Positions 1-64,000 of a DNA stretch of 64,000 bases are shown in pieces; the stretch's first letter is position 1, and each line of letters begins with the position of its first letter. The notes under the pieces were generated by a model, which ran no database searches, was not told where the DNA came from, and saw only the letters and a list, made by a program, of their open reading frames with translations. The DNA comes from an uncultured Desulfovibrionaceae bacterium (GTDB lineage: Bacteria > Desulfobacterota > Desulfovibrionia > Desulfovibrionales > Desulfovibrionaceae), in contig CAZBER010000001.1 in the NCBI GenBank assembly GCA_964490985.1, positions 85,354-149,353 on the forward strand, written 5' to 3'. Position numbers and translations under genes: made by a program.

Positions 1-517
1 CCAGCGACAGGTCGTCCGGGGTCGGGGTAAAAAGCAGCGGCGCCGGCTCGGTAAAAAGGTGCAGCGCGCCAAAGGTCCCCTGCAGCAGCGCGCCGCAGGC
101 CAGGGCTCCGGCCAGGCGCAAAACCGTCTGTCCCCAGAAGCCCACGCCGCATTTCTTGGCAATGGCCCCTTCCACGAAGATGTTGTGGCCCACGAGCATC
201 ATGGTGGCCAGCACCGTGGCCTGGGCCACGGTCAGGGCGGGCATGGACGGGACCAGGGCGGCATGCACGGCCAGGCCGGCGTAGAGGTTGTTGGCAATGG
301 CCGTGGCCCAGGTCAGGCCGCATTCCGGCGGCAGCCCGACCAGCCCCATGATGGGGGCCAGGGGCTTGGCCAGGTAGCCCACCAGGCCCAGCTCCTTGAG
401 CACTTTGACCGCGACCAGGATGGGGATCATGACCATGAACAGGTCACGGCAGATGCGTACGGCATCGGCCACGACCGCAAAGGCGGCCCTGGCTAGGGAA
501 GCAGGTTCAAAACGCAT
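1..517 (-). CDS. Nucleoside-recognition (Gate) domain-like inner-membrane protein, 3' end cut by window edge
   Basis: Not in ORF track because there is no in-window stop. My translation from the ATG (rc of 515-517) reads MRFEPASLARAAFAVVADAVRICRDLFMVMIPILVAVKVLKELGLVGYLAKPLAPIMGLVGLPPECGLTWATAIANNLYAG... It is hydrophobic and resembles FeoB-gate/SpmA-type proteins. The + ORF 59..496 is its Gly/His/Arg-rich antisense shadow. Confidence 0.55.
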   Translation of the reverse strand, partial: MRFEPASLARAAFAVVADAVRICRDLFMVMIPILVAVKVLKELGLVGYLAKPLAPIMGLVGLPPECGLTWATAIANNLYAGLAVHAALVPSMPALTVAQATVLATMMLVGHNIFVEGAIAKKCGVGFWGQTVLRLAGALACGALLQGTFGALHLFTEPAPLLFTPTPDDLSL

Positions 518-541
518 GGCAGGCAAAAACGGTTAAAGCCC

Positions 542-1018
542 CTAGGGCAGGACCCTGCCGCCCCGACGCATGGCGGCATAGCCGGAAAATCCGGCTTCGG
601 ACATAAGGCCCGAGCCCACGTAAATGTCGTGCCAATCCTCGGCGGAAAGGCTGGCTCCTTCCATGGCCGCCTGGAGCTGCAGGTCGTAGACCATGACCGT
701 CAAGTATTCGCGGGCAGCGGCATCCCCGGCCTTGGCCTTGGCCAGGGCCGTTTCGGTGGTGGCCGCCGGCGACCACTGCCGGTTGAGGGACCCGGCATAC
801 ACGAGGCGGGCATACCGGATGTAGTCGTCCTTGGCCTGGGGATGGCCGGCCGCGGACTTGGCCTGGACCACGGCCGCGCGCACCTGGCCCACATTGTCCG
901 AGGTCAGGGGCATGGCTGCCGGAGTCGGGGCCGGGGCGGGCCGGGATTCGGAAAACATGGCGCACCCGCCAAGAAGCAGGGTCAGGACCAGTATCGCCAG
1001 CGCCGCTTTCGCCGCCAT
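542..1018 (-). CDS. Putative lipoprotein, unknown function
   Basis: In the frame of ORF 542..1078. The internal ATG at 1018 gives MAAKAALAILVLTLLLGGC with a lipobox. No recognisable domain. Confidence 0.55.
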   Translation of the reverse strand: MAAKAALAILVLTLLLGGCAMFSESRPAPAPTPAAMPLTSDNVGQVRAAVVQAKSAAGHPQAKDDYIRYARLVYAGSLNRQWSPAATTETALAKAKAGDAAAREYLTVMVYDLQLQAAMEGASLSAEDWHDIYVGSGLMSEAGFSGYAAMRRGGRVLP

Positions 1019-1138
1019 GATCGCCTCCAGGGCCGTCCGGTTCGGGCCGGGCCAACCGACACGGCGGGAAGAAACCATGTTCCGGGGTATTTGTCCATGG
1101 CGCCGGGGCCTGCGCGGCCCCGGCGCCTTTCGGGCGGA

Positions 1139-1480
1139 TTATTCGGACAGGGCGTCAAAGGCCTCCAGGGCCCGGGAAGAATACACAAAGGCCGCCCCGG
1201 CGTTGAGGCTCACGGCCACGCCCAGGGCTTCCAGCAGCTCCTGGCGGCTGGCTCCGGCGGCAGCCGCGGCCTTGGCATGGACGGCGATGCAGGTGTCGCA
1301 CCGGGTGGTGGCGGCCACGGCCAGGGCGATCAACTCCCGGGTCTTGGCATCCAGGACGCCGTGGGTGGCTCCGGCCGCATCCAGGGTCTGGATGGCTTCC
1401 ATGATCTTGGGATTGCCCTTGGCCAGTTCGCCAAAGCCTTTCATGGCGTTTTGCAACAGTTCCTGCCATTCAACGAGCAT
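1139..1480 (-). CDS. Carboxymuconolactone decarboxylase / AhpD-like family protein
   Basis: 113 aa. TTRCDTCIAVH (CxxC-x2-H) is the core motif of AhpD/CMD proteins. ATG is preceded by GGAGG. Confidence 0.8.
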   Translation of the reverse strand: MLVEWQELLQNAMKGFGELAKGNPKIMEAIQTLDAAGATHGVLDAKTRELIALAVAATTRCDTCIAVHAKAAAAAGASRQELLEALGVAVSLNAGAAFVYSSRALEAFDALSE

Positions 1481-1598
1481 GCTGTCCTCCTTGGGCGACG
1501 CCGCCAGGCGGCGCGGTTAAGCCGGGACACGGACCCCCCGACCCCGGCGTCTCCTCGGTGCTGTCCCAAACCGGCCACAGGGTCAAGCCTCGATTTTT

Positions 1599-2168
1599 TC
1601 AGCGCGCCCCGCTTTTGGCCAGCACCTTGTCCACATAGGCCCGGGTTTCCGGGATGTCCGGCACCCCGCCGGTCTTGGCCACGCGCCCGGGACCGGCATT
1701 GTAGGCGGCCAGGGCCAGGCGCGGGTCGCCGTAGGCATCGAGCAGGGACTTGAAATAGCGGATGCCGGCCTCCAGGTTGCGGGAGCCGTCAAAGGGATCG
1801 GCAAGGCCCAGGTCCTTGCCCGTGGCCGGCATGATCTGCATCAGCCCCTCGGCGCCCCGGGGCGAGACCGCGCCCAGGGAAAAGCCCGACTCCACTTCCA
1901 CCATGGCCCGGATCAGGTTCGGGTCCACGCCGTAGCGCCGGCTGTAGTAGCGGATAAAGGCCATGACCTTGGTTTGGTCCGCACCGCTTGGCAGGCGCAT
2001 GGAGTCAAAGGCCTGGTACTGCCTGTCCAGGCGGCGGTTGCTCAAATGGATGGTGCCCTTGGCGTCGCGGTACTGGTAGATGACCTGGGATTGGCCAAAG
2101 CAGGCCGTGGCCCCGGCCAAGAGGCAGCAGACCAAGGCAAGGCAGGCGGCCGGGCGACGGATGTCCAT
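1599..2168 (-). CDS. Lytic transglycosylase (SLT domain) with signal peptide and DUF4124-like N-terminus
   Basis: Motifs EVESGF, GLMQIMPATG and AYNAGPGRV are present. N-terminal signal is LALVCCLLAGATA. IYQYRDAKGTIHLSN resembles DUF4124. Confidence 0.85.
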   Translation of the reverse strand: MDIRRPAACLALVCCLLAGATACFGQSQVIYQYRDAKGTIHLSNRRLDRQYQAFDSMRLPSGADQTKVMAFIRYYSRRYGVDPNLIRAMVEVESGFSLGAVSPRGAEGLMQIMPATGKDLGLADPFDGSRNLEAGIRYFKSLLDAYGDPRLALAAYNAGPGRVAKTGGVPDIPETRAYVDKVLAKSGAR

Positions 2169-2317
2169 GGGCGGATTGTGCGTTGGCTCGGCTCGTTTGG
2201 CAACAGATGTCTACTGTTGCGTCCTCAAAAAGAGGATACGCAACTTCCAGTGGCAACTCACTTGGATAATTATTTTTTTCTTAAAAAATACTGACGTATT
2301 TTTTAAGAGACGCAACA

Positions 2318-3745
2318 CTAACGCCTGAAGTCCAGGGCGAAATCGTGGATGGCCACGGTTTGGGTGCTCTCGCCCGTGCCTTCGGTCCAGCCGAAATAGA
2401 CGCGGTCCAGGCGGGCATGGTCGCTTCCGTCCAGGCGGGCCGTGTAATTGAGCTGGGGGCTTTCGGCCGCATAATCCCGGGTCACGTCGGCAAACTCCGC
2501 CCCTGCGCCATCGACCCAGGCCAGTACGGTGTAAACGCCCTGCCCGGCGTCGCCGGTGCGCCAGATTTCCAGGCGCATGGCATGCTCCTGGCCGTCTTCC
2601 AGCCAGTTGGAGCCGTGATCGGGCTTGGCGACCTCATAATAGCCGCCGCTGTCCGCGGCATTGGGATTGCGGGGCCTCGTGCCCACGCCATGCACGTTGT
2701 CGTCATTGCTCGTCGTGGTGCTGCCCCAAAAGACCACGGCCATGTGGTTGCTGTTGGAGTTGTCGCGCCTGGAGTTGATCCGCTCCGGCGGGTTGCTTCC
2801 CTTGTTGGGAAAGACGTCGACTTCCACGGCCATTTTCGGCGGCGCAATGCCCCGGCCGCTGGGTCCTGGGCCGGCATAGCCCAGGTATTCGCTCCGGAAA
2901 TCCGAGGCCGGACCGCCGGCGGCGAAGCCGGGATCGTTGTCGGCGGTCATGACCGTAAAGGTGAAGCCGTCACCCAGGTCCCCGGAATCATCGCTGTCGT
3001 CGTAACCGGAAAAAGAGAATCCGAAATAGGCCCGCAGGCCGTTGGCAAAGGCGCATTTCCCATCCAGGCAGGCGCCGTCCGGGCACACGCCATCCGGGCA
3101 GACGCCGTGGTCCCCGACATACCAGACAGCGCCGTGGGCATCGGCCACCCCGCCGCCCAGCCGCATCCAGCCGCTGTCGTAGCGGGAGACGTTTTCGGAC
3201 CAGAGGCTGGCCCACTCGGCTTCGGTAAAGCCCGGGGGCGCGGCGGACCGGTCCGAGGCGAAGATGAGGATGGCGTTGCGGTTGTTCGTGGTCTGTCCCA
3301 CCACGGGAAGCTGGAATCCGCCCAGGTCATTGGCGAAGGTGATGGGTCCCAGACCGGCGCGGCGGGCGGTCAGATGGATGTTGGTCTCTTGAGGAGTATT
3401 GGGAAAGGCGCGGCCCAGGCAACTGACGGTGTAGTATCCCGAGGCGTCGGGGCCGGACTCGGTCAGGGTAAAGGTGTCGCCGTTTACGTTGAAAACGCCG
3501 GTGCGTCCCTGCTGCCAGAAATTGAGGCCGGACAGGGCCAGGTAGTAGGCGCGTTGCTCATTGTATCCGGCAATGGTGGTCATGGCCGCACCAGGCGTCA
3601 GCGCGGCCACGGCGGCAGCCAGGGCGGAGAGGAGGACTAGGGCGGCGATGCAGTACAGGAGGACGGCGCCGGATTGGAGGCGGTACGGCGCAGACAATGG
3701 GCGCGGAAATGGATGGGGCGAGGCCACTCCGTTGCCGAAGACCAC
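2318..3745 (-). CDS. PilX_N-type minor-pilin-like protein with C-terminal L-type (legume-like) lectin / ConA-fold domain
   Basis: The N-terminus has a hydrophobic helix SGAVLLYCIAALVLLSALAAAV followed by EQRAYYLALSGLNF, which resembles PilX_N. C-terminal strings GDGFTFTVMTADN, MAVEVDVFPN, NHMAVVFWGS, VYTVLAWVDG and VYFGWTEGTGESTQTVAIHDFAL resemble legume-lectin strands. The start is GTG at 3745, with an alternative TTG at 3697. Confidence 0.7.
   Translation of the reverse strand: MVFGNGVASPHPFPRPLSAPYRLQSGAVLLYCIAALVLLSALAAAVAALTPGAAMTTIAGYNEQRAYYLALSGLNFWQQGRTGVFNVNGDTFTLTESGPDASGYYTVSCLGRAFPNTPQETNIHLTARRAGLGPITFANDLGGFQLPVVGQTTNNRNAILIFASDRSAAPPGFTEAEWASLWSENVSRYDSGWMRLGGGVADAHGAVWYVGDHGVCPDGVCPDGACLDGKCAFANGLRAYFGFSFSGYDDSDDSGDLGDGFTFTVMTADNDPGFAAGGPASDFRSEYLGYAGPGPSGRGIAPPKMAVEVDVFPNKGSNPPERINSRRDNSNSNHMAVVFWGSTTTSNDDNVHGVGTRPRNPNAADSGGYYEVAKPDHGSNWLEDGQEHAMRLEIWRTGDAGQGVYTVLAWVDGAGAEFADVTRDYAAESPQLNYTARLDGSDHARLDRVYFGWTEGTGESTQTVAIHDFALDFRR
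3059..3110 (-). repeat. In-frame 15-nt tandem repeat (about 3.5 units) encoding C-(P/L)-D-G-x pentapeptides
   Basis: On the plus strand: cccatccaggcaggc / gccgtccgggcacac / gccatccgggcagac / gccgtgg. It encodes HGVCPDGVCPDGACLDGKC inside the lectin-type protein. Confidence 0.8.
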
Positions 3746-4077
3746 TGCGCCTCCCGCCGCCGAGATACACCGGCAATGCCATATGCCGACGGCATGAAAT
3801 GATGGTGCCGCGATACTGTAACGGCACGGGAACGGCTATAAGATAGTAGAATCAGGAGAAAAGACAAGACACATTCAATTTATTTACATATAAATATAGA
3901 TATACTAAAAACGCATAAATGGCGTCATGCGGCTCCGAATCCATGCTTCTTGTTTATAGCAGCATACCTCCTGTAAAAAAGAGAACCGCTTTTTCCAAGC
4001 AGTCCAGGAAACGGAAAAAGCAACATACAATTGAGGCCGTCTAGAATTTGAAGGCTGGCAAAGACAGGATCAGGCAG

Positions 4078-5736
4078 TTATTGCCAGAATTTTGCAGCGT
4101 AGGCTGATTGGACAAATGTTGTGTCAACTTGGTTTACGTTATTGATAACGCCAATTAAGCTTGCAAACGACCCAATCAACTCGTTTTGATTCCCGAACGA
4201 AATATCGCCTTTGCTCAACATTCCGCCGAACCACAGGGCTTGGTTGCCCATGGATACCCTGCCGTGGCTTTCAATATAGACTTTGGCGGCAAGCGCCGGA
4301 TCGGCCTGATCAAACTTCTTCCAGGAAGAGCCGTCGGAGGAAATATAGATATCGTTGCTCCCGGAGATGTTCACATCTCCTTCCACTAAGATGGTGATGT
4401 AGCCCGTAGATACGTCGAGCTTGAGCGTCGATTGCCAGCCGAGGGTGAATGTTTTGAATTTAATGGCCTTTTCTGGAGATAGCGTCGGGTCTCCCGTCAA
4501 GACAATAGTATTTTTGCCATTATCGGTAACCGTTCCATAAGAACCTGGAGAATATTTATATGTTCCACTACTCCAATTCAGATTGCTGTTCGTTCCTCCG
4601 GCGGTGAACTCCGTACGCTTGGGAACCGACGGGATAGAGCAGGCATGGGGCGTATCAGGATCGATCAACGGTGGTTTTGAGGCATATTGCGTTTTCGTTC
4701 CATCCACGCGGAGATAGCTTGAGTTCGAAGTAATGGTTCCACCGGCCACGGCATCACCTTTGATGCGCCCATTCCAGGTTCCCGTGATGTTGCCGCCGGC
4801 ATAGGCATTCTTTCCGATGATGCAGCCATTGTTCAGGGTGATGTTGCCCTTGGCCTTAACGTTGCCATTAATTTTTGAATTGTTGGACCCCAAGGTCACG
4901 CTTCCCCCAGCATTGACATCACCTTGCACCACGGCTTCGTTTTGCAACGTGACATTGCCGGTAGCCCGAATGCTCCCCACTACCGTGGCGCTGTTGCTGC
5001 CCACGATCACGTCACCCGTGGCATCGATATCGCCGCCAACGGAAGTCTGGTTTTGCAGGCTGACATCTCCCTGGGCGCAGACGTATCCGCCAACAGTGGC
5101 ATGATTGACCAGAGTGACATTACCGGAAGAAAGTACCTTGCCGGAGACCGAAGATTGGTTGCTTAAGGTGACGCCGTTTCCGACGATATCGCCAGTCACG
5201 GTCTGTTGATTAGAAAGCGTAAGGTTTCCGCCATAGGAGCCCAGGACATAGTCTGACGGAGAGATATGGCCAGGAGGAGAGGGATCTTCGCCGCTATCTG
5301 GATTGGATTGCGATGTAAAAGTCACACTGGCAATTCTGAAGCTTGCTTCCGCACCCGTGGCGCTATTGACCACTCCCTCGACAGTCGCCATGTAATTTGG
5401 CGGTGGTGTAGCTGCATTTGAAACAAATAGTTTAAATTGAGAATTTCCATTCAAGGCATAGGTACTATTTTTTCCAAGCAAGCTGGCAACATCCGTTTGT
5501 GTTAGGGACTTGACGTAATTGAGTCCAGACAACGCAACATAATACGCCTGTTGCTCTCGTTCGCCAGTCAATTTTTCCTGCAGCGACGAAGAACTCATGA
5601 CGGCTATTCCTGCGCCGATGGCCCCCAGCAAGGTCAATGCCGCCACAATATACAACAGCGCCGCGCCGCTGGTATTCAATGCAAACCACCCACATCCGTA
5701 CCTCAGGAAAGCGCTCCGAAACAGCCTTTGTTTCAT
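4078..5736 (-). CDS. PilX_N-type minor-pilin-like protein with bactofilin-like beta-helix repeat module
   Basis: The N-terminus SGAALLYIVAALTLLGAIGAGIAV + EQQAYYVALSGLNY is paralogous to 2318..3745. Residues about 165-340 are degenerate ~18-20-aa repeats (GDIVGNGVTLSNQSSVSGKVLSSGNVTLVNHATVGGYV...GDVNAGGSVTLGSNNSKINGNVKAKGNITL). ATG start. Low G+C (25/60 at 4081-4140). Confidence 0.7.
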   Translation of the reverse strand: MKQRLFRSAFLRYGCGWFALNTSGAALLYIVAALTLLGAIGAGIAVMSSSSLQEKLTGEREQQAYYVALSGLNYVKSLTQTDVASLLGKNSTYALNGNSQFKLFVSNAATPPPNYMATVEGVVNSATGAEASFRIASVTFTSQSNPDSGEDPSPPGHISPSDYVLGSYGGNLTLSNQQTVTGDIVGNGVTLSNQSSVSGKVLSSGNVTLVNHATVGGYVCAQGDVSLQNQTSVGGDIDATGDVIVGSNSATVVGSIRATGNVTLQNEAVVQGDVNAGGSVTLGSNNSKINGNVKAKGNITLNNGCIIGKNAYAGGNITGTWNGRIKGDAVAGGTITSNSSYLRVDGTKTQYASKPPLIDPDTPHACSIPSVPKRTEFTAGGTNSNLNWSSGTYKYSPGSYGTVTDNGKNTIVLTGDPTLSPEKAIKFKTFTLGWQSTLKLDVSTGYITILVEGDVNISGSNDIYISSDGSSWKKFDQADPALAAKVYIESHGRVSMGNQALWFGGMLSKGDISFGNQNELIGSFASLIGVINNVNQVDTTFVQSAYAAKFWQ

Positions 5737-5746
5737 GGCTTCCCCC

Positions 5747-6259
5747 CTACTGAATCTTGTTGATGGCCACGCGTGTGGAAAACGTTTTAGTCACGCCTGG
5801 TTCCCAACTCGTACCATGCATAATCAATGTCACGCCAATAATGCTTGTGGTAGCGCTATTAAAACTGGAACTCGCGGCCCCATCATACGTATCGTAATAC
5901 TGAAATAGCAAGCCGTTATCCGCCAGTTCATCCGCCAAGATAAAATTTTGTCCGCCTTCACTGTACAGCAATGCAGTGCCGCTTTGTGAAATGGTATGTT
6001 GGCCGATCCCCGACGTACCATACGTCAAACTGGTGCCGGTCCCGCTCGTTGAGCCCGGAGTAAGGTAAGTGAATTCAATGGTCATCCGGTTGAGCGCCAT
6101 CTGCGCCTTTTGGGCTACTTCGTCGGAACTGCGGGCCTGCAAATACCCTCCCAAAACGGATTGCAGCATCTCGGTTCCGCCTATCCCCAGCAGGGCAAGG
6201 ATAACCAGCACCGCGATCATTTCGATGAGGGTAAACCCGCAAGTAAATTTCTTCCTCAT
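5747..6259 (-). CDS. Pseudopilin with prepilin N-terminal cleavage/methylation motif (GspJ/PulJ-like)
   Basis: MRKKFTCG/FTLIEMIAVLVILALLG. ATG at 6259; the ORF track starts at an upstream GTG (6277). 10-nt gap to the next gene. Confidence 0.7.
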   Translation of the reverse strand: MRKKFTCGFTLIEMIAVLVILALLGIGGTEMLQSVLGGYLQARSSDEVAQKAQMALNRMTIEFTYLTPGSTSGTGTSLTYGTSGIGQHTISQSGTALLYSEGGQNFILADELADNGLLFQYYDTYDGAASSSFNSATTSIIGVTLIMHGTSWEPGVTKTFSTRVAINKIQ

Positions 6260-6289
6260 CGCCTTGCCCTTGCCCACAGTATTCTCTGA

Positions 6290-6721
6290 CTATTGTTTGG
6301 AAAACAGATAGGTCAAGCTGACCCCGGTGCTGGAAGACGGCTTTATCGTGACCAGCAGATATTGAGGGCTGGCCCCGGTATCGTCCACAAAGGCATTTTC
6401 CGAGAGCTTAACGTATTTATTCACGGATACATAATAGGAAGAACCCGTCGGCGCGTAGCCCGTCGTGATCGTGCTGCCGGCCGCGCCGATCTTCGTCTTC
6501 AAGCCATCGAGGTTGGCCTTATAGTTCTTGGTGTAATCCTGAATCATGTTCTCCAGGACCTGCTGCAAGGCGGCATCGGTCTGCAGTTGGCTGATGGGCA
6601 CGTCCGTCCGCGTCACCCCAACGTTGAAATATGCCATCGCCATGGCAGCCAGTATGCCAAGCAGCACCAGCGTGGCGATGACCTCTATGAGCGTGAAGCC
6701 GCGCGAATGATGGGATGTCAT
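6290..6721 (-). CDS. Pseudopilin (prepilin N-methylation motif)
   Basis: MTSHHSRG/FTLIEVIATLVLLGILAAMA. ATGA overlap with the upstream gene. Confidence 0.75.
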   Translation of the reverse strand: MTSHHSRGFTLIEVIATLVLLGILAAMAMAYFNVGVTRTDVPISQLQTDAALQQVLENMIQDYTKNYKANLDGLKTKIGAAGSTITTGYAPTGSSYYVSVNKYVKLSENAFVDDTGASPQYLLVTIKPSSSTGVSLTYLFSKQ

Positions 6722-7218
6722 GGAATGAATCCCGTATACGGCGTGATGGTCACGTTCACGCCGGCCGATTGCGTTACCATGATAGTCTGAGGCGTGGTGA
6801 CCTGCACGGGGGACTGGGTGGCGGGATCGGTGATCTGGTTCGATACCGGCTCACCGCGCCAGTCGAACCGGATCGTCGTGCCTGCCCCGGTGGTGATGGA
6901 TACGCCGCTTGGCAAGGTGCGCGTCGCCCCAGTGCCGCCCGGCAGCACCGCGCCATTGACGTTGGGGTTGTCCTCGACAAGGGTGTAGGAGTTTCCGCCG
7001 ATGGAGATGCCCCAGGTGTAGATGTCGGCCATGGCCCGGACCTGGGCATAGCGCAGGGCCGCCTTGAGGGCCTCGGCCTCGGCCACGGCCGAGGCGTTGG
7101 TCTTGGAAAATTTCACCGTAGCCACGGCCGCCAGAATGCCTAGGAGCAACAGTACGACTACGGCTTCGATTATTGTGAAACCGCCGTCAGGCTTCCTCTT
7201 TCGGGCAACGCACGACAT
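6718..7218 (-). CDS. Pseudopilin, GspH/FimT-like
   Basis: MSCVARKRKPDGG/FTIIEAVVVLLLLGILAAVA, then AEALKAALRYAQVRAM, which is typical of GspH/FimT-type minor pilins. Confidence 0.7.
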   Translation of the reverse strand: MSCVARKRKPDGGFTIIEAVVVLLLLGILAAVATVKFSKTNASAVAEAEALKAALRYAQVRAMADIYTWGISIGGNSYTLVEDNPNVNGAVLPGGTGATRTLPSGVSITTGAGTTIRFDWRGEPVSNQITDPATQSPVQVTTPQTIMVTQSAGVNVTITPYTGFIP

Positions 7219-7316
7219 GCTGCAAACCTGTCTTTTCAGAGCGACTACGGCTGCCCGTCCCGGAGGTCAAGCGGCGCGCTTAGGATTTTCCGGTCTTGGA
7301 GTTGAGCATATAAGGC

Positions 7317-7730
7317 CTATTTTTCATCAACATATAATGTAAAGGCTTGCGTCAATCCTGTTTCCAATGTGGCAACCCAGGCCGGACTGCCTTCGGCCAA
7401 GACCGTGGCCACGCAGGAACCGTCCGTGACACAGGCGTAATTTCCCCTGAAGTCCCCATACATCATAGTGGTGGCATCGGCCGCAGCCGACCAGTTATTG
7501 GCCACAGAAGGATCTGAAAGAAGCGCCTTGGAGTAATCCATGGTCGCCTGCGACGATATCGCTGCGAATGCGCCCTTGAGAGCTAGCGTCTGCGCATCCT
7601 TACGCAGATCGGTATATTTGGTCACAGCCACCGCAGCCAGTATTCCAACAATACTTAAAACAGTAATTATCTCTAAAAGAGTAAAACCCTGAGGGCCTTT
7701 CCTGGCGATATTCAGTGGTCGATTGCCCAT
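7317..7730 (-). CDS. Type IV pilin, paralog 2 (MshA/MshB-like), with a Cys pair
   Basis: MGNRPLNIARKGPQG/FTLLEIITVLSIVGILAAVAV. Clearly paralogous to 8011..8433. Contains YACVTDGSC. Confidence 0.8.
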   Translation of the reverse strand: MGNRPLNIARKGPQGFTLLEIITVLSIVGILAAVAVTKYTDLRKDAQTLALKGAFAAISSQATMDYSKALLSDPSVANNWSAAADATTMMYGDFRGNYACVTDGSCVATVLAEGSPAWVATLETGLTQAFTLYVDEK

Positions 7731-7952
7731 GAAATTAGTCTAACTCAAGGATTAATTACTAAACAAGCACCAGCCTGAAGCTGATGGGTTTAAAACCAAA
7801 GGACTGGAAGTCCAGGGTAGTCTTCGGAGCCGGTTATTATGAATATTAAATCCATCATCCAGACTCGCAGAAAACCAAAGAGTTGAAGACAAATCCAACT
7901 ACTAGCTGAAAGCTACCCGGCTGAAGCCGAGGGGGTTAAGCCCTAACTACAC

Positions 7953-7992
7953 TGCAGGCGGTGAATACATTTAAGTTGATTCGCCGCCTGCA
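7953..7992 (-). terminator. Stem-loop 19 nt downstream of pilin paralog 1 (candidate attenuating terminator)
   Basis: 13-bp arms tgcaggcggtgaa / ttcgccgcctgca with one G-U position and a 14-nt loop. The following minus-strand sequence is only moderately U-rich. Confidence 0.45.
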
Positions 7993-8010
7993 TCAATTGA
8001 CTGTTCCTTT

Positions 8011-8433
8011 TTACTTTGTTTTTGTATAAATTGTAAAATTCTGCGTCGTAGTAAGTTTGGCTTTGGACTTGTCGAACCATGCTTCTGGACCGGAACCTGT
8101 CACGGCACCAGTAACCGTAGCTGCTACAACTCCATCCGCGTTTGTGTAGCTTCCCTTAAAATCGCCCACTGTCAAATCGGCGGCTGTCGTGGGTACTGTC
8201 CAGTTCTCGGCCTGGCTGGGGTCTTTCAGAATCGCTTGCGCGTAATCAAGAGACGCTTGGGACCCGATGGCGGCCAGGGCTCCCTGCACGGCCTTGTTCT
8301 GAGCCTCGGTCTGCATGTCCAGATACTTCGGCACGGCCACGGCGGCCAAGATACCCAGAATGACCAGCACCGCGATGATTTCGATGAGCGTGAAGCCGCC
8401 TTGCCCGCGCGCCCGTTTCTGCCGTTCGTCCAT
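8011..8433 (-). CDS. Type IV pilin, paralog 1 (likely major pilin)
   Basis: MDERQKRARGQG/FTLIEIIAVLVILGILAAVAVPKY. No Cys. GGAGG RBS. A sigma54-type promoter lies upstream. Confidence 0.85.
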   Translation of the reverse strand: MDERQKRARGQGGFTLIEIIAVLVILGILAAVAVPKYLDMQTEAQNKAVQGALAAIGSQASLDYAQAILKDPSQAENWTVPTTAADLTVGDFKGSYTNADGVVAATVTGAVTGSGPEAWFDKSKAKLTTTQNFTIYTKTK

Positions 8434-8509
8434 TTCCGTCTTCCTCCGTTTGGTTCGTGTTGCCTCGCGCCAGGGCGAACCGGCGCGTTGTCGCTATTCC
8501 CAAGCTCTA

Positions 8510-8525
8510 AGCAGAAATCATGCCG
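8510..8525 (-). promoter_or_regulatory. Sigma54 (-24/-12) promoter candidate for pilin paralog 1
   Basis: The minus strand reads cGGCATG-ATTT-CTGCT, with GG and GC exactly 12 nt apart as in TGGCACG-N4-TTGCW. It lies about 78 nt upstream of the ATG at 8433, directly downstream of a sigma54 activator gene. Confidence 0.6.
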
Positions 8526-8668
8526 ATTGCGTCATGGCTTTCCATCTTTTTCGCAACTGTTTGGATTCCAATCGTTTTCAAAATATCTCGCCGGGACGCG
8601 CAGGATTGTAGCCCGGCCAATGCTTCAAACTTTGCTGCTTTTCCGTCAAAAAATGCAGCATCACCGGC

Positions 8669-9976
8669 TCAGCTTTCCGGGGAAATCCGAAACGCGGCCG
8701 CCTCGATGCCCAGCTTTTTCACCCGATGCCACAGGCTGCGCTCCTTGATGCCGAGTAGCGTCGCCGCCCGGGCCTGGATGCCGCCCGTGCGCGACAGGGC
8801 CGCCTCGATCAGGGCCTTTTCATAGGCCGCCACCCGGCTGTCCAGGTCCCCGGCCGCGCCCACGGCCTCGGTCCGTATGGGCTCCGCCCCCAACCCAGGC
8901 AGGTGCTCCGGTCCGATAGGCCCGTCCCCGGCCAACACCCCGGCCCGTTCCATGACGTTTCTGAGCTCCCGGACATTGCCCGGCCAGTCATGGGCCAAAA
9001 GCCGCTGCAAGGCCGGAAGCGAAACCTCCCGCAGCCGGCCGGCCGCCTCCAGGAACCGCTCGGCCAGGAGGGCGATGTCCTCGCGCCGTTCCCGAAGCGG
9101 CGGCAGGCGGATGGGGAACACATTGAGGCGGTGATAGAGGTCTTCCCGGAAAAGCCCCTGCCCCATGCGCGCCATGAGGTTGCGATTGGTGGCGGCAATG
9201 ATGCGCACATCCAGGGCCACAGGGCGCGTTCCGCCCACCCGCTCGCACTCCCGCGTCTCCAGGACGCGCAGAATCTTGGCCTGGGTCTCGGGCGGCATGT
9301 CGCCGATCTCGTCCAAAAACAGCGTGCCGCCCTGGGCCTGCTCGAACTTGCCGATCTTGCGGGCCACGGCCCCGGTAAAAGCTCCCTTCTCATGGCCGAA
9401 AAGCTCGCTCTCCAGCAGACCCGAGGGAATGGCCGCGCAATTGACCGTCACGAACGGCCCCTTGGCCCGACCGCTTTTGGCATGGATGCCCCGGGCGGCC
9501 AGCTCCTTGCCCGAGCCGGATTCGCCGGTCAAAAGCACTGTGGCCTCGGTGGCGGCCACCTTGAGAATCTGGGAAAAGACGCCGCGCATGGCCCGGCTCT
9601 CCCCCACCATTTCCGGGAAAAGGGCCTTGGCTTCGAGTGCGCCGAGCACTTCCGCCACCTGGTCCACCATCTCCCCCAGCCGGTCGAACTCGCCGCGCGT
9701 CGCGCCCTGGGGTTGGCTCCGGGGAGCCAGGGCCGAGGCGGCGGTGGCCAGGAGGCGGCGCATGGGGCGCAAAAAGGCCCAGGCAAAGGCGCTGGCCACG
9801 ACATAGACCGCGACCCCGCAGATCATGGCCACGGCGGTTGTCCGGTCCCCCTCGGCCAGGGGCCGCCCCAGGGCGCGCAGGCCCCAATCCGCCGCGAAAA
9901 CGGCCAGGCTCCCCACGCCTCCCAGGATCAGGGGGGCCAGGATGGCCAGGTTCACGTCCACGCGCCGTTGCCACAT
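8669..9976 (-). CDS. Sigma54-dependent transcriptional activator with two N-terminal TM helices and no receiver domain; Fis-type HTH
   Basis: The AAA+ core has LLTGESGSGKELAARGIH, a canonical GAFTGA and ESELFGHEKGAFTGA. C-terminal HTH is ARAATLLGIKERSLWHRVKKLGI. N-terminal helices are ILAPLILGGVGSLAVFAA and AVAMICGVAVYVVASAFAWAF. Confidence 0.85.
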   Translation of the reverse strand: MWQRRVDVNLAILAPLILGGVGSLAVFAADWGLRALGRPLAEGDRTTAVAMICGVAVYVVASAFAWAFLRPMRRLLATAASALAPRSQPQGATRGEFDRLGEMVDQVAEVLGALEAKALFPEMVGESRAMRGVFSQILKVAATEATVLLTGESGSGKELAARGIHAKSGRAKGPFVTVNCAAIPSGLLESELFGHEKGAFTGAVARKIGKFEQAQGGTLFLDEIGDMPPETQAKILRVLETRECERVGGTRPVALDVRIIAATNRNLMARMGQGLFREDLYHRLNVFPIRLPPLRERREDIALLAERFLEAAGRLREVSLPALQRLLAHDWPGNVRELRNVMERAGVLAGDGPIGPEHLPGLGAEPIRTEAVGAAGDLDSRVAAYEKALIEAALSRTGGIQARAATLLGIKERSLWHRVKKLGIEAAAFRISPES

Positions 9977-9982
9977 GACCGC

Positions 9983-11212
9983 CTACCGATGCATGGCCAC
10001 GTTGGTCATTTCCCACATGGGCATGAAGATGGCCAGGGCGAAAAAACCGACCACGCCGGCCAGCCCCACGATGAGCACCGGTCCCAGGGCGTCCGAAAGC
10101 CGTTTGACGGCATAGGCCACCTCGGCGTCGTAGTGTTCGCTGATGGCCCCCAGCATCTCGTCCAGGTTGCCCGACTCCTCGCCCACGGCCACCATGGTCA
10201 CCACCATGGGCGTAAAATATCTGGCATGAGAAAGTGGACCGGCCAAACCTTGTCCGGCCCGGATTCGCTCCTGTATTTTTCTGAATTCCCTGGCTATGGC
10301 CGCATTGCCGATGGTGCCGACCAGGATGTCGATGGTGGTCAGCACAGGCACGCCGCTGGCCTGGAGAATGGCGAAGATGGAGGCAAAGCGGGACATGGCC
10401 GATTTTTTGAAAAGCGGCCCTATGGCGGGAATGAACAGGAAAAAGGCGTCCCGGCTGACCTTGCCGTTCTCGGTGCGAAACCACAGGGTCAGGGAGACTG
10501 CCACGGCGGCGATGATGCCGAAGGTGACGTACCAGTAGTCGGCAATGATGACGTTGAGCGTCATGGCCACCTTGGTCGGCCAGGGCAGCTCGATTTTGGC
10601 CGAGGCGAACATCCTGGCGAAGACCGGCACCACAAAGGTCAGCAGGAAGAAAAACGCCCCCACCAGGGCCACGACCACGGTGATGGGATATTGCAGGGCC
10701 GATTTGATGTCGGATTTGACCTGGTGTTCGTGGGCGATGATGTAGATCAGGCGTTCGAGCACCTGGGGCAGGGCTCCGGCTGCTTCGCCGGCCCGCACCA
10801 TGCTTACATAAAGTTCGGAAAAAACCCGCTTGTGCGCGGCCAGGGCATCGGAGATGGACGCCCCCTTTTTGACGTCGTCGGACATCTGGCCGCAAATCTT
10901 GCGGATTTTCGCGTTCTCGGTCTGCTGCTCCAGGACATTCAAGATTTCCAGCATGGACAGGCCGGCAGCCAGCATGGTTCGCAACTGCTTGGTGAAAAGG
11001 ATCAACTCCTGGGCCTTGACCGACGTCAGGCGGGTGGACAGGTTGTCGAAAAAGCCGCCGCCCGCGGCAGCCGCCCCGCCCTGGGACACGGCCACAGGGA
11101 TATAGCCCAGGCCGGCCAGGCGGTTTTTGGCCGCATCCGCGGTTTCGGCCTCGATCTCGCCGGTGATGGTGTTTCCGGCCTCGTTTATGGCCTCATAGGC
11201 AAATTGCGGCAC
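9983..11212 (-). CDS. GspF/PilC/MshG-type inner-membrane platform protein
   Basis: 409 aa starting (M)PQFAYEAINEAGNTITGEIEAE, a typical T2SSF N-terminus. Two T2SSF repeats with TM segments. GTG start at 11212. Confidence 0.85.
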   Translation of the reverse strand: MPQFAYEAINEAGNTITGEIEAETADAAKNRLAGLGYIPVAVSQGGAAAAGGGFFDNLSTRLTSVKAQELILFTKQLRTMLAAGLSMLEILNVLEQQTENAKIRKICGQMSDDVKKGASISDALAAHKRVFSELYVSMVRAGEAAGALPQVLERLIYIIAHEHQVKSDIKSALQYPITVVVALVGAFFFLLTFVVPVFARMFASAKIELPWPTKVAMTLNVIIADYWYVTFGIIAAVAVSLTLWFRTENGKVSRDAFFLFIPAIGPLFKKSAMSRFASIFAILQASGVPVLTTIDILVGTIGNAAIAREFRKIQERIRAGQGLAGPLSHARYFTPMVVTMVAVGEESGNLDEMLGAISEHYDAEVAYAVKRLSDALGPVLIVGLAGVVGFFALAIFMPMWEMTNVAMHR

Positions 11213-11232
11213 ATACGCCTCGCTGTCCCGGG

Positions 11233-12939
11233 TTAGACCATGACCGCCGAAGAGGCTTCCTCAAAGGTGGTCTGGCCTTCCAAAATCTTGAGTCGGGCGT
11301 CGTCCTTGAGGAGCTTGAGCCGGCCCGTGTCCGCCGCGAACCGGGTGATCTCCTGGGCGGTGCGCCGCTTGACGATCATATCCTGGATGTCCTCGTCAAT
11401 GGCCAGGATTTCAAAAAGCCCCACCCGGCCCTTGAATCCGCTGTCCCCGCACAGATAGCAGCCCCGGCCCCGCTTAAACGGGGTGGCCACACCCTCCAGG
11501 CCCCAGAAGCGCAACACCTCGGGCCGCGGCGTGTATTCCTCGGCGCAGTGGGGGCAGATGCGCCGCACCAGGCGCTGGGCCATGGACACCACCAGCACCG
11601 AGGAGACCAGAAACGGCTCGATGCCCATGTCCATGAGCCGCACAATGGCCCCGGCCGCATCGTTGGTGTGCACGGTGGAGAGCACCTTGTGGCCGGTCAG
11701 GGCCGCCTGGGTGGCGATGGAGGCGGTTTCGGCGTCGCGGATTTCGCCCACCAGCACCACGTCCGGGTCCTGACGCAGGGCCGAGCGCAAGCCGCTGGCA
11801 AAGGTCATGCCGGCCTTGCGGTTAAGCTGCACCTGGCGCACCCCCTCCATGCGGTATTCCACCGGGTCCTCAAGGGTGAGGACGTTGATGTCCGGCCGGT
11901 TGATTTCACGCAGGAGCGCAAAAAGCGTGGTGGACTTGCCCGAGCCCGTGGGACCGGTGGCCAAGAACATGCCGTAGGGCTTTTCCACCACCAGCCGGAT
12001 TTTGGCCAGATTCTCCCCGGAAAGGCTCAAGTCGGCCAGGGTCAGGCCGCCCGCGCTCATGTCCAGCAGGCGCAGCACCAGGTTTTCGCCGTGGATGGTG
12101 GGCAGGGTGGACACGCGGACGTTGATCTCCTTGTTGTCCATGGACACGGTGAACCGCCCGTCCTGGGGAATGCGGCTGACCGCGATGTCTAAGCGGCCCA
12201 GGATCTTGATGCGCGAAATAATGGGCAGGATCATGGGCTTTGGCGGCGAGGGCACGGATTTGAGCCGGCCGTCGATGCGCAGGCGAATCTGGACCTGGTC
12301 GCGCTCGGGACTGATGTGCACGTCGCTGGCCCCCTCGCGCACGGCCTGGGAGAGCAGCGAATTGACGAAGCGCACCACCGGGGCCTCGCCGGCCATGTCC
12401 TCCAGGGAGGACACCCGCACGTCGTCGGCCCGGCCCACCTGGGACTCGTCCCCATCCTCGCGCATGGACTCGATGCTTTCCAGCACCCCTTCGATGCCCG
12501 CACCCATGCCGTAGATGGCGCTGGTCAATTGCGCCAGCTCCCGCTCCGTGCAGATGACCGGCTCCACCTCGCAGTTTTTGTAGATTTCGATGTCCTCAAT
12601 GGCCAGGATATCCATGGGATCGGTCATGGCCACCCGGATGAGCGACCCTTCCTTGGACAGGGGCACGAGCTTGCTGCGCAGGGCCATTTCCGCCGGGATC
12701 AGCTCGGCCAGGCTCGAATCCACGGGGTAGCGGTCAGGCGTGTACTTGGCCAGGTTCATCTGGCGGCTGATGAGGTCGACAATGTCGGATTCCCGCACCA
12801 TGCCCTGGCGCACGAGCTGTTGTCCGAGCTTGACGCCGCTGCGCTTGCCCGCGGCCAGGGCCTGGCGCACCTCGTCCTCGGTGATCAGTCCGGCGGCCAC
12901 GAGCATCTCGCCGAGGCGCAATCGCTTCCTGGGCTCCAT
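11233..12939 (-). CDS. MshE/GspE/PilB-family secretion ATPase with N-terminal MshEN (c-di-GMP-binding type) domain
   Basis: Walker A is GPTGSGKSTTL. Also present: LVGEIRD, TGHKVLSTVHT and the tetracysteine CPHC...CYLC. The N-terminus has RLGEMLVAAGLITEDEVRQALAAG-KRSGV-KLGQQLVRQGMVRESDIVDLISRQ. Confidence 0.9.
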   Translation of the reverse strand: MEPRKRLRLGEMLVAAGLITEDEVRQALAAGKRSGVKLGQQLVRQGMVRESDIVDLISRQMNLAKYTPDRYPVDSSLAELIPAEMALRSKLVPLSKEGSLIRVAMTDPMDILAIEDIEIYKNCEVEPVICTERELAQLTSAIYGMGAGIEGVLESIESMREDGDESQVGRADDVRVSSLEDMAGEAPVVRFVNSLLSQAVREGASDVHISPERDQVQIRLRIDGRLKSVPSPPKPMILPIISRIKILGRLDIAVSRIPQDGRFTVSMDNKEINVRVSTLPTIHGENLVLRLLDMSAGGLTLADLSLSGENLAKIRLVVEKPYGMFLATGPTGSGKSTTLFALLREINRPDINVLTLEDPVEYRMEGVRQVQLNRKAGMTFASGLRSALRQDPDVVLVGEIRDAETASIATQAALTGHKVLSTVHTNDAAGAIVRLMDMGIEPFLVSSVLVVSMAQRLVRRICPHCAEEYTPRPEVLRFWGLEGVATPFKRGRGCYLCGDSGFKGRVGLFEILAIDEDIQDMIVKRRTAQEITRFAADTGRLKLLKDDARLKILEGQTTFEEASSAVMV

Positions 12940-12965
12940 ACCGTTTCCTTGAACTCCTGACGCCG

Positions 12966-14708
12966 CTACGGCTTCTGGGCCGAAGCCAGCCGGGGACCCG
13001 GGGCGTCCGTTCCGGCCAACCTGGCCAGCGGCCGTTTGCCGGACCTGTCACGCAAGTCCGTGAAATAGATCGTTCCCTGGGGATAGTGTTCCACCAGGCG
13101 CGCCCCACCGGCAAGTTCCGGCGGCAAGGCGGCCAGGGCCGCGGCGGCTGCCGGGCGGTCCGCAAAGACTTTCTCGACCATGACCTCGAAATGCAGGCCC
13201 GAGCCGGGCTGGAAGGTGGTGAAAAGGCCCAGCCCCGGCCAGCCGGCCCGGCTTGCAGCCAAAAAGGCAAACCCCGCCTCCAGGCTTTGGGCCTGCCCCA
13301 CCGCGATCAGGCACGACCCGGGCGGCAGGGGCGCGGCCTCGATGGCCGGGAAGACGATGCCCTCGCCGGCGCGCAGGCGGTCCAAGTTCACATGGGGGTT
13401 GGCCTTGGCCACCAGGGCCAGGATGCGCAAATCGCCGCAGCCGTAGAGCCGGGCCGCCTGCCGGCTGACGCTCCAGCCCGGCAGGACCGGGCTCGAACCC
13501 AGCGCGGCCGGGACGGCCGGGACGGCGGACGCATCGGCCACGGGGCCGGCATTGGCCGGCTTGCCCGGGGCCGGGAATGTGGCGGCTGCGGCCCAGGCCG
13601 CTTCCTGGAGGGTTTGGGCCGGCTCGGGCGCGGCCGCAGGAGCCGGCGTATCCGTGGCCAGGCGCTCGGAAGCGGCCTGGACCGCGACGATCGGCGGCGA
13701 CACCGGCTCCGGCGCGTTGGCGGTCGGCGGGACCGGATCGACCTGTTGGACAGCCGGGACCGGCGGCACGGCATTGAAATCCTGGCGCAGCCCGAAGAGC
13801 CAGTCCGATCCGACCATGGCCACGGCCAAAGCCAGGCCGCCAAGGCCGGCAGCCAGAGAGATGCGGCGCGGCCAGACGGCGGCCTGTCCTTGCAGCTCCC
13901 GGGCGGCGCGCCCCACCAGCCGCCAGCCGATGCGCCGGCGGCCAAGGCCCACGGCCAGAAGCATGGACGAATGGCACAGGCGCACGATTTTTCGCGGATA
14001 GCCGCGCGTCAGGCCATGGATGCGCCGCAGAGCCAGGGGGGTAAGCAGGGCCGGAGCCTGGCCGTCCGGCGCGCACCGGGCCAGCCGGGCGGCGATCATG
14101 CGGCTGGTCTGGCAGCGGTCAAGGGGCGTAAGCCTGTAGCGGAAATTGACCCGGTCCTCCAGGTTCGGCCGGGAGGCAAGCACGTGCTCGAATTCCTTTT
14201 GGGCGAAAATGACGATCTGCAGGAGCTTGTGGGTGTTGGTCTCGAAATTGAGCAGTTCCCGCAACAGCTCCAGACACTGGCCAGAGAGCTTTTGCCCTTC
14301 ATCGATAATAAGCGTTACGGTCTTGCCGCCGTCCACGCCCTGGCGCAACAGCGCGTCCTTAAGCGCCTCCCGAAGCCGGCCCGGGTCCCCTTCCAGGCCC
14401 GCCACATCCAGGCCGAAAAGCCGGGCCAGGGCCAAGAGGAACTGGCCCGGGCCAGGAAAATGCGGGTCGTCGAGCAGGTATACCGCCAGCGTCGGGTCCT
14501 GGCCGAGGATACGGATGAGTTCCCGGGCCAGGGTGGTCTTGCCCGTGCCCACATCGCCCAACACCACATTGAGGCCCCGGCGCAGGCGCACGGCGATCTC
14601 CATATGCCGCAGGCACTCCAGGTGGTTTTTGGCTGCGTAGAGCAGCTCCGGGTCCGGGGAGTTGGAAAAGGGTTCCCGGACAAGCCCCAGGCATTGGTAG
14701 TAACTCAT
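12966..14708 (-). CDS. ExeA/MshM-like AAA ATPase with TM segment, Pro/Ala-rich linker and LysM/FimV-like plus SPOR-like C-terminus
   Basis: ATG at 14708 gives MSYYQCLGLVREPFSNSPDP...VVLGDVGTGKTTL...LIIDEGQKL, which is ExeA-like. TM segment is ISLAAGLGGLALAVAMVG. The 1033-aa ORF in the track is a composite. Confidence 0.8.
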   Translation of the reverse strand: MSYYQCLGLVREPFSNSPDPELLYAAKNHLECLRHMEIAVRLRRGLNVVLGDVGTGKTTLARELIRILGQDPTLAVYLLDDPHFPGPGQFLLALARLFGLDVAGLEGDPGRLREALKDALLRQGVDGGKTVTLIIDEGQKLSGQCLELLRELLNFETNTHKLLQIVIFAQKEFEHVLASRPNLEDRVNFRYRLTPLDRCQTSRMIAARLARCAPDGQAPALLTPLALRRIHGLTRGYPRKIVRLCHSSMLLAVGLGRRRIGWRLVGRAARELQGQAAVWPRRISLAAGLGGLALAVAMVGSDWLFGLRQDFNAVPPVPAVQQVDPVPPTANAPEPVSPPIVAVQAASERLATDTPAPAAAPEPAQTLQEAAWAAAATFPAPGKPANAGPVADASAVPAVPAALGSSPVLPGWSVSRQAARLYGCGDLRILALVAKANPHVNLDRLRAGEGIVFPAIEAAPLPPGSCLIAVGQAQSLEAGFAFLAASRAGWPGLGLFTTFQPGSGLHFEVMVEKVFADRPAAAAALAALPPELAGGARLVEHYPQGTIYFTDLRDRSGKRPLARLAGTDAPGPRLASAQKP

Positions 14709-14719
14709 GGCGACCTCGG

Positions 14720-16735
14720 TCAGGGCCTGGCCAGCTCGACCGGCGCGGCCGGAGCGCTGGCCCGTTCCACCACGGGCGGGGCCGGGGCAATGGGTTTTTC
14801 CTTGAGAATGGTGGGCGTGACGAAAATCAGGATGTCCTCGCGCAGCACATCCTTGGATTTGGACTTGAACGCCCAGCCCAGGCCCGGAATATCGCGCAGA
14901 AACGGCACCCCGGATTCGCCGTCCGTGACCGTATCCCGGGTCAGGCCCGAGATGACGATGGTGTCGCCGTCCTCCACCACCAGGGTGGAACGGGTCTCCC
15001 GCTTGAAGATGGGCGGGTTGCCCTGGACCCAGTTGTTCTGGTTGGCGTCCACCTGGTCGTCTTTGACCACGATCTTCATGCGCAGGTTGGTCCCGTCGAT
15101 GACGTGGGGCAGCATCTCCAGGCGCAGCAGGGCGTCGGCGAACTGCACGTTGGTGCCGTTTTGCGAGGTGGACACGTACGGAATTTTCTTGCCGTTTTCC
15201 GTGTAGGCCAGCTTGTTCTCCATGGTGGTGATGGTGGGGCTGGACAGGATTTTGACCTTGCTCTCTTCGGCCAGGGCCGTGAGCTGGGCTTCGAGCACGC
15301 TCTCGCCGATCTTGCCGAACAGGAAATTGAGGCCCATGCCCGAGGAGCCCAGGCCGTTGGCCGTGGTGGTCAGGTTGGCCGGGAAGTTGAGGCCGAATCC
15401 CTGGCCGGACATGCCGCCGCCGAAGTACGGCGTGGCCGCTCCGGACACGGTGTTGGTGCCTGGCGCGGACGCCCCGGCCGTGGCGTTGTTCCAGGGATCG
15501 AGATTGTAGATGTTCTTGCCGAAGGGGCCGGTCACGCTGGTGGGCCAGTAGGTGACGGTCTGGCCGGTGAGCGGATTGATGATGGCCGCCGAGCCGCCGG
15601 TGATGTTGTATTGGCTGCTTTGGGCCGAGTAGGTGGCGCCGGCCTTGGCCGGAGCCACGATGAGACTGTTGCCGTTGGCGGCATGGGCGTGCATCAGCCC
15701 GCCCCACTGGATGCCGAGCTGCTGGGCCGTTTCCCGGCTGGTCTGGACGATGAACGCCTTGAGCCGGATCTGGGGACGCGGCTGATCGAGCTTTTCGATG
15801 AGCTTGATCATCTTCTCGGCATCCTCCCGAGACGCCTGGATGACCAGGGAGTTGCTGTAATGGTCCGGGATGACGAAGCCCTTGAGCAGGCCCATCTTGT
15901 AGTCGCCCAGGGCCGGCAAGGCCGGGGTCGGGGCGCTGCCGGGATTGGAGACATCGATGTTGGTGGTTCGCTTGGCCTCGTTGGCATTTCCGGTCAGTCC
16001 GGAAACGATTTCCTCGACCGAACCTTCCTTTTTGTTGAGGCCCGGCATGGCGCTGGTATTGCCGCACAGGGCATTGAGCGTCACGGCCAGCTCGTCCAGG
16101 TCCGCGAAATTCACTTCCACCTTGCAGGTGTCGTAGGGCTCCAGCTCCTTGGCCTTGACCGTCTCGGCGGCCAGCTTGTTGCGGGCTTCCTTGAGCTTGT
16201 TCTGCTTGTCCATGTCCTCCAGGGTCATGACCCGGACAATGTCGCCCTCCGCCACATAGGCCAGGCCGTTGGAGGCGAGCAAGCTCTGGAAGGTTTCGTC
16301 CCAGGGGGCGTCAACCACGTTGACGTTGACCAGAAGCGGCTTGCCGTCCTTGGCCGCGCCGCCCGCGCCGGGAATGGACGAGGACAGGACCAGATTCTGG
16401 TTGGCGGCCCGGGCCATGGCCCGCAGCACGGCCACCAGGTCCGTGTCGTACATGCGAAGCGTCACCTTCTGCTTGGGCAGGGGCTTGGGCGGCTTGGCCT
16501 CGGCCTTTTCCTCTTTTTTCGCGGTGACGGCGGTCTTTTCGAATTCCACCTTGCGCGGCCGGGCTGTTGGCGAATAGCCCTGGGAATTCTCGGACTGGGT
16601 CTGCCAGTGCTCGATAAAGGCGTCTTTTTGCGGCTTTTTGGCGCAGCCCGCAAACGTAAGCCCCAGGCAGGCCAGGACCATGACGACGCCCAAAGCGCGT
16701 CTCCGACATCCCATAACCGTGGCGAAACGCCGCAT
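14720..16735 (-). CDS. Secretin (MshL/PilQ/GspD family), lipoprotein
   Basis: MRRFATVMGCRRRALGVVMVLACLGLTFAGC contains a lipobox. A secretin_N-like KVTLRMYDTDLVAVLRAMA is present. The C-terminal signature is VPFLRDIPGLGWAFKSKSK...ILIFVTPTIL. The ORF track starts at an upstream GTG (16765). Confidence 0.9.
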   Translation of the reverse strand: MRRFATVMGCRRRALGVVMVLACLGLTFAGCAKKPQKDAFIEHWQTQSENSQGYSPTARPRKVEFEKTAVTAKKEEKAEAKPPKPLPKQKVTLRMYDTDLVAVLRAMARAANQNLVLSSSIPGAGGAAKDGKPLLVNVNVVDAPWDETFQSLLASNGLAYVAEGDIVRVMTLEDMDKQNKLKEARNKLAAETVKAKELEPYDTCKVEVNFADLDELAVTLNALCGNTSAMPGLNKKEGSVEEIVSGLTGNANEAKRTTNIDVSNPGSAPTPALPALGDYKMGLLKGFVIPDHYSNSLVIQASREDAEKMIKLIEKLDQPRPQIRLKAFIVQTSRETAQQLGIQWGGLMHAHAANGNSLIVAPAKAGATYSAQSSQYNITGGSAAIINPLTGQTVTYWPTSVTGPFGKNIYNLDPWNNATAGASAPGTNTVSGAATPYFGGGMSGQGFGLNFPANLTTTANGLGSSGMGLNFLFGKIGESVLEAQLTALAEESKVKILSSPTITTMENKLAYTENGKKIPYVSTSQNGTNVQFADALLRLEMLPHVIDGTNLRMKIVVKDDQVDANQNNWVQGNPPIFKRETRSTLVVEDGDTIVISGLTRDTVTDGESGVPFLRDIPGLGWAFKSKSKDVLREDILIFVTPTILKEKPIAPAPPVVERASAPAAPVELARP

Positions 16736-16773
16736 ACTCGCTCCAAAGGCGCGCCCGCGGGGCACGCCATGGC

Positions 16774-17268
16774 TTAACGGGCCAAGGCCTCCTGACCCTC
16801 GTAAGGAACCGACACCCGATTGCCGCTGGCCAGGCTTTCCAGGGTCACCCGATCCGGAGAAATTTCCACCACCTTGTACCCGCCGCCCTCCAGGCTGTCG
16901 CCGACTTGGTATTCAAAGCCGTCCACCACGGCCAGCCGGCCCGAACCCAGTTCCACATAGCCCATGTACCGGGGCAGGGCCGCGGGCTTGGCCGCCACCG
17001 CTTTGCTCTCCAGGGGCTTGTCGTACAAGGCCCCGGCCGGCCAGGGCCGGGCAATGGCCACCAGCAACGCTTCCTCGGTCTTGGCCGGAGTGGCGGCCTG
17101 GATGGCCTGGAGCATGCCCGTGACCTGGGCCGCGCCTGGGCCGCCCGCCTGTCCGGTGGCAACCCCGGGCGGGGCCGGGGCCGGGCCGTTTCCCACAAAC
17201 AGGGAACCCAGCCCAAGCACGGCCACCACGCCTGTTGCCGCCAGGATGATCTTTTCACGCCGGGTCAT
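16774..17268 (-). CDS. PilP/GspC(HR)-like pilus assembly protein (MshK position)
   Basis: One N-terminal TM, an Ala/Pro linker and a C-terminal beta domain GYVELGSGRLAVVDGFEYQVGDSLEGGGYKVVEISPDRVTL. Confidence 0.55.
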   Translation of the reverse strand: MTRREKIILAATGVVAVLGLGSLFVGNGPAPAPPGVATGQAGGPGAAQVTGMLQAIQAATPAKTEEALLVAIARPWPAGALYDKPLESKAVAAKPAALPRYMGYVELGSGRLAVVDGFEYQVGDSLEGGGYKVVEISPDRVTLESLASGNRVSVPYEGQEALAR

Positions 17269-17289
17269 GGCACCCTTCCCCCAGACGGC

Positions 17290-17823
17290 TCAGCGCACGG
17301 CCAGCCAGCATTTCACGGAAAATTCACGCCCGTCCCGGCCCATAAGCGACCCCACGGACTCCACCTTGGCCAACGGCCCATACCGGCCCAGGGCCAGCAG
17401 GAATTCCCGGAACGCGTCGGCCTGGCCCGTAAGGTTCAGGCGGACCGCCAACAGCCCGTCCCGGGTCACCGAAGCCGGGTCCGGGGAGACCTGGGTCACC
17501 CGCAGCCCCGTGGGCTGGGCCAGGCTGTCGAAGATGTCGGTCAGCCGGGCCACATCGGAAAGCGGCAGCCGTTCCTGCCCGCCGACCGGCCCCACGCTCG
17601 GCAACTGGCCCTCGATGCGGCGCAGGGATTCCCGAACCGGCATGAGCCGCTGCTGGGCCTCGATGGACTCCCGGATGGCGGCGATCTCCCGGCGCAGCCG
17701 GTCCGCCTCCCGGTACTCGGGGATCAGAAACACGAGCACAAACCCCGCCACCACCAGGGCTCCCACGGCCAGATAGGCCAGGGTGCGCGGCGGCAGACGC
17801 CGCCTCAAGTCCGCCAATGTCAT
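17290..17823 (-). CDS. PilO-like pilus assembly protein
   Basis: Single TM (LAYLAVGALVVAGFVLVFLI), a coiled coil and a ~100-aa C-terminal domain. It sits between PilMN and the PilP-like gene. Confidence 0.6.
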   Translation of the reverse strand: MTLADLRRRLPPRTLAYLAVGALVVAGFVLVFLIPEYREADRLRREIAAIRESIEAQQRLMPVRESLRRIEGQLPSVGPVGGQERLPLSDVARLTDIFDSLAQPTGLRVTQVSPDPASVTRDGLLAVRLNLTGQADAFREFLLALGRYGPLAKVESVGSLMGRDGREFSVKCWLAVR

Positions 17824-17827
17824 GGGC

Positions 17828-19900
17828 TCAGCTCTCCGGAAGACCGACCGTAATGATGAACCGCAAGCCCGTGGCCCCGCCGTCCAGGGGCTCGAGCTCG
17901 CTTTTTTTCACGGAAACGTTTTCAAAAAGCGGCGACCCTTCCAGGGCCACCACATAGCTGGCCAGCCTGGAGTCGAACAGGCGGCCGTCCCCGGTGACCA
18001 CCCCCTCCAGCACCAGCCGGGAGGGAGCGGCGGGCGGCTCCTTGCTCGGCTGCCCCTTGGCCGCCACCCGCTCCTTGGGCGGCCCCAGCTCGGCCGTCAG
18101 CGTGCCCAGGCCAACGCCTTCCGGGGCCAGGGCCAGAGCCTCGCTCCAGACCCCCACGGCCTGGTTGCGCACGACAAACATCCGCACGGCCTCGCGCTTG
18201 GCCGTCAGTTCCGCCGTCATCCGGGCCAGCCCGGCCGTGTCGGCCTGGCCGCCAAAGCCGGCCAGTTCCCGGGCCAGGCCCTCCCGCTCGGCGGCCAGGG
18301 TTCGCCGCGTGGACAGGGCCGCCAGGGAAGAGACCGCCAACCCGGCCAAAATCAGGATCAAAACGACCAGGCTGCCCTGCTCCAGGCGCTTGGCCGCCCT
18401 GGCCTCGGCCTTTTCCCGATAGGTGAAAAGCGCGCTCGGCGTGGTGGCGGTGTCGGAGACCGCCAGCCCCAGGGCCTGGGTGTAGCAGACGGCAGGGGCG
18501 GAAAGTTCGGGCATGGGCCTGCCCGAGGCGCGCCGCTGGCCGAGGGGGTCCAGGGGAGCGCAGGGCAGCCCCAGTTGGGCGCCGATAAAGGACACGAAGA
18601 GCCGGCTGGCTCCCAAAAAGCCGGAAACCGTCAGCCGGGTCACGGCCTCGTAGCCCAGGGACTCCCGGTAATGCTTGAGCGTCATTTCCACCTGGCGCAC
18701 CAGGCGCGAGGCCACGGGATCGAGCATGTCCATGACGTCTTCGGGCGAGACCCCCTGCCCCGGATGACAGGTTTCCAGGGTGTCGCAGCCAAAGACAATG
18801 CCGCGCAACAGCTCCCTGGCCTCTTCCAGGCGGACGGCCGGCCGCACCGGTGCGGCAACAGGGCCCGGGACAGGCGCAGGTTCGGCCGGGACCTCGAGTT
18901 CCAGCACCAGGCCATTCTCGTCGCCACCCCTGGCATCGAGATCGATGACCGATTCTTCGGCAACGTCCGGCGCGGCCATGGCCAACGGTCCGGGTGGGGT
19001 CGGAGCCGAGACCGGAGCCGGGGCCACTTCTTCCCGGCGCAGCTCCAGGGCCTCCAGCACGGCCTGCTCCATGCCCGACATGGACGTCTTGATGACGCGC
19101 ACGAACATCAAGTCGCCGTTGCTGAAAATTTCCAGCCGCGACCAGTCCTGGCCCACGTGCAGGTTGGCCGTGGCCCCGCCATTGCCGGTCACGATATGCC
19201 GGCGGTGCAGGGTCTGATGGGCGAAAGGCTCAAGCGTCAGGCCGGTTAAGGGAAAACCGGCCCTGGCGAAATCGTTTTGCGTCTGCCGCACCACGTCCCG
19301 GGGGGCGACATAGGCCAGGGCGCCGAGCTTTTGCGCGCCCTTTTCGGACACCTCGCCCCGGCGTTCGAAATCGAACACCATGGACGCCTCGTCAAAGCCC
19401 ATTTCCTTCTTGGCCGTCCAAAAGACGGCATTGTCCACCTGGCGCGAGGCCACCTTGGGAATGGTCACGAACTGGAGGTTGACCCGGGGGCTTTGCACGG
19501 CCGCCCAGATGTGCGGCACAGGGCCCGGTCCGCACAGATCGCTCAGGGTCTGGCGCAGGATGGCGACAAAGGCTTGGCTGCCCGGGGCGGCGTCCGGGGG
19601 CAGCGGCACAACGGAGGTGGCCAGGATTTCGGCGTCCGCGTCATGGCCCCGCACCTTGACGCACACCAGTTGCGAGGAGCCGATGTCCACGCCGATGCTG
19701 ACGGGCCCGGCCAGGGAGAACAGGCTCTGGCGGCGCGGCCGGGCCGGTTTGGCGGCCCCTGGGCCGGCCTGAACCGCTGGCAAGGTTCGGGCCTGATCCG
19801 GATTGCGGATCAGTTCCAGCAGCCGCTGGCTGGGCGTGGTTTTGCTGTCCTTGGCCACGTTGCGTCTCCCGCCGTTCTCTCGTGTTGCGCCCTTTCTCAA
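17828..19900 (-). CDS. PilM (actin-like ATPase fold) fused to a PilN-like TM/periplasmic domain
   Basis: SIGVDIGSSQLVCVKV is a PilM phosphate-1-like motif. A later TM LVVLILILAGLAVSSLAAL is followed by a coiled coil. The start is not ATG: TTG at 19900 (TTGA overlap with the HTH stop) or GTG at 19858. Confidence 0.75.
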   Translation of the reverse strand: MRKGATRENGGRRNVAKDSKTTPSQRLLELIRNPDQARTLPAVQAGPGAAKPARPRRQSLFSLAGPVSIGVDIGSSQLVCVKVRGHDADAEILATSVVPLPPDAAPGSQAFVAILRQTLSDLCGPGPVPHIWAAVQSPRVNLQFVTIPKVASRQVDNAVFWTAKKEMGFDEASMVFDFERRGEVSEKGAQKLGALAYVAPRDVVRQTQNDFARAGFPLTGLTLEPFAHQTLHRRHIVTGNGGATANLHVGQDWSRLEIFSNGDLMFVRVIKTSMSGMEQAVLEALELRREEVAPAPVSAPTPPGPLAMAAPDVAEESVIDLDARGGDENGLVLELEVPAEPAPVPGPVAAPVRPAVRLEEARELLRGIVFGCDTLETCHPGQGVSPEDVMDMLDPVASRLVRQVEMTLKHYRESLGYEAVTRLTVSGFLGASRLFVSFIGAQLGLPCAPLDPLGQRRASGRPMPELSAPAVCYTQALGLAVSDTATTPSALFTYREKAEARAAKRLEQGSLVVLILILAGLAVSSLAALSTRRTLAAEREGLARELAGFGGQADTAGLARMTAELTAKREAVRMFVVRNQAVGVWSEALALAPEGVGLGTLTAELGPPKERVAAKGQPSKEPPAAPSRLVLEGVVTGDGRLFDSRLASYVVALEGSPLFENVSVKKSELEPLDGGATGLRFIITVGLPES

Positions 19901-20082
19901 CCCTGCAACCGCGTCATGCGCAGCACTTCCTCATGGCTGATGCGCCAGCCCCGCCCCACCTTGGCCCCGTGCAGCTCCCTGCCCTTGATGAGCTTGCGCA
20001 CGGTCTGGTCGCTGCATTTGAGCAGTCGGGCCACTTCCTGCACGGTATACGTTTCCTTCACCTCGCTTGCGCGCGTGTTCAT
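19897..20082 (-). CDS. Excisionase-family (MerR-superfamily HTH_17) DNA-binding protein, first gene of the pilus assembly operon
   Basis: 61 aa. TVQEVARLLKCSDQTVRKLIKGRELHGAKVGRGWRI is the typical 'helix-turn-helix, excisionase family' pattern. AAGGAG RBS. Confidence 0.7.
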   Translation of the reverse strand: MNTRASEVKETYTVQEVARLLKCSDQTVRKLIKGRELHGAKVGRGWRISHEEVLRMTRLQG

Positions 20083-20095
20083 TCATTTCACTCCT

Positions 20096-20113
20096 TATCG
20101 TTACATAACGATA
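20096..20113. promoter_or_regulatory. Perfect palindrome TATCGTTA-CA-TAACGATA (candidate operator)
   Basis: 8-bp arms with a 2-nt spacer, located 14-31 nt upstream of the HTH gene ATG and just 5' of its RBS. Followed by a partial third half-site, actatcg. Confidence 0.5.
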
Positions 20114-20437
20114 ACTATCGTCCGGTCAGGGCAAAAAAAATTTCGGAAGTCAGCCAACCGCCCGTGGTTTCCAGGTGTGTTTGCATTTTTTAAACAGTTC
20201 GCCTGACCGTTTTATGAAATAAAACCCGGCCGACCCTTCCCGCCGCCCGCGCCTGTCGCATATCCCTGAAAATCCGGCCGCCAAGGGTACGACGCGGCTT
20301 GGCCGCCAGCCACGACTTACAAAAGCCGTGCCCAATCCGGCCCAGGCCCTGGGGGGCGATTCCAAAAGCCCCTGCATTCATGCTATGCTGCCGCACCCGT
20401 TCCGAAACCCGTCCAGGCCGCGAAGCCAGAGGAGCCC

Positions 20438-21514
20438 ATGGCCCAGATCGACGCCTTTTTCAAAATGCTCCAGGAGACCGGAGCCTCGGACCTGCACCTG
20501 TCCAGCGGCTCCCAGCCGCTGTTGCGGCTACACGGACGGCTGGAGCGCGTCAAATACAAGGTGCTCGGCGAGGAAGACATCAAGGCTTTGCTCTATGAAA
20601 TCGCCCCTGAGCGCCTGATCGCGGTCTTCGAGGAGACCGGGGACCTGGATTTCGCCTACGCCGCCCCGGGCATCGGCCGGCTGCGGGCCAATTATTTCCG
20701 CCAGGAGCGCGGCATGGCCGCCGCCTTCCGGGCCATTCCCGAAAACGTCCCCACCATCGCCGAGCTCGGACTGCCGCCGCTTCTGGCCGACTTGAGCCTG
20801 CGGCCCAAAGGCCTGGTCCTGGTCACCGGCCCCACGGGCTCGGGCAAATCCACCACCCTGGCCGCCATGGTGCGCCATGCCAACGAAAACCGGCGCGACC
20901 ACATCATCACCATCGAAGACCCCATCGAATACCTCCATGCCCCGGCCGGGTGCCTGATCAACCAGCGCGAGGTGGGCCGCGACACCCGCTCCTTTGCCGC
21001 CGCCCTGCGCGGCGCCCTGCGCGAGGACCCGGACATCATCCTGGTCGGCGAGATGCGCGACCTGGAAACCATGGAGCTGGCCCTGGAGGCGGCCGAGACC
21101 GGGCATCTGGTGCTGTCCACCCTGCACACGGTCTCGGCGGCCAAGACCATCGACCGCATCATCGACGTGTTTCCCGGCGACCGGCAGGCCCAGATCCGCT
21201 CGGCCCTGTCCGAATCCTTGACCGCCGTCATCTCCCAGACCTTGCTGCGCCGGGCCGATGTCCCGGGCCGGGTGGCCGCCCTGGAAGTCCTTGTGGCCAC
21301 CACGGCCGTGCGCAACCTCATCCGGGAAAACAAGGTCTTTCAGATTCCCTCGGTCATGGAGACGGGCAAGGCCCACGGCATGCGCACCCTGGACGACGCC
21401 TTGCTGGAGCTTTTGGCAACCGGAGCCATCGACGCGTCGGACGCCTGGCGAAACGGCGCGAACAAGACCCGTTTTGCCCACCTGGCCCCGGCCGAAGCGG
21501 CCCGGGAAGGCTGA
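20438..21514 (+). CDS. pilT: Twitching-motility retraction ATPase PilT
   Basis: GPTGSGKSTTLAAM, ILVGEMRD and TGHLVLSTLHT are present. AVRNLIRENK matches the PilT signature AIRNLIRE. Confidence 0.9.
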   Translation: MAQIDAFFKMLQETGASDLHLSSGSQPLLRLHGRLERVKYKVLGEEDIKALLYEIAPERLIAVFEETGDLDFAYAAPGIGRLRANYFRQERGMAAAFRAIPENVPTIAELGLPPLLADLSLRPKGLVLVTGPTGSGKSTTLAAMVRHANENRRDHIITIEDPIEYLHAPAGCLINQREVGRDTRSFAAALRGALREDPDIILVGEMRDLETMELALEAAETGHLVLSTLHTVSAAKTIDRIIDVFPGDRQAQIRSALSESLTAVISQTLLRRADVPGRVAALEVLVATTAVRNLIRENKVFQIPSVMETGKAHGMRTLDDALLELLATGAIDASDAWRNGANKTRFAHLAPAEAAREG

Positions 21515-21518
21515 TCCC

Positions 21519-22691
21519 ATGCCCGGCCGCGTCCTTGCCGCCGTGGTGGGCAAAGCCCTCACCGCCGCGCCCCGGGCCTCGGACCTGGTGCTGCGCCCGG
21601 GCCGGCCGGTTCTGGCCGTGGTGGACGGCGCGCTCTCCCCCCTGGCCGGACCGGACCTGCCCGCCGCGCTGACCCCGGCCCAGACCCTGGCCCTGGCCCG
21701 GGCAATCGCAGGCGGCAGCGCCCGGCTCCTGGACGACCTGCGCCGGCGCGGCTCCTGCGACCTGGGCTACCGGCATCCGGGCGGAACGCGCTTTCGGGCC
21801 AACGTGTTCCGGACCATGGACGACCTGTGCCTGGTGCTGCGCCGGCTGCCCGAGACGCCCCCGGCCCTGGAGTCCCTGGGCCTGCCGCCGGTTTTTGCCC
21901 GCATGGCCGAACTGGCCGACGGCCTGGTGCTGGCAGCCGGAGCCACGGGCTCGGGCAAATCCACCACCCTGGCCGCGCTGGTGGCCAAAATCGTGGAGAC
22001 CCGGCCCGTGCACGTCATCACCCTGGAAGACCCGGTGGAATTTACCCACCGAGCCGGCCTGGGGCTTGTCACCCAGCGAGAGCTGGGCACGGATTTTCCC
22101 CATTTCGCCGACGGGCTGCGGGCCGCCCTGCGCCAGGCCCCCCAGGTGCTCCTGGTCGGGGAGCTGCGCGACCGGGAAACCGTGGAAACGGCCCTGGCCG
22201 CGGCCGAGACCGGGCATCTGGTCCTGGCCACGTTGCACACGGCCGATTGCGCCGGGGCCGTGGAGCGCCTGCTGGCCTTTTTCAGCCCGGCCGAGCAGCG
22301 CCTGGCCCGGACCCGCCTGGCCGTGTGCCTGCGCTATGTGGCGGCCCAGCGCCTGCTGCCGCGCCTGGGCGGCGGCCAGGCAGTCGTGGCCGAAGTCCTG
22401 GCCGGGACGCTGCGCACCCGGGAGCGCATTGCCTCGGGCGAAACCATTGCCCTGGGCTTTGCCGACATTTTGGAGCAGGGCGGGCCCTACGGCATGGTCA
22501 CCTTTGACGCGGCCGCGGCCGCGCTTTTCGCCGCGGGCGTGGTCACCGAGGAAGCGGCCCTGGCCCGGGCCACGGACCGGGCCGCCATGGCCCGGGCCCT
22601 GGATGCGGTCAAGGCCGGCCGGGGCCAGGCCGTCTCCTCCATCACCGGCCTGACCCTGGAAGAACGTCCCGCCCCGGGAGGTTCGGCATGA
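21519..22691 (+). CDS. Second PilT/PilU-like ATPase
   Basis: ATG at 21519 gives MPGRVLAAVVGKAL... GATGSGKSTTLAALV, LLVGELRD and TGHLVLATLHT are present. It lacks the AIRNLIRE motif. The upstream part of ORF 21258..22691 overlaps pilT. Confidence 0.8.
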   Translation: MPGRVLAAVVGKALTAAPRASDLVLRPGRPVLAVVDGALSPLAGPDLPAALTPAQTLALARAIAGGSARLLDDLRRRGSCDLGYRHPGGTRFRANVFRTMDDLCLVLRRLPETPPALESLGLPPVFARMAELADGLVLAAGATGSGKSTTLAALVAKIVETRPVHVITLEDPVEFTHRAGLGLVTQRELGTDFPHFADGLRAALRQAPQVLLVGELRDRETVETALAAAETGHLVLATLHTADCAGAVERLLAFFSPAEQRLARTRLAVCLRYVAAQRLLPRLGGGQAVVAEVLAGTLRTRERIASGETIALGFADILEQGGPYGMVTFDAAAAALFAAGVVTEEAALARATDRAAMARALDAVKAGRGQAVSSITGLTLEERPAPGGSA

Positions 22692-23320
22692 GCGCGCTTT
22701 CCGCCGCCTGCCCCTGCGGCGGCCATGCCGTAGCCCTGGCCCCGGACATGCCGCCTGTGGGCGGCCGGGCGACCTTCACCTGTCCGGCCTGCGGAAAGCG
22801 CATGACCTTTACCCGCACCCCGGACGGCGCGGTCTTTGATCCGCTTCCCACAGCCGCGCCGCAGCCTCCGGTTCCCGCGCCGCGGCCCGACGCGCCCCGG
22901 ATCGATATCCCGGCCGGGGCCAGGCTGGCTTTGTTGGCCGTAACCGATGCGGCCTGGCTGGCGGCCGCCGAAGCGCTTTTTCCCGCTCCCCAGTGGTTCG
23001 TGCCGGCCTTGGACAGCGACCCCGGCCAGGCCGCAGCCGTGCTGGCCAGCCACGCACCCGAAGCGGCCGTCATCGAGGACAGGCCCGAAGCGGCCCCGAT
23101 CCTGGCCGCCATCGCCGCCTGGACCGGCCGGCAACGCGAAACCCTGGCCCTGCTGCTCCTGGCCGACGCCCCGGACAACGATCCCCTGGCCGCCTTTGCC
23201 GCCAGCGCGGACGTGGTGCTGGACAGACGGGTCTTGGACGATGCGGCCGGGCGGCTGGCGGCAGCTCTTGACCGGGCCAAGGCCGCCGCCTCCCTTTTCG
23301 ACGCCCCCAGGGGAAGCTAG
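22688..23320 (+). CDS. Zinc-ribbon protein with receiver-like C-terminal half (unknown function)
   Basis: ATGA overlap with the preceding ATPase gene. CPCGG...FTCPACGKRMTF provides four Cys. The Ala-rich C-terminus alternates beta/alpha-like segments. Confidence 0.55.
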   Translation: MSALSAACPCGGHAVALAPDMPPVGGRATFTCPACGKRMTFTRTPDGAVFDPLPTAAPQPPVPAPRPDAPRIDIPAGARLALLAVTDAAWLAAAEALFPAPQWFVPALDSDPGQAAAVLASHAPEAAVIEDRPEAAPILAAIAAWTGRQRETLALLLLADAPDNDPLAAFAASADVVLDRRVLDDAAGRLAAALDRAKAAASLFDAPRGS

Positions 23321-23328
23321 GATTCGCC

Positions 23329-24216
23329 ATGGACCGCCTGCCCGCCCTGCTCGTGCATCCCGACCCCGAAGTCAGAACGGCCCTGCGCCGCCATCTGGCC
23401 GGGGTGGATTTCATCCGGGTGCTGGGCGAGGCGGCCGATGCCTACGAAGCTTCGGAACTGCTGCGGGCCATTGCCTATGGCCTGCTTTTTTGCGGCGTGG
23501 ATTTGCCCGGGGCCGTGGGCGGGTTCGAGTTGGCCGAGGCTTTGGCCGCGGCCAAGCGCCAGCCGGGCCTGGTCTTTATTGCCGGCGACGAGACCCGGGC
23601 CTTCCGGGCCTTTGAGCTTGGGGCCGCGGATTACCTGTTATGGCCGTTTTCGGCCGAGCGCTTCGGCCTGACCGTGGAGCGATTGGGCCGCTTCCGGCCG
23701 GCCTTTCGCCAAGCCGCGCCGCCCCAGTGGCGCGAGAGCGGGATGGCGGCCGAGGCCGGAGGGGACGACCACGACGCCGACGCCGAGGAGACCGTGCGCC
23801 TGCCCCTGGAAGAGGACGAGGAGGACCGCTTCCTCTCGGCCCTGCGCCAGGCCTGGGACATCAGCCAGATGCGGCCCGTTGACATCGAAAAGCTGCCCAT
23901 CACCCTGGACGGCCGCACCATCCTGCTCCCCTACACCCAGATTCTTTTTATCGAGGCCTACGAGGACTATTCCTTCGTGCACACGGCCACGCAAAAGCTT
24001 CTCACTTCGTATCGCCTCAAAAACCTGGAAGAGCGGCTGCGGCCCCACCGCTTTTTCCGGGTGCACCGCAAGTACCTGGTCAATCTGGATCTGGTCACGG
24101 AAATCGCTTCGCTTCCCGGCGGCAACTTCATGCTGCGCACAGCCGGCAAGACCCGCATCGAACTGCCCATCGGCCGCCGCCGCATCGGGGAACTCAAGCA
24201 GATTCTGGGACTGTAA
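23329..24216 (+). CDS. LytTR-family response regulator with atypical receiver domain
   Basis: C-terminal LytTR domain: ILFIEAYEDYSFVHTATQKLLTSYRLKNLEERL...FFRVHRKYLVNL. In the receiver, LLVHPDPE replaces the DD pocket and DYLLWPF replaces the conserved Lys. Confidence 0.8.
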   Translation: MDRLPALLVHPDPEVRTALRRHLAGVDFIRVLGEAADAYEASELLRAIAYGLLFCGVDLPGAVGGFELAEALAAAKRQPGLVFIAGDETRAFRAFELGAADYLLWPFSAERFGLTVERLGRFRPAFRQAAPPQWRESGMAAEAGGDDHDADAEETVRLPLEEDEEDRFLSALRQAWDISQMRPVDIEKLPITLDGRTILLPYTQILFIEAYEDYSFVHTATQKLLTSYRLKNLEERLRPHRFFRVHRKYLVNLDLVTEIASLPGGNFMLRTAGKTRIELPIGRRRIGELKQILGL

Positions 24217-24228
24217 AGGAGGATACGC

Positions 24229-26157
24229 ATGGAACCGACCGGAACACTGGATGCCCTGCTCGTGGAGGAACGGGTGTTTCGGCCGGCCCCGGCCACGGTC
24301 ATCGAGGCCAACGTCAAGCCCCATGAACTGGAGGAAGCGTACCGGCTGGCCGAGGCCGACCATCTGGCCTACTGGGAAAAGGCCGCCCTGGAACTCGAAT
24401 GGCACCGCAAATGGGACGCCGTGCTCGACGACTCCAAGGCGCCCTTTTTCCGCTGGTTCCCGGGCGCGCGCACCAACATCGTGCACAACGCCCTGGACCG
24501 CCATGTTCATTTCTGGACCAAGAACAAGCTGGCGCTCATCTGGGAAGGCGAGGCCGGGGACTGCCGCAAGTTCACCTATTTCGAGCTCTCCCGCGAGGTC
24601 AACCGCCTGGCCGGGGCCCTGCGGGCTTTGGGCGTGGCCCGGGGCGACCGGGTGTGCCTGTACCTGCCGCCCATCCCGGAAACCGTGGTGGCCATGCTGG
24701 CCGCGGCCAAGGTCGGCGCGGCCCATGTGTTCGTCTTTGCCGGCTATTCGGCCAAGTTTTTGCGCGAGCGCCTCAACGACTGCCGGGCCAAGGTGCTGCT
24801 CACGGCCGACGGGTTTTACCGGGGCGGGCGGCTTTTAAACCTCAAGACCGTGGTGGACGAGGCCTTGCTCGGCGTGCGCGGGGACGTGGCCGAGACCGTG
24901 GTGGTGGTGCGCCGCACGGGCGACGACATCGACATGCAGGAGCCCCGGGACCTCTACTACCATGATCTCCTGCGCCAGGAATCGCCCGAGGCGGCCACGG
25001 AAATCATGGACGCCGAGGACACGCTCTTTTTGCTGCACACATCCGGGGCCTCGGGCAAGCCCAAGGCCGTGGCCCACAGCCACGGCGGCTACATGGTGGG
25101 GGCGCACCACACCTTTCGCACGGTGTTCGACATCAAGCCCACGGACATCCATTTCTGCACCGCCGACCCGGGCTGGATCACGGGCCATACCTACGGCGTG
25201 TACGGCCCGCTTTTGACCGGGGCCACGGTCATCCTCTACGAAGGCCATCCCCTCTATCCCCAGGCCGACCGGTTGCTCGGCATCGTGGAGCGCTACGGGG
25301 CCACCATCTTTTACGCCACGCCCACGCTCATCCGCATGCTCATGCGCTACGGGCCGCAGTACCCCAAAAAGCGCGACCTCTCGACCCTGCGGCTTCTCGG
25401 CAGCGTGGGCGAACCCCTGGGGCCCGAGGCCTGGACCTGGTTTTACCGCCACGTGGGCCGGTCGCGCTGCCCGGTGCTGGACACCTGGTGGCAGACCGAG
25501 ACCGGCATGGCCATGCTCTCGCCCATGCCCGTCTCGGTCCTCAAACCCGGCTCTGTGGGCCGGCCCCTGCCCGGGGTCCAGGCCGACGTGGTGGACCGCC
25601 AGGGCAACCCCGTGCCTCCGGGCCAGGGCGGGTATCTGGTCATCAAGCGGCCCTGGCCGGCCATGCTCAAGTCCTTAAACGGGGACGAGGCCGCCTACCG
25701 GGCCACCTACTGGGACCGGTTCCCGGGCAGCTATTTCGCCGGGGACGTGGCCCGACGCGACGAGGACGGATATTACTGGATCCAGGGCCGGGCGGACGAG
25801 GTGTTAAACATCGCCGGCCACCGCATCGGCACGGCCGAGGTGGAAGGGGCGCTTTGCAGCCACCGTTTCGTGGCCGAGGCGGCGGTCATCGGCCTGCCGG
25901 ACAAGATCAAGGGCGAGGTGGCCAAGGCCTTTATCGTGCCGGCCGAGGGCTGGGAGGCGCATTTTGCCGACGCCGACGCCCTGGCTGCCGAGTTGCGGGC
26001 CCATGTGCGCCGGGAACTCGGCCCCATCGTGGTCCTGCGGGCCATGGAGGTGCGCGAAGCCCTGCCGCGTACCCGCAGCGGCAAGATTCTGCGCCGCATG
26101 CTGCGGGCCGAGGAGCTCGGCCAACCCCTGGGAGACGTGTCCACCCTGGACGACTAG
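24229..26157 (+). CDS. acs: Acetyl-CoA synthetase-like AMP-forming acyl-CoA ligase
   Basis: 642 aa. YWEKAALELEWHRKWDAVLD...FRWFPGARTNIVHNALDRH, LHTSGASGKPKAV and RSGKILRR are present. Confidence 0.85.
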   Translation: MEPTGTLDALLVEERVFRPAPATVIEANVKPHELEEAYRLAEADHLAYWEKAALELEWHRKWDAVLDDSKAPFFRWFPGARTNIVHNALDRHVHFWTKNKLALIWEGEAGDCRKFTYFELSREVNRLAGALRALGVARGDRVCLYLPPIPETVVAMLAAAKVGAAHVFVFAGYSAKFLRERLNDCRAKVLLTADGFYRGGRLLNLKTVVDEALLGVRGDVAETVVVVRRTGDDIDMQEPRDLYYHDLLRQESPEAATEIMDAEDTLFLLHTSGASGKPKAVAHSHGGYMVGAHHTFRTVFDIKPTDIHFCTADPGWITGHTYGVYGPLLTGATVILYEGHPLYPQADRLLGIVERYGATIFYATPTLIRMLMRYGPQYPKKRDLSTLRLLGSVGEPLGPEAWTWFYRHVGRSRCPVLDTWWQTETGMAMLSPMPVSVLKPGSVGRPLPGVQADVVDRQGNPVPPGQGGYLVIKRPWPAMLKSLNGDEAAYRATYWDRFPGSYFAGDVARRDEDGYYWIQGRADEVLNIAGHRIGTAEVEGALCSHRFVAEAAVIGLPDKIKGEVAKAFIVPAEGWEAHFADADALAAELRAHVRRELGPIVVLRAMEVREALPRTRSGKILRRMLRAEELGQPLGDVSTLDD

Positions 26158-26178
26158 CCGCAATAGGGAGTCCTTCAC

Positions 26179-27147
26179 ATGAAACTCTTCGCCTTAAGCG
26201 CCAGCCGGGATTTCGGCCAGGCCGTGGCCCAGAGCCTGGGCCAGGAACTGGCCGCCCACGAGGAACGGACCTTCGAGGACGACGAGCACAAGTCCCGGCC
26301 CCTGGAAAGCGTGCGCGACCTCGACGTCTACGTCATCCAGAGCCTGCACGGCGGCCCGGACGAGTCCGGCGCGGACAAGCTGTGCCGGCTGCTTTTTTTC
26401 ATCGGCGCGCTGCGGGAAAACGGCGCGGCCCGGATCACGGCCATCACCCCCTACCTGGCCTATTCGCGAAAGGACCGCCAGACCAAGCCCCGGGACCCGG
26501 TCACCACCCGGTACATGGCCCAGCTCCTGGAGACCATGGGCACGGACATGCTCATGACCCTGGAGGTCCACAACCTGGTGGCCCTGCAAAACGCCTTTCG
26601 CATCCCCACCGTGCACCTGGACACCCGCCGGCTCTTTGCCGACTACCTCGGGCCGGACTTGGCCGACGGGCCGGTGGTGGTGGCTTCGCCGGACCCGGGC
26701 GGCATCAAGCGGGCCCAGCTTTTCCGGGAAACCCTGGCCGCGCGCCTGGGTCGCGACATCGGCTTCGCCTTTCTGGAGAAGCGCCGCAAATCCGGCGTGG
26801 TCACCGGCGACCTGCTGGCCGGGGAGGTCACGAACGCCACGGTCCTGGTCCTGGACGACATGATCAGCACCGGCGGCACCATGGTCCGGGCGGCCAAGAC
26901 GTGCCTGACCGCCGGCGCGGCCCGGGTGTTCGCCCTGGCCGGGCACGGGCTTTTCACCCCCGGGGCCGACGCGGCCATGGCCGACCCGCACCTCTCCCGC
27001 GTCATCGTCACCGACGCGGTGCCGCCCTTTCGCCTGGCTCCCGAGGTGCGCGGCCGGGTGGAGGTGGTCAGCGTCGCGCCCCTTTTCGCCGAAGCCATCC
27101 GCCGGCTCAACCAGGGCGGCTCCCTGGCCGAGCTCATGCAGGACTAA
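26179..27147 (+). CDS. prs: Ribose-phosphate pyrophosphokinase
   Basis: 322 aa. VLVLDDMISTGGT is the PRPP-binding loop. N-terminal Pribosyltran_N-like region is also present. Confidence 0.85.
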   Translation: MKLFALSASRDFGQAVAQSLGQELAAHEERTFEDDEHKSRPLESVRDLDVYVIQSLHGGPDESGADKLCRLLFFIGALRENGAARITAITPYLAYSRKDRQTKPRDPVTTRYMAQLLETMGTDMLMTLEVHNLVALQNAFRIPTVHLDTRRLFADYLGPDLADGPVVVASPDPGGIKRAQLFRETLAARLGRDIGFAFLEKRRKSGVVTGDLLAGEVTNATVLVLDDMISTGGTMVRAAKTCLTAGAARVFALAGHGLFTPGADAAMADPHLSRVIVTDAVPPFRLAPEVRGRVEVVSVAPLFAEAIRRLNQGGSLAELMQD

Positions 27148-27180
27148 GCGCCCCCACTGATGTTATCTTGTAAGCTTACA

Positions 27181-27247
27181 AATCCATTATGGGTTTCCAA
27201 AGGGCGGAGCCCTTTGGTCGCCGAAGGCTTCAAAAACGACTCTGTTC
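27181..27247 (+). repeat. Intergenic repeat family, copy 1
   Basis: aatccattatgggtttccaaagggcggagccctttggtcgccgaaggcttcaaaaacgactctgtt. Internal hairpin ccaaaggg-N5-ccctttgg. Lies between convergent genes. Confidence 0.85.
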
Positions 27248-27267
27248 GCCAAAACCTCTCCTGTTTT

Positions 27268-28308
27268 TCAGGGAAGCGTCTCCAACGCGGCCTCGGCCAG
27301 GTCGAGATAGGCCCGGGCCAGGCGCGGCCAACGTTTTGGGGTCCGAGGCCGGGGCTCGAACAGATGGGCCAGGGCCAGCCGGGCGCGCAGGCAGGCCCGA
27401 AAGGCGGTATGAAAGGCCCAAAGCCCCTCCCCGGGCCGGTCGCGCAGCCGGGTTTCCAGGATGCGGCGCAGGGCCGGGCCGACCCAGCCGGCCCCAAGCC
27501 GGGTGCATTCCAGGCCCAGAAAGGCGATCTCCTCGAAGGGGTCCACCAGGCGCAGGAAGCGGTTGAATTCCAGGCAGTCGATGACCAGAGGCGGCTCGGC
27601 CAGGCACACGTGCTCGGGGCGCAGGTCGCCATGCCCCTCCACCACCCGGCCCTGGACCACCCGGGCTTCCAGCAGGGTTCCGTCACGGATCAAAAACCGC
27701 TCCATGGCCTCGGCCAGGCGGTCGAGCCGCGCCCCGTCCACGGCGAATTCCAGGCGCTTGAGGATATCCAGGTTAAGGGCCTGCTCGCCGCGAAACCGCT
27801 CCAGATAGGCCCGGGGCGCGATGTCGGCCGGCGGCAGGCCGGCGTAGAAATCGGCCAGCACGCCGCCCAGCCGGTCCACGGCCTGGGGAGCCAGCGTCTT
27901 GGCCGCAATGGCGTGATCCATGAGACAGGCCCGGGGCAGCCGGCGCATGCGCACCAGCCACTCCGCCACCGGCCCTTGGCCGTCCAGGGCCAGGCCGCCG
28001 TCCGGCTCCACGGTCAGGGGCACCACGTCCCGGTACACGTCCGGGGCCAGGCGGCGGTTTAAGCGCACCTCTTCCCGGCAATCGGCCTCCCGGGCGGCCA
28101 GGGTGGTGAAATCCAGCACCGTGCCCCGCATGACCGGCTTTTTGAGCTTGTAGACGTCGCCGCCGACCAGAAACACGAAGGACATGTGGGTTTCCCGCAC
28201 CGATACGGCGGCGGGAACCGTGGGATAGGCCGCGGGCGAAGACAGGAACCGGACCTTGGCCGCCAGGGACACGGCCTGCCCGTCCCGGCCGGAGCCCGTT
28301 GCCGTCAT
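27268..28308 (-). CDS. Aminoglycoside-phosphotransferase-like kinase-fold protein
   Basis: ATG at 28308 (MTATGSG...). VYKLKKP, HGDLRPEHVCL and IDCLEF match APH/choline-kinase-type catalytic motifs. Confidence 0.7.
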   Translation of the reverse strand: MTATGSGRDGQAVSLAAKVRFLSSPAAYPTVPAAVSVRETHMSFVFLVGGDVYKLKKPVMRGTVLDFTTLAAREADCREEVRLNRRLAPDVYRDVVPLTVEPDGGLALDGQGPVAEWLVRMRRLPRACLMDHAIAAKTLAPQAVDRLGGVLADFYAGLPPADIAPRAYLERFRGEQALNLDILKRLEFAVDGARLDRLAEAMERFLIRDGTLLEARVVQGRVVEGHGDLRPEHVCLAEPPLVIDCLEFNRFLRLVDPFEEIAFLGLECTRLGAGWVGPALRRILETRLRDRPGEGLWAFHTAFRACLRARLALAHLFEPRPRTPKRWPRLARAYLDLAEAALETLP

Positions 28309-28330
28309 GCCGGACACAGCGGGCTTTGGT

Positions 28331-29014
28331 CTAGGAGCCGTTTTTGCGGCCGCCCTCAGCCAGGCGAGCGGCCGCCGCGTCAAGGAGGCGAATGACCTCG
28401 TCGTCCTCCAGCTGGTGAAAATCCAGGTACCATTGGCCGATGGCCTGAAAGTCCCGGGGCTGCTCCAGGCACACCACCTCGTCGGCCTCCCGGCCAAGCC
28501 TTGTCACGGCGTCGGGCGGGGCCACGGGCACGGCCAGAATGACCCGGGCCGCGCCGCGCTTTTTGAGCGCCCGCACGGCCGCCAGGGCGGTTGCGCCCGT
28601 GGCCAGGCCGTCGTCGATGACAACGACGTCGCGGCCCTTGGGGTCCGGCCGTTTTCGGCCGCCAAGATACTTTTCCCGCCGCCGTTCGATCTCGGCCAGC
28701 TCCCGCTTGCCCACGGCCTCGATGTAGGCCGCGTCCGCCCCGGTCATGGCCACCAGGGATTCGTTGAACACCATCTGGGGCTCGTCGCCGTCCACCACCG
28801 CGCCGATGGCCAGCTCGGGTTGGCCGGGCGCGCCAATCTTGCGCACGAGCACCAGGTCCAGCGGCGCGTGCAGGGCCTCGGCCACGATGGCGGCCACGGG
28901 CACGCCGCCGCGCGGCAGGGCAAAGACCGCGGGCCGGTCGAGCTTCATGGCAGTCAGGCGCTTGGCCAAAAGCCGGCCCGCCTCGTTTCGGTCCGTGAAA
29001 ATGGTGTTATGCAT
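28331..29014 (-). CDS. Phosphoribosyltransferase family protein
   Basis: VVVIDDGLATGATALAAV is the PRPP-binding motif. ATG at 29014. Confidence 0.8.
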   Translation of the reverse strand: MHNTIFTDRNEAGRLLAKRLTAMKLDRPAVFALPRGGVPVAAIVAEALHAPLDLVLVRKIGAPGQPELAIGAVVDGDEPQMVFNESLVAMTGADAAYIEAVGKRELAEIERRREKYLGGRKRPDPKGRDVVVIDDGLATGATALAAVRALKKRGAARVILAVPVAPPDAVTRLGREADEVVCLEQPRDFQAIGQWYLDFHQLEDDEVIRLLDAAAARLAEGGRKNGS

Positions 29015-29720
29015 GGCCGGGCCTCCGGGCATGGAGCATGAACCAGTCGGCGGCCAGGCGCGCCACCTCTTCCAGGGTGCCCGGCTCCTCGAACAGGTGC
29101 GAGGCCCCGGGCACGATCTTGAGGTCCGTCTCGCAGGTCATTTTTGCCCGAGCCTGGTGGTTGAGTTCCAGCACCGTTGTGTCCGCGCCGCCGACGATCA
29201 AAAGCGTGGGGGCCTTGACGCGGGGCAAGGCCGCGTCGGCCAGGTCCGGCCGACCGCCCCGGGACACCACGGCCGCGATGTCGGCCGATTCGTGGGCCGC
29301 GGCGACCAGGGCGGCGGCGGCCCCGGTGCTGGCCCCGAAAAACTCCACCGGCAGCGTAGCGGTCTCGGCCTGGGACTGGACCACGCCCACGGCCGCTTCC
29401 AGGCGCTGGGCCAGAAGCGGGATGTTGAACACGTTGGCCCGGTCCATGGCCTCCTCAGCGGTGAGCAGGTCGAAGAGCAAGGTGGCCAGGCCGGCCCGGC
29501 GCAAGGTTTCGGCTACGGCCGCGTTGCGCGGGGACAGGCGGCTCGACCCGCTGCCGTGGGCGAAGATGACCACGGCTATGGCCTCGTCGGGCACGGCCAG
29601 GGTGCCTGGCAGGCCCACGGGGGGAACGGCGATTTCCAGGATTTGCGCCGGCACGAACGTCTCGTTGTTGCCCATGACCACCTCCGTTGCGACGGTTTGG
29701 CCGGGCCCGGCCTCCCCCAT
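29007..29720 (-). CDS. Dienelactone hydrolase / alpha-beta hydrolase family protein
   Basis: VVIFAHGSGSS is present. The nucleophile elbow is GASTG. The start is uncertain: 29720 or the internal ATG at 29675. Confidence 0.7.
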   Translation of the reverse strand: MGEAGPGQTVATEVVMGNNETFVPAQILEIAVPPVGLPGTLAVPDEAIAVVIFAHGSGSSRLSPRNAAVAETLRRAGLATLLFDLLTAEEAMDRANVFNIPLLAQRLEAAVGVVQSQAETATLPVEFFGASTGAAAALVAAAHESADIAAVVSRGGRPDLADAALPRVKAPTLLIVGGADTTVLELNHQARAKMTCETDLKIVPGASHLFEEPGTLEEVARLAADWFMLHARRPGHA

Positions 29721-29831
29721 GGAGGCTCCGGCAGGCTATATGAGAGATACTGCAAAAGCGAAACGAGCGTCAACGCGAAGGGAGATTTTTGGCGAAGGGA
29801 AGCGAGGAAGGAAACGGCGGGAGGTGGGGGA

Positions 29832-30119
29832 TCAGCGGAAGTGCTGTTGCTTTGCGCTAGGGGTCGCGCCCAGGGCCAGAAGCCGCACGTGGTCGGTGGG
29901 CATTTCCAGGCCGTCACCGAAATCCAGGGTCCAGCCGTGCTCGCCCACGGCCAGCCGGTTGAAGCGGGCTGGATCGCGAAGCGGCGCGTAGACGGCGAAG
30001 CGATGAATGGGTTCGGACAGGTCCACGTCGGCTGTGAAGCCGTCGGCCCAGGCGACGTGGGCCACCAGGGGGATTGTTGCGGCCTCAGCCGAAATGATCG
30101 GAATAAGAAGCCGCATCAT
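29832..30119 (-). CDS. DUF2442 domain protein (solo)
   Basis: VAHVAWADGFTADVDLSEPIHRFAVYAPLRDPARFNRLAVGEHGWTLDFGDGLEMPTDHV parallels the DUF2442 part of 55951..56631. Confidence 0.7.
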   Translation of the reverse strand: MMRLLIPIISAEAATIPLVAHVAWADGFTADVDLSEPIHRFAVYAPLRDPARFNRLAVGEHGWTLDFGDGLEMPTDHVRLLALGATPSAKQQHFR

Positions 30120-30122
30120 CCC

Positions 30123-31853
30123 TTACTCCTCATCCACCCATTCCTTCTTCGCCGCCGCGTAGGGCGACACCGGCGTGGTAAACGTCCGGTCGCAGCGTAC
30201 GTCCACCACGCAGGGGCCGTCGCCGGACAGGCCTTCGGCCAGGGCCGGGGCCAGTTCGTCCGGGGTGGTCACGGTCATCCCCCGCGCCCCCATGGCCCGG
30301 CCGAAGGCCGCGAAATCATGGCCCGGCAGCTCGGCCAGGGCCGCCGCGCCCGGGCCCTGGGTCACCGCCCGCAGCCAGACATTGCCCAAGGCGCTGTTGT
30401 TGATGACCACATAGAGGATATTCAGGCCATAGCGCGCGGCCGTGGCCACCTCCATGCCGTGCATGAGCATGCACCCGTCGCCGGTCACGCAGGCCACGGG
30501 CACCTGCGGCAGGGCCGCCTTGACCCCGATGGCCGCGGGTATGGCCCAGCCCATGGGGCCAAGGTTGGCGGCCGTGTAATAGGTGCACGGCGCATAGCTT
30601 TGGAAATACTGCGCGAAAAAAGCCCGGTGCGCCCCGGAGTCGGCCACCACGGCCCCGTTTCGGGGCAGCGCCCGGCGCAGCTCGGCCGCGACCCGGGCCG
30701 GGTGCAAGGGCGCGGCGTCGCTTTGGGCGTTCTCCGGCTCGTAGCACATCGGGCCGGCCGCCTTGATGCCCCGCACCCAGGCCGCCCGGGACTCGTTGCC
30801 GGACCGGAAGCGCATGATCCGGGCCGAGCCGCCGTCCATCATGAAGGCCAGCGCCGCCCGGCAGTCACCCACCACAGGCACGTGGGCGTGAAACGTGCGG
30901 CCAATGACCGTGGGGTCCACGTCCACGTGGACCAGGGCGGCCTGCGGCAGCATCTTTTTGTCCCAAAAAAGCGTGTCGCGCTGGGAAAGCCCGCTTCCCA
31001 GCACGATCAGGACCTCCACCTGGCCGGACAGAAGGGTCTCGATGGCCGGGCGATGGCCGGCATAGCCGAAAATGCCCAGCGACAGGGGATGGTCTTCCGG
31101 AAAAACGCCCTTGGCCCGAAGCGTGGTGGCCACCGGAATCTGGAACTGCTCGACAAAGGCGACAAGGGCCTGGGACGCGCCGGACTTCTCCACCCCGGCC
31201 CCGGCCAGGATGCACACCCGGCTCGGGGCCGGGCCACCGCCCTCGGGCACCAGAATGCGCCACAACCGCTCCACGGCGGCAGCATCCACGAACCGGGGCC
31301 GGTACACGGTTTCGTCCAGGGGCTCCCAAGGGGCCGTCACCTCGGCCCGCTGCACGTCCAGGGGCAGGCTCATGTGCACCGGAGCCTTGGGGCCGGCCAG
31401 CATCCGGGTCAGGCAAAACCGCAGGTGATGGTGCGTCAGGTGGGGACTTTCCACGGCCAGGGAAGCGGCCGTGACCGGCGACAGCAGGGCCACGTCGTTT
31501 AAGCTCGCCGGCGAGGAATCCTGGAATCCCCCCCGTCCTTCCCAATCCGTGGGCACCTGGCCGGTGACGTAGAGCACGGGCGAGGCGTCGGCCCGGGCCG
31601 AGGCGGCCGCCGTGACCACATTGGTCACCCCGGGCCCGCCAATGGCCAGGCAGACCCCGAATTTGCCCGAAGCCCGGGCATAGCCGTCGGCCATGTAGGC
31701 CGCGCCGGATTCATGCCCGGCCACAATGGGGCGAATGCCTTCCGTCTCGGCCAAATCGGGAAGAAACGGATCGAGCAGGCCGCCCGGGACCAGAAACACA
31801 TGGTCCACGCCTTCGGCCGCAACGGCGGACAGGAGATAGCGTGTGGCGCGCAT
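30123..31853 (-). CDS. Thiamine-pyrophosphate-dependent enzyme (acetolactate synthase large-subunit-like family)
   Basis: GVDHVFLVPGG and GPGVTN are present. TGDGCMLMHGMEVATAARYGLNILYVVINN matches the TPP-binding motif GDG-x24-NN. Confidence 0.85.
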   Translation of the reverse strand: MRATRYLLSAVAAEGVDHVFLVPGGLLDPFLPDLAETEGIRPIVAGHESGAAYMADGYARASGKFGVCLAIGGPGVTNVVTAAASARADASPVLYVTGQVPTDWEGRGGFQDSSPASLNDVALLSPVTAASLAVESPHLTHHHLRFCLTRMLAGPKAPVHMSLPLDVQRAEVTAPWEPLDETVYRPRFVDAAAVERLWRILVPEGGGPAPSRVCILAGAGVEKSGASQALVAFVEQFQIPVATTLRAKGVFPEDHPLSLGIFGYAGHRPAIETLLSGQVEVLIVLGSGLSQRDTLFWDKKMLPQAALVHVDVDPTVIGRTFHAHVPVVGDCRAALAFMMDGGSARIMRFRSGNESRAAWVRGIKAAGPMCYEPENAQSDAAPLHPARVAAELRRALPRNGAVVADSGAHRAFFAQYFQSYAPCTYYTAANLGPMGWAIPAAIGVKAALPQVPVACVTGDGCMLMHGMEVATAARYGLNILYVVINNSALGNVWLRAVTQGPGAAALAELPGHDFAAFGRAMGARGMTVTTPDELAPALAEGLSGDGPCVVDVRCDRTFTTPVSPYAAAKKEWVDEE

Positions 31854-31928
31854 GGCCGCTCCCGCGTTGGGGTTTCGCCGGATGTCGCATAGTGCGCCCG
31901 GGAAACCCCAACGTCAAGACGGGCGGCC

Positions 31929-32339
31929 TCAGGGCGAGGAAGAGGTCCCCCGGTAGCCCGGGGATTTCTCGACCAGATCGATCAGGAGCAGAACCATGGA
32001 CAGGTCCCGCTTGGTTTCCGGGCTTATGGCCGAAAGCACGTAGTCCTTGAGCGACGCGCCCGTGCCCGGCATGTCCTGGCCGGTCTCCTGGCGCGCATTG
32101 TGGACGGTTTCCAGAAACGACAGCAGCAGATAGGGCCAAACGTCGTCGTAGTAGAGATGGTAGTCCAGTATCTCCTTGATCTTGAGTACCGCGAACATGA
32201 TGTTGTCCGGTTCCCGATAATCCCGGGTCCACAAGTCCCGGTCGCTTAAGCGCGGCCGGCGCGGCGACGGGGCCGCGGCCTTGGGGTCCTGGGGTGGCCA
32301 GCCTTGGCGATGGGCGGTAAATTGCAGTATCTGGGCCAT
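31929..32339 (-). CDS. Hypothetical protein
   Basis: 136-aa ORF with an ATG start and ordinary composition in its C-terminal two thirds. No domain recognised. Confidence 0.4.
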   Translation of the reverse strand: MAQILQFTAHRQGWPPQDPKAAAPSPRRPRLSDRDLWTRDYREPDNIMFAVLKIKEILDYHLYYDDVWPYLLLSFLETVHNARQETGQDMPGTGASLKDYVLSAISPETKRDLSMVLLLIDLVEKSPGYRGTSSSP

Positions 32340-32550
32340 GCGCCTCCTCCCTGGCGGCGTTTCGCGCCGGCTTCCCGTCGGCGCGCGTGCATGTCCCCTC
32401 TTCGGCTGTTTTCCGAAATTCCTTTAGCGCCCGGGCAATAGTTTCCTCCAATGGCATCCTGCCGCAGTCATTGGAAAAAACGATTTCCCCTTGCCCCCGG
32501 CGCCGGATAGACGGGTATGGTTACAATCTGCCAGCCCTGGAGGAATCGCC

Positions 32551-33828
32551 ATGAGCCAATCCGCCTACACCGAGATGTGGGAACGCCTGAACCTGGACAT
32601 CCCGGCCCACGACGCCTTGCTTACGGTTTTGGGCAAGTTTTACGGGGACATCTACCTGTCCCAGGAAGGACGATTACGTGGCGCGCAGTACCTGGACTTT
32701 GTCCTGTCCGAGGTGCACGGGCTTCGCGTGCAGGAAATCCAGGCGGCCAAGGCTGCCGGCAAGAAGGTGGTGGGAACCTTTTGCGTGTTCGTGCCCGAGG
32801 AACTGACCCTGGCCGCCGGAGCCGTCCAGGTGGGGCTTTGCGCCGGAGCCAAGGCCGGGGCCGAGCGGGCCGAGACCATCCTGCCCCGCAACACCTGCGA
32901 CCTGATCAAGTCCTTTGTGGGTTTCAAGCTGGCCCGGATCTGCCCCTACACCGAATCCTGCGACCTGGTGGTGGGCGAAACCACCTGCGACGGCAAGAAA
33001 AAGGCCTATGAGGCCTTTGGCGAGCTGGTCAACATGCACGTCATGGAAGTGCCCCAGCGCAAGGACGCCTGCGACCGGGCGCTTTTTCGGTCCGAGATCG
33101 AGCGCTACAAGGCCGTCCTGGAAGAACTGACCGGCAACGCCATCACCGTGGAGGCCCTGGGCCAGGCCACGGAAACGGTCAATGCCAAGCGCCGGGTCTT
33201 GCAGCGCCTCTCGGCCCTGCGCGCCGCCGACCCGGCCCCCATCTCGGGCCGCGACGCCCTGCTCGTCAACCAGATCAGCTTTTACGACGATCCGGTGCGC
33301 TTCACCGCCAAGATAGGCGAGCTGTGCGACGAGATCGAAGCCCGCGTGGTCAAGGGCCAGGGCGTGGCCCCGGCCGGCACGCCGCGCCTGCTTCTGGCCG
33401 GCTGTCCCATGGCCGTGCCCAACTGGAAGCTGCCGTATCTGATCGAAAGCTCGGGTGCGGTGGTGGTCGGCGAGGAATCGTGCGTGGGCAGCCGCAACAC
33501 CCGGGACCTGACCGACGCCTCGGGCCAAACCATGGACGAGGCGCTCTGCGCCCTGACCGACCGGTATCTCAAGATCGACTGCGCCTGCTTCACGCCCAAT
33601 GCCGAGCGCCTGGAAAACATCGCAACCATGGCCCGGGAGCTCAACGTCGACGGCGTCATCCATTACGGGCTGCTTTTCTGCCAGCCCTATGCCCACGAGG
33701 CCTTCAAGGTGGGCAAGGCCATGGAGGCGGCCGGCATTCCGTTCCTTTCCATCGAAACGGACTATGGCATGGAGGATGTGGGCCAGCTCAAGACCCGGGT
33801 GGAAGCCTTTGTGGAGACCTTGAAGTGA
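32551..33828 (+). CDS. 2-hydroxyacyl-CoA dehydratase / BcrC-BadD-HgdB family protein (single-subunit, double-cubane-cluster-protein-like)
   Basis: ATG at 32551 after GGAGG. Cys-rich: FCVF, GLCAG, NTCD, ICPY, SCD, TTCDG, AGCP, ESCVG, DCACF, FCQPY. Confidence 0.7.
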   Translation: MSQSAYTEMWERLNLDIPAHDALLTVLGKFYGDIYLSQEGRLRGAQYLDFVLSEVHGLRVQEIQAAKAAGKKVVGTFCVFVPEELTLAAGAVQVGLCAGAKAGAERAETILPRNTCDLIKSFVGFKLARICPYTESCDLVVGETTCDGKKKAYEAFGELVNMHVMEVPQRKDACDRALFRSEIERYKAVLEELTGNAITVEALGQATETVNAKRRVLQRLSALRAADPAPISGRDALLVNQISFYDDPVRFTAKIGELCDEIEARVVKGQGVAPAGTPRLLLAGCPMAVPNWKLPYLIESSGAVVVGEESCVGSRNTRDLTDASGQTMDEALCALTDRYLKIDCACFTPNAERLENIATMARELNVDGVIHYGLLFCQPYAHEAFKVGKAMEAAGIPFLSIETDYGMEDVGQLKTRVEAFVETLK

Positions 33829-34580
33829 CGGAGGCGGCGGGACTGGACATCGGCTCGCGAAGCATCGAGCTGGTGGTGCTGCGCGGCGGCGCGGTCACGG
33901 CCACCCGCCGCCTGCCCACCACCTTTGATCCGATCAAACAGGTGCGCTCCCTGTTTCCGGACGGCGCGCCCGAGCTTCTGGCCGTCACGGGCTACGGCCG
34001 GGAACTGGCCCGGGAGATATTCCCCCAAGCCCGGGCCATCACCGAGATCAAGGCCCATGCCCTGGGCGTGGCCCACCTCTTTCCCCAGGCCAGGATGCTT
34101 CTGGACATCGGCGGCCAGGACACCAAGGCCGTGGTGCTGCTCCCGGGCGGCAAGGTCGGCCGGTTCGAGATGAACGACCGCTGCGCCGCGGGCACGGGCA
34201 AGTTCCTGGAATACACGGCCGGGGTCTTCGGCCTGTCCGTGGAGGAATTCGGCCGCCTGGCCCTGACCGGGGACGACGCGCCGCTTTTAAGCTCCATGTG
34301 CACGGTGTTCGCCGAAACCGAGGCCACCACCCTGGCGGCCCGGGGCGTTTCGGCCGCCAACATCGCCCTGGGCCTGCACCAGGCCATTGTTGCGCGCACG
34401 GCCTCCATGCTGGCCCGGGTGGGCGTGACCCCGCCTGTGGCCTTTGTCGGCGGGGTGGCCAGAAATCCCTGCGTGGCCAGGCTCCTGGCCGCGTCCCTGG
34501 GTCTGGACCTGCTCATTCCCGACGACCCGGACCTGACCGGAGCCCTGGGCGCGGCCCTGTGGCTGGGTTCGCGCCTCTAG
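33825..34580 (+). CDS. Acyl-CoA dehydratase activase (BcrA/D-BadF/G-HgdC ATPase)
   Basis: GTG at 33825 (GTGA overlap). GLDIGSRSIE, DIGGQDTKAV, NDRCAAGTGKFLE and FVGGVARN are present. Confidence 0.8.
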   Translation: MTEAAGLDIGSRSIELVVLRGGAVTATRRLPTTFDPIKQVRSLFPDGAPELLAVTGYGRELAREIFPQARAITEIKAHALGVAHLFPQARMLLDIGGQDTKAVVLLPGGKVGRFEMNDRCAAGTGKFLEYTAGVFGLSVEEFGRLALTGDDAPLLSSMCTVFAETEATTLAARGVSAANIALGLHQAIVARTASMLARVGVTPPVAFVGGVARNPCVARLLAASLGLDLLIPDDPDLTGALGAALWLGSRL

Positions 34581-34763
34581 CACAATCCAGGCATTTCGTC
34601 CCGGCCCGCACCAATTTCATTTCCGTAATAAATAATTATTATTGTAACTTGATTCGCCTTCCTGGCGGGCCTATGTCGTTCACATATTAACGTCGGGTCA
34701 GCCACCCGGCGTTCGTGCGTCGAGGTCCCGTTGTCCCAAGCCGCACATCCGGAGGAAGGACGT

Positions 34764-36239
34764 ATGAAACGGCTGAGCAGTCTTGCCTTGGCGGCTGTGT
34801 TGGTCCTGGGCGCTTTTGCCAGCGCCCTGGCCGCCACCGAAGTCAAGATGACTGGTGATGCGCGTATTTATGGAGACTTTTTTCAAAACCGGAACTTTAC
34901 CGGCTGGAACAAGGCCGGTAACAAAACCGAAGACACCTTCGAGATCTGGGAGCGCTTCCGCCTGCGCAGCGACTTCGTGGCCAACGAGGCCGTGAAGTTC
35001 CGCCTGAGCGTGAAGGTGGAAGACGTCTGGGGCCACGGCACCTTTGTGGCCGCCAACCCGGACGCCTCCCAGTCGCTGCAGGTCTACGAGGCCTACACCC
35101 AGTTCAAGTGGCCGGGTTGCGCCGTGGAAATAACGGCCGGCTTGCAGAGCGTCACGCTGCCGCACAGCGCGCTGTTCTACAACAGCCCGATCTACAGCGA
35201 CTACATGGCCGCCCTGACGGTGAACGCCCCGATCATTCCCGACACCCTGTCGGTGCTGGCCGGCTTTGGCCGCCTCATCGACACCAACCGGACCTACGAC
35301 GCCACCACGACCCAGAAGCCCGACGAGCTCGATGCCTACTTCCTGGCCCTGCCCGTCACGGTGGATGGATTCAAGGCCACGCCGTGGGCCATGCTGGCCG
35401 TGGTCGGCCGCAATGCCGACTACAGCTTCAAGGACACCACCGACACCACGGACTCGGGCAACTCCTACGCCAACACCCTGGTCTCCGCGGCCAGCGCCTC
35501 GGGCCTGACCACGCCGGGCACGCTCGGCTACTGGAAGAACGGACAGAATCCGTACTTCTGGGTCGGCGGCGCGTTCGAGGTGACCGCCCTTGATCCGGTG
35601 CGCTTCTACGCCGACGTCATCTACGGCGGCGGCGCCCAAAGCGACCACAAGGCGGCCAAGCGCGAAGGCTGGTTCATCGACGCCGCAGCCGAGTACACCG
35701 GCTGGGATATGGTCACCCCCCAGGTGTTCGCCTGGTGGTCCACCGGCGAAGACAAGTCCACGCGCAACGGCTCCGAGCGCATGCCCTACATGCGTTCCCA
35801 GTGGGGTCCGGGCAACAGCTTCCTGTTCGACAACAGCCAGGAGCTGGCCAAGGGTTCCAACATGTACGTGAGCCCGGTGGGCAACTACGGTATCGGCGCT
35901 TCGCTCAACAACATGTCGTTTATCGAAAAGTTGTCGCACCGCCTGACCTTCGTCTACCTGCGCGGCAACAACTCGCCCCGGGCCCTGCGCGACTCGCGGC
36001 TGTACTACAACTCCAACTACTTCACCATGGGCCATGACCTGACGACCAATGAGTATCTTTACGGTCTGAACTTCGACACGAAGTACATGATCTACGAGAA
36101 CCTGGCCGCCGTCATGGAAACGGGCTGGGCTCACGGCCAGTTCCAGGAAAGCGTTTGGGGTCATCGTCTGGCCCATCAGGCCGACAAGAACGACAACAAC
36201 GCCTGGAAGGTCGCGTTCGGCCTGACCTACAAGTTCTAG
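34764..36239 (+). CDS. Outer-membrane porin (Desulfovibrio-type)
   Basis: MKRLSSLALAAVLVLGAFASALA is a signal peptide. Alternating beta-strand pattern throughout. C-terminal WKVAFGLTYKF. GGAGG RBS. Confidence 0.8.
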   Translation: MKRLSSLALAAVLVLGAFASALAATEVKMTGDARIYGDFFQNRNFTGWNKAGNKTEDTFEIWERFRLRSDFVANEAVKFRLSVKVEDVWGHGTFVAANPDASQSLQVYEAYTQFKWPGCAVEITAGLQSVTLPHSALFYNSPIYSDYMAALTVNAPIIPDTLSVLAGFGRLIDTNRTYDATTTQKPDELDAYFLALPVTVDGFKATPWAMLAVVGRNADYSFKDTTDTTDSGNSYANTLVSAASASGLTTPGTLGYWKNGQNPYFWVGGAFEVTALDPVRFYADVIYGGGAQSDHKAAKREGWFIDAAAEYTGWDMVTPQVFAWWSTGEDKSTRNGSERMPYMRSQWGPGNSFLFDNSQELAKGSNMYVSPVGNYGIGASLNNMSFIEKLSHRLTFVYLRGNNSPRALRDSRLYYNSNYFTMGHDLTTNEYLYGLNFDTKYMIYENLAAVMETGWAHGQFQESVWGHRLAHQADKNDNNAWKVAFGLTYKF

Positions 36240-36267
36240 GCGGCCATCGGTACCTGCGACGCACGGA

Positions 36268-36295
36268 CCGGAGCCTTCGGGCTCCGGTTTTTTTT
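36268..36295 (+). terminator. Rho-independent terminator after porin gene
   Basis: ccggagcc-ttcg-ggctccgg followed by tttttttt. Confidence 0.85.
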
Positions 36296-36365
36296 GCGCT
36301 CCGGCCCGGCCGTGTTGACGGGCCAGGGCCGATCGGCAAAACAACCGGAAACAGGAGGAAACGAC

Positions 36366-36746
36366 ATGGAGAAAAAAACCGTTGCCACGGCAGCCGCGCC
36401 CCAGGCCATTGGCCCCTATTCCCTGGGCGTGTGGGCCGGGGACCTGCTTTTTGTTTCCGGCCAGACGCCCACGGACCCGGCCACCGGCGCCATTGTGGCC
36501 GGATCCGTGGCCGAACAGACGCACCAGACCATTCGAAACGTCCGGGCCGTTCTGGAAGCCGCCGGCCTTGGCCTGGAAAACGTGGTCAAATGCACGCTGT
36601 TCATCAAGGACATGAACGACTTCGGCGCCATCAACGCCATCTATGCCGAGTATTTCAAGCCGCCCTACCCGGCCCGCTCCTGCGTGGAGGTGGCCCGGCT
36701 TCCCCGCGACGTGCTGGTGGAGCTGGAGGTGGTGGCTGCCCGCTAG
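36366..36746 (+). CDS. ridA: RidA/YjgF-family reactive intermediate deaminase
   Basis: APQAIGPYSLGVWAGDLLFVSGQ, NVVKCTLFIKDMNDF and ARSCVEVARLPRDVLVE are present. Confidence 0.85.
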   Translation: MEKKTVATAAAPQAIGPYSLGVWAGDLLFVSGQTPTDPATGAIVAGSVAEQTHQTIRNVRAVLEAAGLGLENVVKCTLFIKDMNDFGAINAIYAEYFKPPYPARSCVEVARLPRDVLVELEVVAAR

Positions 36747-36804
36747 AATTGTGTCCTTGAAGATGTAACGGAAGACCGCACTGGACGTTCCAGTGTACCG
36801 CTCC

Positions 36805-36870
36805 AAAACCGCTATGGGTTTCCAAAGGGAGGAACCCGTTGGTCGCCGAAGGCTTCAAAAACGACTCTTT
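36805..36870 (+). repeat. Intergenic repeat family, copy 2
   Basis: aaaaccgctatgggtttccaaagggaggaacccgttggtcgccgaaggcttcaaaaacgactcttt. Confidence 0.8.
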
Positions 36871-36978
36871 GTGCAAGTCCGGAAGCCGCCGGTCGCGGCC
36901 AAGGCGCTTTTCCCGGCTTGACTTTCCGGGCCGGCCCGGGAATCCTGAGGCGTTGTGGCTGCAAGCAAGGGAGCACGC

Positions 36979-38055
36979 ATGAACAACGTCAAAGGCGTCG
37001 ACGCCGAGGCTGGCGGCAAACGGTTTCGGGCGGCCCGGATCTTTTCCGTACCCGATGATGTCAAATTCCTGGACACCCTGGAACTGACCCGGCTTTCCGA
37101 CGCCTTCACGGCCTGGACCGAACGGGCCGGACGGCCGGACGTGGCGGTTTCCCGCAACCGGGTGCGCCTGATCTACCTGATGCTGCGCCACACCGGAGCC
37201 CGGCTGGGCGAGGTGCTGGCCTTGAACGACAAGACCGACGTCGACCTGGACAACCTGTCGGTCATGCTCGGGGGGGGCGGCGGCGAGGGCCGGGAAGTCC
37301 AGATTCCGGCCGAGCTGGGCGACGCCCTGGCGGCTGTTTTTGCCGAGCCTGCCTATGCCTCGCTTCGGGGCACGCTTTTTCGGCTGGACCAGGGGCACGT
37401 GCGCCGCAAATTCTATGAGCGGGCCGAGGAATGCGGCTTTACCAAGGAACTGGTCAACCCGAGCACCATCCGCCGCTCCAGGGCCGTGGAACTGTTGCGC
37501 GAGGACGTGCCCCTGCCCGTGGTCCAGCGCATCCTCGGCCACTCCACGGCCGACCTGACCGCGGCCTTCCTGCATTTGCCCGAGGAACAGCGCCGCAAGG
37601 TGGAACGCCAGGTGCTGACCCGGGAAACCCGGCGCACCAGCGCCCGCAACGCCTTTTTCGGCCGGGTGGCCCAGGTGCAAAAGGGCGACATCCAGTCCCT
37701 GGTGGTGGTGGAAAGCCTGGGCGGCCATGCCGTTTCCTCGGTCATCACCAACGAGAGCCTCAAAAACCTGGGCGTGACCGAAGGCAGCTTTGTCACGGCC
37801 GAAATCAAGGCCCCGTGGGTGGTGCTGGAGTGCTGCGACGAGATGCCCCGGGCCACGGCGTCCAACCGTTTCCTGGGCGAGGTGGAACTGATACGCTCCG
37901 GGGAGCTCACGGCCGAAGTCATCCTGGCCCTGGCCGACGGCACCCGCCTGTGCGCCCTGATCACGACCCAGAGCGTGCGCGAGCTGGGCCTGGCCGAGGG
38001 CCAGAAGCTGTGGGCCATGTTCAACGCCTTTGCCGTGGTGCTGCACGTGGAATAA
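36979..38055 (+). CDS. TunR-like regulator: tyrosine-recombinase-fold N-terminal domain fused to two TOBE/Mop domains
   Basis: LMLRHTGARLGEVLAL (box I Arg) and VVQRILGHSTADLTAAFLH (LGH kept, Tyr position is Phe) mark the recombinase fold. The two TOBE units are SARNAFFGRVAQVQKGD...AEIKAPWVVL and ASNRFLGEVELIRSGE...FNAFAVVLH. Confidence 0.75.
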   Translation: MNNVKGVDAEAGGKRFRAARIFSVPDDVKFLDTLELTRLSDAFTAWTERAGRPDVAVSRNRVRLIYLMLRHTGARLGEVLALNDKTDVDLDNLSVMLGGGGGEGREVQIPAELGDALAAVFAEPAYASLRGTLFRLDQGHVRRKFYERAEECGFTKELVNPSTIRRSRAVELLREDVPLPVVQRILGHSTADLTAAFLHLPEEQRRKVERQVLTRETRRTSARNAFFGRVAQVQKGDIQSLVVVESLGGHAVSSVITNESLKNLGVTEGSFVTAEIKAPWVVLECCDEMPRATASNRFLGEVELIRSGELTAEVILALADGTRLCALITTQSVRELGLAEGQKLWAMFNAFAVVLHVE

Positions 38056-38091
38056 GCCCAAGGCAAGCCGGGTTGCCCGGGGAGACCGACC

Positions 38092-38511
38092 ATGAAAACC
38101 CTCATCGTCTGCCTGGACGGTTCGCCGCCCTCCCTGCTGGCCCTGGAAAAGGCCCTGGACCAGGCCGCCTGCGGCGTCGTGGACATCCTGGCCGTCACGG
38201 CCGTGGAAGCCCTGTCCTTTTTCGATTGCGAGGCCAAGGACTGTGAAACGGTTTTCAAGTCCGTCATGGCCGAGCCCAAAAAGATTCTGGCCGAGGCCGA
38301 GCAACTGGCCCGGCAGCGGGGCCTGACCATCCGCACCCTGGCCGCGCCCGGCCGTCCGGCCGAGACCGTGGCCCGCATCGCCCGGCAGGAAAACGCCGAG
38401 GCCATCTACATCGGCAGCCGGGGCAAGGACGACGTGGAAAACCTGCTTCTGGGCAGCGTTTCCACCCGTCTGGTCCAGATCGCGCCCTGCACCGTGGTGG
38501 TGGTGCGCTAG
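38092..38511 (+). CDS. Universal stress protein (UspA family)
   Basis: MKTLIVCLDGS...IYIGSRGKDDVENLLLGSVSTRLVQIAPCTVVVV. Confidence 0.85.
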   Translation: MKTLIVCLDGSPPSLLALEKALDQAACGVVDILAVTAVEALSFFDCEAKDCETVFKSVMAEPKKILAEAEQLARQRGLTIRTLAAPGRPAETVARIARQENAEAIYIGSRGKDDVENLLLGSVSTRLVQIAPCTVVVVR

Positions 38512-38518
38512 GGCGCCG

Positions 38519-39358
38519 TCACTTCTTCGGAATCTCCGGCGTCCTGGCCACCAGGTGAGACGGCGAGACGTCCGCGTCCGGTCCCAGCCGGGCCTCGGCC
38601 GATTCCGGCCCCACCCGCAGGACCGTCATTGTCCCCACAAGCCGCTGTTTCGGGTCGAACAGGTACAGGCTGTCGCCCTCGCCCACGCCATGATCGGCCC
38701 CCAGGCCGACCAGCAGTTCCCAATGGTCCTTTTCCCGGGCCAGCTTGTAGATGGGGCCAAGGCCCCGGGCCTGCAGGCCCGCATCCTCGCGGCCGGCCCG
38801 GCCAAAGGCCTGGAACAGGAGCAGCGCCGCCAGGGGTACGATGGCCGAAACCACCCACCAGGGGCCAACCCCCAGGTAGCGTTCGGACAGGGAGGCGTAG
38901 CTGGCCCGCAGGGACGCGGCATCGGGGAAAACCGCCACCTGGACCCGCGAAGGCTCCCGGTCCGCCGCCTCCCGGTCGATGACCTCCCGGGGGAACACCT
39001 CCACCACGTACCGGCCGGCCGCCACTTCCGGAGCCACAATCAGTTCCCCGCGCCAGACCCGGCCCCGCAGCTCCAGGAAACGGACCGACACCCCGGGCGC
39101 ATCGGCCTTTTGATCCAGCACCTTGGCGTTGAGCAGCGCCACCCGCTCGGACTCCCGGGCCGCGTCTTCGGACCGCGGCAGCAGATTGACGTTCTCCACG
39201 GCCACGGGGAGCTTGCCCACCACCTGGTGGCGCGTTCCGGGCAGGGCGCGCAGCACCTCGCTGCGGGCGTCGAAAACGAGGTACAAGACGATGTCCGCCA
39301 TGCCGGCCAGAAACAGGATGAAAAGCAGCACCGACAGCCGCGGCAGGATTTTTCTCAT
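38519..39358 (-). CDS. Membrane protein, unknown function (last gene of the sigma54-promoted operon)
   Basis: MRKILPRLSVLLFILFLAGMADIVLYLVF is an N-terminal TM. A second TM, WWVVSAIVPLAALLLFQAF, lies mid-protein. ATG at 39358. Confidence 0.6.
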   Translation of the reverse strand: MRKILPRLSVLLFILFLAGMADIVLYLVFDARSEVLRALPGTRHQVVGKLPVAVENVNLLPRSEDAARESERVALLNAKVLDQKADAPGVSVRFLELRGRVWRGELIVAPEVAAGRYVVEVFPREVIDREAADREPSRVQVAVFPDAASLRASYASLSERYLGVGPWWVVSAIVPLAALLLFQAFGRAGREDAGLQARGLGPIYKLAREKDHWELLVGLGADHGVGEGDSLYLFDPKQRLVGTMTVLRVGPESAEARLGPDADVSPSHLVARTPEIPKK

Positions 39359-39367
39359 CACAGCCCC

Positions 39368-39616
39368 CTACCCGGCGACCGCCCCAGGGTCGGATGTTGC
39401 CTGCGCGGCCGCTTCCCGGCGCTTGAACCATTGCAGCAAGGCGAACGACACGAGCACCGTGGGCGCGAACAGGGGCACGTAAGCGGTCAGGAAGGTCTCG
39501 GAAAAATCGGCCGTGGTGGTGAAGCCGCGGTAAAAGGCGTAAGCAAGCTCCGCCACGAGCAGGACATCCATGCCGATGAGGGTCATGATCCGCTTGGCCG
39601 GATAGGACAGGGACAT
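39368..39616 (-). CDS. Small two-TM membrane protein, unknown function
   Basis: 82 aa. TM segments are LIGMDVLLVAELAYAFY and YVPLFAPTVLVSFALLQWF. Confidence 0.5.
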   Translation of the reverse strand: MSLSYPAKRIMTLIGMDVLLVAELAYAFYRGFTTTADFSETFLTAYVPLFAPTVLVSFALLQWFKRREAAAQATSDPGAVAG

Positions 39617-39680
39617 GGCGCGCTCCTTCTGGGGGAGGCGCCCCGTTTCCGGAACGCCTCCCTGGTTTGGGTGTGGGGGG

Positions 39681-40016
39681 TTATTTTTTGCGCAGGTCCT
39701 GCTTGGAAACGTTCATGACCTTGGCCGCCACCTTTTTTTCGCCTTCCACGGTATAGGCGATGCGCAGGATGTCGCCGGGCTCGGGATTGATGCCGATCTT
39801 GGCCTGGCTTACGTCGTAGACGGTCTGGATGCCCGTTGTCTTGCCGTAGGGGCTGGCCTGGTCGAAGTTGGTGTCATACTCCTCGATCTTGACGGTTTTC
39901 TGGTCCTTGTTGTTTTCCAGGCACTTGCCCTGGACCACGCCGAAGGCCAGGGCCTGCCCGGCCAGGAACGTCACCAGGGTCAGGGCCGCGGCGGTCAGGA
40001 ACGCGTGACAACGCAT
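39681..40016 (-). CDS. Small secreted protein, unknown function
   Basis: ATG at 40016 after AAGGAGG. MRCHAFLTAAALTLVTFLAGQALA is a signal peptide. This is only the C-terminal third of track ORF 39681..41021. Confidence 0.6.
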   Translation of the reverse strand: MRCHAFLTAAALTLVTFLAGQALAFGVVQGKCLENNKDQKTVKIEEYDTNFDQASPYGKTTGIQTVYDVSQAKIGINPEPGDILRIAYTVEGEKKVAAKVMNVSKQDLRKK

Positions 40017-40039
40017 GGTGTATCCTCCTTTGCTGTCGG

Positions 40040-41074
40040 CTAGGCCGATTGTTGGGCCTGGGCCCTTTTGGCGCGCAGTTCCTGGGCGGCGCCCGTGAGC
40101 ATGATCTTGATGATCCACAGGCAGATCAGGCTGATGGTGCTCAGGATGACCACGGCGGCCAGGACGTCGAACTTGAACTGCTTGAGGATGATGGAGAGCA
40201 TGCAGCACAGCACGGCCACGCCAAAGGCCAGGCGGATGCCGTAGCCCCGGGCGTATTTGGTGGCCACGGTGCCGAGCTGGGCCCCGATGGCCGCGCCGGT
40301 GAGCATCACGAACACGGCCACGAGCTCGATGCGGCCCTTGAGGGCGTAGGTGAAAGCGCCATAGAGGCCCGAGATCATGACCTCGAACAGGTCGGTGCCC
40401 ACGGCGATGTGGGTCGGGCAGCCGATCAGGTAGACCAGGGCCGGCATGCGGAACAGGCCGCCGCCGATGCCCAGGAAGCCGGCCATCACGCCGGTGATGT
40501 AGCTGACCAGGATCGGCAGCCAGGCCGAGCAGGTGAAGCCGGCCGTCTTGAAATGCATCATGGGCGGGATGTTGAGCTTGTGCATGGTCTTGTACCAGGT
40601 CAAGCCCTCGGTGCCGTGCTGGCCGGTCACGCCGGCCTTCTTTTTCCGGACGGCCTTGGAGTAGTCGTAAAAGACCATCCAGGCGATGAGCGCCAAAAGC
40701 ACCACGTACACCCAGCGCACCACCGGGCCGATGGTGCCCAGGCGTTCGAGCTTCATGATGATCTGGGCCCCGCACTCGATGCCGATCATGGTGCCCACGA
40801 GCATGACGATGCCCAGTTTGTAGTCCACGTTGCCGAACTTGGCGTGGCGCATGGTGGAGATCATGGATTTGCCCGCAATGTGGGCGATGTCCGTACCAAT
40901 GGCGAAGGCCATGGGAAAGCCCAGGATATTGAGCCCGGGGGTGACCATCCAGGCCCCGGCCATGCCGAAGAATCCGCCGATGACGCCCACCGAGAAGCCG
41001 ATCAGCACGAGGCCGGGCCACAGTATCTTTACGCCGGCGATGGGCATGTACATATAGAGCCAGCTGGCATCCAT
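40040..41074 (-). CDS. TauE/SafE-family (sulfite-exporter-like) anion permease
   Basis: 344 aa and polytopic. GFSVGVIGGFFGMAGAWMVTPGLNILG and GFLGIGGGLFRMPALVYLIG form the TauE internal repeat. Confidence 0.8.
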   Translation of the reverse strand: MDASWLYMYMPIAGVKILWPGLVLIGFSVGVIGGFFGMAGAWMVTPGLNILGFPMAFAIGTDIAHIAGKSMISTMRHAKFGNVDYKLGIVMLVGTMIGIECGAQIIMKLERLGTIGPVVRWVYVVLLALIAWMVFYDYSKAVRKKKAGVTGQHGTEGLTWYKTMHKLNIPPMMHFKTAGFTCSAWLPILVSYITGVMAGFLGIGGGLFRMPALVYLIGCPTHIAVGTDLFEVMISGLYGAFTYALKGRIELVAVFVMLTGAAIGAQLGTVATKYARGYGIRLAFGVAVLCCMLSIILKQFKFDVLAAVVILSTISLICLWIIKIMLTGAAQELRAKRAQAQQSA

Positions 41075-41101
41075 TGCATATCCTCCGTTGGTTTCTTCGG
41101 C

Positions 41102-41401
41102 CTAGTGCTCGATGATCTTGCGGGACTTCAGGTCAAGGCCCGTGCGCGACATGATCATGTCCATGAACACGCCCAGAAAGCAGCCGTAGCCGGCGGTCAG
41201 GATCACGGCCCAGACCGCGAACAGGACCGGGTTGAAATTGTAAAGGTCGGCAAAATACCTGAGTATGCTGGACGAGATGACCCGGGTATCGGCCACCACG
41301 ACGAGCTCCGAGGCTCCCCCGCCGCCGGCGGCCAGGGCCAGGGCCGGAACGAAAAGCCCCGCCAGCAGGGCGCCCATTGTCAGCCAGGTTCTGCGATGCA
41401 T
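41102..41401 (-). CDS. Small membrane protein, unknown function (first gene of the sigma54-promoted operon)
   Basis: ATG at 41401 after GGAGG. MHRRTWLTMGALLAGLFVPALALAAGG is signal-like. One later TM: VLFAVWAVILTAGYGCFLGVF. Confidence 0.6.
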   Translation of the reverse strand: MHRRTWLTMGALLAGLFVPALALAAGGGGASELVVVADTRVISSSILRYFADLYNFNPVLFAVWAVILTAGYGCFLGVFMDMIMSRTGLDLKSRKIIEH

Positions 41402-41515
41402 GCGATCCTCCATCTGTTGCGGTTGCTTGACCACAAACACGGAACAGGGCGCGGGCCTCCGGGTGGTGGTTTCGGGGACAGCCGCACCGGCCTGCGACGT
41501 GCTTGTTCCAAAAAG

Positions 41516-41531
41516 AGCAACCGCCATGCCA
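41516..41531 (-). promoter_or_regulatory. Sigma54 (-24/-12) promoter, near-consensus
   Basis: The minus strand reads TGGCAT-GGCGG-TTGCT. It lies about 115 nt upstream of the ATG at 41401 and is divergent from a sigma54 activator gene. Confidence 0.75.
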
Positions 41532-41768
41532 TCTGCAAATTTTTGAAAATTTAGATAATAGCTTAGGTAGTTTATAAAAAAAGGCAAAATCAGACATTGA
41601 CAGGCAGGCCTTTTCTGGCATGACCACAGAGAGGCGTAGACGGGTAAAACATATTGAATTGACAAGAAAAATAAAAAGACCGGCAAAATCGGGCAACGAA
41701 AACACCATTCCGGCAATCCCGATCTGGCCGGATACCTGTTGAACCTCCTCGCCGGAAGAGGGGCCGCC

Positions 41769-44330
41769 ATGCCCTGGATCGACCTGGCCAGCCGGGTGCA
41801 GTCGCGTTTTCTGCCGTTTTCCACCACGCGGCGGATGCGCATCCGCAGCAAGCTCCTGGCCGTGCTCATCCCTTCGGTGGTGGCCATCTTGCTGATCACG
41901 GGCTACTTCACCTATTCGTTCTCGCAACAATTCCTGCAAACGGCCCTGGAACGCATCGGAACCGTGCAAACCCTGGGTGTGGCCGCCGCCCTGGAAGCCT
42001 TTCTGGCAACAGCCAGGCGCGACCTCCTCTTTTATGCCGACCAGGCCGCGGACCCCGAAGCCATGCGCGCCTACCTCAAGCGCACCAATGCCCTGCGCCA
42101 GGCCCCCTACCGGGAATTCGGCTACCTGGACCTGGAAGGACACGACCATGTCTACTTGATCACGGACCAGCACCGGCTCCTGCGCCTTTCCGCCGGGGAC
42201 ATCGACGACGTTCGGCCGAGCCCTTTCCAGCTCCTGGACCAGGGCCGGGGGCTCAAGGCCGGGGAGGTCCGCATCGGTCCCATCACGCGCCTGGACTACC
42301 ATTACGACGCCGACCCGGCGAAGGAACACATCGTCTCCACCGAGGTGCTGCGCCTGATCACGCCCCGGATGGGGCCCTCGGGCAAGATCCTGGGCATCTA
42401 CGTGCTCAGCATCGGCGCCCGGGACCTGCGCAACATCCTGTCGCTCTACAACTCGGACCAATCCCCCCTCCACGGATTCAAGCGCAGCCCCGAGGTCCGT
42501 TACGGCTTTCTGTTCGACACCGAAGGCTGGGTGCTCTTCCAGTCCGAGGATCTGGACAAGCCCCTTCGGGAGCTCACCACCTACCTGGCCCGGGCCGGCT
42601 ATTCCGGCACCCTGGGCCGCCGGGGCATGGAATCGGCCTTCCGGCCGGAATCCGGCCACAAGAACTATTGGAAAATGGTGGAGGAAGTGCGCGAGGGCAG
42701 GAGCGGCATCATCAACAAGGCCGACACCGCCCAGCAGGAAGTGGGGGATTACAAGGCCTTTTACATGCCCTACGCGCCGGTGCGCTTCCAGGTCGCCGAG
42801 GACGCCCCGCCCGTGGTCGTGGCCGGGGTGGCCTGCATGGACAAGAGCCAGATGACGCTTCGGGCCGGCTACAAGCAGATCGACGTGATCTTCATCATAA
42901 CCATGGCCACCATTTGCGTTGTTTCCGGCATCATCTACCTCCTGTCCCGCACCATCACCCGCCCTATCATCGAACTCTCCCGCCAGGTCACTCGCATCGA
43001 AACCTCCGGCGAACTCGCAGGCATCTCCCTGCCCGACCATGACTACGAAACCAGCCTGCTCAAAAACGCGCTCAACCGCATGATCGAAGCCATCAAGCAG
43101 CAGATGGCGGAGATACGGGCCCGGGACCGCAAACTCGAACACACGCGCATGCGGGAGCAGGCCAGCCTGGAGCCGGCGGCTGGGGGGAGCGCAGCCAGCG
43201 GCCCCTTTCCCGAGATCAAGGGGGCCGGCCCCCTGGTGGATCGCCTCAAGGCCGACCTGGCCAAGGCCGCCCAGGTGGAGGCCGATGTCTTGATCACCGG
43301 CGAAACCGGCACGGGAAAGCAGCTCGCCGCCGAGGCCATCCACCGCTCCAGCCGCCGCTTCGGCCATCCCTTCATTTCCATCAATTGCGGGGCGCTGGAT
43401 GAAAACCTGCTGCTGGACACCCTCTTCGGGCACGTCAAGGGGGCGTTCACCGAGGCCAAGGCCGACCGCAAGGGGGCATTCGTGGAAGCAGAGGGCGGCA
43501 TCCTCTTTCTGGACGAGATCCAGACCGCCACGCCCAAGGTCCAGCAGGCGCTGCTGCGGGCCATTGCCATGCGCCGGGTGCGCCCCTTGGGCAGCGATCG
43601 GGAAATCGCCGTGGATGTGCGGCTCATTGCCGCCACCAACGTGGACTTGCGGGAATTTATCGAGGCCGGGCGCTTTCGCGAAGACCTTTACTTCCGCCTC
43701 AAGGTCATCTCCATAACCACTCCGCCCCTGCGGCTGCACAAGGAAAGCATCTCCATCCTGGTGCGCCATTTCCTCAAGCAGGCCGGAGCCAGCGTGGACA
43801 AGCCGGGCCTGGGCCTTTCCCGGGGCGCCCTGGCCAAGCTTTCCGCCTACAACTGGCCGGGCAACACCCGGGAACTCAAGCACTGTATCCTGCGGGCCGC
43901 GGTGATGTCCGAGCAGAGCATCATCCAGGACGCCGACATCCTCCTGGACGGCGAAATCGGCCTGTGGCAGGGCGACGCCCTGGAGCCGGACCCGGCCGCG
44001 CCGCTCTCCGAGCCTTATACGGACCCGCCGACCCGGCCTCCCCACGGGGGAGCGGCCCCTCCCCGGCCAGGCCCAACCCTCAATCCGCGCCAAGCCAGGG
44101 CCTTGCCGGCCATCGTCAGGGAAGGGTCGGTCACCCGGGGCCGCTATCAGGAACTGGTGGGCAACCTCCCCCAGCGAACGGCCGCACACGACCTCAGGGA
44201 CATGGTGGAGAAAGGGTTGCTGGCGCGCCTCGGCAGCGGGCCGGCCACCCGCTACGAACCCACGGCCCACGGAATTTCGGCCGCGGGCCTGGGTCCGTCT
44301 GGGGAGGACGCCCAAAAGAGTCGTTTTTGA
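41769..44330 (+). CDS. Membrane-bound one-component sigma54 activator: periplasmic sensor domain, HAMP, AAA+ core, winged-helix-like C-terminus
   Basis: TM1 is LLAVLIPSVVAILLITGYF. A ~330-aa extracytoplasmic region follows, then TM2 VIFIITMATICVVSGIIYLL and a HAMP-like segment. The AAA+ core has VLITGETGTGKQLAAEAIH and GAFTEA, a variant of GAFTGA. ATG at 41769; the ORF track starts at TTG 41739. Confidence 0.8.
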   Translation: MPWIDLASRVQSRFLPFSTTRRMRIRSKLLAVLIPSVVAILLITGYFTYSFSQQFLQTALERIGTVQTLGVAAALEAFLATARRDLLFYADQAADPEAMRAYLKRTNALRQAPYREFGYLDLEGHDHVYLITDQHRLLRLSAGDIDDVRPSPFQLLDQGRGLKAGEVRIGPITRLDYHYDADPAKEHIVSTEVLRLITPRMGPSGKILGIYVLSIGARDLRNILSLYNSDQSPLHGFKRSPEVRYGFLFDTEGWVLFQSEDLDKPLRELTTYLARAGYSGTLGRRGMESAFRPESGHKNYWKMVEEVREGRSGIINKADTAQQEVGDYKAFYMPYAPVRFQVAEDAPPVVVAGVACMDKSQMTLRAGYKQIDVIFIITMATICVVSGIIYLLSRTITRPIIELSRQVTRIETSGELAGISLPDHDYETSLLKNALNRMIEAIKQQMAEIRARDRKLEHTRMREQASLEPAAGGSAASGPFPEIKGAGPLVDRLKADLAKAAQVEADVLITGETGTGKQLAAEAIHRSSRRFGHPFISINCGALDENLLLDTLFGHVKGAFTEAKADRKGAFVEAEGGILFLDEIQTATPKVQQALLRAIAMRRVRPLGSDREIAVDVRLIAATNVDLREFIEAGRFREDLYFRLKVISITTPPLRLHKESISILVRHFLKQAGASVDKPGLGLSRGALAKLSAYNWPGNTRELKHCILRAAVMSEQSIIQDADILLDGEIGLWQGDALEPDPAAPLSEPYTDPPTRPPHGGAAPPRPGPTLNPRQARALPAIVREGSVTRGRYQELVGNLPQRTAAHDLRDMVEKGLLARLGSGPATRYEPTAHGISAAGLGPSGEDAQKSRF

Positions 44331-44379
44331 GGCCTTCGGCGACCAAAGGGCTTTGCCCTTTGGAAACTCATAATGGATT
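44314..44379 (-). repeat. Intergenic repeat family, copy 3 (inverted orientation)
   Basis: The rc reads aatccattatgagtttccaaagggcaaagccctttggtcgccgaaggcctcaaaaacgactctttt. It overlaps the last codons and the TGA of the activator gene. Confidence 0.85.
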
Positions 44380-44580
44380 GAGGGTATTACGATGTAGCGG
44401 CCATGGTCGCGTTATGTTTGATTGAGGAAAGGCCCGGCCTGGGGGTGGCCCGCCGGCTGCCGGCTACGGCCTGGGCTCGGGCTTCCGGGCCTTCCGGACG
44501 CCCGGGCCAGGGCGCCAACGCCAAGACGCCGCCCAGCCAAAGGCCGGGCGGCGTCTTTCATACTCTTTCCCTGCTTTCGC

Positions 44581-46086
44581 CTAGAAGTACTGCTGGATGC
44601 CCATGGGGTCCTTGAATTCGATCTCGGGCTGCTCGCCGAGCTTCTTCTCGCCCCGGCCTTGCAGGTACTTGGCCAGCTCCAGGTCCACCCGAAGCGGCAC
44701 CTCCACCCCGGCCTTGGTCAGGGCCTGGCGCAGGAACGCCTCGGCCTTGACGGCAAAGGCAATGGAATCGCCCAGCACGCGCAGGGCTTCGGTGGGGTTG
44801 TGGAAGCCCACGGAGTTTTCCGCGCCGATAAAAAGGGACCGGTAGAAGGCCTGCTCGTAAAAGTCCTTGGCCTTGTCGTAGAACTCCTTGTCAATGGTCT
44901 TGCCCGCGGCCTGGGCCTTGTGCACGGCCTCGAAGAGCTTGGCCGTGGTGGCCGTGGCGTAGCCGGCCCGCAACTGGATGGACACGGTGCGGTCCTGGAT
45001 GGCGATGACCTGCTGCTTGAGCCAGTCCGCGGTCTCGGTATGGCACTGCATGCAGGCCTTCATGTCGTTTTTGATCGGACTCATGACCCGGTGGTCCGAG
45101 ACCTTGTGGATGCCGATCTTGGTGTAGGGCATGTGGCAGTCGGCGCAGGCCGCCCCGGCCTTCCAGTGCACGCTGTTGTTGGAGAACAGCTCGAATTCCG
45201 GGTGCCGGATGAAGGCCAGCTTGAAGCCGGTCACGGTCTGGGTCCATTCCTTGAATGCATCGTCGCTGCGCAGCTTATCGATGATGTTCTCAATGGAAAT
45301 GCCGCCCCACTTGCTGTTTTGCCAGGGGAAAAACAGGCCCACGGACTGCATCTGGGCATTTTTCGGAATGCTGTAGGTCACGTGGCACTGGGCGCAGATC
45401 ACGGAGCGCATTTCCTGGCGGGGAAGGTTGCGCCAGTCCACACCCATGGATTGCAGGGCCGGCACCAGGGTGAAGTCCCGGGAGACCTTGAGCGTCATGT
45501 CCTTGTTGTCGTGGCAGTCGATGCAGGCCACGCCCAGGGTCTTGAACTGCTCCGGTATCTTGCCCAGGACTTCCTTGAAGGACAGCTTGTAGTAGTCCTC
45601 GCCCATTTCCCGGCGAAGCCCCGGGGCATAGGGCGTTTTGCAGCTCAAGCACACGCCGCCGGCCTTGAGCCGGGAGGCGTCGATCTCCAGCTGGTCGCGC
45701 AGCATGTTGGCGTGGCCCCTGGGCTCGTTGTATTCCACCCCGAAGCCCCAGCCGTTGAAAAGCAGGGCCATGTAGGGGTATTCGGCCAGCTTGTCGTAGG
45801 AGATGTGGTCCGCGTCAAAGCCGCGCTTGTACTTGCTCTTGCCGGCCGGCTCGGGCTGTTCGGTCTTTTTCCACAACTCGTATTCCTCGGGATAGGCCTT
45901 GCCCCACACCGTGGGGTCGATTTCGCCGTCGGGAATGATCACGGTCTTGACCGGTTCGGGTTTGGGCGGCGAACAGGCGTAGGGAACAAACAAAAAGGCG
46001 GACAGGGTCACGATCAAGACGGCATTGGCCACGGTTTTGCCCCGCATGGTCATCCCTCTCTTGGCGGCAAGCGGTTGCCGGTTCAT
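44581..46086 (-). CDS. nrfA: Pentaheme cytochrome c nitrite reductase catalytic subunit NrfA
   Basis: Heme motifs are CLSCK (the CxxCK active-site heme), CIDCH, CAQCH, CADCH and CMQCH. Confidence 0.9.
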   Translation of the reverse strand: MNRQPLAAKRGMTMRGKTVANAVLIVTLSAFLFVPYACSPPKPEPVKTVIIPDGEIDPTVWGKAYPEEYELWKKTEQPEPAGKSKYKRGFDADHISYDKLAEYPYMALLFNGWGFGVEYNEPRGHANMLRDQLEIDASRLKAGGVCLSCKTPYAPGLRREMGEDYYKLSFKEVLGKIPEQFKTLGVACIDCHDNKDMTLKVSRDFTLVPALQSMGVDWRNLPRQEMRSVICAQCHVTYSIPKNAQMQSVGLFFPWQNSKWGGISIENIIDKLRSDDAFKEWTQTVTGFKLAFIRHPEFELFSNNSVHWKAGAACADCHMPYTKIGIHKVSDHRVMSPIKNDMKACMQCHTETADWLKQQVIAIQDRTVSIQLRAGYATATTAKLFEAVHKAQAAGKTIDKEFYDKAKDFYEQAFYRSLFIGAENSVGFHNPTEALRVLGDSIAFAVKAEAFLRQALTKAGVEVPLRVDLELAKYLQGRGEKKLGEQPEIEFKDPMGIQQYF

Positions 46087-46544
46087 CGCGTTTCCAGGGC
46101 GCCGGTACGCTTGTGGGCGATCCGGCGGTGGCAGTCCCAGCAGGTACGCTGCGTGTCGATCATTTCCACGGCGGTTTCATGACACCGCACGCAGTTGGCC
46201 TGCACCACTTCGCGCCCGTGTTCGGACAGCCGGATGTCGTCCGGAACACGGCCGGAATGGAACACCACCACATCCTTCATGCCGTCGATGGACTTCCAGA
46301 CATAGTGGGCCACCGGGTTTTCGCCCGGCAGATGGCAGTCCACGCAGTTTTTCCGGCGATGGGCCCCCTGGTGGAACCAGGCCTCGTACTCGGCCTCCAT
46401 GACGTGGCAGGAGGCGCAAAAAGCCGGGGTTTCGGACTTGGCCAGAAGCTGCGGCGGTCCGAGGGCCAGGAAAAGCCCGACCCCGACGGCGACAAGGCCC
46501 GCAACGACGAGGAGCTTGAATCTCCCGCGTCTGGTATGGACCAT
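46083..46544 (-). CDS. nrfH: Tetraheme NapC/NirT-family quinol dehydrogenase NrfH
   Basis: ATG at 46544. An N-terminal TM is followed by CASCH, CVDCH, CVRCH and CWDCH. ATGA overlap with nrfA. Confidence 0.9.
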   Translation of the reverse strand: MVHTRRGRFKLLVVAGLVAVGVGLFLALGPPQLLAKSETPAFCASCHVMEAEYEAWFHQGAHRRKNCVDCHLPGENPVAHYVWKSIDGMKDVVVFHSGRVPDDIRLSEHGREVVQANCVRCHETAVEMIDTQRTCWDCHRRIAHKRTGALETR

Positions 46545-46894
46545 GACCCCCTCCCCTTGTTTGGTTTTATGCGTTTTGCATAACCCAAGAGGCTGTCCAG
46601 GGCAATCCCGGGGAGCCCAAAACAGCGTCACTGCAGACGCCGTGGACTCAAGGCCGGGGGAAAAGACTTTACAATATTGTCTGGCGCTTTGCGAACGGGA
46701 AAAACAACTGGGCGGAGCACGGTTCACGTGCCCCGCCCAGGATGCATTGGGCTTGAAATTGACAAGAAGGGGAAGAGCGGATCGCGGACGTCCTTCAAAA
46801 ACAGGGGGATGCTTTTGAAGAAAAAATCAATGCGCGTTTTGCAACAATCAGGCGTAGCGTGAAACAGCAAGGGATGCCGCTTTGTAACACCTTC

Positions 46895-46960
46895 AAACCA
46901 TTACGGGTTTCCAAAGGACAACGCCCTTTGGTCGCCGAAGGCTTCCAACACGACTCTCTT
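46895..46960 (+). repeat. Intergenic repeat family, copy 4
   Basis: aaaccattacgggtttccaaaggacaacgccctttggtcgccgaaggcttccaacacgactctctt. Confidence 0.8.
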
Positions 46961-46981
46961 AGCAAGAACCTCATGGTTTAC

Positions 46982-47359
46982 CTAGCCAGGCCCCTGGCGG
47001 CCGCGCAGGCGGGCCATGAGGGTCTCGGCCAGCCACAGGCCCACAAACACGCCCAGGGCGTTGGCCACGGCGTCGAGCATGCTGGCCGTGCGCCCGGGCA
47101 CAAAGGACTGCCCCCACTCCAAAAGCCCGCCCAGGGGAATCATGCAGTAGGCGGCGGCCCTTGCCCGGTTGCCGCTGGCGAACGCCCACAGGGGCAGGCC
47201 GCCGAGCCAGGCATAGGCGGCCATATGGTAGAGCTTGTCCGCGTTCCAGAAGTCCACGGGCAGCTCCAGCCGGGGCAGCAGGGACACGTAAACCGTAGCC
47301 GCCACCGAGGCCAGCCACAGGGTCAAAAATGCCCGGCGCTTGGTCGTTGCCTGGATCAC
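46982..47359 (-). CDS. VanZ-like family membrane protein
   Basis: 125 aa with four TM segments. DKLYHMAAYAWLG and DAVANALGVFVG are present. GTG start. Confidence 0.7.
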   Translation of the reverse strand: MIQATTKRRAFLTLWLASVAATVYVSLLPRLELPVDFWNADKLYHMAAYAWLGGLPLWAFASGNRARAAAYCMIPLGGLLEWGQSFVPGRTASMLDAVANALGVFVGLWLAETLMARLRGRQGPG

Positions 47360-47362
47360 GGC

Positions 47363-48217
47363 TTAAGCCCCGGCCATCTGGCGCAGGCGGCGGATACGCT
47401 CCTCGGTGGGCGGATGGGTGGAAAAAAGCGAGGCCATGGACATGCCCGCAAAGGGATTCACGATGAACATGTTTTCCGTGGCCGGGTTGGCCTGCATGGG
47501 AATCTGGCGGCTGTAGTCATCAAGCTTGCCCAAGGCTCCGGCCAGGGCCAGGGGCGTGCCGGACAGGCGCGCGCCGGTCTCGTCGGCCAGGTATTCCCGG
47601 GACCGGGAAATGGCCATCTGGATGAGCGTGGCCGCAATGGGGGCCAGGATGGCCATGAGCAGGCCGCCGATGACGCCGCCACCGCCGCCCTCCTCGTCGC
47701 TGCTGCGCCCGCCCCCGAAAATGGCTGTCCACTGGAGCATGTTGGCCAGCATCATGACCGCGCCGCCGAGCACGGCCGCAATGGACTGGATGAGGATGTC
47801 GCGGTTTTTGACGTGCCCCATCTCGTGGGCCAGGACCCCGCGCAACTCCTCGGGAGAGAGCAGGCGCAGGATGCCCTGGGTCACGGCCACCACGGCATGC
47901 TCGGGATTGCGGCCCGTGGCAAAGGCATTGGGGGAATCCTGGGGAATGAGCATGACCCGGGGCTTGGGCAGGCCGGCGTTTCGGGCCAGCTCTTCCACCA
48001 TGGCGTGCAGGCCCGGGGCGTCGGCCGGGGAAAGCTCCTGGGCCCGGTACATGGACAGGACGATCTTGTCGGAAAACCAGTAGCTGCCGATGTTCATGAC
48101 CAGGGCCAGGAAAAAGGCGATGACAAGGCCGCTGCGCCCACCCAGGGCCTGGCCGACGACAAGGATCAGGGCGGTCAAAAGCCCCAGAAGCAGGGCGGTC
48201 TTGATCTGGCTGCTCAT
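47363..48217 (-). CDS. htpX: Zinc metalloprotease HtpX
   Basis: ATG at 48217 after [15 protein letters not shown] is present. N-terminal TMs and a Gly-rich insert are also seen. Confidence 0.9.
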
Positions 48218-48787
48218 GCTGCGTCGTTCCTCCCGATTACGGTCCTCAATAAGCAAAGACCCCGCCCGGTCCTTATGGGGGGCCAGGCGAGGTCGGTTGT
48301 GCATTCGTTTCTGCGTTGCCGCGGTACGCTTCCGTAACGCCCTTGCGGGCCTCGCGCCGGCTTGTTCCGGCCCTTGCGGCCGGGCCGCGCCCGAAGGTCA
48401 GGCGATCGGGCAAGTCCTTTCGCCTTGTGGGTCCCGGGGAGAACCCCCGGGGCCGCGGCTTGGCGGCGACTCGATTCGCCGGTTATGCAATACTGTCCTC
48501 AAGTTGGCGAGAAAACCTCCCGCACGAAAATCCTTGGTGCGTTGCCAGAAAACCAGGTCCTTTACCCTCGTCTCTCTGCGTCGGCTTTGTCCGGCCGCCT
48601 GGGCCGGGGCCGATCCCGCGTCATCCGGCAAGGGTTGCGTACCCCTTGCCACTAAGCCCGCCAGTCTGTGCTACCGGGCCTTGCGTCGCGGCGACTCCAT
48701 TCGCCGGGTATGGGAGATGAGGTTCGTGGCGGCGCATCCTCCTGCTCGGGTTCACCCGCGTTTTGCGGGCTGCCGTTGATTGTAGAT

Positions 48788-50707
48788 TTAATACTTCCGG
48801 TCCCGATGTAAAGCGAAATCTGCGCAAATTTTGACCCGGGGATCGGCCGCAAAAAGGCTGACGGCCTGTCCGTCCGCGCCAACAAGCTCCCGGGACAGGA
48901 AAACCGCAGCCACCTGTCGGCCCGGCCCCCCGGGCGCGTCCAGAAAAAGGCGCGTGCCCTGGGCCCGGCCGGACACCTCCTGCCGCCTTCCCGAATCCCA
49001 TTCGATGGCCGCCGCTGCCGCGCCCTGGGCCAGGGGCCTGGAAAAATGCACCACCGGCCCCGCCTCTCCCCAGGACAGGGCCACAGGGCGCGGCCCTTCA
49101 TCGTACCCCACAGCCGCATCCTCGGGCGGGCAAAAGACAAAGGGCGGCGCCGGCGGGGGCGCGCCGTGGGGCTGGCGGGCCCCGATCACGGCTGTGGCAT
49201 CGGAGCGCCAGTCATAGTCCCCGGGCCAGTCCAGGCCAGCCCGAAGGCTTAAGGGCGCGGCAGCCGGCGTCTCTCCGACCAGGCCCGCCAGGCGCAGGTC
49301 GCCGGCAAAGGGGTCCGCGAACCGGGCTCCGGGATCGAAACGGCCCCGGGTCTCGAATCCGGCCGGGCCAAAGGCCTCGGGAAAGGGCCGGTTGGTCAGG
49401 TCATTGTCGAAAAAAAGCCCGTCCGCCTTGGGATCGTCCAAAAAATGCGGCGCGGCCACGAAGCTCGGCCCGGGCGCGTCCGGCCCCACGCAGCCGAAAC
49501 GCTCGGGATCGGCCGTGGGCGGGAACACGCCGCAGGGCTGGGGGCAGCTTTCCGGGAACGGGCAGGGCGCATCGGGCTCGAAGCCGGCCAGGTCCCGGGG
49601 CGCGCAAAAAAGGACCACATTGTTCTGGTGGGTGAAATGCCGGGTGCGGCCTTCCTTGATCAAGTTGCTGCGCAGAAAAAAGCTGTTGTGGGCGGCCAGC
49701 ACCGTACGCTCGGGCCTGGCTCCCGTGTCGTCGAACTTGTAGACCGTGCCGCCGGTGTTGTCTCCCTCGGGCTGGCCCGGCCGGTCGTTGAACCAGCCCT
49801 GGTTGCCGCAAAAATACCAGAACCCGCCTCCCACCTCGTCCAGGGAGAACCAGGCATGGGCATTGGCAATGGTGTTTTCCCGCACATGCCAGTTGACGGC
49901 CGTGCGTTCGGGCTCCACGGGATTGTCGCGCAAATTGTGGAACCGGTTGCGGTAGATTTCCACGTTGTGGTTGAGCCGCTTGGCCTTGGCCGCGTCGGCC
50001 TTGAGGCGAAAGCCGTTGAAGGCGTGGCACAGGATGTTGTTCCGGGCCACCACGCTGCCCGAGATGTCCACGGACCCGAACAGGCCGCCGTTGTAGAAAT
50101 AATACCCGTCCCCGTCCTCCTGCTTGACGGCCTCCCAGGCAATGTCCCGCCACACCGCCCCGGACGGGTCCTGCCGCCAGTGGTTGTTCTCGAGCAGAAT
50201 GTGATGGCTGGCCTCGCCCCGGGCAAAGACCAGGTAACGGCCGTCCCGGGCCATGAGGTTGCGCACGGTCACGTAGGAGCTGTCCTGCAAAAACAGAAAC
50301 GACGGCCAGCAGGCTTCCACGGCCAGGTCCTCGAACACGATCCATTGGCAGGAAAAGAGCTTGAAAAAGGCGAAGTGCGAAGCCTCGGGCAGCCGGGCCA
50401 GGGCGATCTCGGCCTTGCCCTCGCCGTACAGGGGAGTGGCCAACCCCAGGCCCCGGATAACCAGTGGCGACTCGGACGTTCCCCGGATGCCGTCCAGGAC
50501 AATGGATATGGGCCGCACCACGCACGGATCCAGGGGATCGGGGTCGGTCGGGGTCCAGTAGGCCCCGGGCAGAAGCTGCACCGTATCCCCGGGGCGGGCC
50601 GCGGCCACGGCCTTTTGCAGCGGCAGCGTGTCCACGGCCTGTCCGTCCACGAACCGTCTGTCGCCTCGGTAGGTGGCGTAAATGACGCGTCCGGCCTGGG
50701 CTTGCAT
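48788..50707 (-). CDS. Right-handed parallel beta-helix repeat protein (pectate-lyase-fold)
   Basis: ATG at 50707 after AGGAGG. Repeated NN-type turns are present (ENNHWRQD, ARNNILCHAFNGFRL, NVEIYRNRFHNL, RENTIANAH). No obvious signal peptide. Confidence 0.65.
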   Translation of the reverse strand: MQAQAGRVIYATYRGDRRFVDGQAVDTLPLQKAVAAARPGDTVQLLPGAYWTPTDPDPLDPCVVRPISIVLDGIRGTSESPLVIRGLGLATPLYGEGKAEIALARLPEASHFAFFKLFSCQWIVFEDLAVEACWPSFLFLQDSSYVTVRNLMARDGRYLVFARGEASHHILLENNHWRQDPSGAVWRDIAWEAVKQEDGDGYYFYNGGLFGSVDISGSVVARNNILCHAFNGFRLKADAAKAKRLNHNVEIYRNRFHNLRDNPVEPERTAVNWHVRENTIANAHAWFSLDEVGGGFWYFCGNQGWFNDRPGQPEGDNTGGTVYKFDDTGARPERTVLAAHNSFFLRSNLIKEGRTRHFTHQNNVVLFCAPRDLAGFEPDAPCPFPESCPQPCGVFPPTADPERFGCVGPDAPGPSFVAAPHFLDDPKADGLFFDNDLTNRPFPEAFGPAGFETRGRFDPGARFADPFAGDLRLAGLVGETPAAAPLSLRAGLDWPGDYDWRSDATAVIGARQPHGAPPPAPPFVFCPPEDAAVGYDEGPRPVALSWGEAGPVVHFSRPLAQGAAAAAIEWDSGRRQEVSGRAQGTRLFLDAPGGPGRQVAAVFLSRELVGADGQAVSLFAADPRVKICADFALHRDRKY

Positions 50708-50839
50708 ACCTTCCTCCTGTGTTTCCTCCTCAGTGTATCGGGCTTTTTTTATTTGGCAATCTCCTCCGGGGCAGGTGCGCCGTTTACCCGGACCACGGCA
50801 TCTGCTAGGCATACGGCATCGTTTACGGAGGATGCGGCC

Positions 50840-51847
50840 ATGCCCCAGCGACCCAAGGTGGTGGTGACCCGGATGATTCCCGAGGCCGGATTGTCCATGC
50901 TTCGCGAGGCCTGCGACGTGTGGGTCAATCCCGAGGACCGCCCCCTGACCCGCGACGAGCTTTTAGCCCGCGCGCCCCAGGCCGACGGCGTCATCGGGCT
51001 TCTCACGGACCGCATCGACGCCGGCTTTTTCGACGCCGCCCCGAACCTTCGCGGCTATGCCAACTATGCCGTGGGCTTCGACAACATCGACGTGGCCGAA
51101 GCCACCCGGCGCGGCCTTCCCGTGTCCAACACCCCGGACGTCCTGACCACGGCCACGGCCGAGCTGGCCTGGGCCCTGATTTTCGCCGTGGCCCGGCGCA
51201 TCGTGGAATCCGACGCGGTCCTGCGCTCGGGGACCTGGCCCGGCTGGGGACCGCTGCAATTCATTGGCCAGGAGATCACCGGCAAGACCCTGGGCATCTT
51301 CGGCCCGGGCCGCATCGGCACGGCCATGGCCCTCATGTCGCGGGGGTTTGCCATGCCCGTGGTCTATTGCGGCGGGAGAGCGCCCAACGAGACCCTGGAA
51401 CGGGAGCTGGGGGCGCGCCGCCTGCCGTTCGAGGAATTCCTGGCCCAAAGCGACATCATCAGCATCCACGCCCCCCTGACCCCCCGGACGCGCCACGCCT
51501 TCGACGCCGCGGCCCTGGCCCGCATGAAGCCCACGGCCATGCTGATCAACACCGGTCGCGGCCCCATCATCGACGAGGCGGCCCTGGTGTCGGCCCTGGC
51601 CCATCGGCGCATCGCCGGGGCGGGCCTGGACGTCTACGAATTCGAGCCGCGCCTGGCCGACGGCCTTCGCGAGCGCGCAAACGCGGTCATCACCCCGCAC
51701 ATCGGCTCGGCCACGATCACGGCCCGGGAAGGCATGGCCCGGCTTGCCGCCCAAAACCTCCTGGCCATGCTCTCGGGCGGCCGGCCGCCCACCTGCCTCA
51801 ACCCCGAGGTTTTGACGAAACCCGGCCAGGACCCGGCGCGATCTTGA
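50840..51847 (+). CDS. D-isomer-specific 2-hydroxyacid dehydrogenase (glyoxylate/hydroxypyruvate reductase-like)
   Basis: GIFGPGRIGTAMA is the NAD-binding motif. NTGRGPIIDEAALV and TPHIGSAT are also present. Confidence 0.85.
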   Translation: MPQRPKVVVTRMIPEAGLSMLREACDVWVNPEDRPLTRDELLARAPQADGVIGLLTDRIDAGFFDAAPNLRGYANYAVGFDNIDVAEATRRGLPVSNTPDVLTTATAELAWALIFAVARRIVESDAVLRSGTWPGWGPLQFIGQEITGKTLGIFGPGRIGTAMALMSRGFAMPVVYCGGRAPNETLERELGARRLPFEEFLAQSDIISIHAPLTPRTRHAFDAAALARMKPTAMLINTGRGPIIDEAALVSALAHRRIAGAGLDVYEFEPRLADGLRERANAVITPHIGSATITAREGMARLAAQNLLAMLSGGRPPTCLNPEVLTKPGQDPARS

Positions 51848-54051
51848 TCATTTCCGAAAAAAAAGCGCCTTCCCATCCGCGCTCCGCGGCGCACCGCTTT
51901 TTCCTGGGCCTTTGCCTGTTGGTCCTGGCCGTGCTGGCCCTTTATGGCACCCTTGGCGTGGGCCAGACCACCAGCGACGACCTGGTCTACGAGCACTACG
52001 TCATAACCGGCCGGCTGGGCGAGCTGACGCAAACCATGGCCCAGGGCGCGGGCCGGTTCCACCACTACCTGCACGTGGGCCTGACTTCGCTCCCCTATTT
52101 CCTGGACAGCGCCCCGTTGCGCCGGGCCGCGGCCCTGCTGCCGTTTCTGGGCTGCATCGCATCCCTGGCCTGGATCGCCGGCCGGATGTTCGCTTCCGAG
52201 GCCCTGGGCTTTCTGACAGCCCTTTTGTGCCTGGCCTTTTTCCAGGACAACTGGCACCACAACATCCTGACCGCCTATCCCCTGGTCTTTGACCTGGGCT
52301 TTTTGTGCCTGCTGTGGGCGCTTTACTGCCTCTGGCGCTATCTCGACTCCGGCCGCCTGCGGCTCCTTGTCCTGACCAACCTGCTTTCCTTCCTGGCCTA
52401 TTGCCACTTCGAGGCCTTTGTCTGCTACCTGCCCGTGCTGTGGGGGCTGGTGCTGTGGCGCGGCCAGGGCACGGCCCAGGCCAAGGTCCGGGCCATGCTG
52501 GCCGCAAGCGCGGCCGTCCCGGTCTATCTCGTCCTGTACCTGGGCTACCGCTGGCTCCATCCCTCCCAGTACGGGGGAAACGCCCTGGCCCTGGCCGATC
52601 CGGTCCGCATCCTCAAGACCGTGGCCGCCTATAGTCTGGGCGCGTTCCCCCTGGCCGGGTTTTCCCTGAACCTGGATTTTATCAACCGCTTCCCGGTCAT
52701 CACCAACCAGTTCGTCTTTTCTTTTGGCCAGTACCTGGCCAACCTGGCCGCCAACTGGCCGCGCCTGGCCCCGTCCTGGCTGGCCATGGCCCTGGTCACG
52801 GGCGGCGTGACCTGGTTTGTCCTGGCCCGAAGCGGGATTGCCTGGCGCTTCCGGGCCCTGCCCACGGCCCTGATGGCCTACGCCGTCTTTTGCCCCAACA
52901 TCCTCATCGGCCTTTCCCCCAAATACCAGGCCGCCCTGGACCACGGCGACTTCTGGTACTGCACCACCACCTTTTCCTTTTACGCCATAGCCCTGGGCCT
53001 GGCCCTGACCGCCCTGTTCGTGGCCGGCCGCCTGGCCTCCCGGCCGGCCGCGCGCCGGACCCTAGCCGCAAGCCTGGCCGTGGCGGCCGCCCTGGCCACA
53101 CTGGTGAACGCCTCGGTCAATGCCTCGGTGCTGCAAAGCAAGGTGGCCTCCCGGGCCCGGTGGCGGGCCGTGGACCTCCTGGCCAAAAGCCCGGCCCTGG
53201 CCGCGTTGCCGGAACACGCCGTCCTGGTGGCCCCGCAGCTTTTTAGCGCCGTGCATGAGGAACATGCGGGCCCGGACTATTGGGAGGCGTACCTCGCCCG
53301 GCGCACGGGCCGGCAGGTACAGGTAGTGGAACGCCTGGACCAGGACGTCCTGCCCCGGGAACCGCTTTTCGCCCTGCGCCTGTTGTCCGCCCCCACGGAC
53401 CGGACTACGGTGGTTGCCCTGGCCCAAGTGGCGCGCCTGGGGCCGCCGTCGGCCGATCCCTACCAGCCCCGGCCCGACGCCCCGGAGCTCCTGGCCGGCC
53501 GGGTCACGGTCCTGGCCGACGCAACCAACCGCTATTTCGACATCTTCTACCAGGACAAAGGGGCGTTGCGGCAAAAGCCGGCCAGCGCCACCGGCCCGGC
53601 CCCAGGATACGCCCAGACCGAAATTACGGGCGCATCCATTGCCGTGGACTCGCTCATCGCCCTGCCGGCCGGAGCGGCCATGGCCTATGCCCCCTCCCCT
53701 TTGATCCTGCGCTTTGGCCCGGGCTTTGCCGCGGCCGAAGCGAGCATTGCCGGCCCCATTGTCTGGGCCGGAGACCGGGCCGAGATGCTCCTTCGCAATA
53801 CCGGGGATGCCGTGGCCACGGTCCGCCTGGGCTTTTCCCTGGTGGCCTTTTCCCCCCTGCGGCTGAACGTTTCCGGACCGGGCCTTTCCATCGAGCTGAA
53901 CACCGCCGGGCTGTCCACGCCCGTGTCCCTGGAACTGCCCCTGCCGTCCGGGGAGACGCGCCTGGTCTTTTCAGCCGCGCCGCCGACAGCCGAGGCCAAG
54001 CGCTTCGGCATCCTGGGCGCAACCGTGGAGCCGGCCGGGGACGGACCCTAG
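51844..54051 (+). CDS. Large polytopic membrane protein with C-terminal extracytoplasmic domain (possible GT-C-type glycosyltransferase; function uncertain)
   Basis: It is in the frame of track ORF 50920..54051. The first plausible start is TTG 51844, overlapping the upstream TGA (TTGA). About 12 hydrophobic helices are followed by ~300 aa of soluble sequence. Confidence 0.6.
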   Translation: MIISEKKAPSHPRSAAHRFFLGLCLLVLAVLALYGTLGVGQTTSDDLVYEHYVITGRLGELTQTMAQGAGRFHHYLHVGLTSLPYFLDSAPLRRAAALLPFLGCIASLAWIAGRMFASEALGFLTALLCLAFFQDNWHHNILTAYPLVFDLGFLCLLWALYCLWRYLDSGRLRLLVLTNLLSFLAYCHFEAFVCYLPVLWGLVLWRGQGTAQAKVRAMLAASAAVPVYLVLYLGYRWLHPSQYGGNALALADPVRILKTVAAYSLGAFPLAGFSLNLDFINRFPVITNQFVFSFGQYLANLAANWPRLAPSWLAMALVTGGVTWFVLARSGIAWRFRALPTALMAYAVFCPNILIGLSPKYQAALDHGDFWYCTTTFSFYAIALGLALTALFVAGRLASRPAARRTLAASLAVAAALATLVNASVNASVLQSKVASRARWRAVDLLAKSPALAALPEHAVLVAPQLFSAVHEEHAGPDYWEAYLARRTGRQVQVVERLDQDVLPREPLFALRLLSAPTDRTTVVALAQVARLGPPSADPYQPRPDAPELLAGRVTVLADATNRYFDIFYQDKGALRQKPASATGPAPGYAQTEITGASIAVDSLIALPAGAAMAYAPSPLILRFGPGFAAAEASIAGPIVWAGDRAEMLLRNTGDAVATVRLGFSLVAFSPLRLNVSGPGLSIELNTAGLSTPVSLELPLPSGETRLVFSAAPPTAEAKRFGILGATVEPAGDGP

Positions 54052-54220
54052 GCCGGCATCTTCTCGTATCATCCGCAAATCCTTCCTTTCTTCCGACACG
54101 TCTTTCCCGGTTCCACGAATTGGGGAACGCCTTGGCCGCCACTCCATAAAACAGGGATCAGGCCGGGCCATCAATTTTTTAAAATTAATGATATTCGCGT
54201 GTTATAATCTAAAATCGCTT

Positions 54221-54236
54221 TGGCATGCCCCATGCT
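54221..54236 (+). promoter_or_regulatory. Sigma54 (-24/-12) promoter candidate for flp
   Basis: TGGCATG-CCCC-ATGCT, about 74 nt upstream of the flp ATG. A TATAAT hexamer at 54203-54208 is an alternative. Confidence 0.55.
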
Positions 54237-54308
54237 TAGAGAGAGGCCAAGAGCGAAGAGAAGAGAAGTTTAGGAAATAAAAAACTTCAACATACGAGGA
54301 GAACGACC

Positions 54309-54482
54309 ATGTTGCGCACCATCCTGAATTTCGTCCGTGACGAAGAAGGCGCTTCCGCGGTGGAATACGGCCTGCTGGCCGCCCTGATCGCCGCCGTCAT
54401 TATCGCCGGCGTCACAACCGTGGGCAGCAATCTTCAGGCGGTCTTCGAGTTTATTGGCGGGAAGATTAAGGCCCCCTCCTAA
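54309..54482 (+). CDS. flp: Flp/Fap-family type IVb (Tad) pilin, orphan
   Basis: 57 aa, below the ORF-track cutoff. My translation is MLRTILNFVRDEEGASAVEYGLLAALIAAVIIAGVTTVGSNLQAVFEFIGGKIKAPS, with the G/ASAVEYGLL Flp motif. AGGAG RBS. Confidence 0.85.
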   Translation: MLRTILNFVRDEEGASAVEYGLLAALIAAVIIAGVTTVGSNLQAVFEFIGGKIKAPS

Positions 54483-54572
54483 GTCAACACGACGCGGGCG
54501 AGGACAATTTCCGCAACATGACCGAAATCCTCGCCAGGGCCGCCCCCCGCTCGGGGGGCGGCCCTTTTGCGT

Positions 54573-55760
54573 CTAGAGCAGCGATGTCCACCAGTTGCGA
54601 TGGGCCGCCCGGTAGGCGCCGATGCGGCGGCAGGCCGGATAGAGCAGGGCCACGGCCACAAGCCAGACCGCGTAGACCAGCCACAGGGGCGCGCCCGGGG
54701 CCGCTCCCCGGGGAATGGGGTCCCCGGCCCAGTTGGCCTGGCCCAAGGTGAGCCAGGCATAGGCCAGGCCCAGGCCGTGCAGCAGATAGAGATGGGCCAG
54801 GTAGAAAAAAAGCGGAGCCCGGCCATAGACCGAAAGCACCCGGCCGATTGCGCCGCGCGGGCGTTCGAAAAAGGCCAGGCAGCCGAAGGTTCCGGCCAGG
54901 GTGACCAGCAAGAAGAGCAGTGACGGCGGATACTTGGTCACATCCAGAAAGGAATACAGGGTGCGGCTGACCTCAGGAAAGACCCGCCACGCCCGGGGAT
55001 CGCCATACCCGTTGGCCAGGCGCAGCAGGAGGAAAAGCCCCAGGCAACAAACACTCAGCCCCGCCAGCACACGCACCCGGCGCTTGGGAGCCAGGCCATA
55101 GAGCCGGCCGCACACGAACCCCAGGGGCATGACTCCGATCCAGGGGAGCAGCGGATAAAGGACAAAGCCGCGCATGCCCCCGATTTGCAGCCGGCCCGGC
55201 TCGTGCAGAAGCCGCCACAGCCAGCCCCACTCCCCCCAGGACGCGGCCGTGACGCCGTCCAGCAGGTTGTGGCCCAAAACCAGAACCAGGCCAAAGGCCA
55301 GCTTCACGCTGTCCGGCACGAAAAGCAGCCCGGCCATGAGCGCCATGCCCGCGCCCAAGACCCAGATGACCTGGAGCATGAACACCGTGCCGCTTCCCCA
55401 GCCCAGACCCCAGGCCCAGGACACCAGGCTGACCTCCAGCAGAATGCACAAAAGTCCCCGGGCCAGGCAGGAGGCGGCCTTGCGGCCGATTCTCGGGTCC
55501 CGGGCCAGGGACAAGGCCATGGACAGGCCGGTTAAAAGCACAAAGGTGGGGGCGCACACATGGGTGACGAAGCGGGTGAAAAAAAGCCAGGCATATGTGG
55601 TGGCCGGGTCGGTGGGGGAAGCCAGGGACGCGGTCAGGAAGTCGCGGCCATGGTCCAGGGCCATGAGCGCCATGACCAGGCCCCGCACGGCGTCAACGGC
55701 CAGGATGCGCCCGCCGGGGCCGACCGGAGCGGGATTCGGGGAGCCGGCGCGTTCGTCCAT
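54573..55760 (-). CDS. DUF1624 / acyltransferase_3-like membrane protein (heparan-alpha-glucosaminide N-acetyltransferase-like)
   Basis: ATG at 55760. RILAVDAVRGLVMALMALDHGRDF is followed by about 9-10 TM segments. Confidence 0.7.
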   Translation of the reverse strand: MDERAGSPNPAPVGPGGRILAVDAVRGLVMALMALDHGRDFLTASLASPTDPATTYAWLFFTRFVTHVCAPTFVLLTGLSMALSLARDPRIGRKAASCLARGLLCILLEVSLVSWAWGLGWGSGTVFMLQVIWVLGAGMALMAGLLFVPDSVKLAFGLVLVLGHNLLDGVTAASWGEWGWLWRLLHEPGRLQIGGMRGFVLYPLLPWIGVMPLGFVCGRLYGLAPKRRVRVLAGLSVCCLGLFLLLRLANGYGDPRAWRVFPEVSRTLYSFLDVTKYPPSLLFLLVTLAGTFGCLAFFERPRGAIGRVLSVYGRAPLFFYLAHLYLLHGLGLAYAWLTLGQANWAGDPIPRGAAPGAPLWLVYAVWLVAVALLYPACRRIGAYRAAHRNWWTSLL

Positions 55761-55937
55761 GCATCCCCCTAACACGGCCAGGCGGATGCGGTCCACGGCC
55801 CGAAGCGTCCATTGCCTTTGCCCGTGGACCCTGGCACAAGCTAGGGAAGCCGCCGCAATGACGCGACCGGGCCGCCGGGCCGATTCCCTGCTTTGCGCCG
55901 GACCGTGGAAAACCGGAAACCCTAAGGAGCGCCGACC

Positions 55938-56150
55938 ATGAGCTTCACCATCAAAGAGCCGTCCCCCAGTGACCAGGCTCCGGAATTCGAGTGCATTTTC
56001 TGCAACGCGCCGGCCTTGCGGTCTTCCGAGGCCGCCCATTCGGCCACGGGCCAGACGTTCGAAGTCTTTTGCAAGAAATGCGGAGCCAGAAAGACGGTGA
56101 CCACGAAAAAAAGCGCCGACGGCTCGCACTGGGAGCTGGACCAGGGCTAG
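55938..56150 (+). CDS. Small zinc-ribbon protein
   Basis: 70 aa. AAGGAG RBS 6 nt upstream. ECIFCNAP...FCKKCGAR provides CxxC...CxxC. Confidence 0.5.
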   Translation: MSFTIKEPSPSDQAPEFECIFCNAPALRSSEAAHSATGQTFEVFCKKCGARKTVTTKKSADGSHWELDQG

Positions 56151-56631
56151 CCGGCCGGCCCGTCCGGGGCATGGGCTGCGTCGAAGGCCGCAATTCCGCC
56201 TCCGCGCCCTTGCAGGCCAGACGCACCAGCTTGGGAATGATTCGGGTTCCGGATTCGTAATAGGCCACGGTGCGGCGGCTGAGTCCCAGAATCCGGGCGG
56301 CCCCGGTCAGGGAGAGCCCATGGGCGACCCGCCAGGCCCGGAACATTTCGGCCGGCATGGCCTCGCCGGCCTGCTCCAGGGCCAGCCGGCCCAGGTGATG
56401 CGCATCAACGGCCAAATCCTCATGGCCGGGCCAGATGATTTCCCAGCCGTCCTCCCCGACCTGGACCTGGCGGAAAAGGGCCGGGTCCCGAAGCGGAGCG
56501 AAAATCGACGCCGTGACGATCAGGTCGTCAAGGTCCACGCGATCCATGCGCCCGTCGTCCCAGGTCACGGCCACGGCATGCGGAGCATCGGCGGCCCGAA
56601 CCGCCACGATGCGCTTGATGCTGTCCTTCAT
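55951..56631 (-). CDS. DUF2442 domain fused to XRE-type HTH; 3' end uncertain
   Basis: VAVTWDDGRMDRVDLDDL...FAPLRDPALFRQVQVGEDGWEIIWPG is DUF2442. The HTH is FRAWRVAHGLSLTGAARILGLSRRTVAYYESG. The last ~75 codons are Arg/Pro-rich and overlap 55938..56150. Confidence 0.65.
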   Translation of the reverse strand: MKDSIKRIVAVRAADAPHAVAVTWDDGRMDRVDLDDLIVTASIFAPLRDPALFRQVQVGEDGWEIIWPGHEDLAVDAHHLGRLALEQAGEAMPAEMFRAWRVAHGLSLTGAARILGLSRRTVAYYESGTRIIPKLVRLACKGAEAELRPSTQPMPRTGRPASPGPAPSASRRRFFSWSPSFWLRISCKRLRTSGPWPNGRPRKTARPARCRKCTRIPEPGHWGTAL

Positions 56632-56880
56632 TCTCGTTCTCCGTTGAGCCGATCCCAGGCGGCCTGGATGGCGGCCTTGTTCTCGGCCGCCCAGCGCATG
56701 GCCCCTTCATATCCCCGGGCCTGGGCCGAACCGGCAATGATTTTCAGGGAGGCAATCTCCACCGCCAGCGCATACCCCGGCCCCTGTGTGAAAATGCGGG
56801 GGCGCATGATCCCTGGCATAAACCGCGATCCGCAGATTGCCGGGCCGGTGAACCGTTCCCATGAACGCTATCTCGTGCAT
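56628..56880 (-). pseudogene. DUF4160 gene disrupted by a frameshift (or a sequencing indel)
   Basis: The N-terminal part, NLRIAVYARDHAPPHFHT, is in the frame of ORF 56707..56964. The C-terminal part, GPGYALAVEIASLKIIAGSAQARGYEGAMRWAAENKAAIQAAWDRLN, is in the frame of ORF 56628..56819. The switch occurs at the cccc-gg-cccc runs at 56775-56784. Confidence 0.6.
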
Positions 56881-57067
56881 CTCGTGCACTACGACAAGAG
56901 CCGGGCGTGTCTCCGGCAAAATAAGCGCGCGAGGAGAAAACAACCGTGAAGGCGTGTGCGTCATCGAGCATCGCTCTAGCGGATTTGACGAGCTTTAGGC
57001 ATGGGTCCGGGACTCATTGACATTCTCCGAGGCGTGGGCAAATGAGGAAAAGACAGAGGGTAAGACC

Positions 57068-57298
57068 ATGTTGCTGTTCGATGACTCCAAGAAGCTGGAA
57101 AAGGCCCTGGGCGAAGAAGCTGCCGAGGTGCTTATTAAGATCCTTGAAAAACAGGATGACGAGGTAAAACGGGAGCTTGCCACCAAACAGGATTTGCGGG
57201 AGTTGGAGTTGCGCCTCAAGCACGACCTGACCCTCCGCATGGGGGCGCTTTTCGCCGCGACCGTGGCCATCATCGCCGCGTTGAAGCTTTTTTCGTAG
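57068..57298 (+). CDS. DUF1640-like coiled-coil protein with C-terminal TM
   Basis: ELATKQDLRELELRLKHDLTLRMGALFAATVAIIAALKLF. The start is ATG 57068 or 57017. Confidence 0.5.
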   Translation: MLLFDDSKKLEKALGEEAAEVLIKILEKQDDEVKRELATKQDLRELELRLKHDLTLRMGALFAATVAIIAALKLFS

Positions 57299-57429
57299 CC
57301 GGCCCGCGCACGACTTTTCAAGCTCCTCGGAAAACCGGGGGGCTTTTTTGTTGTCTAAGGGTTGACGGGCGAGGCGAAAATGGGGCGTCCTAGCCACAGC
57401 CGCGATTTCTTCTTGGCAGGGAAAAAGAA

Positions 57430-57467
57430 AACGGGTCAACTAAGATTTTTTTCTTAGCTAACCCGTT
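57430..57467 (-). terminator. Hairpin terminator downstream of tRNA-Leu
   Basis: aacgggt...taag-N-ctta...acccgtt inverted repeat, followed on the minus strand by tttctttttc. Confidence 0.6.
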
Positions 57468-57477
57468 GGTTTTCTTA

Positions 57478-57564
57478 TGGTGCCGAAGGGGAGACTCGAA
57501 CTCCCACTCCCTTGCGGGAACTAGACCCTGAACCTAGCGTGTCTACCAATTCCACCACTTCGGC
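57478..57564 (-). tRNA. tRNA-Leu (anticodon CAG), CCA encoded
   Basis: The rc is GCCGAAGTGGTGGAATTGGTAGACACGCTAGGTTCAGGGTCTAGTTCCCGCAAGGGAGTGGGAGTTCGAGTCTCCCCTTCGGCACCA. It has a 7-bp acceptor stem, anticodon loop TTCAGGG, a long variable arm and T-loop TTCGAGT. Confidence 0.9.
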
Positions 57565-57743
57565 GTCGTGGAGATGGACTTCTATCCAACCTCCCCTGCC
57601 TTGGCAAGCAAAAAAACGCGGCCGGCAATTTTTTTTCGCAAGCCCGTTCCCCAGGCCCCCGGGTTGAATCCAACCGGCTTTTGGGATAGCTAAGGGCCGC
57701 CTGGACGGGTTTTCGTTCGCCAGCCCCGCCCGCCGGCTACCCC

Positions 57744-58682
57744 ATGATCGTCGTCACCCGCATCGAGGACATCCACGACGCCTTAACCGGCACCTGCCTG
57801 ACCATCGGCAATTTCGACGGCGTGCACATGGGGCACGCCAAGCTCCTGCAGCGCGTGCGCGACCGGGCCGCGGCCGCCTCCCTGGTCAGCGTGGCCCTGA
57901 CCTTCGATCCCCATCCCCGCCGGGTGCTCCTGGGCCAGGCCGCCCCGCCGGCCATCACCTCCACCGAACACAAGCTCGAATGCATCGAGGCCAACGGCGT
58001 CCAGGTGGCCGTGGTCCTGCCCTTTACCCGGGAGCTGGCCGGCCGGGAGCCCGAGGACTTCGTGCGCGAGGTATTGGTGGAGGGACTTTCCCTCAAATAC
58101 CTGGTCATCGGCTATGACTACGCCTTTGGCCGTGGCCGCAAGGGCAATTTCGAGCTGCTCTCCGCCCTGGGCCAGAAATACGGCTTCGGCGTGGAACGGC
58201 TCGACCCGGTCATCATCAACGGCGCAGTGGTTTCCTCCACCCGCATCCGGGACATGGTCCAGGCCGGCGAGGTCTGGGAGGCCCGGCCGTTGCTCGGCCG
58301 ATTTCACCAGATTCGCGGCATTGTGGTCCACGGCCAGAAGCGCGGCCGCAAGCTCGGCTTTCCCACGGCCAACCTGGCCCTGCGCGACGAGCTCGTGCCC
58401 CTGCCCGGCGTGTATGCCGTCTGGGTGGAGGTCGACGGCGTGATCCGGGCCGGCGTGGCCAACATCGGCAGAAATCCCACCTTTGGCGAAAACGAGATGT
58501 CCGTGGAGGCCCACATCCTGGATTTCAAGGGCAAGATCTACGACCGCCCCATCCGCGTGCATTTCGTCCAGCGTATCCGGGCCGAGAAAAAATTCTCCGG
58601 CCCGGACGAACTGTCCGCCCGCATCCGCGAGGACATCGGCCTGGCCCGCATGATCCTGGCCGCCCCGGACGCCCGGCCCTAG
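57744..58682 (+). CDS. ribF: Bifunctional riboflavin kinase / FMN adenylyltransferase
   Basis: GNFDGVHMGH and GFPTANL are present. 312 aa. Confidence 0.9.
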   Translation: MIVVTRIEDIHDALTGTCLTIGNFDGVHMGHAKLLQRVRDRAAAASLVSVALTFDPHPRRVLLGQAAPPAITSTEHKLECIEANGVQVAVVLPFTRELAGREPEDFVREVLVEGLSLKYLVIGYDYAFGRGRKGNFELLSALGQKYGFGVERLDPVIINGAVVSSTRIRDMVQAGEVWEARPLLGRFHQIRGIVVHGQKRGRKLGFPTANLALRDELVPLPGVYAVWVEVDGVIRAGVANIGRNPTFGENEMSVEAHILDFKGKIYDRPIRVHFVQRIRAEKKFSGPDELSARIREDIGLARMILAAPDARP

Positions 58683-58701
58683 ACGCCGGCCGCAAACGTT
58701 C

Positions 58702-60552
58702 ATGAACCAGGACGCTCCCTCCCCAAGACGACCGGTTTCCTCGTTTTGGCGGCGACCCCAGGTCGTGTGGCGACGCCTGGTCCGGCGCTACAAGCGCATC
58801 GGCCTGGTGCGCTGGCTGGCCCTGGGCGTGGTGGCCGGCCTGTGCTCGGGCGCCCTGGCCGTGCTCTTCTATCTGGGCGTGGAAGGCCTCAAGCACCTGT
58901 GCCAGGTCCATCTGGCCGGGCTGTCCCTGCCCTCCCCGGCCGGCGAAACCCTGCTCCACGGCCAGCCCGGGCCGTACCGCCCCTGGCTCATTCCGGTTTT
59001 CACCACAGCCGTGGGGCTTGTCACCGGGATTTTGGCCAAGCGCTTCATTCCCGAGGCCATGGACGGGGCCACGGACGGCACCGACGCCATGATCAAGGCC
59101 TTTCACCGCCAATCCGGCGTGATCAGGCCCCTGGTGCCCCTGATCAAGGGCGCAACCTCCATCCTGACCATTGCCTCGGGCGGCAGCGCCGGCCGGGAAG
59201 GCCCCATCTCCCAGCTCGGGGCGGGCATGGGCTCGTTTCTGGCCGAAAAATTCCGGCTGACCGCCCGGGAGCGGCGCATCCTGCTTCTGGCCGGCGCGGC
59301 CGGGGGCCTGGGAGCCATTTTCCGGGCGCCCCTGGGCGGGGCCATAACCGCCGTGGAAGTCATCTATTCCGAGGACTTCGAGGCCGAAGCCCTGCTGCCG
59401 GCCGTCATCTCCTCGGTGGTGGCCTATACGCTTTTCACCTTTTTTTTCGGCGTGGACGCCATCATCAAGACGCCCCAGTACCACTTCCAGAGCGTAGCCG
59501 AGGTCCCCTTCTACCTGGCCCTGGCCGTGGTGGTGTCCCTGGCTGCCCGGTTTTTCATCAAGACCTTCTTTTTTTTCAAATTCAAGGTGTTCGCCAAAAT
59601 CCGGGAGCGCGCCGGCCTGACCGCCTCCCTGGTGGTTGGCGGGCTTTCGATGGGCCTGCTCGGCATGTGCTTTCCCCAGCTCTTAAGCGGCGGCTACGGC
59701 TGGATCGAGCTTTCGGTCAACGGCAAGCTGGGCCTGCTCTTCCTGCTGGGGCTTTTTTTCGGCAAGACCCTGGCCACGTCCCTGACCATCGGCTCGGGCT
59801 TAAGCGGCGGCATGTTCGCCCCGGCCCTTTTCGTGGGCGGCGTGGCCGGCGGTATGGTGGGCCAGGCCGGGCACTGGCTGCGGCCGGACGTGGTCAGCCA
59901 GCCCGGCGGCTACACCATGATCGGCATGGCCACGTTTTTCGCCGGCGTGGCCCATGCCCCTATCGGCCCGCTGATCATGGTCTGCGAGATCACCCAGGGC
60001 TACGGCCTGCTGGCGCCGCTCATGCTCTGCTCGGCCATTGCCCTGGTCCTTTGCGACGACATCCACCTCTACGAAAACCAGGTGGACAACAAGTTCGCCT
60101 CCCCGGCCCACGTGGCCGACGCCACCAACAACATCCTCGAAACCGTGCCGGTTTCCCAGGTGTTCACTCCGGGCCGGGCCACGATCCTGGAAGAGGCCGT
60201 GACGCTCAAGGCCCTGGCCCACATCATTGCCGGCACCAATGCCCTGGTCTTTCCGGTCAAAAACGAGGCCGGCAGGCTGACCGGGCTTTTGGCCCTGCAG
60301 GACGTGCGCAACCTGCTTTTCGAGGAGTCGCTGCACGAACTGGTGGTGGTCAAGGAACTCATGCGGCCGGCGGTGACCGTGGCCACGGATGTTTCCATCT
60401 ACGACGCGCTCATGCGGTTCCTGGAATCGGACTTGAGCCAGCTTCCGGTGGTGGAGCGGGACCATCCGGACACCGTGCTCGGCATGCTCGACCGGCAGCA
60501 TGTGTTCGCGGCCTACTCCAGCACCTTGCGGGCCTTGAAGACAGAAGAATGA
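58702..60552 (+). CDS. ClC-family chloride channel/antiporter with C-terminal CBS pair
   Basis: GSAGREGP and GMFAPALFVGG are present. The C-terminal ~140 aa are CBS-like. Confidence 0.85.
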   Translation: MNQDAPSPRRPVSSFWRRPQVVWRRLVRRYKRIGLVRWLALGVVAGLCSGALAVLFYLGVEGLKHLCQVHLAGLSLPSPAGETLLHGQPGPYRPWLIPVFTTAVGLVTGILAKRFIPEAMDGATDGTDAMIKAFHRQSGVIRPLVPLIKGATSILTIASGGSAGREGPISQLGAGMGSFLAEKFRLTARERRILLLAGAAGGLGAIFRAPLGGAITAVEVIYSEDFEAEALLPAVISSVVAYTLFTFFFGVDAIIKTPQYHFQSVAEVPFYLALAVVVSLAARFFIKTFFFFKFKVFAKIRERAGLTASLVVGGLSMGLLGMCFPQLLSGGYGWIELSVNGKLGLLFLLGLFFGKTLATSLTIGSGLSGGMFAPALFVGGVAGGMVGQAGHWLRPDVVSQPGGYTMIGMATFFAGVAHAPIGPLIMVCEITQGYGLLAPLMLCSAIALVLCDDIHLYENQVDNKFASPAHVADATNNILETVPVSQVFTPGRATILEEAVTLKALAHIIAGTNALVFPVKNEAGRLTGLLALQDVRNLLFEESLHELVVVKELMRPAVTVATDVSIYDALMRFLESDLSQLPVVERDHPDTVLGMLDRQHVFAAYSSTLRALKTEE

Positions 60553-60847
60553 AATTCAATTTCACGAAACGCTCTTCATATTGACATCCGCATCACGATA
60601 CTCCACTCTAGGATTGCTTTCACGTTGCTTTTGTTGCAAACAGCCACCCGCGCAATTGCTGCCGCCAGCGGCCGATTGCCGCATGCGGTGTGAAGAAAGT
60701 TTGTTTAACAAATAATACATGCTGTCCATAGACAAGTAAATACCATACTGCTTGGTGTCATGCCTGTCGTTTCCCCGTGACATGCAAGCCGACTCGTGGC
60801 GCAGGCCGGCGTACGTGCATCGGAAACCCAAACGACAGGTGGACGCC

Positions 60848-62947
60848 ATGAAGCTCAAAGCAAAATTCATCCTTCCCGCCTTGGCTCTTATCCTTGCCGG
60901 CATGTCCGTCACGACCTGGGTGACCTACCGGCGCAGCACGGATTCCCTGTCCGCCATGACCGTGGAAAAGGCTCAAACCAGCCTGACGGCGCTTCTTTCC
61001 ATGGTCGAACTCTGGGTGAACGGGGCGCAAAACGAAGTCGTCACCCTGTCCAAGACGGATGCCGTCATCCAGGCCCTGGCCCAGGGACAGGAGGCCCCCA
61101 AGACAGGGGAACGCGCCAAGGCGCTGCTGGACGACGTCAACTCCCGGCAGCCAAACTTCGACAGCCTGCTGCTCCTCTCCCCCCAAGGCGCGGTGATTGG
61201 GGGCACGAACCAGCGTCTTATGGGCACGGATCTCAGCAAACGGGAGTATTTCCAGAAGGCCATGCACGGCCAAAATTACATCTCCAGCCCGGTCTTCGCC
61301 GCGGACACCGGCCAGGCGGTCTTTGTCATCGCCTCCCCGGTGATGCGCGAGGGAAAAACGGTCGGCGTCCTCGCCGCGGGCGTGAAAATCAGCCAGTTTG
61401 CCGATCAATTCGTCAAGCCCCTGGACACGGCCGCCGGATACCCCTTCATGACGGCGTCCGACGGACTCATGCTGGCCCATCCGGACAGCAAGCTGATCGG
61501 AAAATTCAATCTGTTCAAAGAAACCGACTACGGGAAACAGATAGTCGGCCAATCCAGCGGCCACCTCGAAGCCGTGTCCCTGGGCACCGAGAAACTGATC
61601 CTGTTTGAAAAATCCAAACTGACCGGCTGGGTGATCGCCATGGCTGTCGACAAAGCCAAGGCCTTTGCCGATGCCCGCAACCTCGGCCTGTTCATCCTGG
61701 CCCTGTCCGCGGGCCAGGCCGCGGTCCTCGTCTGCGGCATCTGGATCATCCTGTCCGTGAGCGTGCTGCGGCCCGTCGGCGCCCTGGTCGACGCGGCCAC
61801 GGCCATTGCCGACGGCCGCCTGGATACCGCCCTGGATGCCGCGCGCGGCGACGAGATCGGGGTCCTGCAACAGGCCATGGCCAAGATGGTGGCAAACCTC
61901 AAGGCCAAGATCGGCGAGGCCGAGGATAAGGGGAACCTGGCCGAGGATGAGTCGCAAAAGGCCCGCGCCGCCATGGCCGAGGCCGAGCAGGCCCGGGAGC
62001 AGGCCGAGCATGCCCGGCAGGAGGGCATGCTCCAGGCTGCCGGCCGGCTGGAGAGCGTTGTCGAGGCGGTCTCCACGGCCCTGGAGGAAATCTCCGCCCA
62101 GATCGAGCAGTCGAGCCGCGGCTCCGAGGAACAGGCCCGCCACATCGGCGAAACCGCCACGTCCATGGAAGAAATGAACGCCACGGTGCTCGAGGTGGCC
62201 AAAAACGCCTCCCAGGCCGCGGCCACCGCCGACCAGGCCCGGCACAAAGCCAACGAGGGCTCCGAGATCGTGGCCCGGGTCATTCGCAGCGTCAGCGAGC
62301 TTGAGGCCAGCGCCCTGGGACTCAAGGACGACATGACGCGCCTGGGGCAGCAGGCCGAAGGCATTGGCCGGATCATGAACGTGATCTCCGACATCGCGGA
62401 TCAGACCAACCTGTTGGCGCTCAATGCCGCCATCGAGGCGGCTCGGGCCGGCGAGGCCGGCCGGGGGTTCGCCGTGGTGGCCGACGAGGTGCGCAAGCTG
62501 GCCGAAAAGACCATGAGCGCCACCAAGGAAGTGGGCGACGCCATCCAGGGCATCCAGCAGGGCACGCGCAAAAACATCGGCAATGTCGAGGGCGCGGTCC
62601 ATCGCATCAACGAGTCCGCGGTTCTGGCCGGACAGTCCGGCGAGACCCTGACCGCCATCGTCGGCCTGGTGGATCAGACCACGGACCAGGTGCGTTCCAT
62701 TGCCACGGCTTCCGAACAGCAATCCTCGGCCAGCGAGGAGATCAACCGGAGCATCGAGGACGTCAACCGCATATCCCTGGAATCCGCCGACGCCATGCGC
62801 CAGTCGGCCCAGGCCGTGGCCGAACTGGCCAACCAGAGCCACGTGCTGGCGGCCCTGATCGAGGAGATGCAGGCCGAAGGCAGCGGCACACCGTACCTGG
62901 CGGCCTCGGACAAGCGCCTGTCCCTGGTCGGCGGGCGCAAGGCCTGA
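60848..62947 (+). CDS. Methyl-accepting chemotaxis protein with Cache-type periplasmic domain and HAMP
   Basis: ATG at 60848. It contains the conserved MCP signalling-domain hairpin [35 protein letters not shown]. Confidence 0.9.
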
Positions 62948-62950
62948 CAA

Positions 62951-62999
62951 AAAGCGCCCGCCCCGCGTCCTGTTTTCCCAGGCGCGGGGCGGGCGCTTT
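62951..62999. terminator. Bidirectional terminator between convergent genes
   Basis: Perfect 17-bp arms aaagcgcccgccccgcg / cgcggggcgggcgcttt with A/T runs on both sides. Confidence 0.8.
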
Positions 63000-63022
63000 C
63001 CAGCCCCAGGCGGCCGTTATCG

Positions 63023-63799
63023 TCAGGATTCTTCGGCTTCGGCCTCGCCGTGCACGATCTCCACAATGCGCCGCAGGGCCTCCTTGGGGTTGGGGTGCTG
63101 GAAGACGTTTCGCCCCACGCAGGCCCCGGCCGCGCCGGCTTCCATGGCCGACTCCACCATGGCGGCGAAACTCTTGAAATCCGGCCGCGACGGCCCGCCC
63201 GTGACCAGGACCGGCGCGGTAGAGGCGGCCACGGCCCGGGAAAAACTGCGGCCATCCCCGGAATAGGGCACCCCGGTCACGTCCGCCCCCAGCTCGGCCC
63301 CCAGCCGGATGCAGTGGTTGATCAGGCTCGGGTCGGTCTCGTTGACCACCCGTTCGCCCTTGGGGGCAATGAGCGCCAGCACGGGCGTGCCCAGGCCATG
63401 GGCCTCGTCCACTATCGCCCCCAGGTCGGCCAGCATCCGGTCTTCCAGCTCGTTGGCGATGTTGACCTGCACCGCCACCATGTCCGCGCCCAGGCGCAGG
63501 GCCTCGGCCACGGAACACATGAGGCTTCGGGCATAGGGCGGCAGGCAGTGGCGCGTGCCCCCGGACAGCTGGGCCACGGTCAGCATGGGCAGGGGAATGT
63601 CCGCCAGGTAGGCGCGAAGCGCCCCCTTGTTGAGCATGACCCCCTGGACCGAAAAGGCGGCCGCCATCTCCAAAAGGCGCGGCAACTCCTCCAGCCCGTG
63701 CAGCATGCCCTCCATGACGCCGTGGTCCAGGGGGGCGATGACCGCCTTGCCTGTTTCCGGATGAAAAAGCCGCGCCAGCTTCCGATCGCTTCCGTGCAT
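63023..63799 (-). CDS. DhnA-type class I aldolase family protein (ADH-synthase/LsrF-like) with atypical active-site region
   Basis: ATG at 63799 after GGAGG. KAVIAPLDHGV, MVAVQVNI, LIAPKGE and GACVGRNVFQH are present. LGADVTGVPYSGD sits where the family motif is GAD-x-(V/I)-K-x-x-Y-x-G. Confidence 0.7.
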   Translation of the reverse strand: MHGSDRKLARLFHPETGKAVIAPLDHGVMEGMLHGLEELPRLLEMAAAFSVQGVMLNKGALRAYLADIPLPMLTVAQLSGGTRHCLPPYARSLMCSVAEALRLGADMVAVQVNIANELEDRMLADLGAIVDEAHGLGTPVLALIAPKGERVVNETDPSLINHCIRLGAELGADVTGVPYSGDGRSFSRAVAASTAPVLVTGGPSRPDFKSFAAMVESAMEAGAAGACVGRNVFQHPNPKEALRRIVEIVHGEAEAEES

Positions 63800-63822
63800 G
63801 CGTCCTCCGAGATATCCGTGGC

Positions 63823-64000
63823 TTACCGATCCGACCACAACAGGCGCGCCCCCTTGCGGGTCAAAAAGCCCAGGGGCAATCCTTTATAGTACAAGCCGGG
63901 ACGGGATGGCAGGCCTTGGGCCGGCAGGCTCTGGCCGGCCAAGAGCGCCTCGATACGGGAAAGCGCTGTCTCGTTCAAGCCCGCCCCGGGCAAAGGCGGC
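63823..64000 (-). CDS. 3' end of an unidentified gene (5' part outside the window)
   Basis: My translation is ...LNETALSRIEALLAGQSLPAQGLPSRPGLYYKGLPLGFLTRKGARLLWSDR*, with the TAA at 63823-63825. Confidence 0.4.
   Translation of the reverse strand, partial: PPLPGAGLNETALSRIEALLAGQSLPAQGLPSRPGLYYKGLPLGFLTRKGARLLWSDR

Follow-up and report, generated by a model that had tools for sequence, protein, structure and literature searches.

The gene at positions 2318..3745 of the complementary strand, in a stretch of 64,000 nt from an uncultured Desulfovibrionaceae bacterium (contig CAZBER010000001.1; hereafter the window), is best explained as encoding a bimodular minor pilin, in which an N-terminal module of the PilK/GspK/PilX class carries a Ca2+/Mn2+-dependent L-type lectin, the putative sugar-specific tip of a type IV pilus (probability about 0.7). 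According to the mechanism that we infer for its processing, tip location and sugar binding, the prepilin peptidase would cleave the protein after Gly26, and the hydrophobic helix would then dock with the GspH/I/J-like minor pilins, whose genes lie directly upstream. Owing to its lack of a glutamate at position +5 (Glu+5), the subunit is proposed to take the apical place in the priming complex of an MSHA-like type IV filament. The lectin module would be displayed at the filament tip, where it could bind a carbohydrate, be it an exopolysaccharide, the surface glycan of another cell or a host or plant glycan, and the outcome would be sugar-specific attachment. A sequence-only reading had earlier proposed a pilus-anchored, L-type-lectin-like tip adhesin for this gene, and our analysis supports that interpretation with the caveats given below.

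Gene and locus

The lectin gene and its surroundings in the window comprise the following features:

1599..2168 (-), SLT lytic transglycosylase gene, conserved directly downstream of the lectin gene
2318..3745 (-), modular minor pilin gene with lectin module, 475 aa; GTG start codon, GGGAGG ribosome-binding site just 5' of it
3746..4077 (-), AT-rich spacer of 332 nt (GC 0.45), lying 5' of the lectin gene and containing two terminator-like hairpins
4078..5736 (-), ORF B, likewise a modular minor pilin of the PilK class; beta-solenoid module, SGAALLY..., Glu+5 absent
5747..6277 (-), GspJ-like minor pilin; GFTLIE
6290..6721 (-), minor pilin in the GspI position; GFTLIE
6718..7218 (-), GspH-like minor pilin; TIGR01708, E 1.4e-11
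7317..7730 (-), pilin; N_methyl
8011..8433 (-), GspG/PilA-like pilin, likely the major subunit
8669..9976 (-), sigma-54 enhancer-binding protein within the locus, also conserved in S. magneticus
9983..11212 (-), platform protein; T2SSF
11233..12939 (-), assembly ATPase with MshEN domain; T2SSE
14720..16765 (-), secretin

The genes thus follow in the order pilin, pilin, H-like, I-position, J-like, PilK-like ORF B and lectin gene, and upstream of the pilin genes lie those for the MshE ATPase, the platform protein and the secretin, which is the make-up of an MSHA-like type IV filament locus. The gene order around the lectin gene is conserved: the succession of pilins, H-, I- and J-like genes, solenoid PilK-like gene, lectin gene and SLT gene also occurs in S. 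magneticus RS-1 and in Desulfolutivibrio, and Salidesulfovibrio has a reduced form of it, so that the adjacency is seen in three genera (loci L001, L003 and L004). The lectin gene had been regarded as the last of the pilus locus, and it is indeed the last pilin-like gene, but the conserved transglycosylase gene comes after it.

Two features of the locus count against a simple picture. The 332-nt spacer with its terminator-like hairpins parts the lectin gene from the pilin operon, and the lectin gene may have a transcript of its own; the tandem pairing of two PilK-class genes, ORF B and the lectin gene, speaks against a clear assignment of the apical position. A search for a sigma-54 promoter upstream of the lectin gene gave one site (3795-3810, complementary strand), which has two mismatches and lacks the -12 GC; genome-wide, sigma-54-like sites are below chance (22 found vs 36 expected), and we claim no such promoter.

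Fold of the C-terminal module

The six strand motifs quoted in the sequence-only reading, together with EQRAYYLALSGLNF, were all found in the translation of the 475-aa ORF (residues 63-76, 238-247, 258-266, 305-314, 333-341, 388-395, 404-413 and 449-471). They did not arise by chance, being the most conserved columns both in 41 relatives, 40 of which share 29-62% identity with the target, and in 164 domain sequences sampled from 1,691 homologous clusters. The region earlier delimited as 2321-3298 corresponds correctly to residues 150-475, but the folded module begins earlier, at about residue 131 (nt 3355, complementary strand):

2321..3355 (-), L-type (legume-type) lectin module, residues 131-475, defined by Foldseek, by a profile search against the PDB and by the Pfam matches of relatives

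In the AlphaFold2 model of the whole protein (pLDDT 85, pTM 0.74), residues 131-475 form a beta-sandwich that follows the pilin-like part. The best 50 PDB matches returned for it by Foldseek are exclusively L-type lectins, namely legume lectins and Lactococcus YwfG (E 2e-7 to 6e-6, probability 1.00, TM-score normalized to the target 0.40-0.55). The TM-score of only about 0.5 against the plant lectins counts against this assignment, and we attribute it to about 100 residues of insertions in the lectin module. A profile built from 28 diverse domains of the family likewise matched, in the PDB, legume lectins only (7elv, E 5.8e-5; 2fmd, E 7.4e-4; more weakly pea, peanut and PAL lectins), and its alignments pair GDGFTF with ADGFTF, AVEVD with AVEFDT, and FGWTEGTG with FGFTGGTG.

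Searches with the single target sequence were much less informative. Its scan against Pfam and NCBIfam, as a whole and as separated halves including the fragment 132-475, gave no match at E<=10, and a PDB search with it returned noise only (CmpD and an antibody chain). The Pfam test proposed earlier therefore failed for the protein itself and succeeded in part for its relatives: 18 of the 41 match PF18483 (best E 5e-7) and five match PF00139, every lectin match of the family remaining below threshold (20-28 bits for PF18483, against a curated cut-off of 78.3). One ortholog is already named 'L-type lectin family protein' by NCBI. A GH16-type glucanase, suggested by the E-x-D motif, was considered and rejected, as the third catalytic Glu is absent (EVDVFP) and the structural neighbours are all lectins. 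The C-terminal module has, in the predicted structure, the fold of an L-type (legume-type) lectin, and the earlier reading of this region holds on the evidence of the structure search, the family profile, the Pfam matches of the relatives and the conserved residues of the putative metal and sugar sites.

Metal, sugar and family-specific residues

Within the lectin module, five segments stand out in the alignments:

2372..2395 (-), FGWTEGTG, residues 451-458, equivalent to the legume (V/F)GFSA(A/T)TG strand; alignments, conservation
2690..2704 (-), DDNxH loop, residues 348-352, family-specific and invariant in relatives
2744..2824 (-), segment E308-V-D310-V-F312-P-N314...D328...H334 with putative Mn2+/Ca2+ ligands; alignments, conservation
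2957..2974 (-), GDGFTF motif, residues 258-263, equivalent to legume ADGxxF; aligned by HMM with pea lectin, 2fmd and 7elv
3053..3100 (-), Cys-rich loop C216-C221-C226-C231 (CPDGV/CPDGA/CLDGK repeats), with C226 and C231 family-invariant

The legume counterpart of the metal-binding segment reads VAVEFDTFxN...D...H. E308, D310 and F312 pair with VAVEFDTF of pea lectin, where the pea alignment stops, while N314, D328 and H334 are assigned as putative ligands via the alignments to 2fmd and 7elv and via the legume metal-ligand motif. Among the 164 relatives the Glu is kept in 160, D310 in 164, the aromatic residue (F312) in 150, the Asn in 148, D328 in 146 and the His in 156; the check for conserved metal-binding Asp and Asn that was proposed earlier thus has a positive outcome, the putative Mn/Ca ligands being kept in 146-164 of 164 sequences.

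As for the sugar site, Asp259 is the putative sugar-binding Asp, the apparent counterpart of pea lectin Asp81, and is conserved in 141/164 relatives (Gly260 in 162/164). Both Asp259 and Asn314 are present in the target; Ser285, however, aligns with Gly99 of pea lectin, a position occupied by Gly in 146/164 relatives, which counts against a canonical site. Gly99 of pea lectin contacts the sugar through its backbone. C226 and C231 are each found in 163/164 sequences. Judged by alignment, the residues of the putative Mn/Ca and sugar sites are conserved across the family.

N-terminal module

The first 130 residues can be divided into three parts:

3668..3745 (-), leader (residues 1-26) with the conserved Gly26 as its last residue; putative prepilin-peptidase site ...RLQSG/AVLLY
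3518..3667 (-), alpha-1 helix, residues 27-76, N-terminal half hydrophobic, Tyr31 at +5, EQRAYYLALSGLNF at the C-terminal end
3356..3499 (-), four-stranded antiparallel sheet, residues 83-130; AF2 strands 83-87, 90-97, 104-113 and 121-130

The junction of leader and helix reads ...YRLQSG26/AVLLYCIAALVLLSALAAAVAAL. A short polar leader ending in Gly is followed by about 20 hydrophobic residues, as in class III-type signals, and Gly26 is kept in at least 90% of the relatives. The model is of low confidence over residues 1-21 (pLDDT <50), while the helix (26/27-76) and the four strands (83-130) were predicted with pLDDT of about 95 in two independent AF2 runs. At position +5 the target has Tyr31 instead of Glu, and the counts at this position among 160 N-termini of relatives are Y 50, F 21, T 17, S 14 and E 12; GFT(L/I)(I/L)E is present in each of the five pilins encoded upstream. 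In PilK homologs, which occupy the apical position, Glu+5 is invariably absent (PMC13533445). The alpha-1 helix shares 50% identity with the corresponding helix of the adjoining ORF B (E 7e-13).

None of the N_methyl (PF07963/TIGR02532), PilX_N (PF14341) and T2SSK/GspK models matched the target or its fragment 1-135 at E<=10; PilX_N was not matched by any of 41+10 relatives, and N_methyl only by those with canonical signals. Foldseek of the isolated module (residues 1-135) against the PDB gave no matches at E<=0.001. The two longest of the non-significant ones (E 0.1-0.6) are the pseudopilin entries XcpGHIJK model and XcpV/XcpW. Matches to methyltransferases and to PUR-alpha were dismissed as short, partial and due to chance, as only the Xcp entries span most of the module. 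The PilX_N-type N-terminus that had been claimed accordingly fails at the level of the PilX_N and N_methyl models and stands as regards class: the N-terminus has a prepilin-like signal of the PilK/GspK/PilX class and, in the models, pilin-like anatomy.

Comparison with known systems

A pilin-like part (residues 1-130) joined to a lectin (131-475) makes the protein a modular pilin in the sense of Raynaud et al. 2021 (PMC8179133). A close parallel is PilC of Streptococcus sanguinis, a modular pilin at the pilus tip whose lectin module is proven (PMC9934059, PMC8179133). There too a pilin module bears a grafted lectin of the ConA superfamily; the gene for PilC belongs to the pil locus, and models place the protein at the tip together with other minor pilins. 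The S. sanguinis locus also has a second modular pilin, PilB, where the window has the solenoid ORF B. PilC differs in that its signal peptide is a canonical class III one (IPR012902), that it has an Ig-like module in addition and that its lectin is galectin-like, with no metal site mentioned in the text consulted, whereas the target is of the PilK class (no Glu+5, no N_methyl match), has a legume-type lectin with a putative Mn/Ca site and belongs to a diderm sulfate reducer. Another parallel is the minor pilin PilX1 of Nanosynbacter lyticus TM7x (bioRxiv 2024, PMC11623550), whose C-terminal domain in the AlphaFold model 'resembled L-type lectins' and for which glycan-dependent binding was proposed. 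The earlier statement that no example of this domain combination had been described is correct for the lineage and does not hold more widely, as lectin-bearing modular pilins have been published (PMC9934059, PMC8179133, PMC11623550).

The lectin module itself is predicted to share the beta-sandwich of legume lectins (pea, PAL, peanut, ConA; PF00139) and of bacterial L-type domains (PF18483), such as those of Lactococcus YwfG (7yl4-6; PMC9815576) and staphylococcal Aap/SasG/Pls (PMC9999234). Common to all three are E-x-D-x-(F/Y)-x-N...D...H, the Asp of (A/G)DG(F)xF and the G(F/W)(S/T)xxTG strand. The bacterial domains are borne on the tip of a surface stalk and act in adhesion, but their stalk is LPXTG-anchored, whereas the target's lectin is carried by a pilin module and scores below the Pfam cut-offs. 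The module is also longer (~344 vs ~235 aa), the insertions being a helix (175-185), a C-x4-C loop and the DDNxH loop, and its Asn-to-Asp spacing amounts to 14 residues, against about five in those lectins.

With the apical minor pilins GspK/PilX/PilK/MshP the target shares the absence of Glu+5 and a gene position after the I- and J-type genes, in the slot that is taken by MshQ in MSHA loci and by PilY1 in T4aP loci (PMC13533445). A further likeness to these subunits and to PilY1/PilC/MshQ is that the apical subunit carries, or is accompanied by, a large non-pilin domain. Unlike GspK and PilY1, the target has no GspK alpha-domain, no PilY1 beta-propeller and no PilX_N/T2SSK match; its adhesin domain is fused in cis to a helix of the PilK class, and the locus has genes for two such subunits side by side. 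Identity with PilY1/PilC/MshQ was rejected, since Pfam revealed neither a PilY1-type beta-propeller (IPR008707) nor the ~1200-aa architecture of MshQ and the fold is a lectin sandwich; the only analogy to PilY1/MshQ is that here, too, the gene comes after a PilK-like one.

Alternative explanations

The locus could instead encode a T2SS-like pseudopilus, with the lectin staying in the periplasm or at the secretin, binding peptidoglycan, polysaccharide or glycosylated cargo and serving secretion or assembly of the machine instead of attachment. The MshEN domain of the ATPase is common to MSHA and T2SS ATPases, the minor pilins score best with Gsp models, an AAA_22 (ExeA/MshM-like) gene and the conserved SLT transglycosylase gene belong to the locus, no retraction ATPase was found inside the operon, and the longest, albeit non-significant, matches of the N-terminal module are to T2SS pseudopilins. 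Nevertheless, we regard this as unlikely, because the locus, in the manner of pilus loci, encodes two separate major-type pilins together with a sigma-54 activator, model scans of it found neither the T2SS-specific GspC/L/M nor the GspK alpha-domain, a PilT-sized T2SSE ATPase is encoded nearby on the opposite strand, and the LamG, BACON and DUF2341 modules of relatives are carbohydrate-binding and typical of outward-facing adhesins. Still less credence can be given to the view that the protein is no pilin at all and that a signal-anchored lectin of the inner membrane or periplasm merely has its gene beside pilus genes. It would account for the unmatched N_methyl and PilX_N models, the missing Glu+5, the non-significant fold search, the possibly separate transcript and the ordinary Sec signals of some relatives, but PilK/GspK-class subunits as a rule lack Glu+5, the conserved Gly stands exactly at the start of the helix and is preceded by a polar/basic residue, the helix resembles that of the adjacent PilK-class gene at 50% identity, the adjacency is kept in three genera and the same lectin domain occurs on bona fide prepilin signals; taken together, this makes such a protein very improbable.

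It is also conceivable, though quite unlikely, that the lectin fold does not bind carbohydrate but a protein or a mineral or metal surface, or that it is a structural cap priming filament assembly. Ser285 replaces the family Gly at the sugar-contacting loop; the large insertions and the invariant C-x4-C, DDNxH, RxExxR, W340 and W410 are absent from plant lectins; the lectin domains of Aap/SasG/Pls are termed 'noncanonical' in the title of PMC9999234; and some canonical-pilin relatives have lost the sugar-site Asp (e.g. AGFTF, YGFTF). On the other side, the putative Mn/Ca ligand set is complete and accompanied by Asp259 and Asn314, both in the target and across the family (141-164 of 164 relatives), a conservation that would be difficult to account for if the canonical site were not in use, and the structural neighbours, all 50 of them L-type lectins, are sugar-binding, many with glycans bound in the structure.

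The wider family and its significance

The lectin domain belongs to a family of at least 1,691 clusters at 50% identity, whose N-termini are of the PilK class, canonical GFTLIE or Sec. It is found fused to canonical prepilin signals of the GFTLIE kind, which score above the N_methyl cut-off (P0128 and P0079-type), and in other MshE/T2SSF loci. One may speculate, although we hold it to be rather doubtful, that the gene is the first member to be noticed of a very large and essentially unannotated family, mostly from Desulfovibrionaceae and other deltaproteobacterial MAGs, that the lectin, often lengthened by LamG, BACON or DUF2341 modules, is a swappable 'warhead' on carriers of three kinds (PilK-class helix, canonical prepilin, Sec signal), and that the tandem solenoid and lectin subunits are alternative apical subunits, with one machine switching tips. 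If so, filaments with different tips would allow the target of adhesion to be switched, e.g. between partner cells and exopolysaccharides in anaerobic consortia. The survey of modular pilins by Raynaud et al. 2021 (PMC8179133) required IPR012902, which the target lacks, and hence its family would escape it; more generally, modular-pilin surveys keyed to N_methyl miss PilK-class carriers, leaving a widespread lectin-pilin family under-annotated.

Adhesion of sulfate reducers is the basis of their biofilm formation and surface colonisation, and a literature search found no published studies on pilus adhesins of sulfate-reducing bacteria. The principle of a lectin on a minor pilin at the tip is already known, being established in Streptococcus sanguinis and proposed in Saccharibacteria, and the present result therefore extends and does not overturn it. 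The putative combination of a PilK-class carrier with a legume-type lectin in a sulfate reducer joins the known lectin-bearing pilins of other bacteria and makes the gene a concrete, testable candidate for a pilus-borne lectin, whose putative metal/sugar site can be mutated (D259, N314, E308/D310).

Gene and locus organization

The lectin gene is an ORF of the minus strand (2318..3745) with a GTG start codon and GGGAGG upstream of the start. Its 475-aa product contains all motifs quoted in the sequence-only reading, which confirms that observation.

Quoted motifs in the lectin protein
EQRAYYLALSGLNF, residues 63-76
RAYFGFSFSG, residues 238-247
GDGFTFTVM, residues 258-266
MAVEVDVFPN, residues 305-314
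NHMAVVFWG, residues 333-341
HAMRLEIW, residues 388-395
VYTVLAWVDG, residues 404-413
VYFGWTEGTG...FAL, residues 449-471

Genes around the lectin gene
14720-16765, minus, secretin, upstream on the same strand
beside the secretin in the ORF list, minus, AAA_22 (MshM/ExeA-like), upstream
11233-12939, minus, MshEN-domain ATPase
9983-11212, minus, platform protein
8669-9976, minus, sigma-54 activator (enhancer-binding protein)
8011-8433, minus, pilin
7317-7730, minus, pilin
6718-7218, minus, GspH-like
6290-6721, minus, gene in the GspI position
5747-6277, minus, GspJ-like
4078-5736, minus, ORF B, PilK-class solenoid protein, 552 aa
1599-2168, minus, SLT lytic transglycosylase, immediately downstream

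Solidesulfovibrio magneticus RS-1 and Desulfolutivibrio share this gene order, including the solenoid, lectin and SLT genes; because this arrangement is kept, the SLT gene probably belongs to the pilus locus, and the earlier description of the lectin as the last protein of that locus needs correction. Salidesulfovibrio has a reduced version of the locus, in which a LamG domain is added to the lectin protein. In Desulfolutivibrio sulfoxidireducens (locus L004, 8102-9670 and 10001-11392) two tandem lectin-type genes, encoding 522 and 463 aa, follow the solenoid gene, which suggests that the tip lectin has been duplicated and diversified. The sigma-54 activator gene is embedded between the platform and pilin genes, also in S. 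magneticus RS-1; a consensus scan revealed no convincing -24/-12 promoter. The listed ORF of 1033 aa at 12966-16067 (minus), with AAA_22 at residues 496-630, overlaps the secretin ORF, and the true AAA_22 gene is probably much shorter. On the opposite strand, some 4 kb past the secretin, a gene at 20438-21514 (plus) encodes a T2SSE-family ATPase of 358 aa, which is similar in size to PilT and may be the retraction ATPase. Three ORFs at 16964-20206 (plus) have no Pfam match.

ORF B is likewise a modular minor pilin of the PilK class, with SGAALLY (no Glu at +5, the fifth residue after the putative cleavage site) and a beta-solenoid in place of the lectin; the solenoid gives sub-threshold matches to Bactofilin, Ice_binding, pAdhesive_15 and DUF7305. 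In S. magneticus and Desulfolutivibrio the gene immediately upstream of the lectin gene encodes a homolog of ORF B, of 522 and 579 aa respectively. Such a tandem pair of apical-type subunits is unusual, and it raises the possibility of alternative filament tips. Two minus-strand hairpins that resemble terminators (4005-3983 and 3931-3912) lie in the AT-rich spacer between the two genes (3746-4077, 332 nt, GC 0.45), hence the lectin gene may be transcribed separately; S. magneticus and Desulfolutivibrio have comparable gaps of 160-330 nt. The region 4078-8433 differs in composition from its flanks: GC is 0.51-0.56 (GC3 0.53-0.62) in the two pilin genes, the J-like gene and ORF B, versus native-looking values of 0.656 (GC3 0.81) in the lectin gene, 0.63 in the H-like gene and 0.65-0.69 in flanking genes. 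This mosaic points to replacement of part of the pilin cassette, but not of the lectin gene, by recombination or transfer.

The C-terminal module

The lectin protein has no Pfam or NCBIfam match, whole or split in halves. Among its relatives, 18 of 41 scanned singly matched PF18483 (L-type lectin; best E 5e-7) and five matched PF00139 (Lectin_legB), all below the curated cut-offs. A word-index homology search retrieved 79 proteins, most of them encoded by Solidesulfovibrio and Desulfovibrio; the full-length orthologs among them show 48-61% identity. A precomputed PF18483 match accompanies about a dozen of the 79, one of which NCBI names 'L-type lectin family protein'.

The AlphaFold2 model, computed with the homolog alignment as input (pLDDT 85, pTM 0.74), places the start of the folded C-terminal module near residue 131; the proposed span of 150-475 begins some 20 residues late. 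The resemblance to L-type lectins was upheld by Foldseek against the PDB, whose top 50 hits (E 2e-7 to 6e-6, probability 1.00, TM ~0.5 normalised on the lectin) are exclusively L-type lectins, among them legume lectins (pea, Centrolobium, Platypodium, Pterocarpus, soybean, peanut and others) and the mannose-binding YwfG of Lactococcus. A profile derived from 28 diverse sequences of the domain likewise found only legume lectins among PDB sequences (7elv, 5.8e-5; 2fmd, 7.4e-4; followed by pea, peanut and PAL lectins), pairing GDGFTF with A-D-G-F-T-F, AVEVD with VAVEFDT, and FGWTEGTG with FGFTGGTG. According to the model, the module is an L-type lectin fold. A GH16 glucanase was rejected because the third catalytic Glu is absent and the structural neighbours are, without exception, lectins.

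In legume lectins Mn and Ca are bound by the pattern E-x-D-x-(F/Y)-x-N...D...H, which has counterparts in E308, D310, F312, N314, D328 and H334. The metal-binding Asp/Asn residues looked for are thus present as predicted ligands (D310, N314, D328) and kept in 146-164 of 164 relatives.

Conservation in 164 domain sequences drawn from clusters at 50% identity
D259 (= pea Asp81), 141
G260, 162
E308, 160
D310, 164
F312, 150 (aromatic)
N314, 148
D328, 146
H334, 156

A reservation concerns the sugar-contacting loop. Gly99 of pea lectin makes a backbone contact to the sugar; the aligned loop position is Ser285 in the target and Gly in 146/164 relatives. The domain is ~100 aa longer than plant lectins and has invariants of its own: a C-x4-C loop (C226 and C231, each kept in 163/164), a DDNxH loop (348-352), R391-x-E393, W340 and W410. 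These cysteines are the last two of a Cys-rich run at residues 216-231 (3053-3100, minus) with the repeats CPDGV/CPDGA/CLDGK; orthologs vary in the preceding C-x4 units (2 to 4 Cys), and a disulfide hairpin is one possible role.

The N-terminal module

In the model a disordered leader is followed, directly after the conserved Gly26, by a 50-residue helix (27-76) and four antiparallel strands at 83-130 (pLDDT ~95 in two separate runs), a predicted pilin 'lollipop' shape. The putative cleavage site reads ...RLQSG↓AVLLYCIAALVLL, and the consensus of 160 relatives is Q-[SRK]-G↓[SAF]-x-L-[LIV]-[YFTS]; the +5 residue is therefore Tyr or Phe, not Glu, whereas each of the five pilin genes upstream encodes G↓FT(L/I)(I/L)E. 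The helix is 50% identical to that of ORF B (E 7e-13). The PilX_N match claimed earlier was not recovered: PilX_N, T2SSK and N_methyl models match neither the target nor its close relatives. Searched on its own, the N-terminal module has no significant PDB neighbour, and its two longest matches are Pseudomonas T2SS pseudopilin entries (E 0.1-0.6). Model and sequence together nevertheless indicate a pilin-like module of the PilK/GspK/PilX class.

Carriers of the lectin and its probable role

When 1.84 billion cluster representatives were searched exhaustively with an HMM, 1,691 proteins matched at E<=1e-3 (269 at E<=1e-30). Among the best 150 of these plus earlier hits, most have a PilK-class N-terminus, about 15-20 a canonical GFTLIE prepilin signal and about 20 an ordinary Sec signal; from sequence, the lectin appears to swap carriers. 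P0128, one of the relatives with the canonical signal, scores above the N_methyl cut-off and adjoins MshE, T2SSF and AAA_22 genes. In a subset (P0081, P0085, P0104, P0110, P0122 and others) a conserved AAQKTIT(S/T)Y motif after the Sec signal takes the place of the pilin helix, often in proteins with BACON domains, and therefore the same lectin is apparently also used off-pilus. Many members have added LamG, BACON, DUF2341 or Gly_rich_2 modules; among the source names are 'LamG-like jellyroll fold domain-containing protein', 'prepilin-type N-terminal cleavage/methylation domain-containing protein' and 'BACON domain-containing carbohydrate-binding protein'. The taxa, where given, are Desulfovibrionaceae, Desulfovibrio or deltaproteobacterial MAG.

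We consider it probable (about 0.72) that prepilin peptidase would cut after Gly26, that helix 27-76 would join the H/I/J-like minor pilins in a priming complex, that the subunit, because it lacks Glu+5, would sit apically, and that the lectin exposed at the filament tip would bind a glycan in a Ca/Mn-dependent manner. The strongest indirect evidence for display on a filament is that the lectin is repeatedly found fused to carriers of pilin type within type IV filament loci. It is unlikely that the protein instead serves a T2SS-like machine, in the periplasm or as part of a pseudopilus. Slightly less likely again is a lectin fold that has lost sugar binding, a reading to be set beside both Ser285 and the retained metal ligands. 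That the protein is signal-anchored and no pilin at all is very improbable. The tip-adhesin interpretation is supported, apart from the PilX_N match and the position at the locus end.

Comparison with known systems

The lectin gene occupies the positional slot of mshQ in MSHA loci and of pilY1 in T4aP loci. In S. sanguinis, the minor pilin PilC is described as lying at the tip, with a ConA-like, galectin-like module that binds sialylated glycans and heparin oligosaccharide probes (PMC9934059), and a preprint on Saccharibacteria reports a minor pilin, PilX1, with a predicted C-terminal domain that 'resembled L-type lectins' (PMC11623550). A database survey reports >1,200 modular pilins, some with PF13385 lectin modules; as its selection is described, the N_methyl signature was required, which the target lacks (PMC8179133). 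L-type lectin adhesins are also described on Gram-positive surface stalks (YwfG, Aap/SasG/Pls). Modular pilins with lectin modules are therefore already established, and the novelty of a lectin on a minor pilin is modest; what appears particular to the target is the PilK-class carrier, the legume-type metal site, the sulfate-reducer lineage and the large, under-annotated family.
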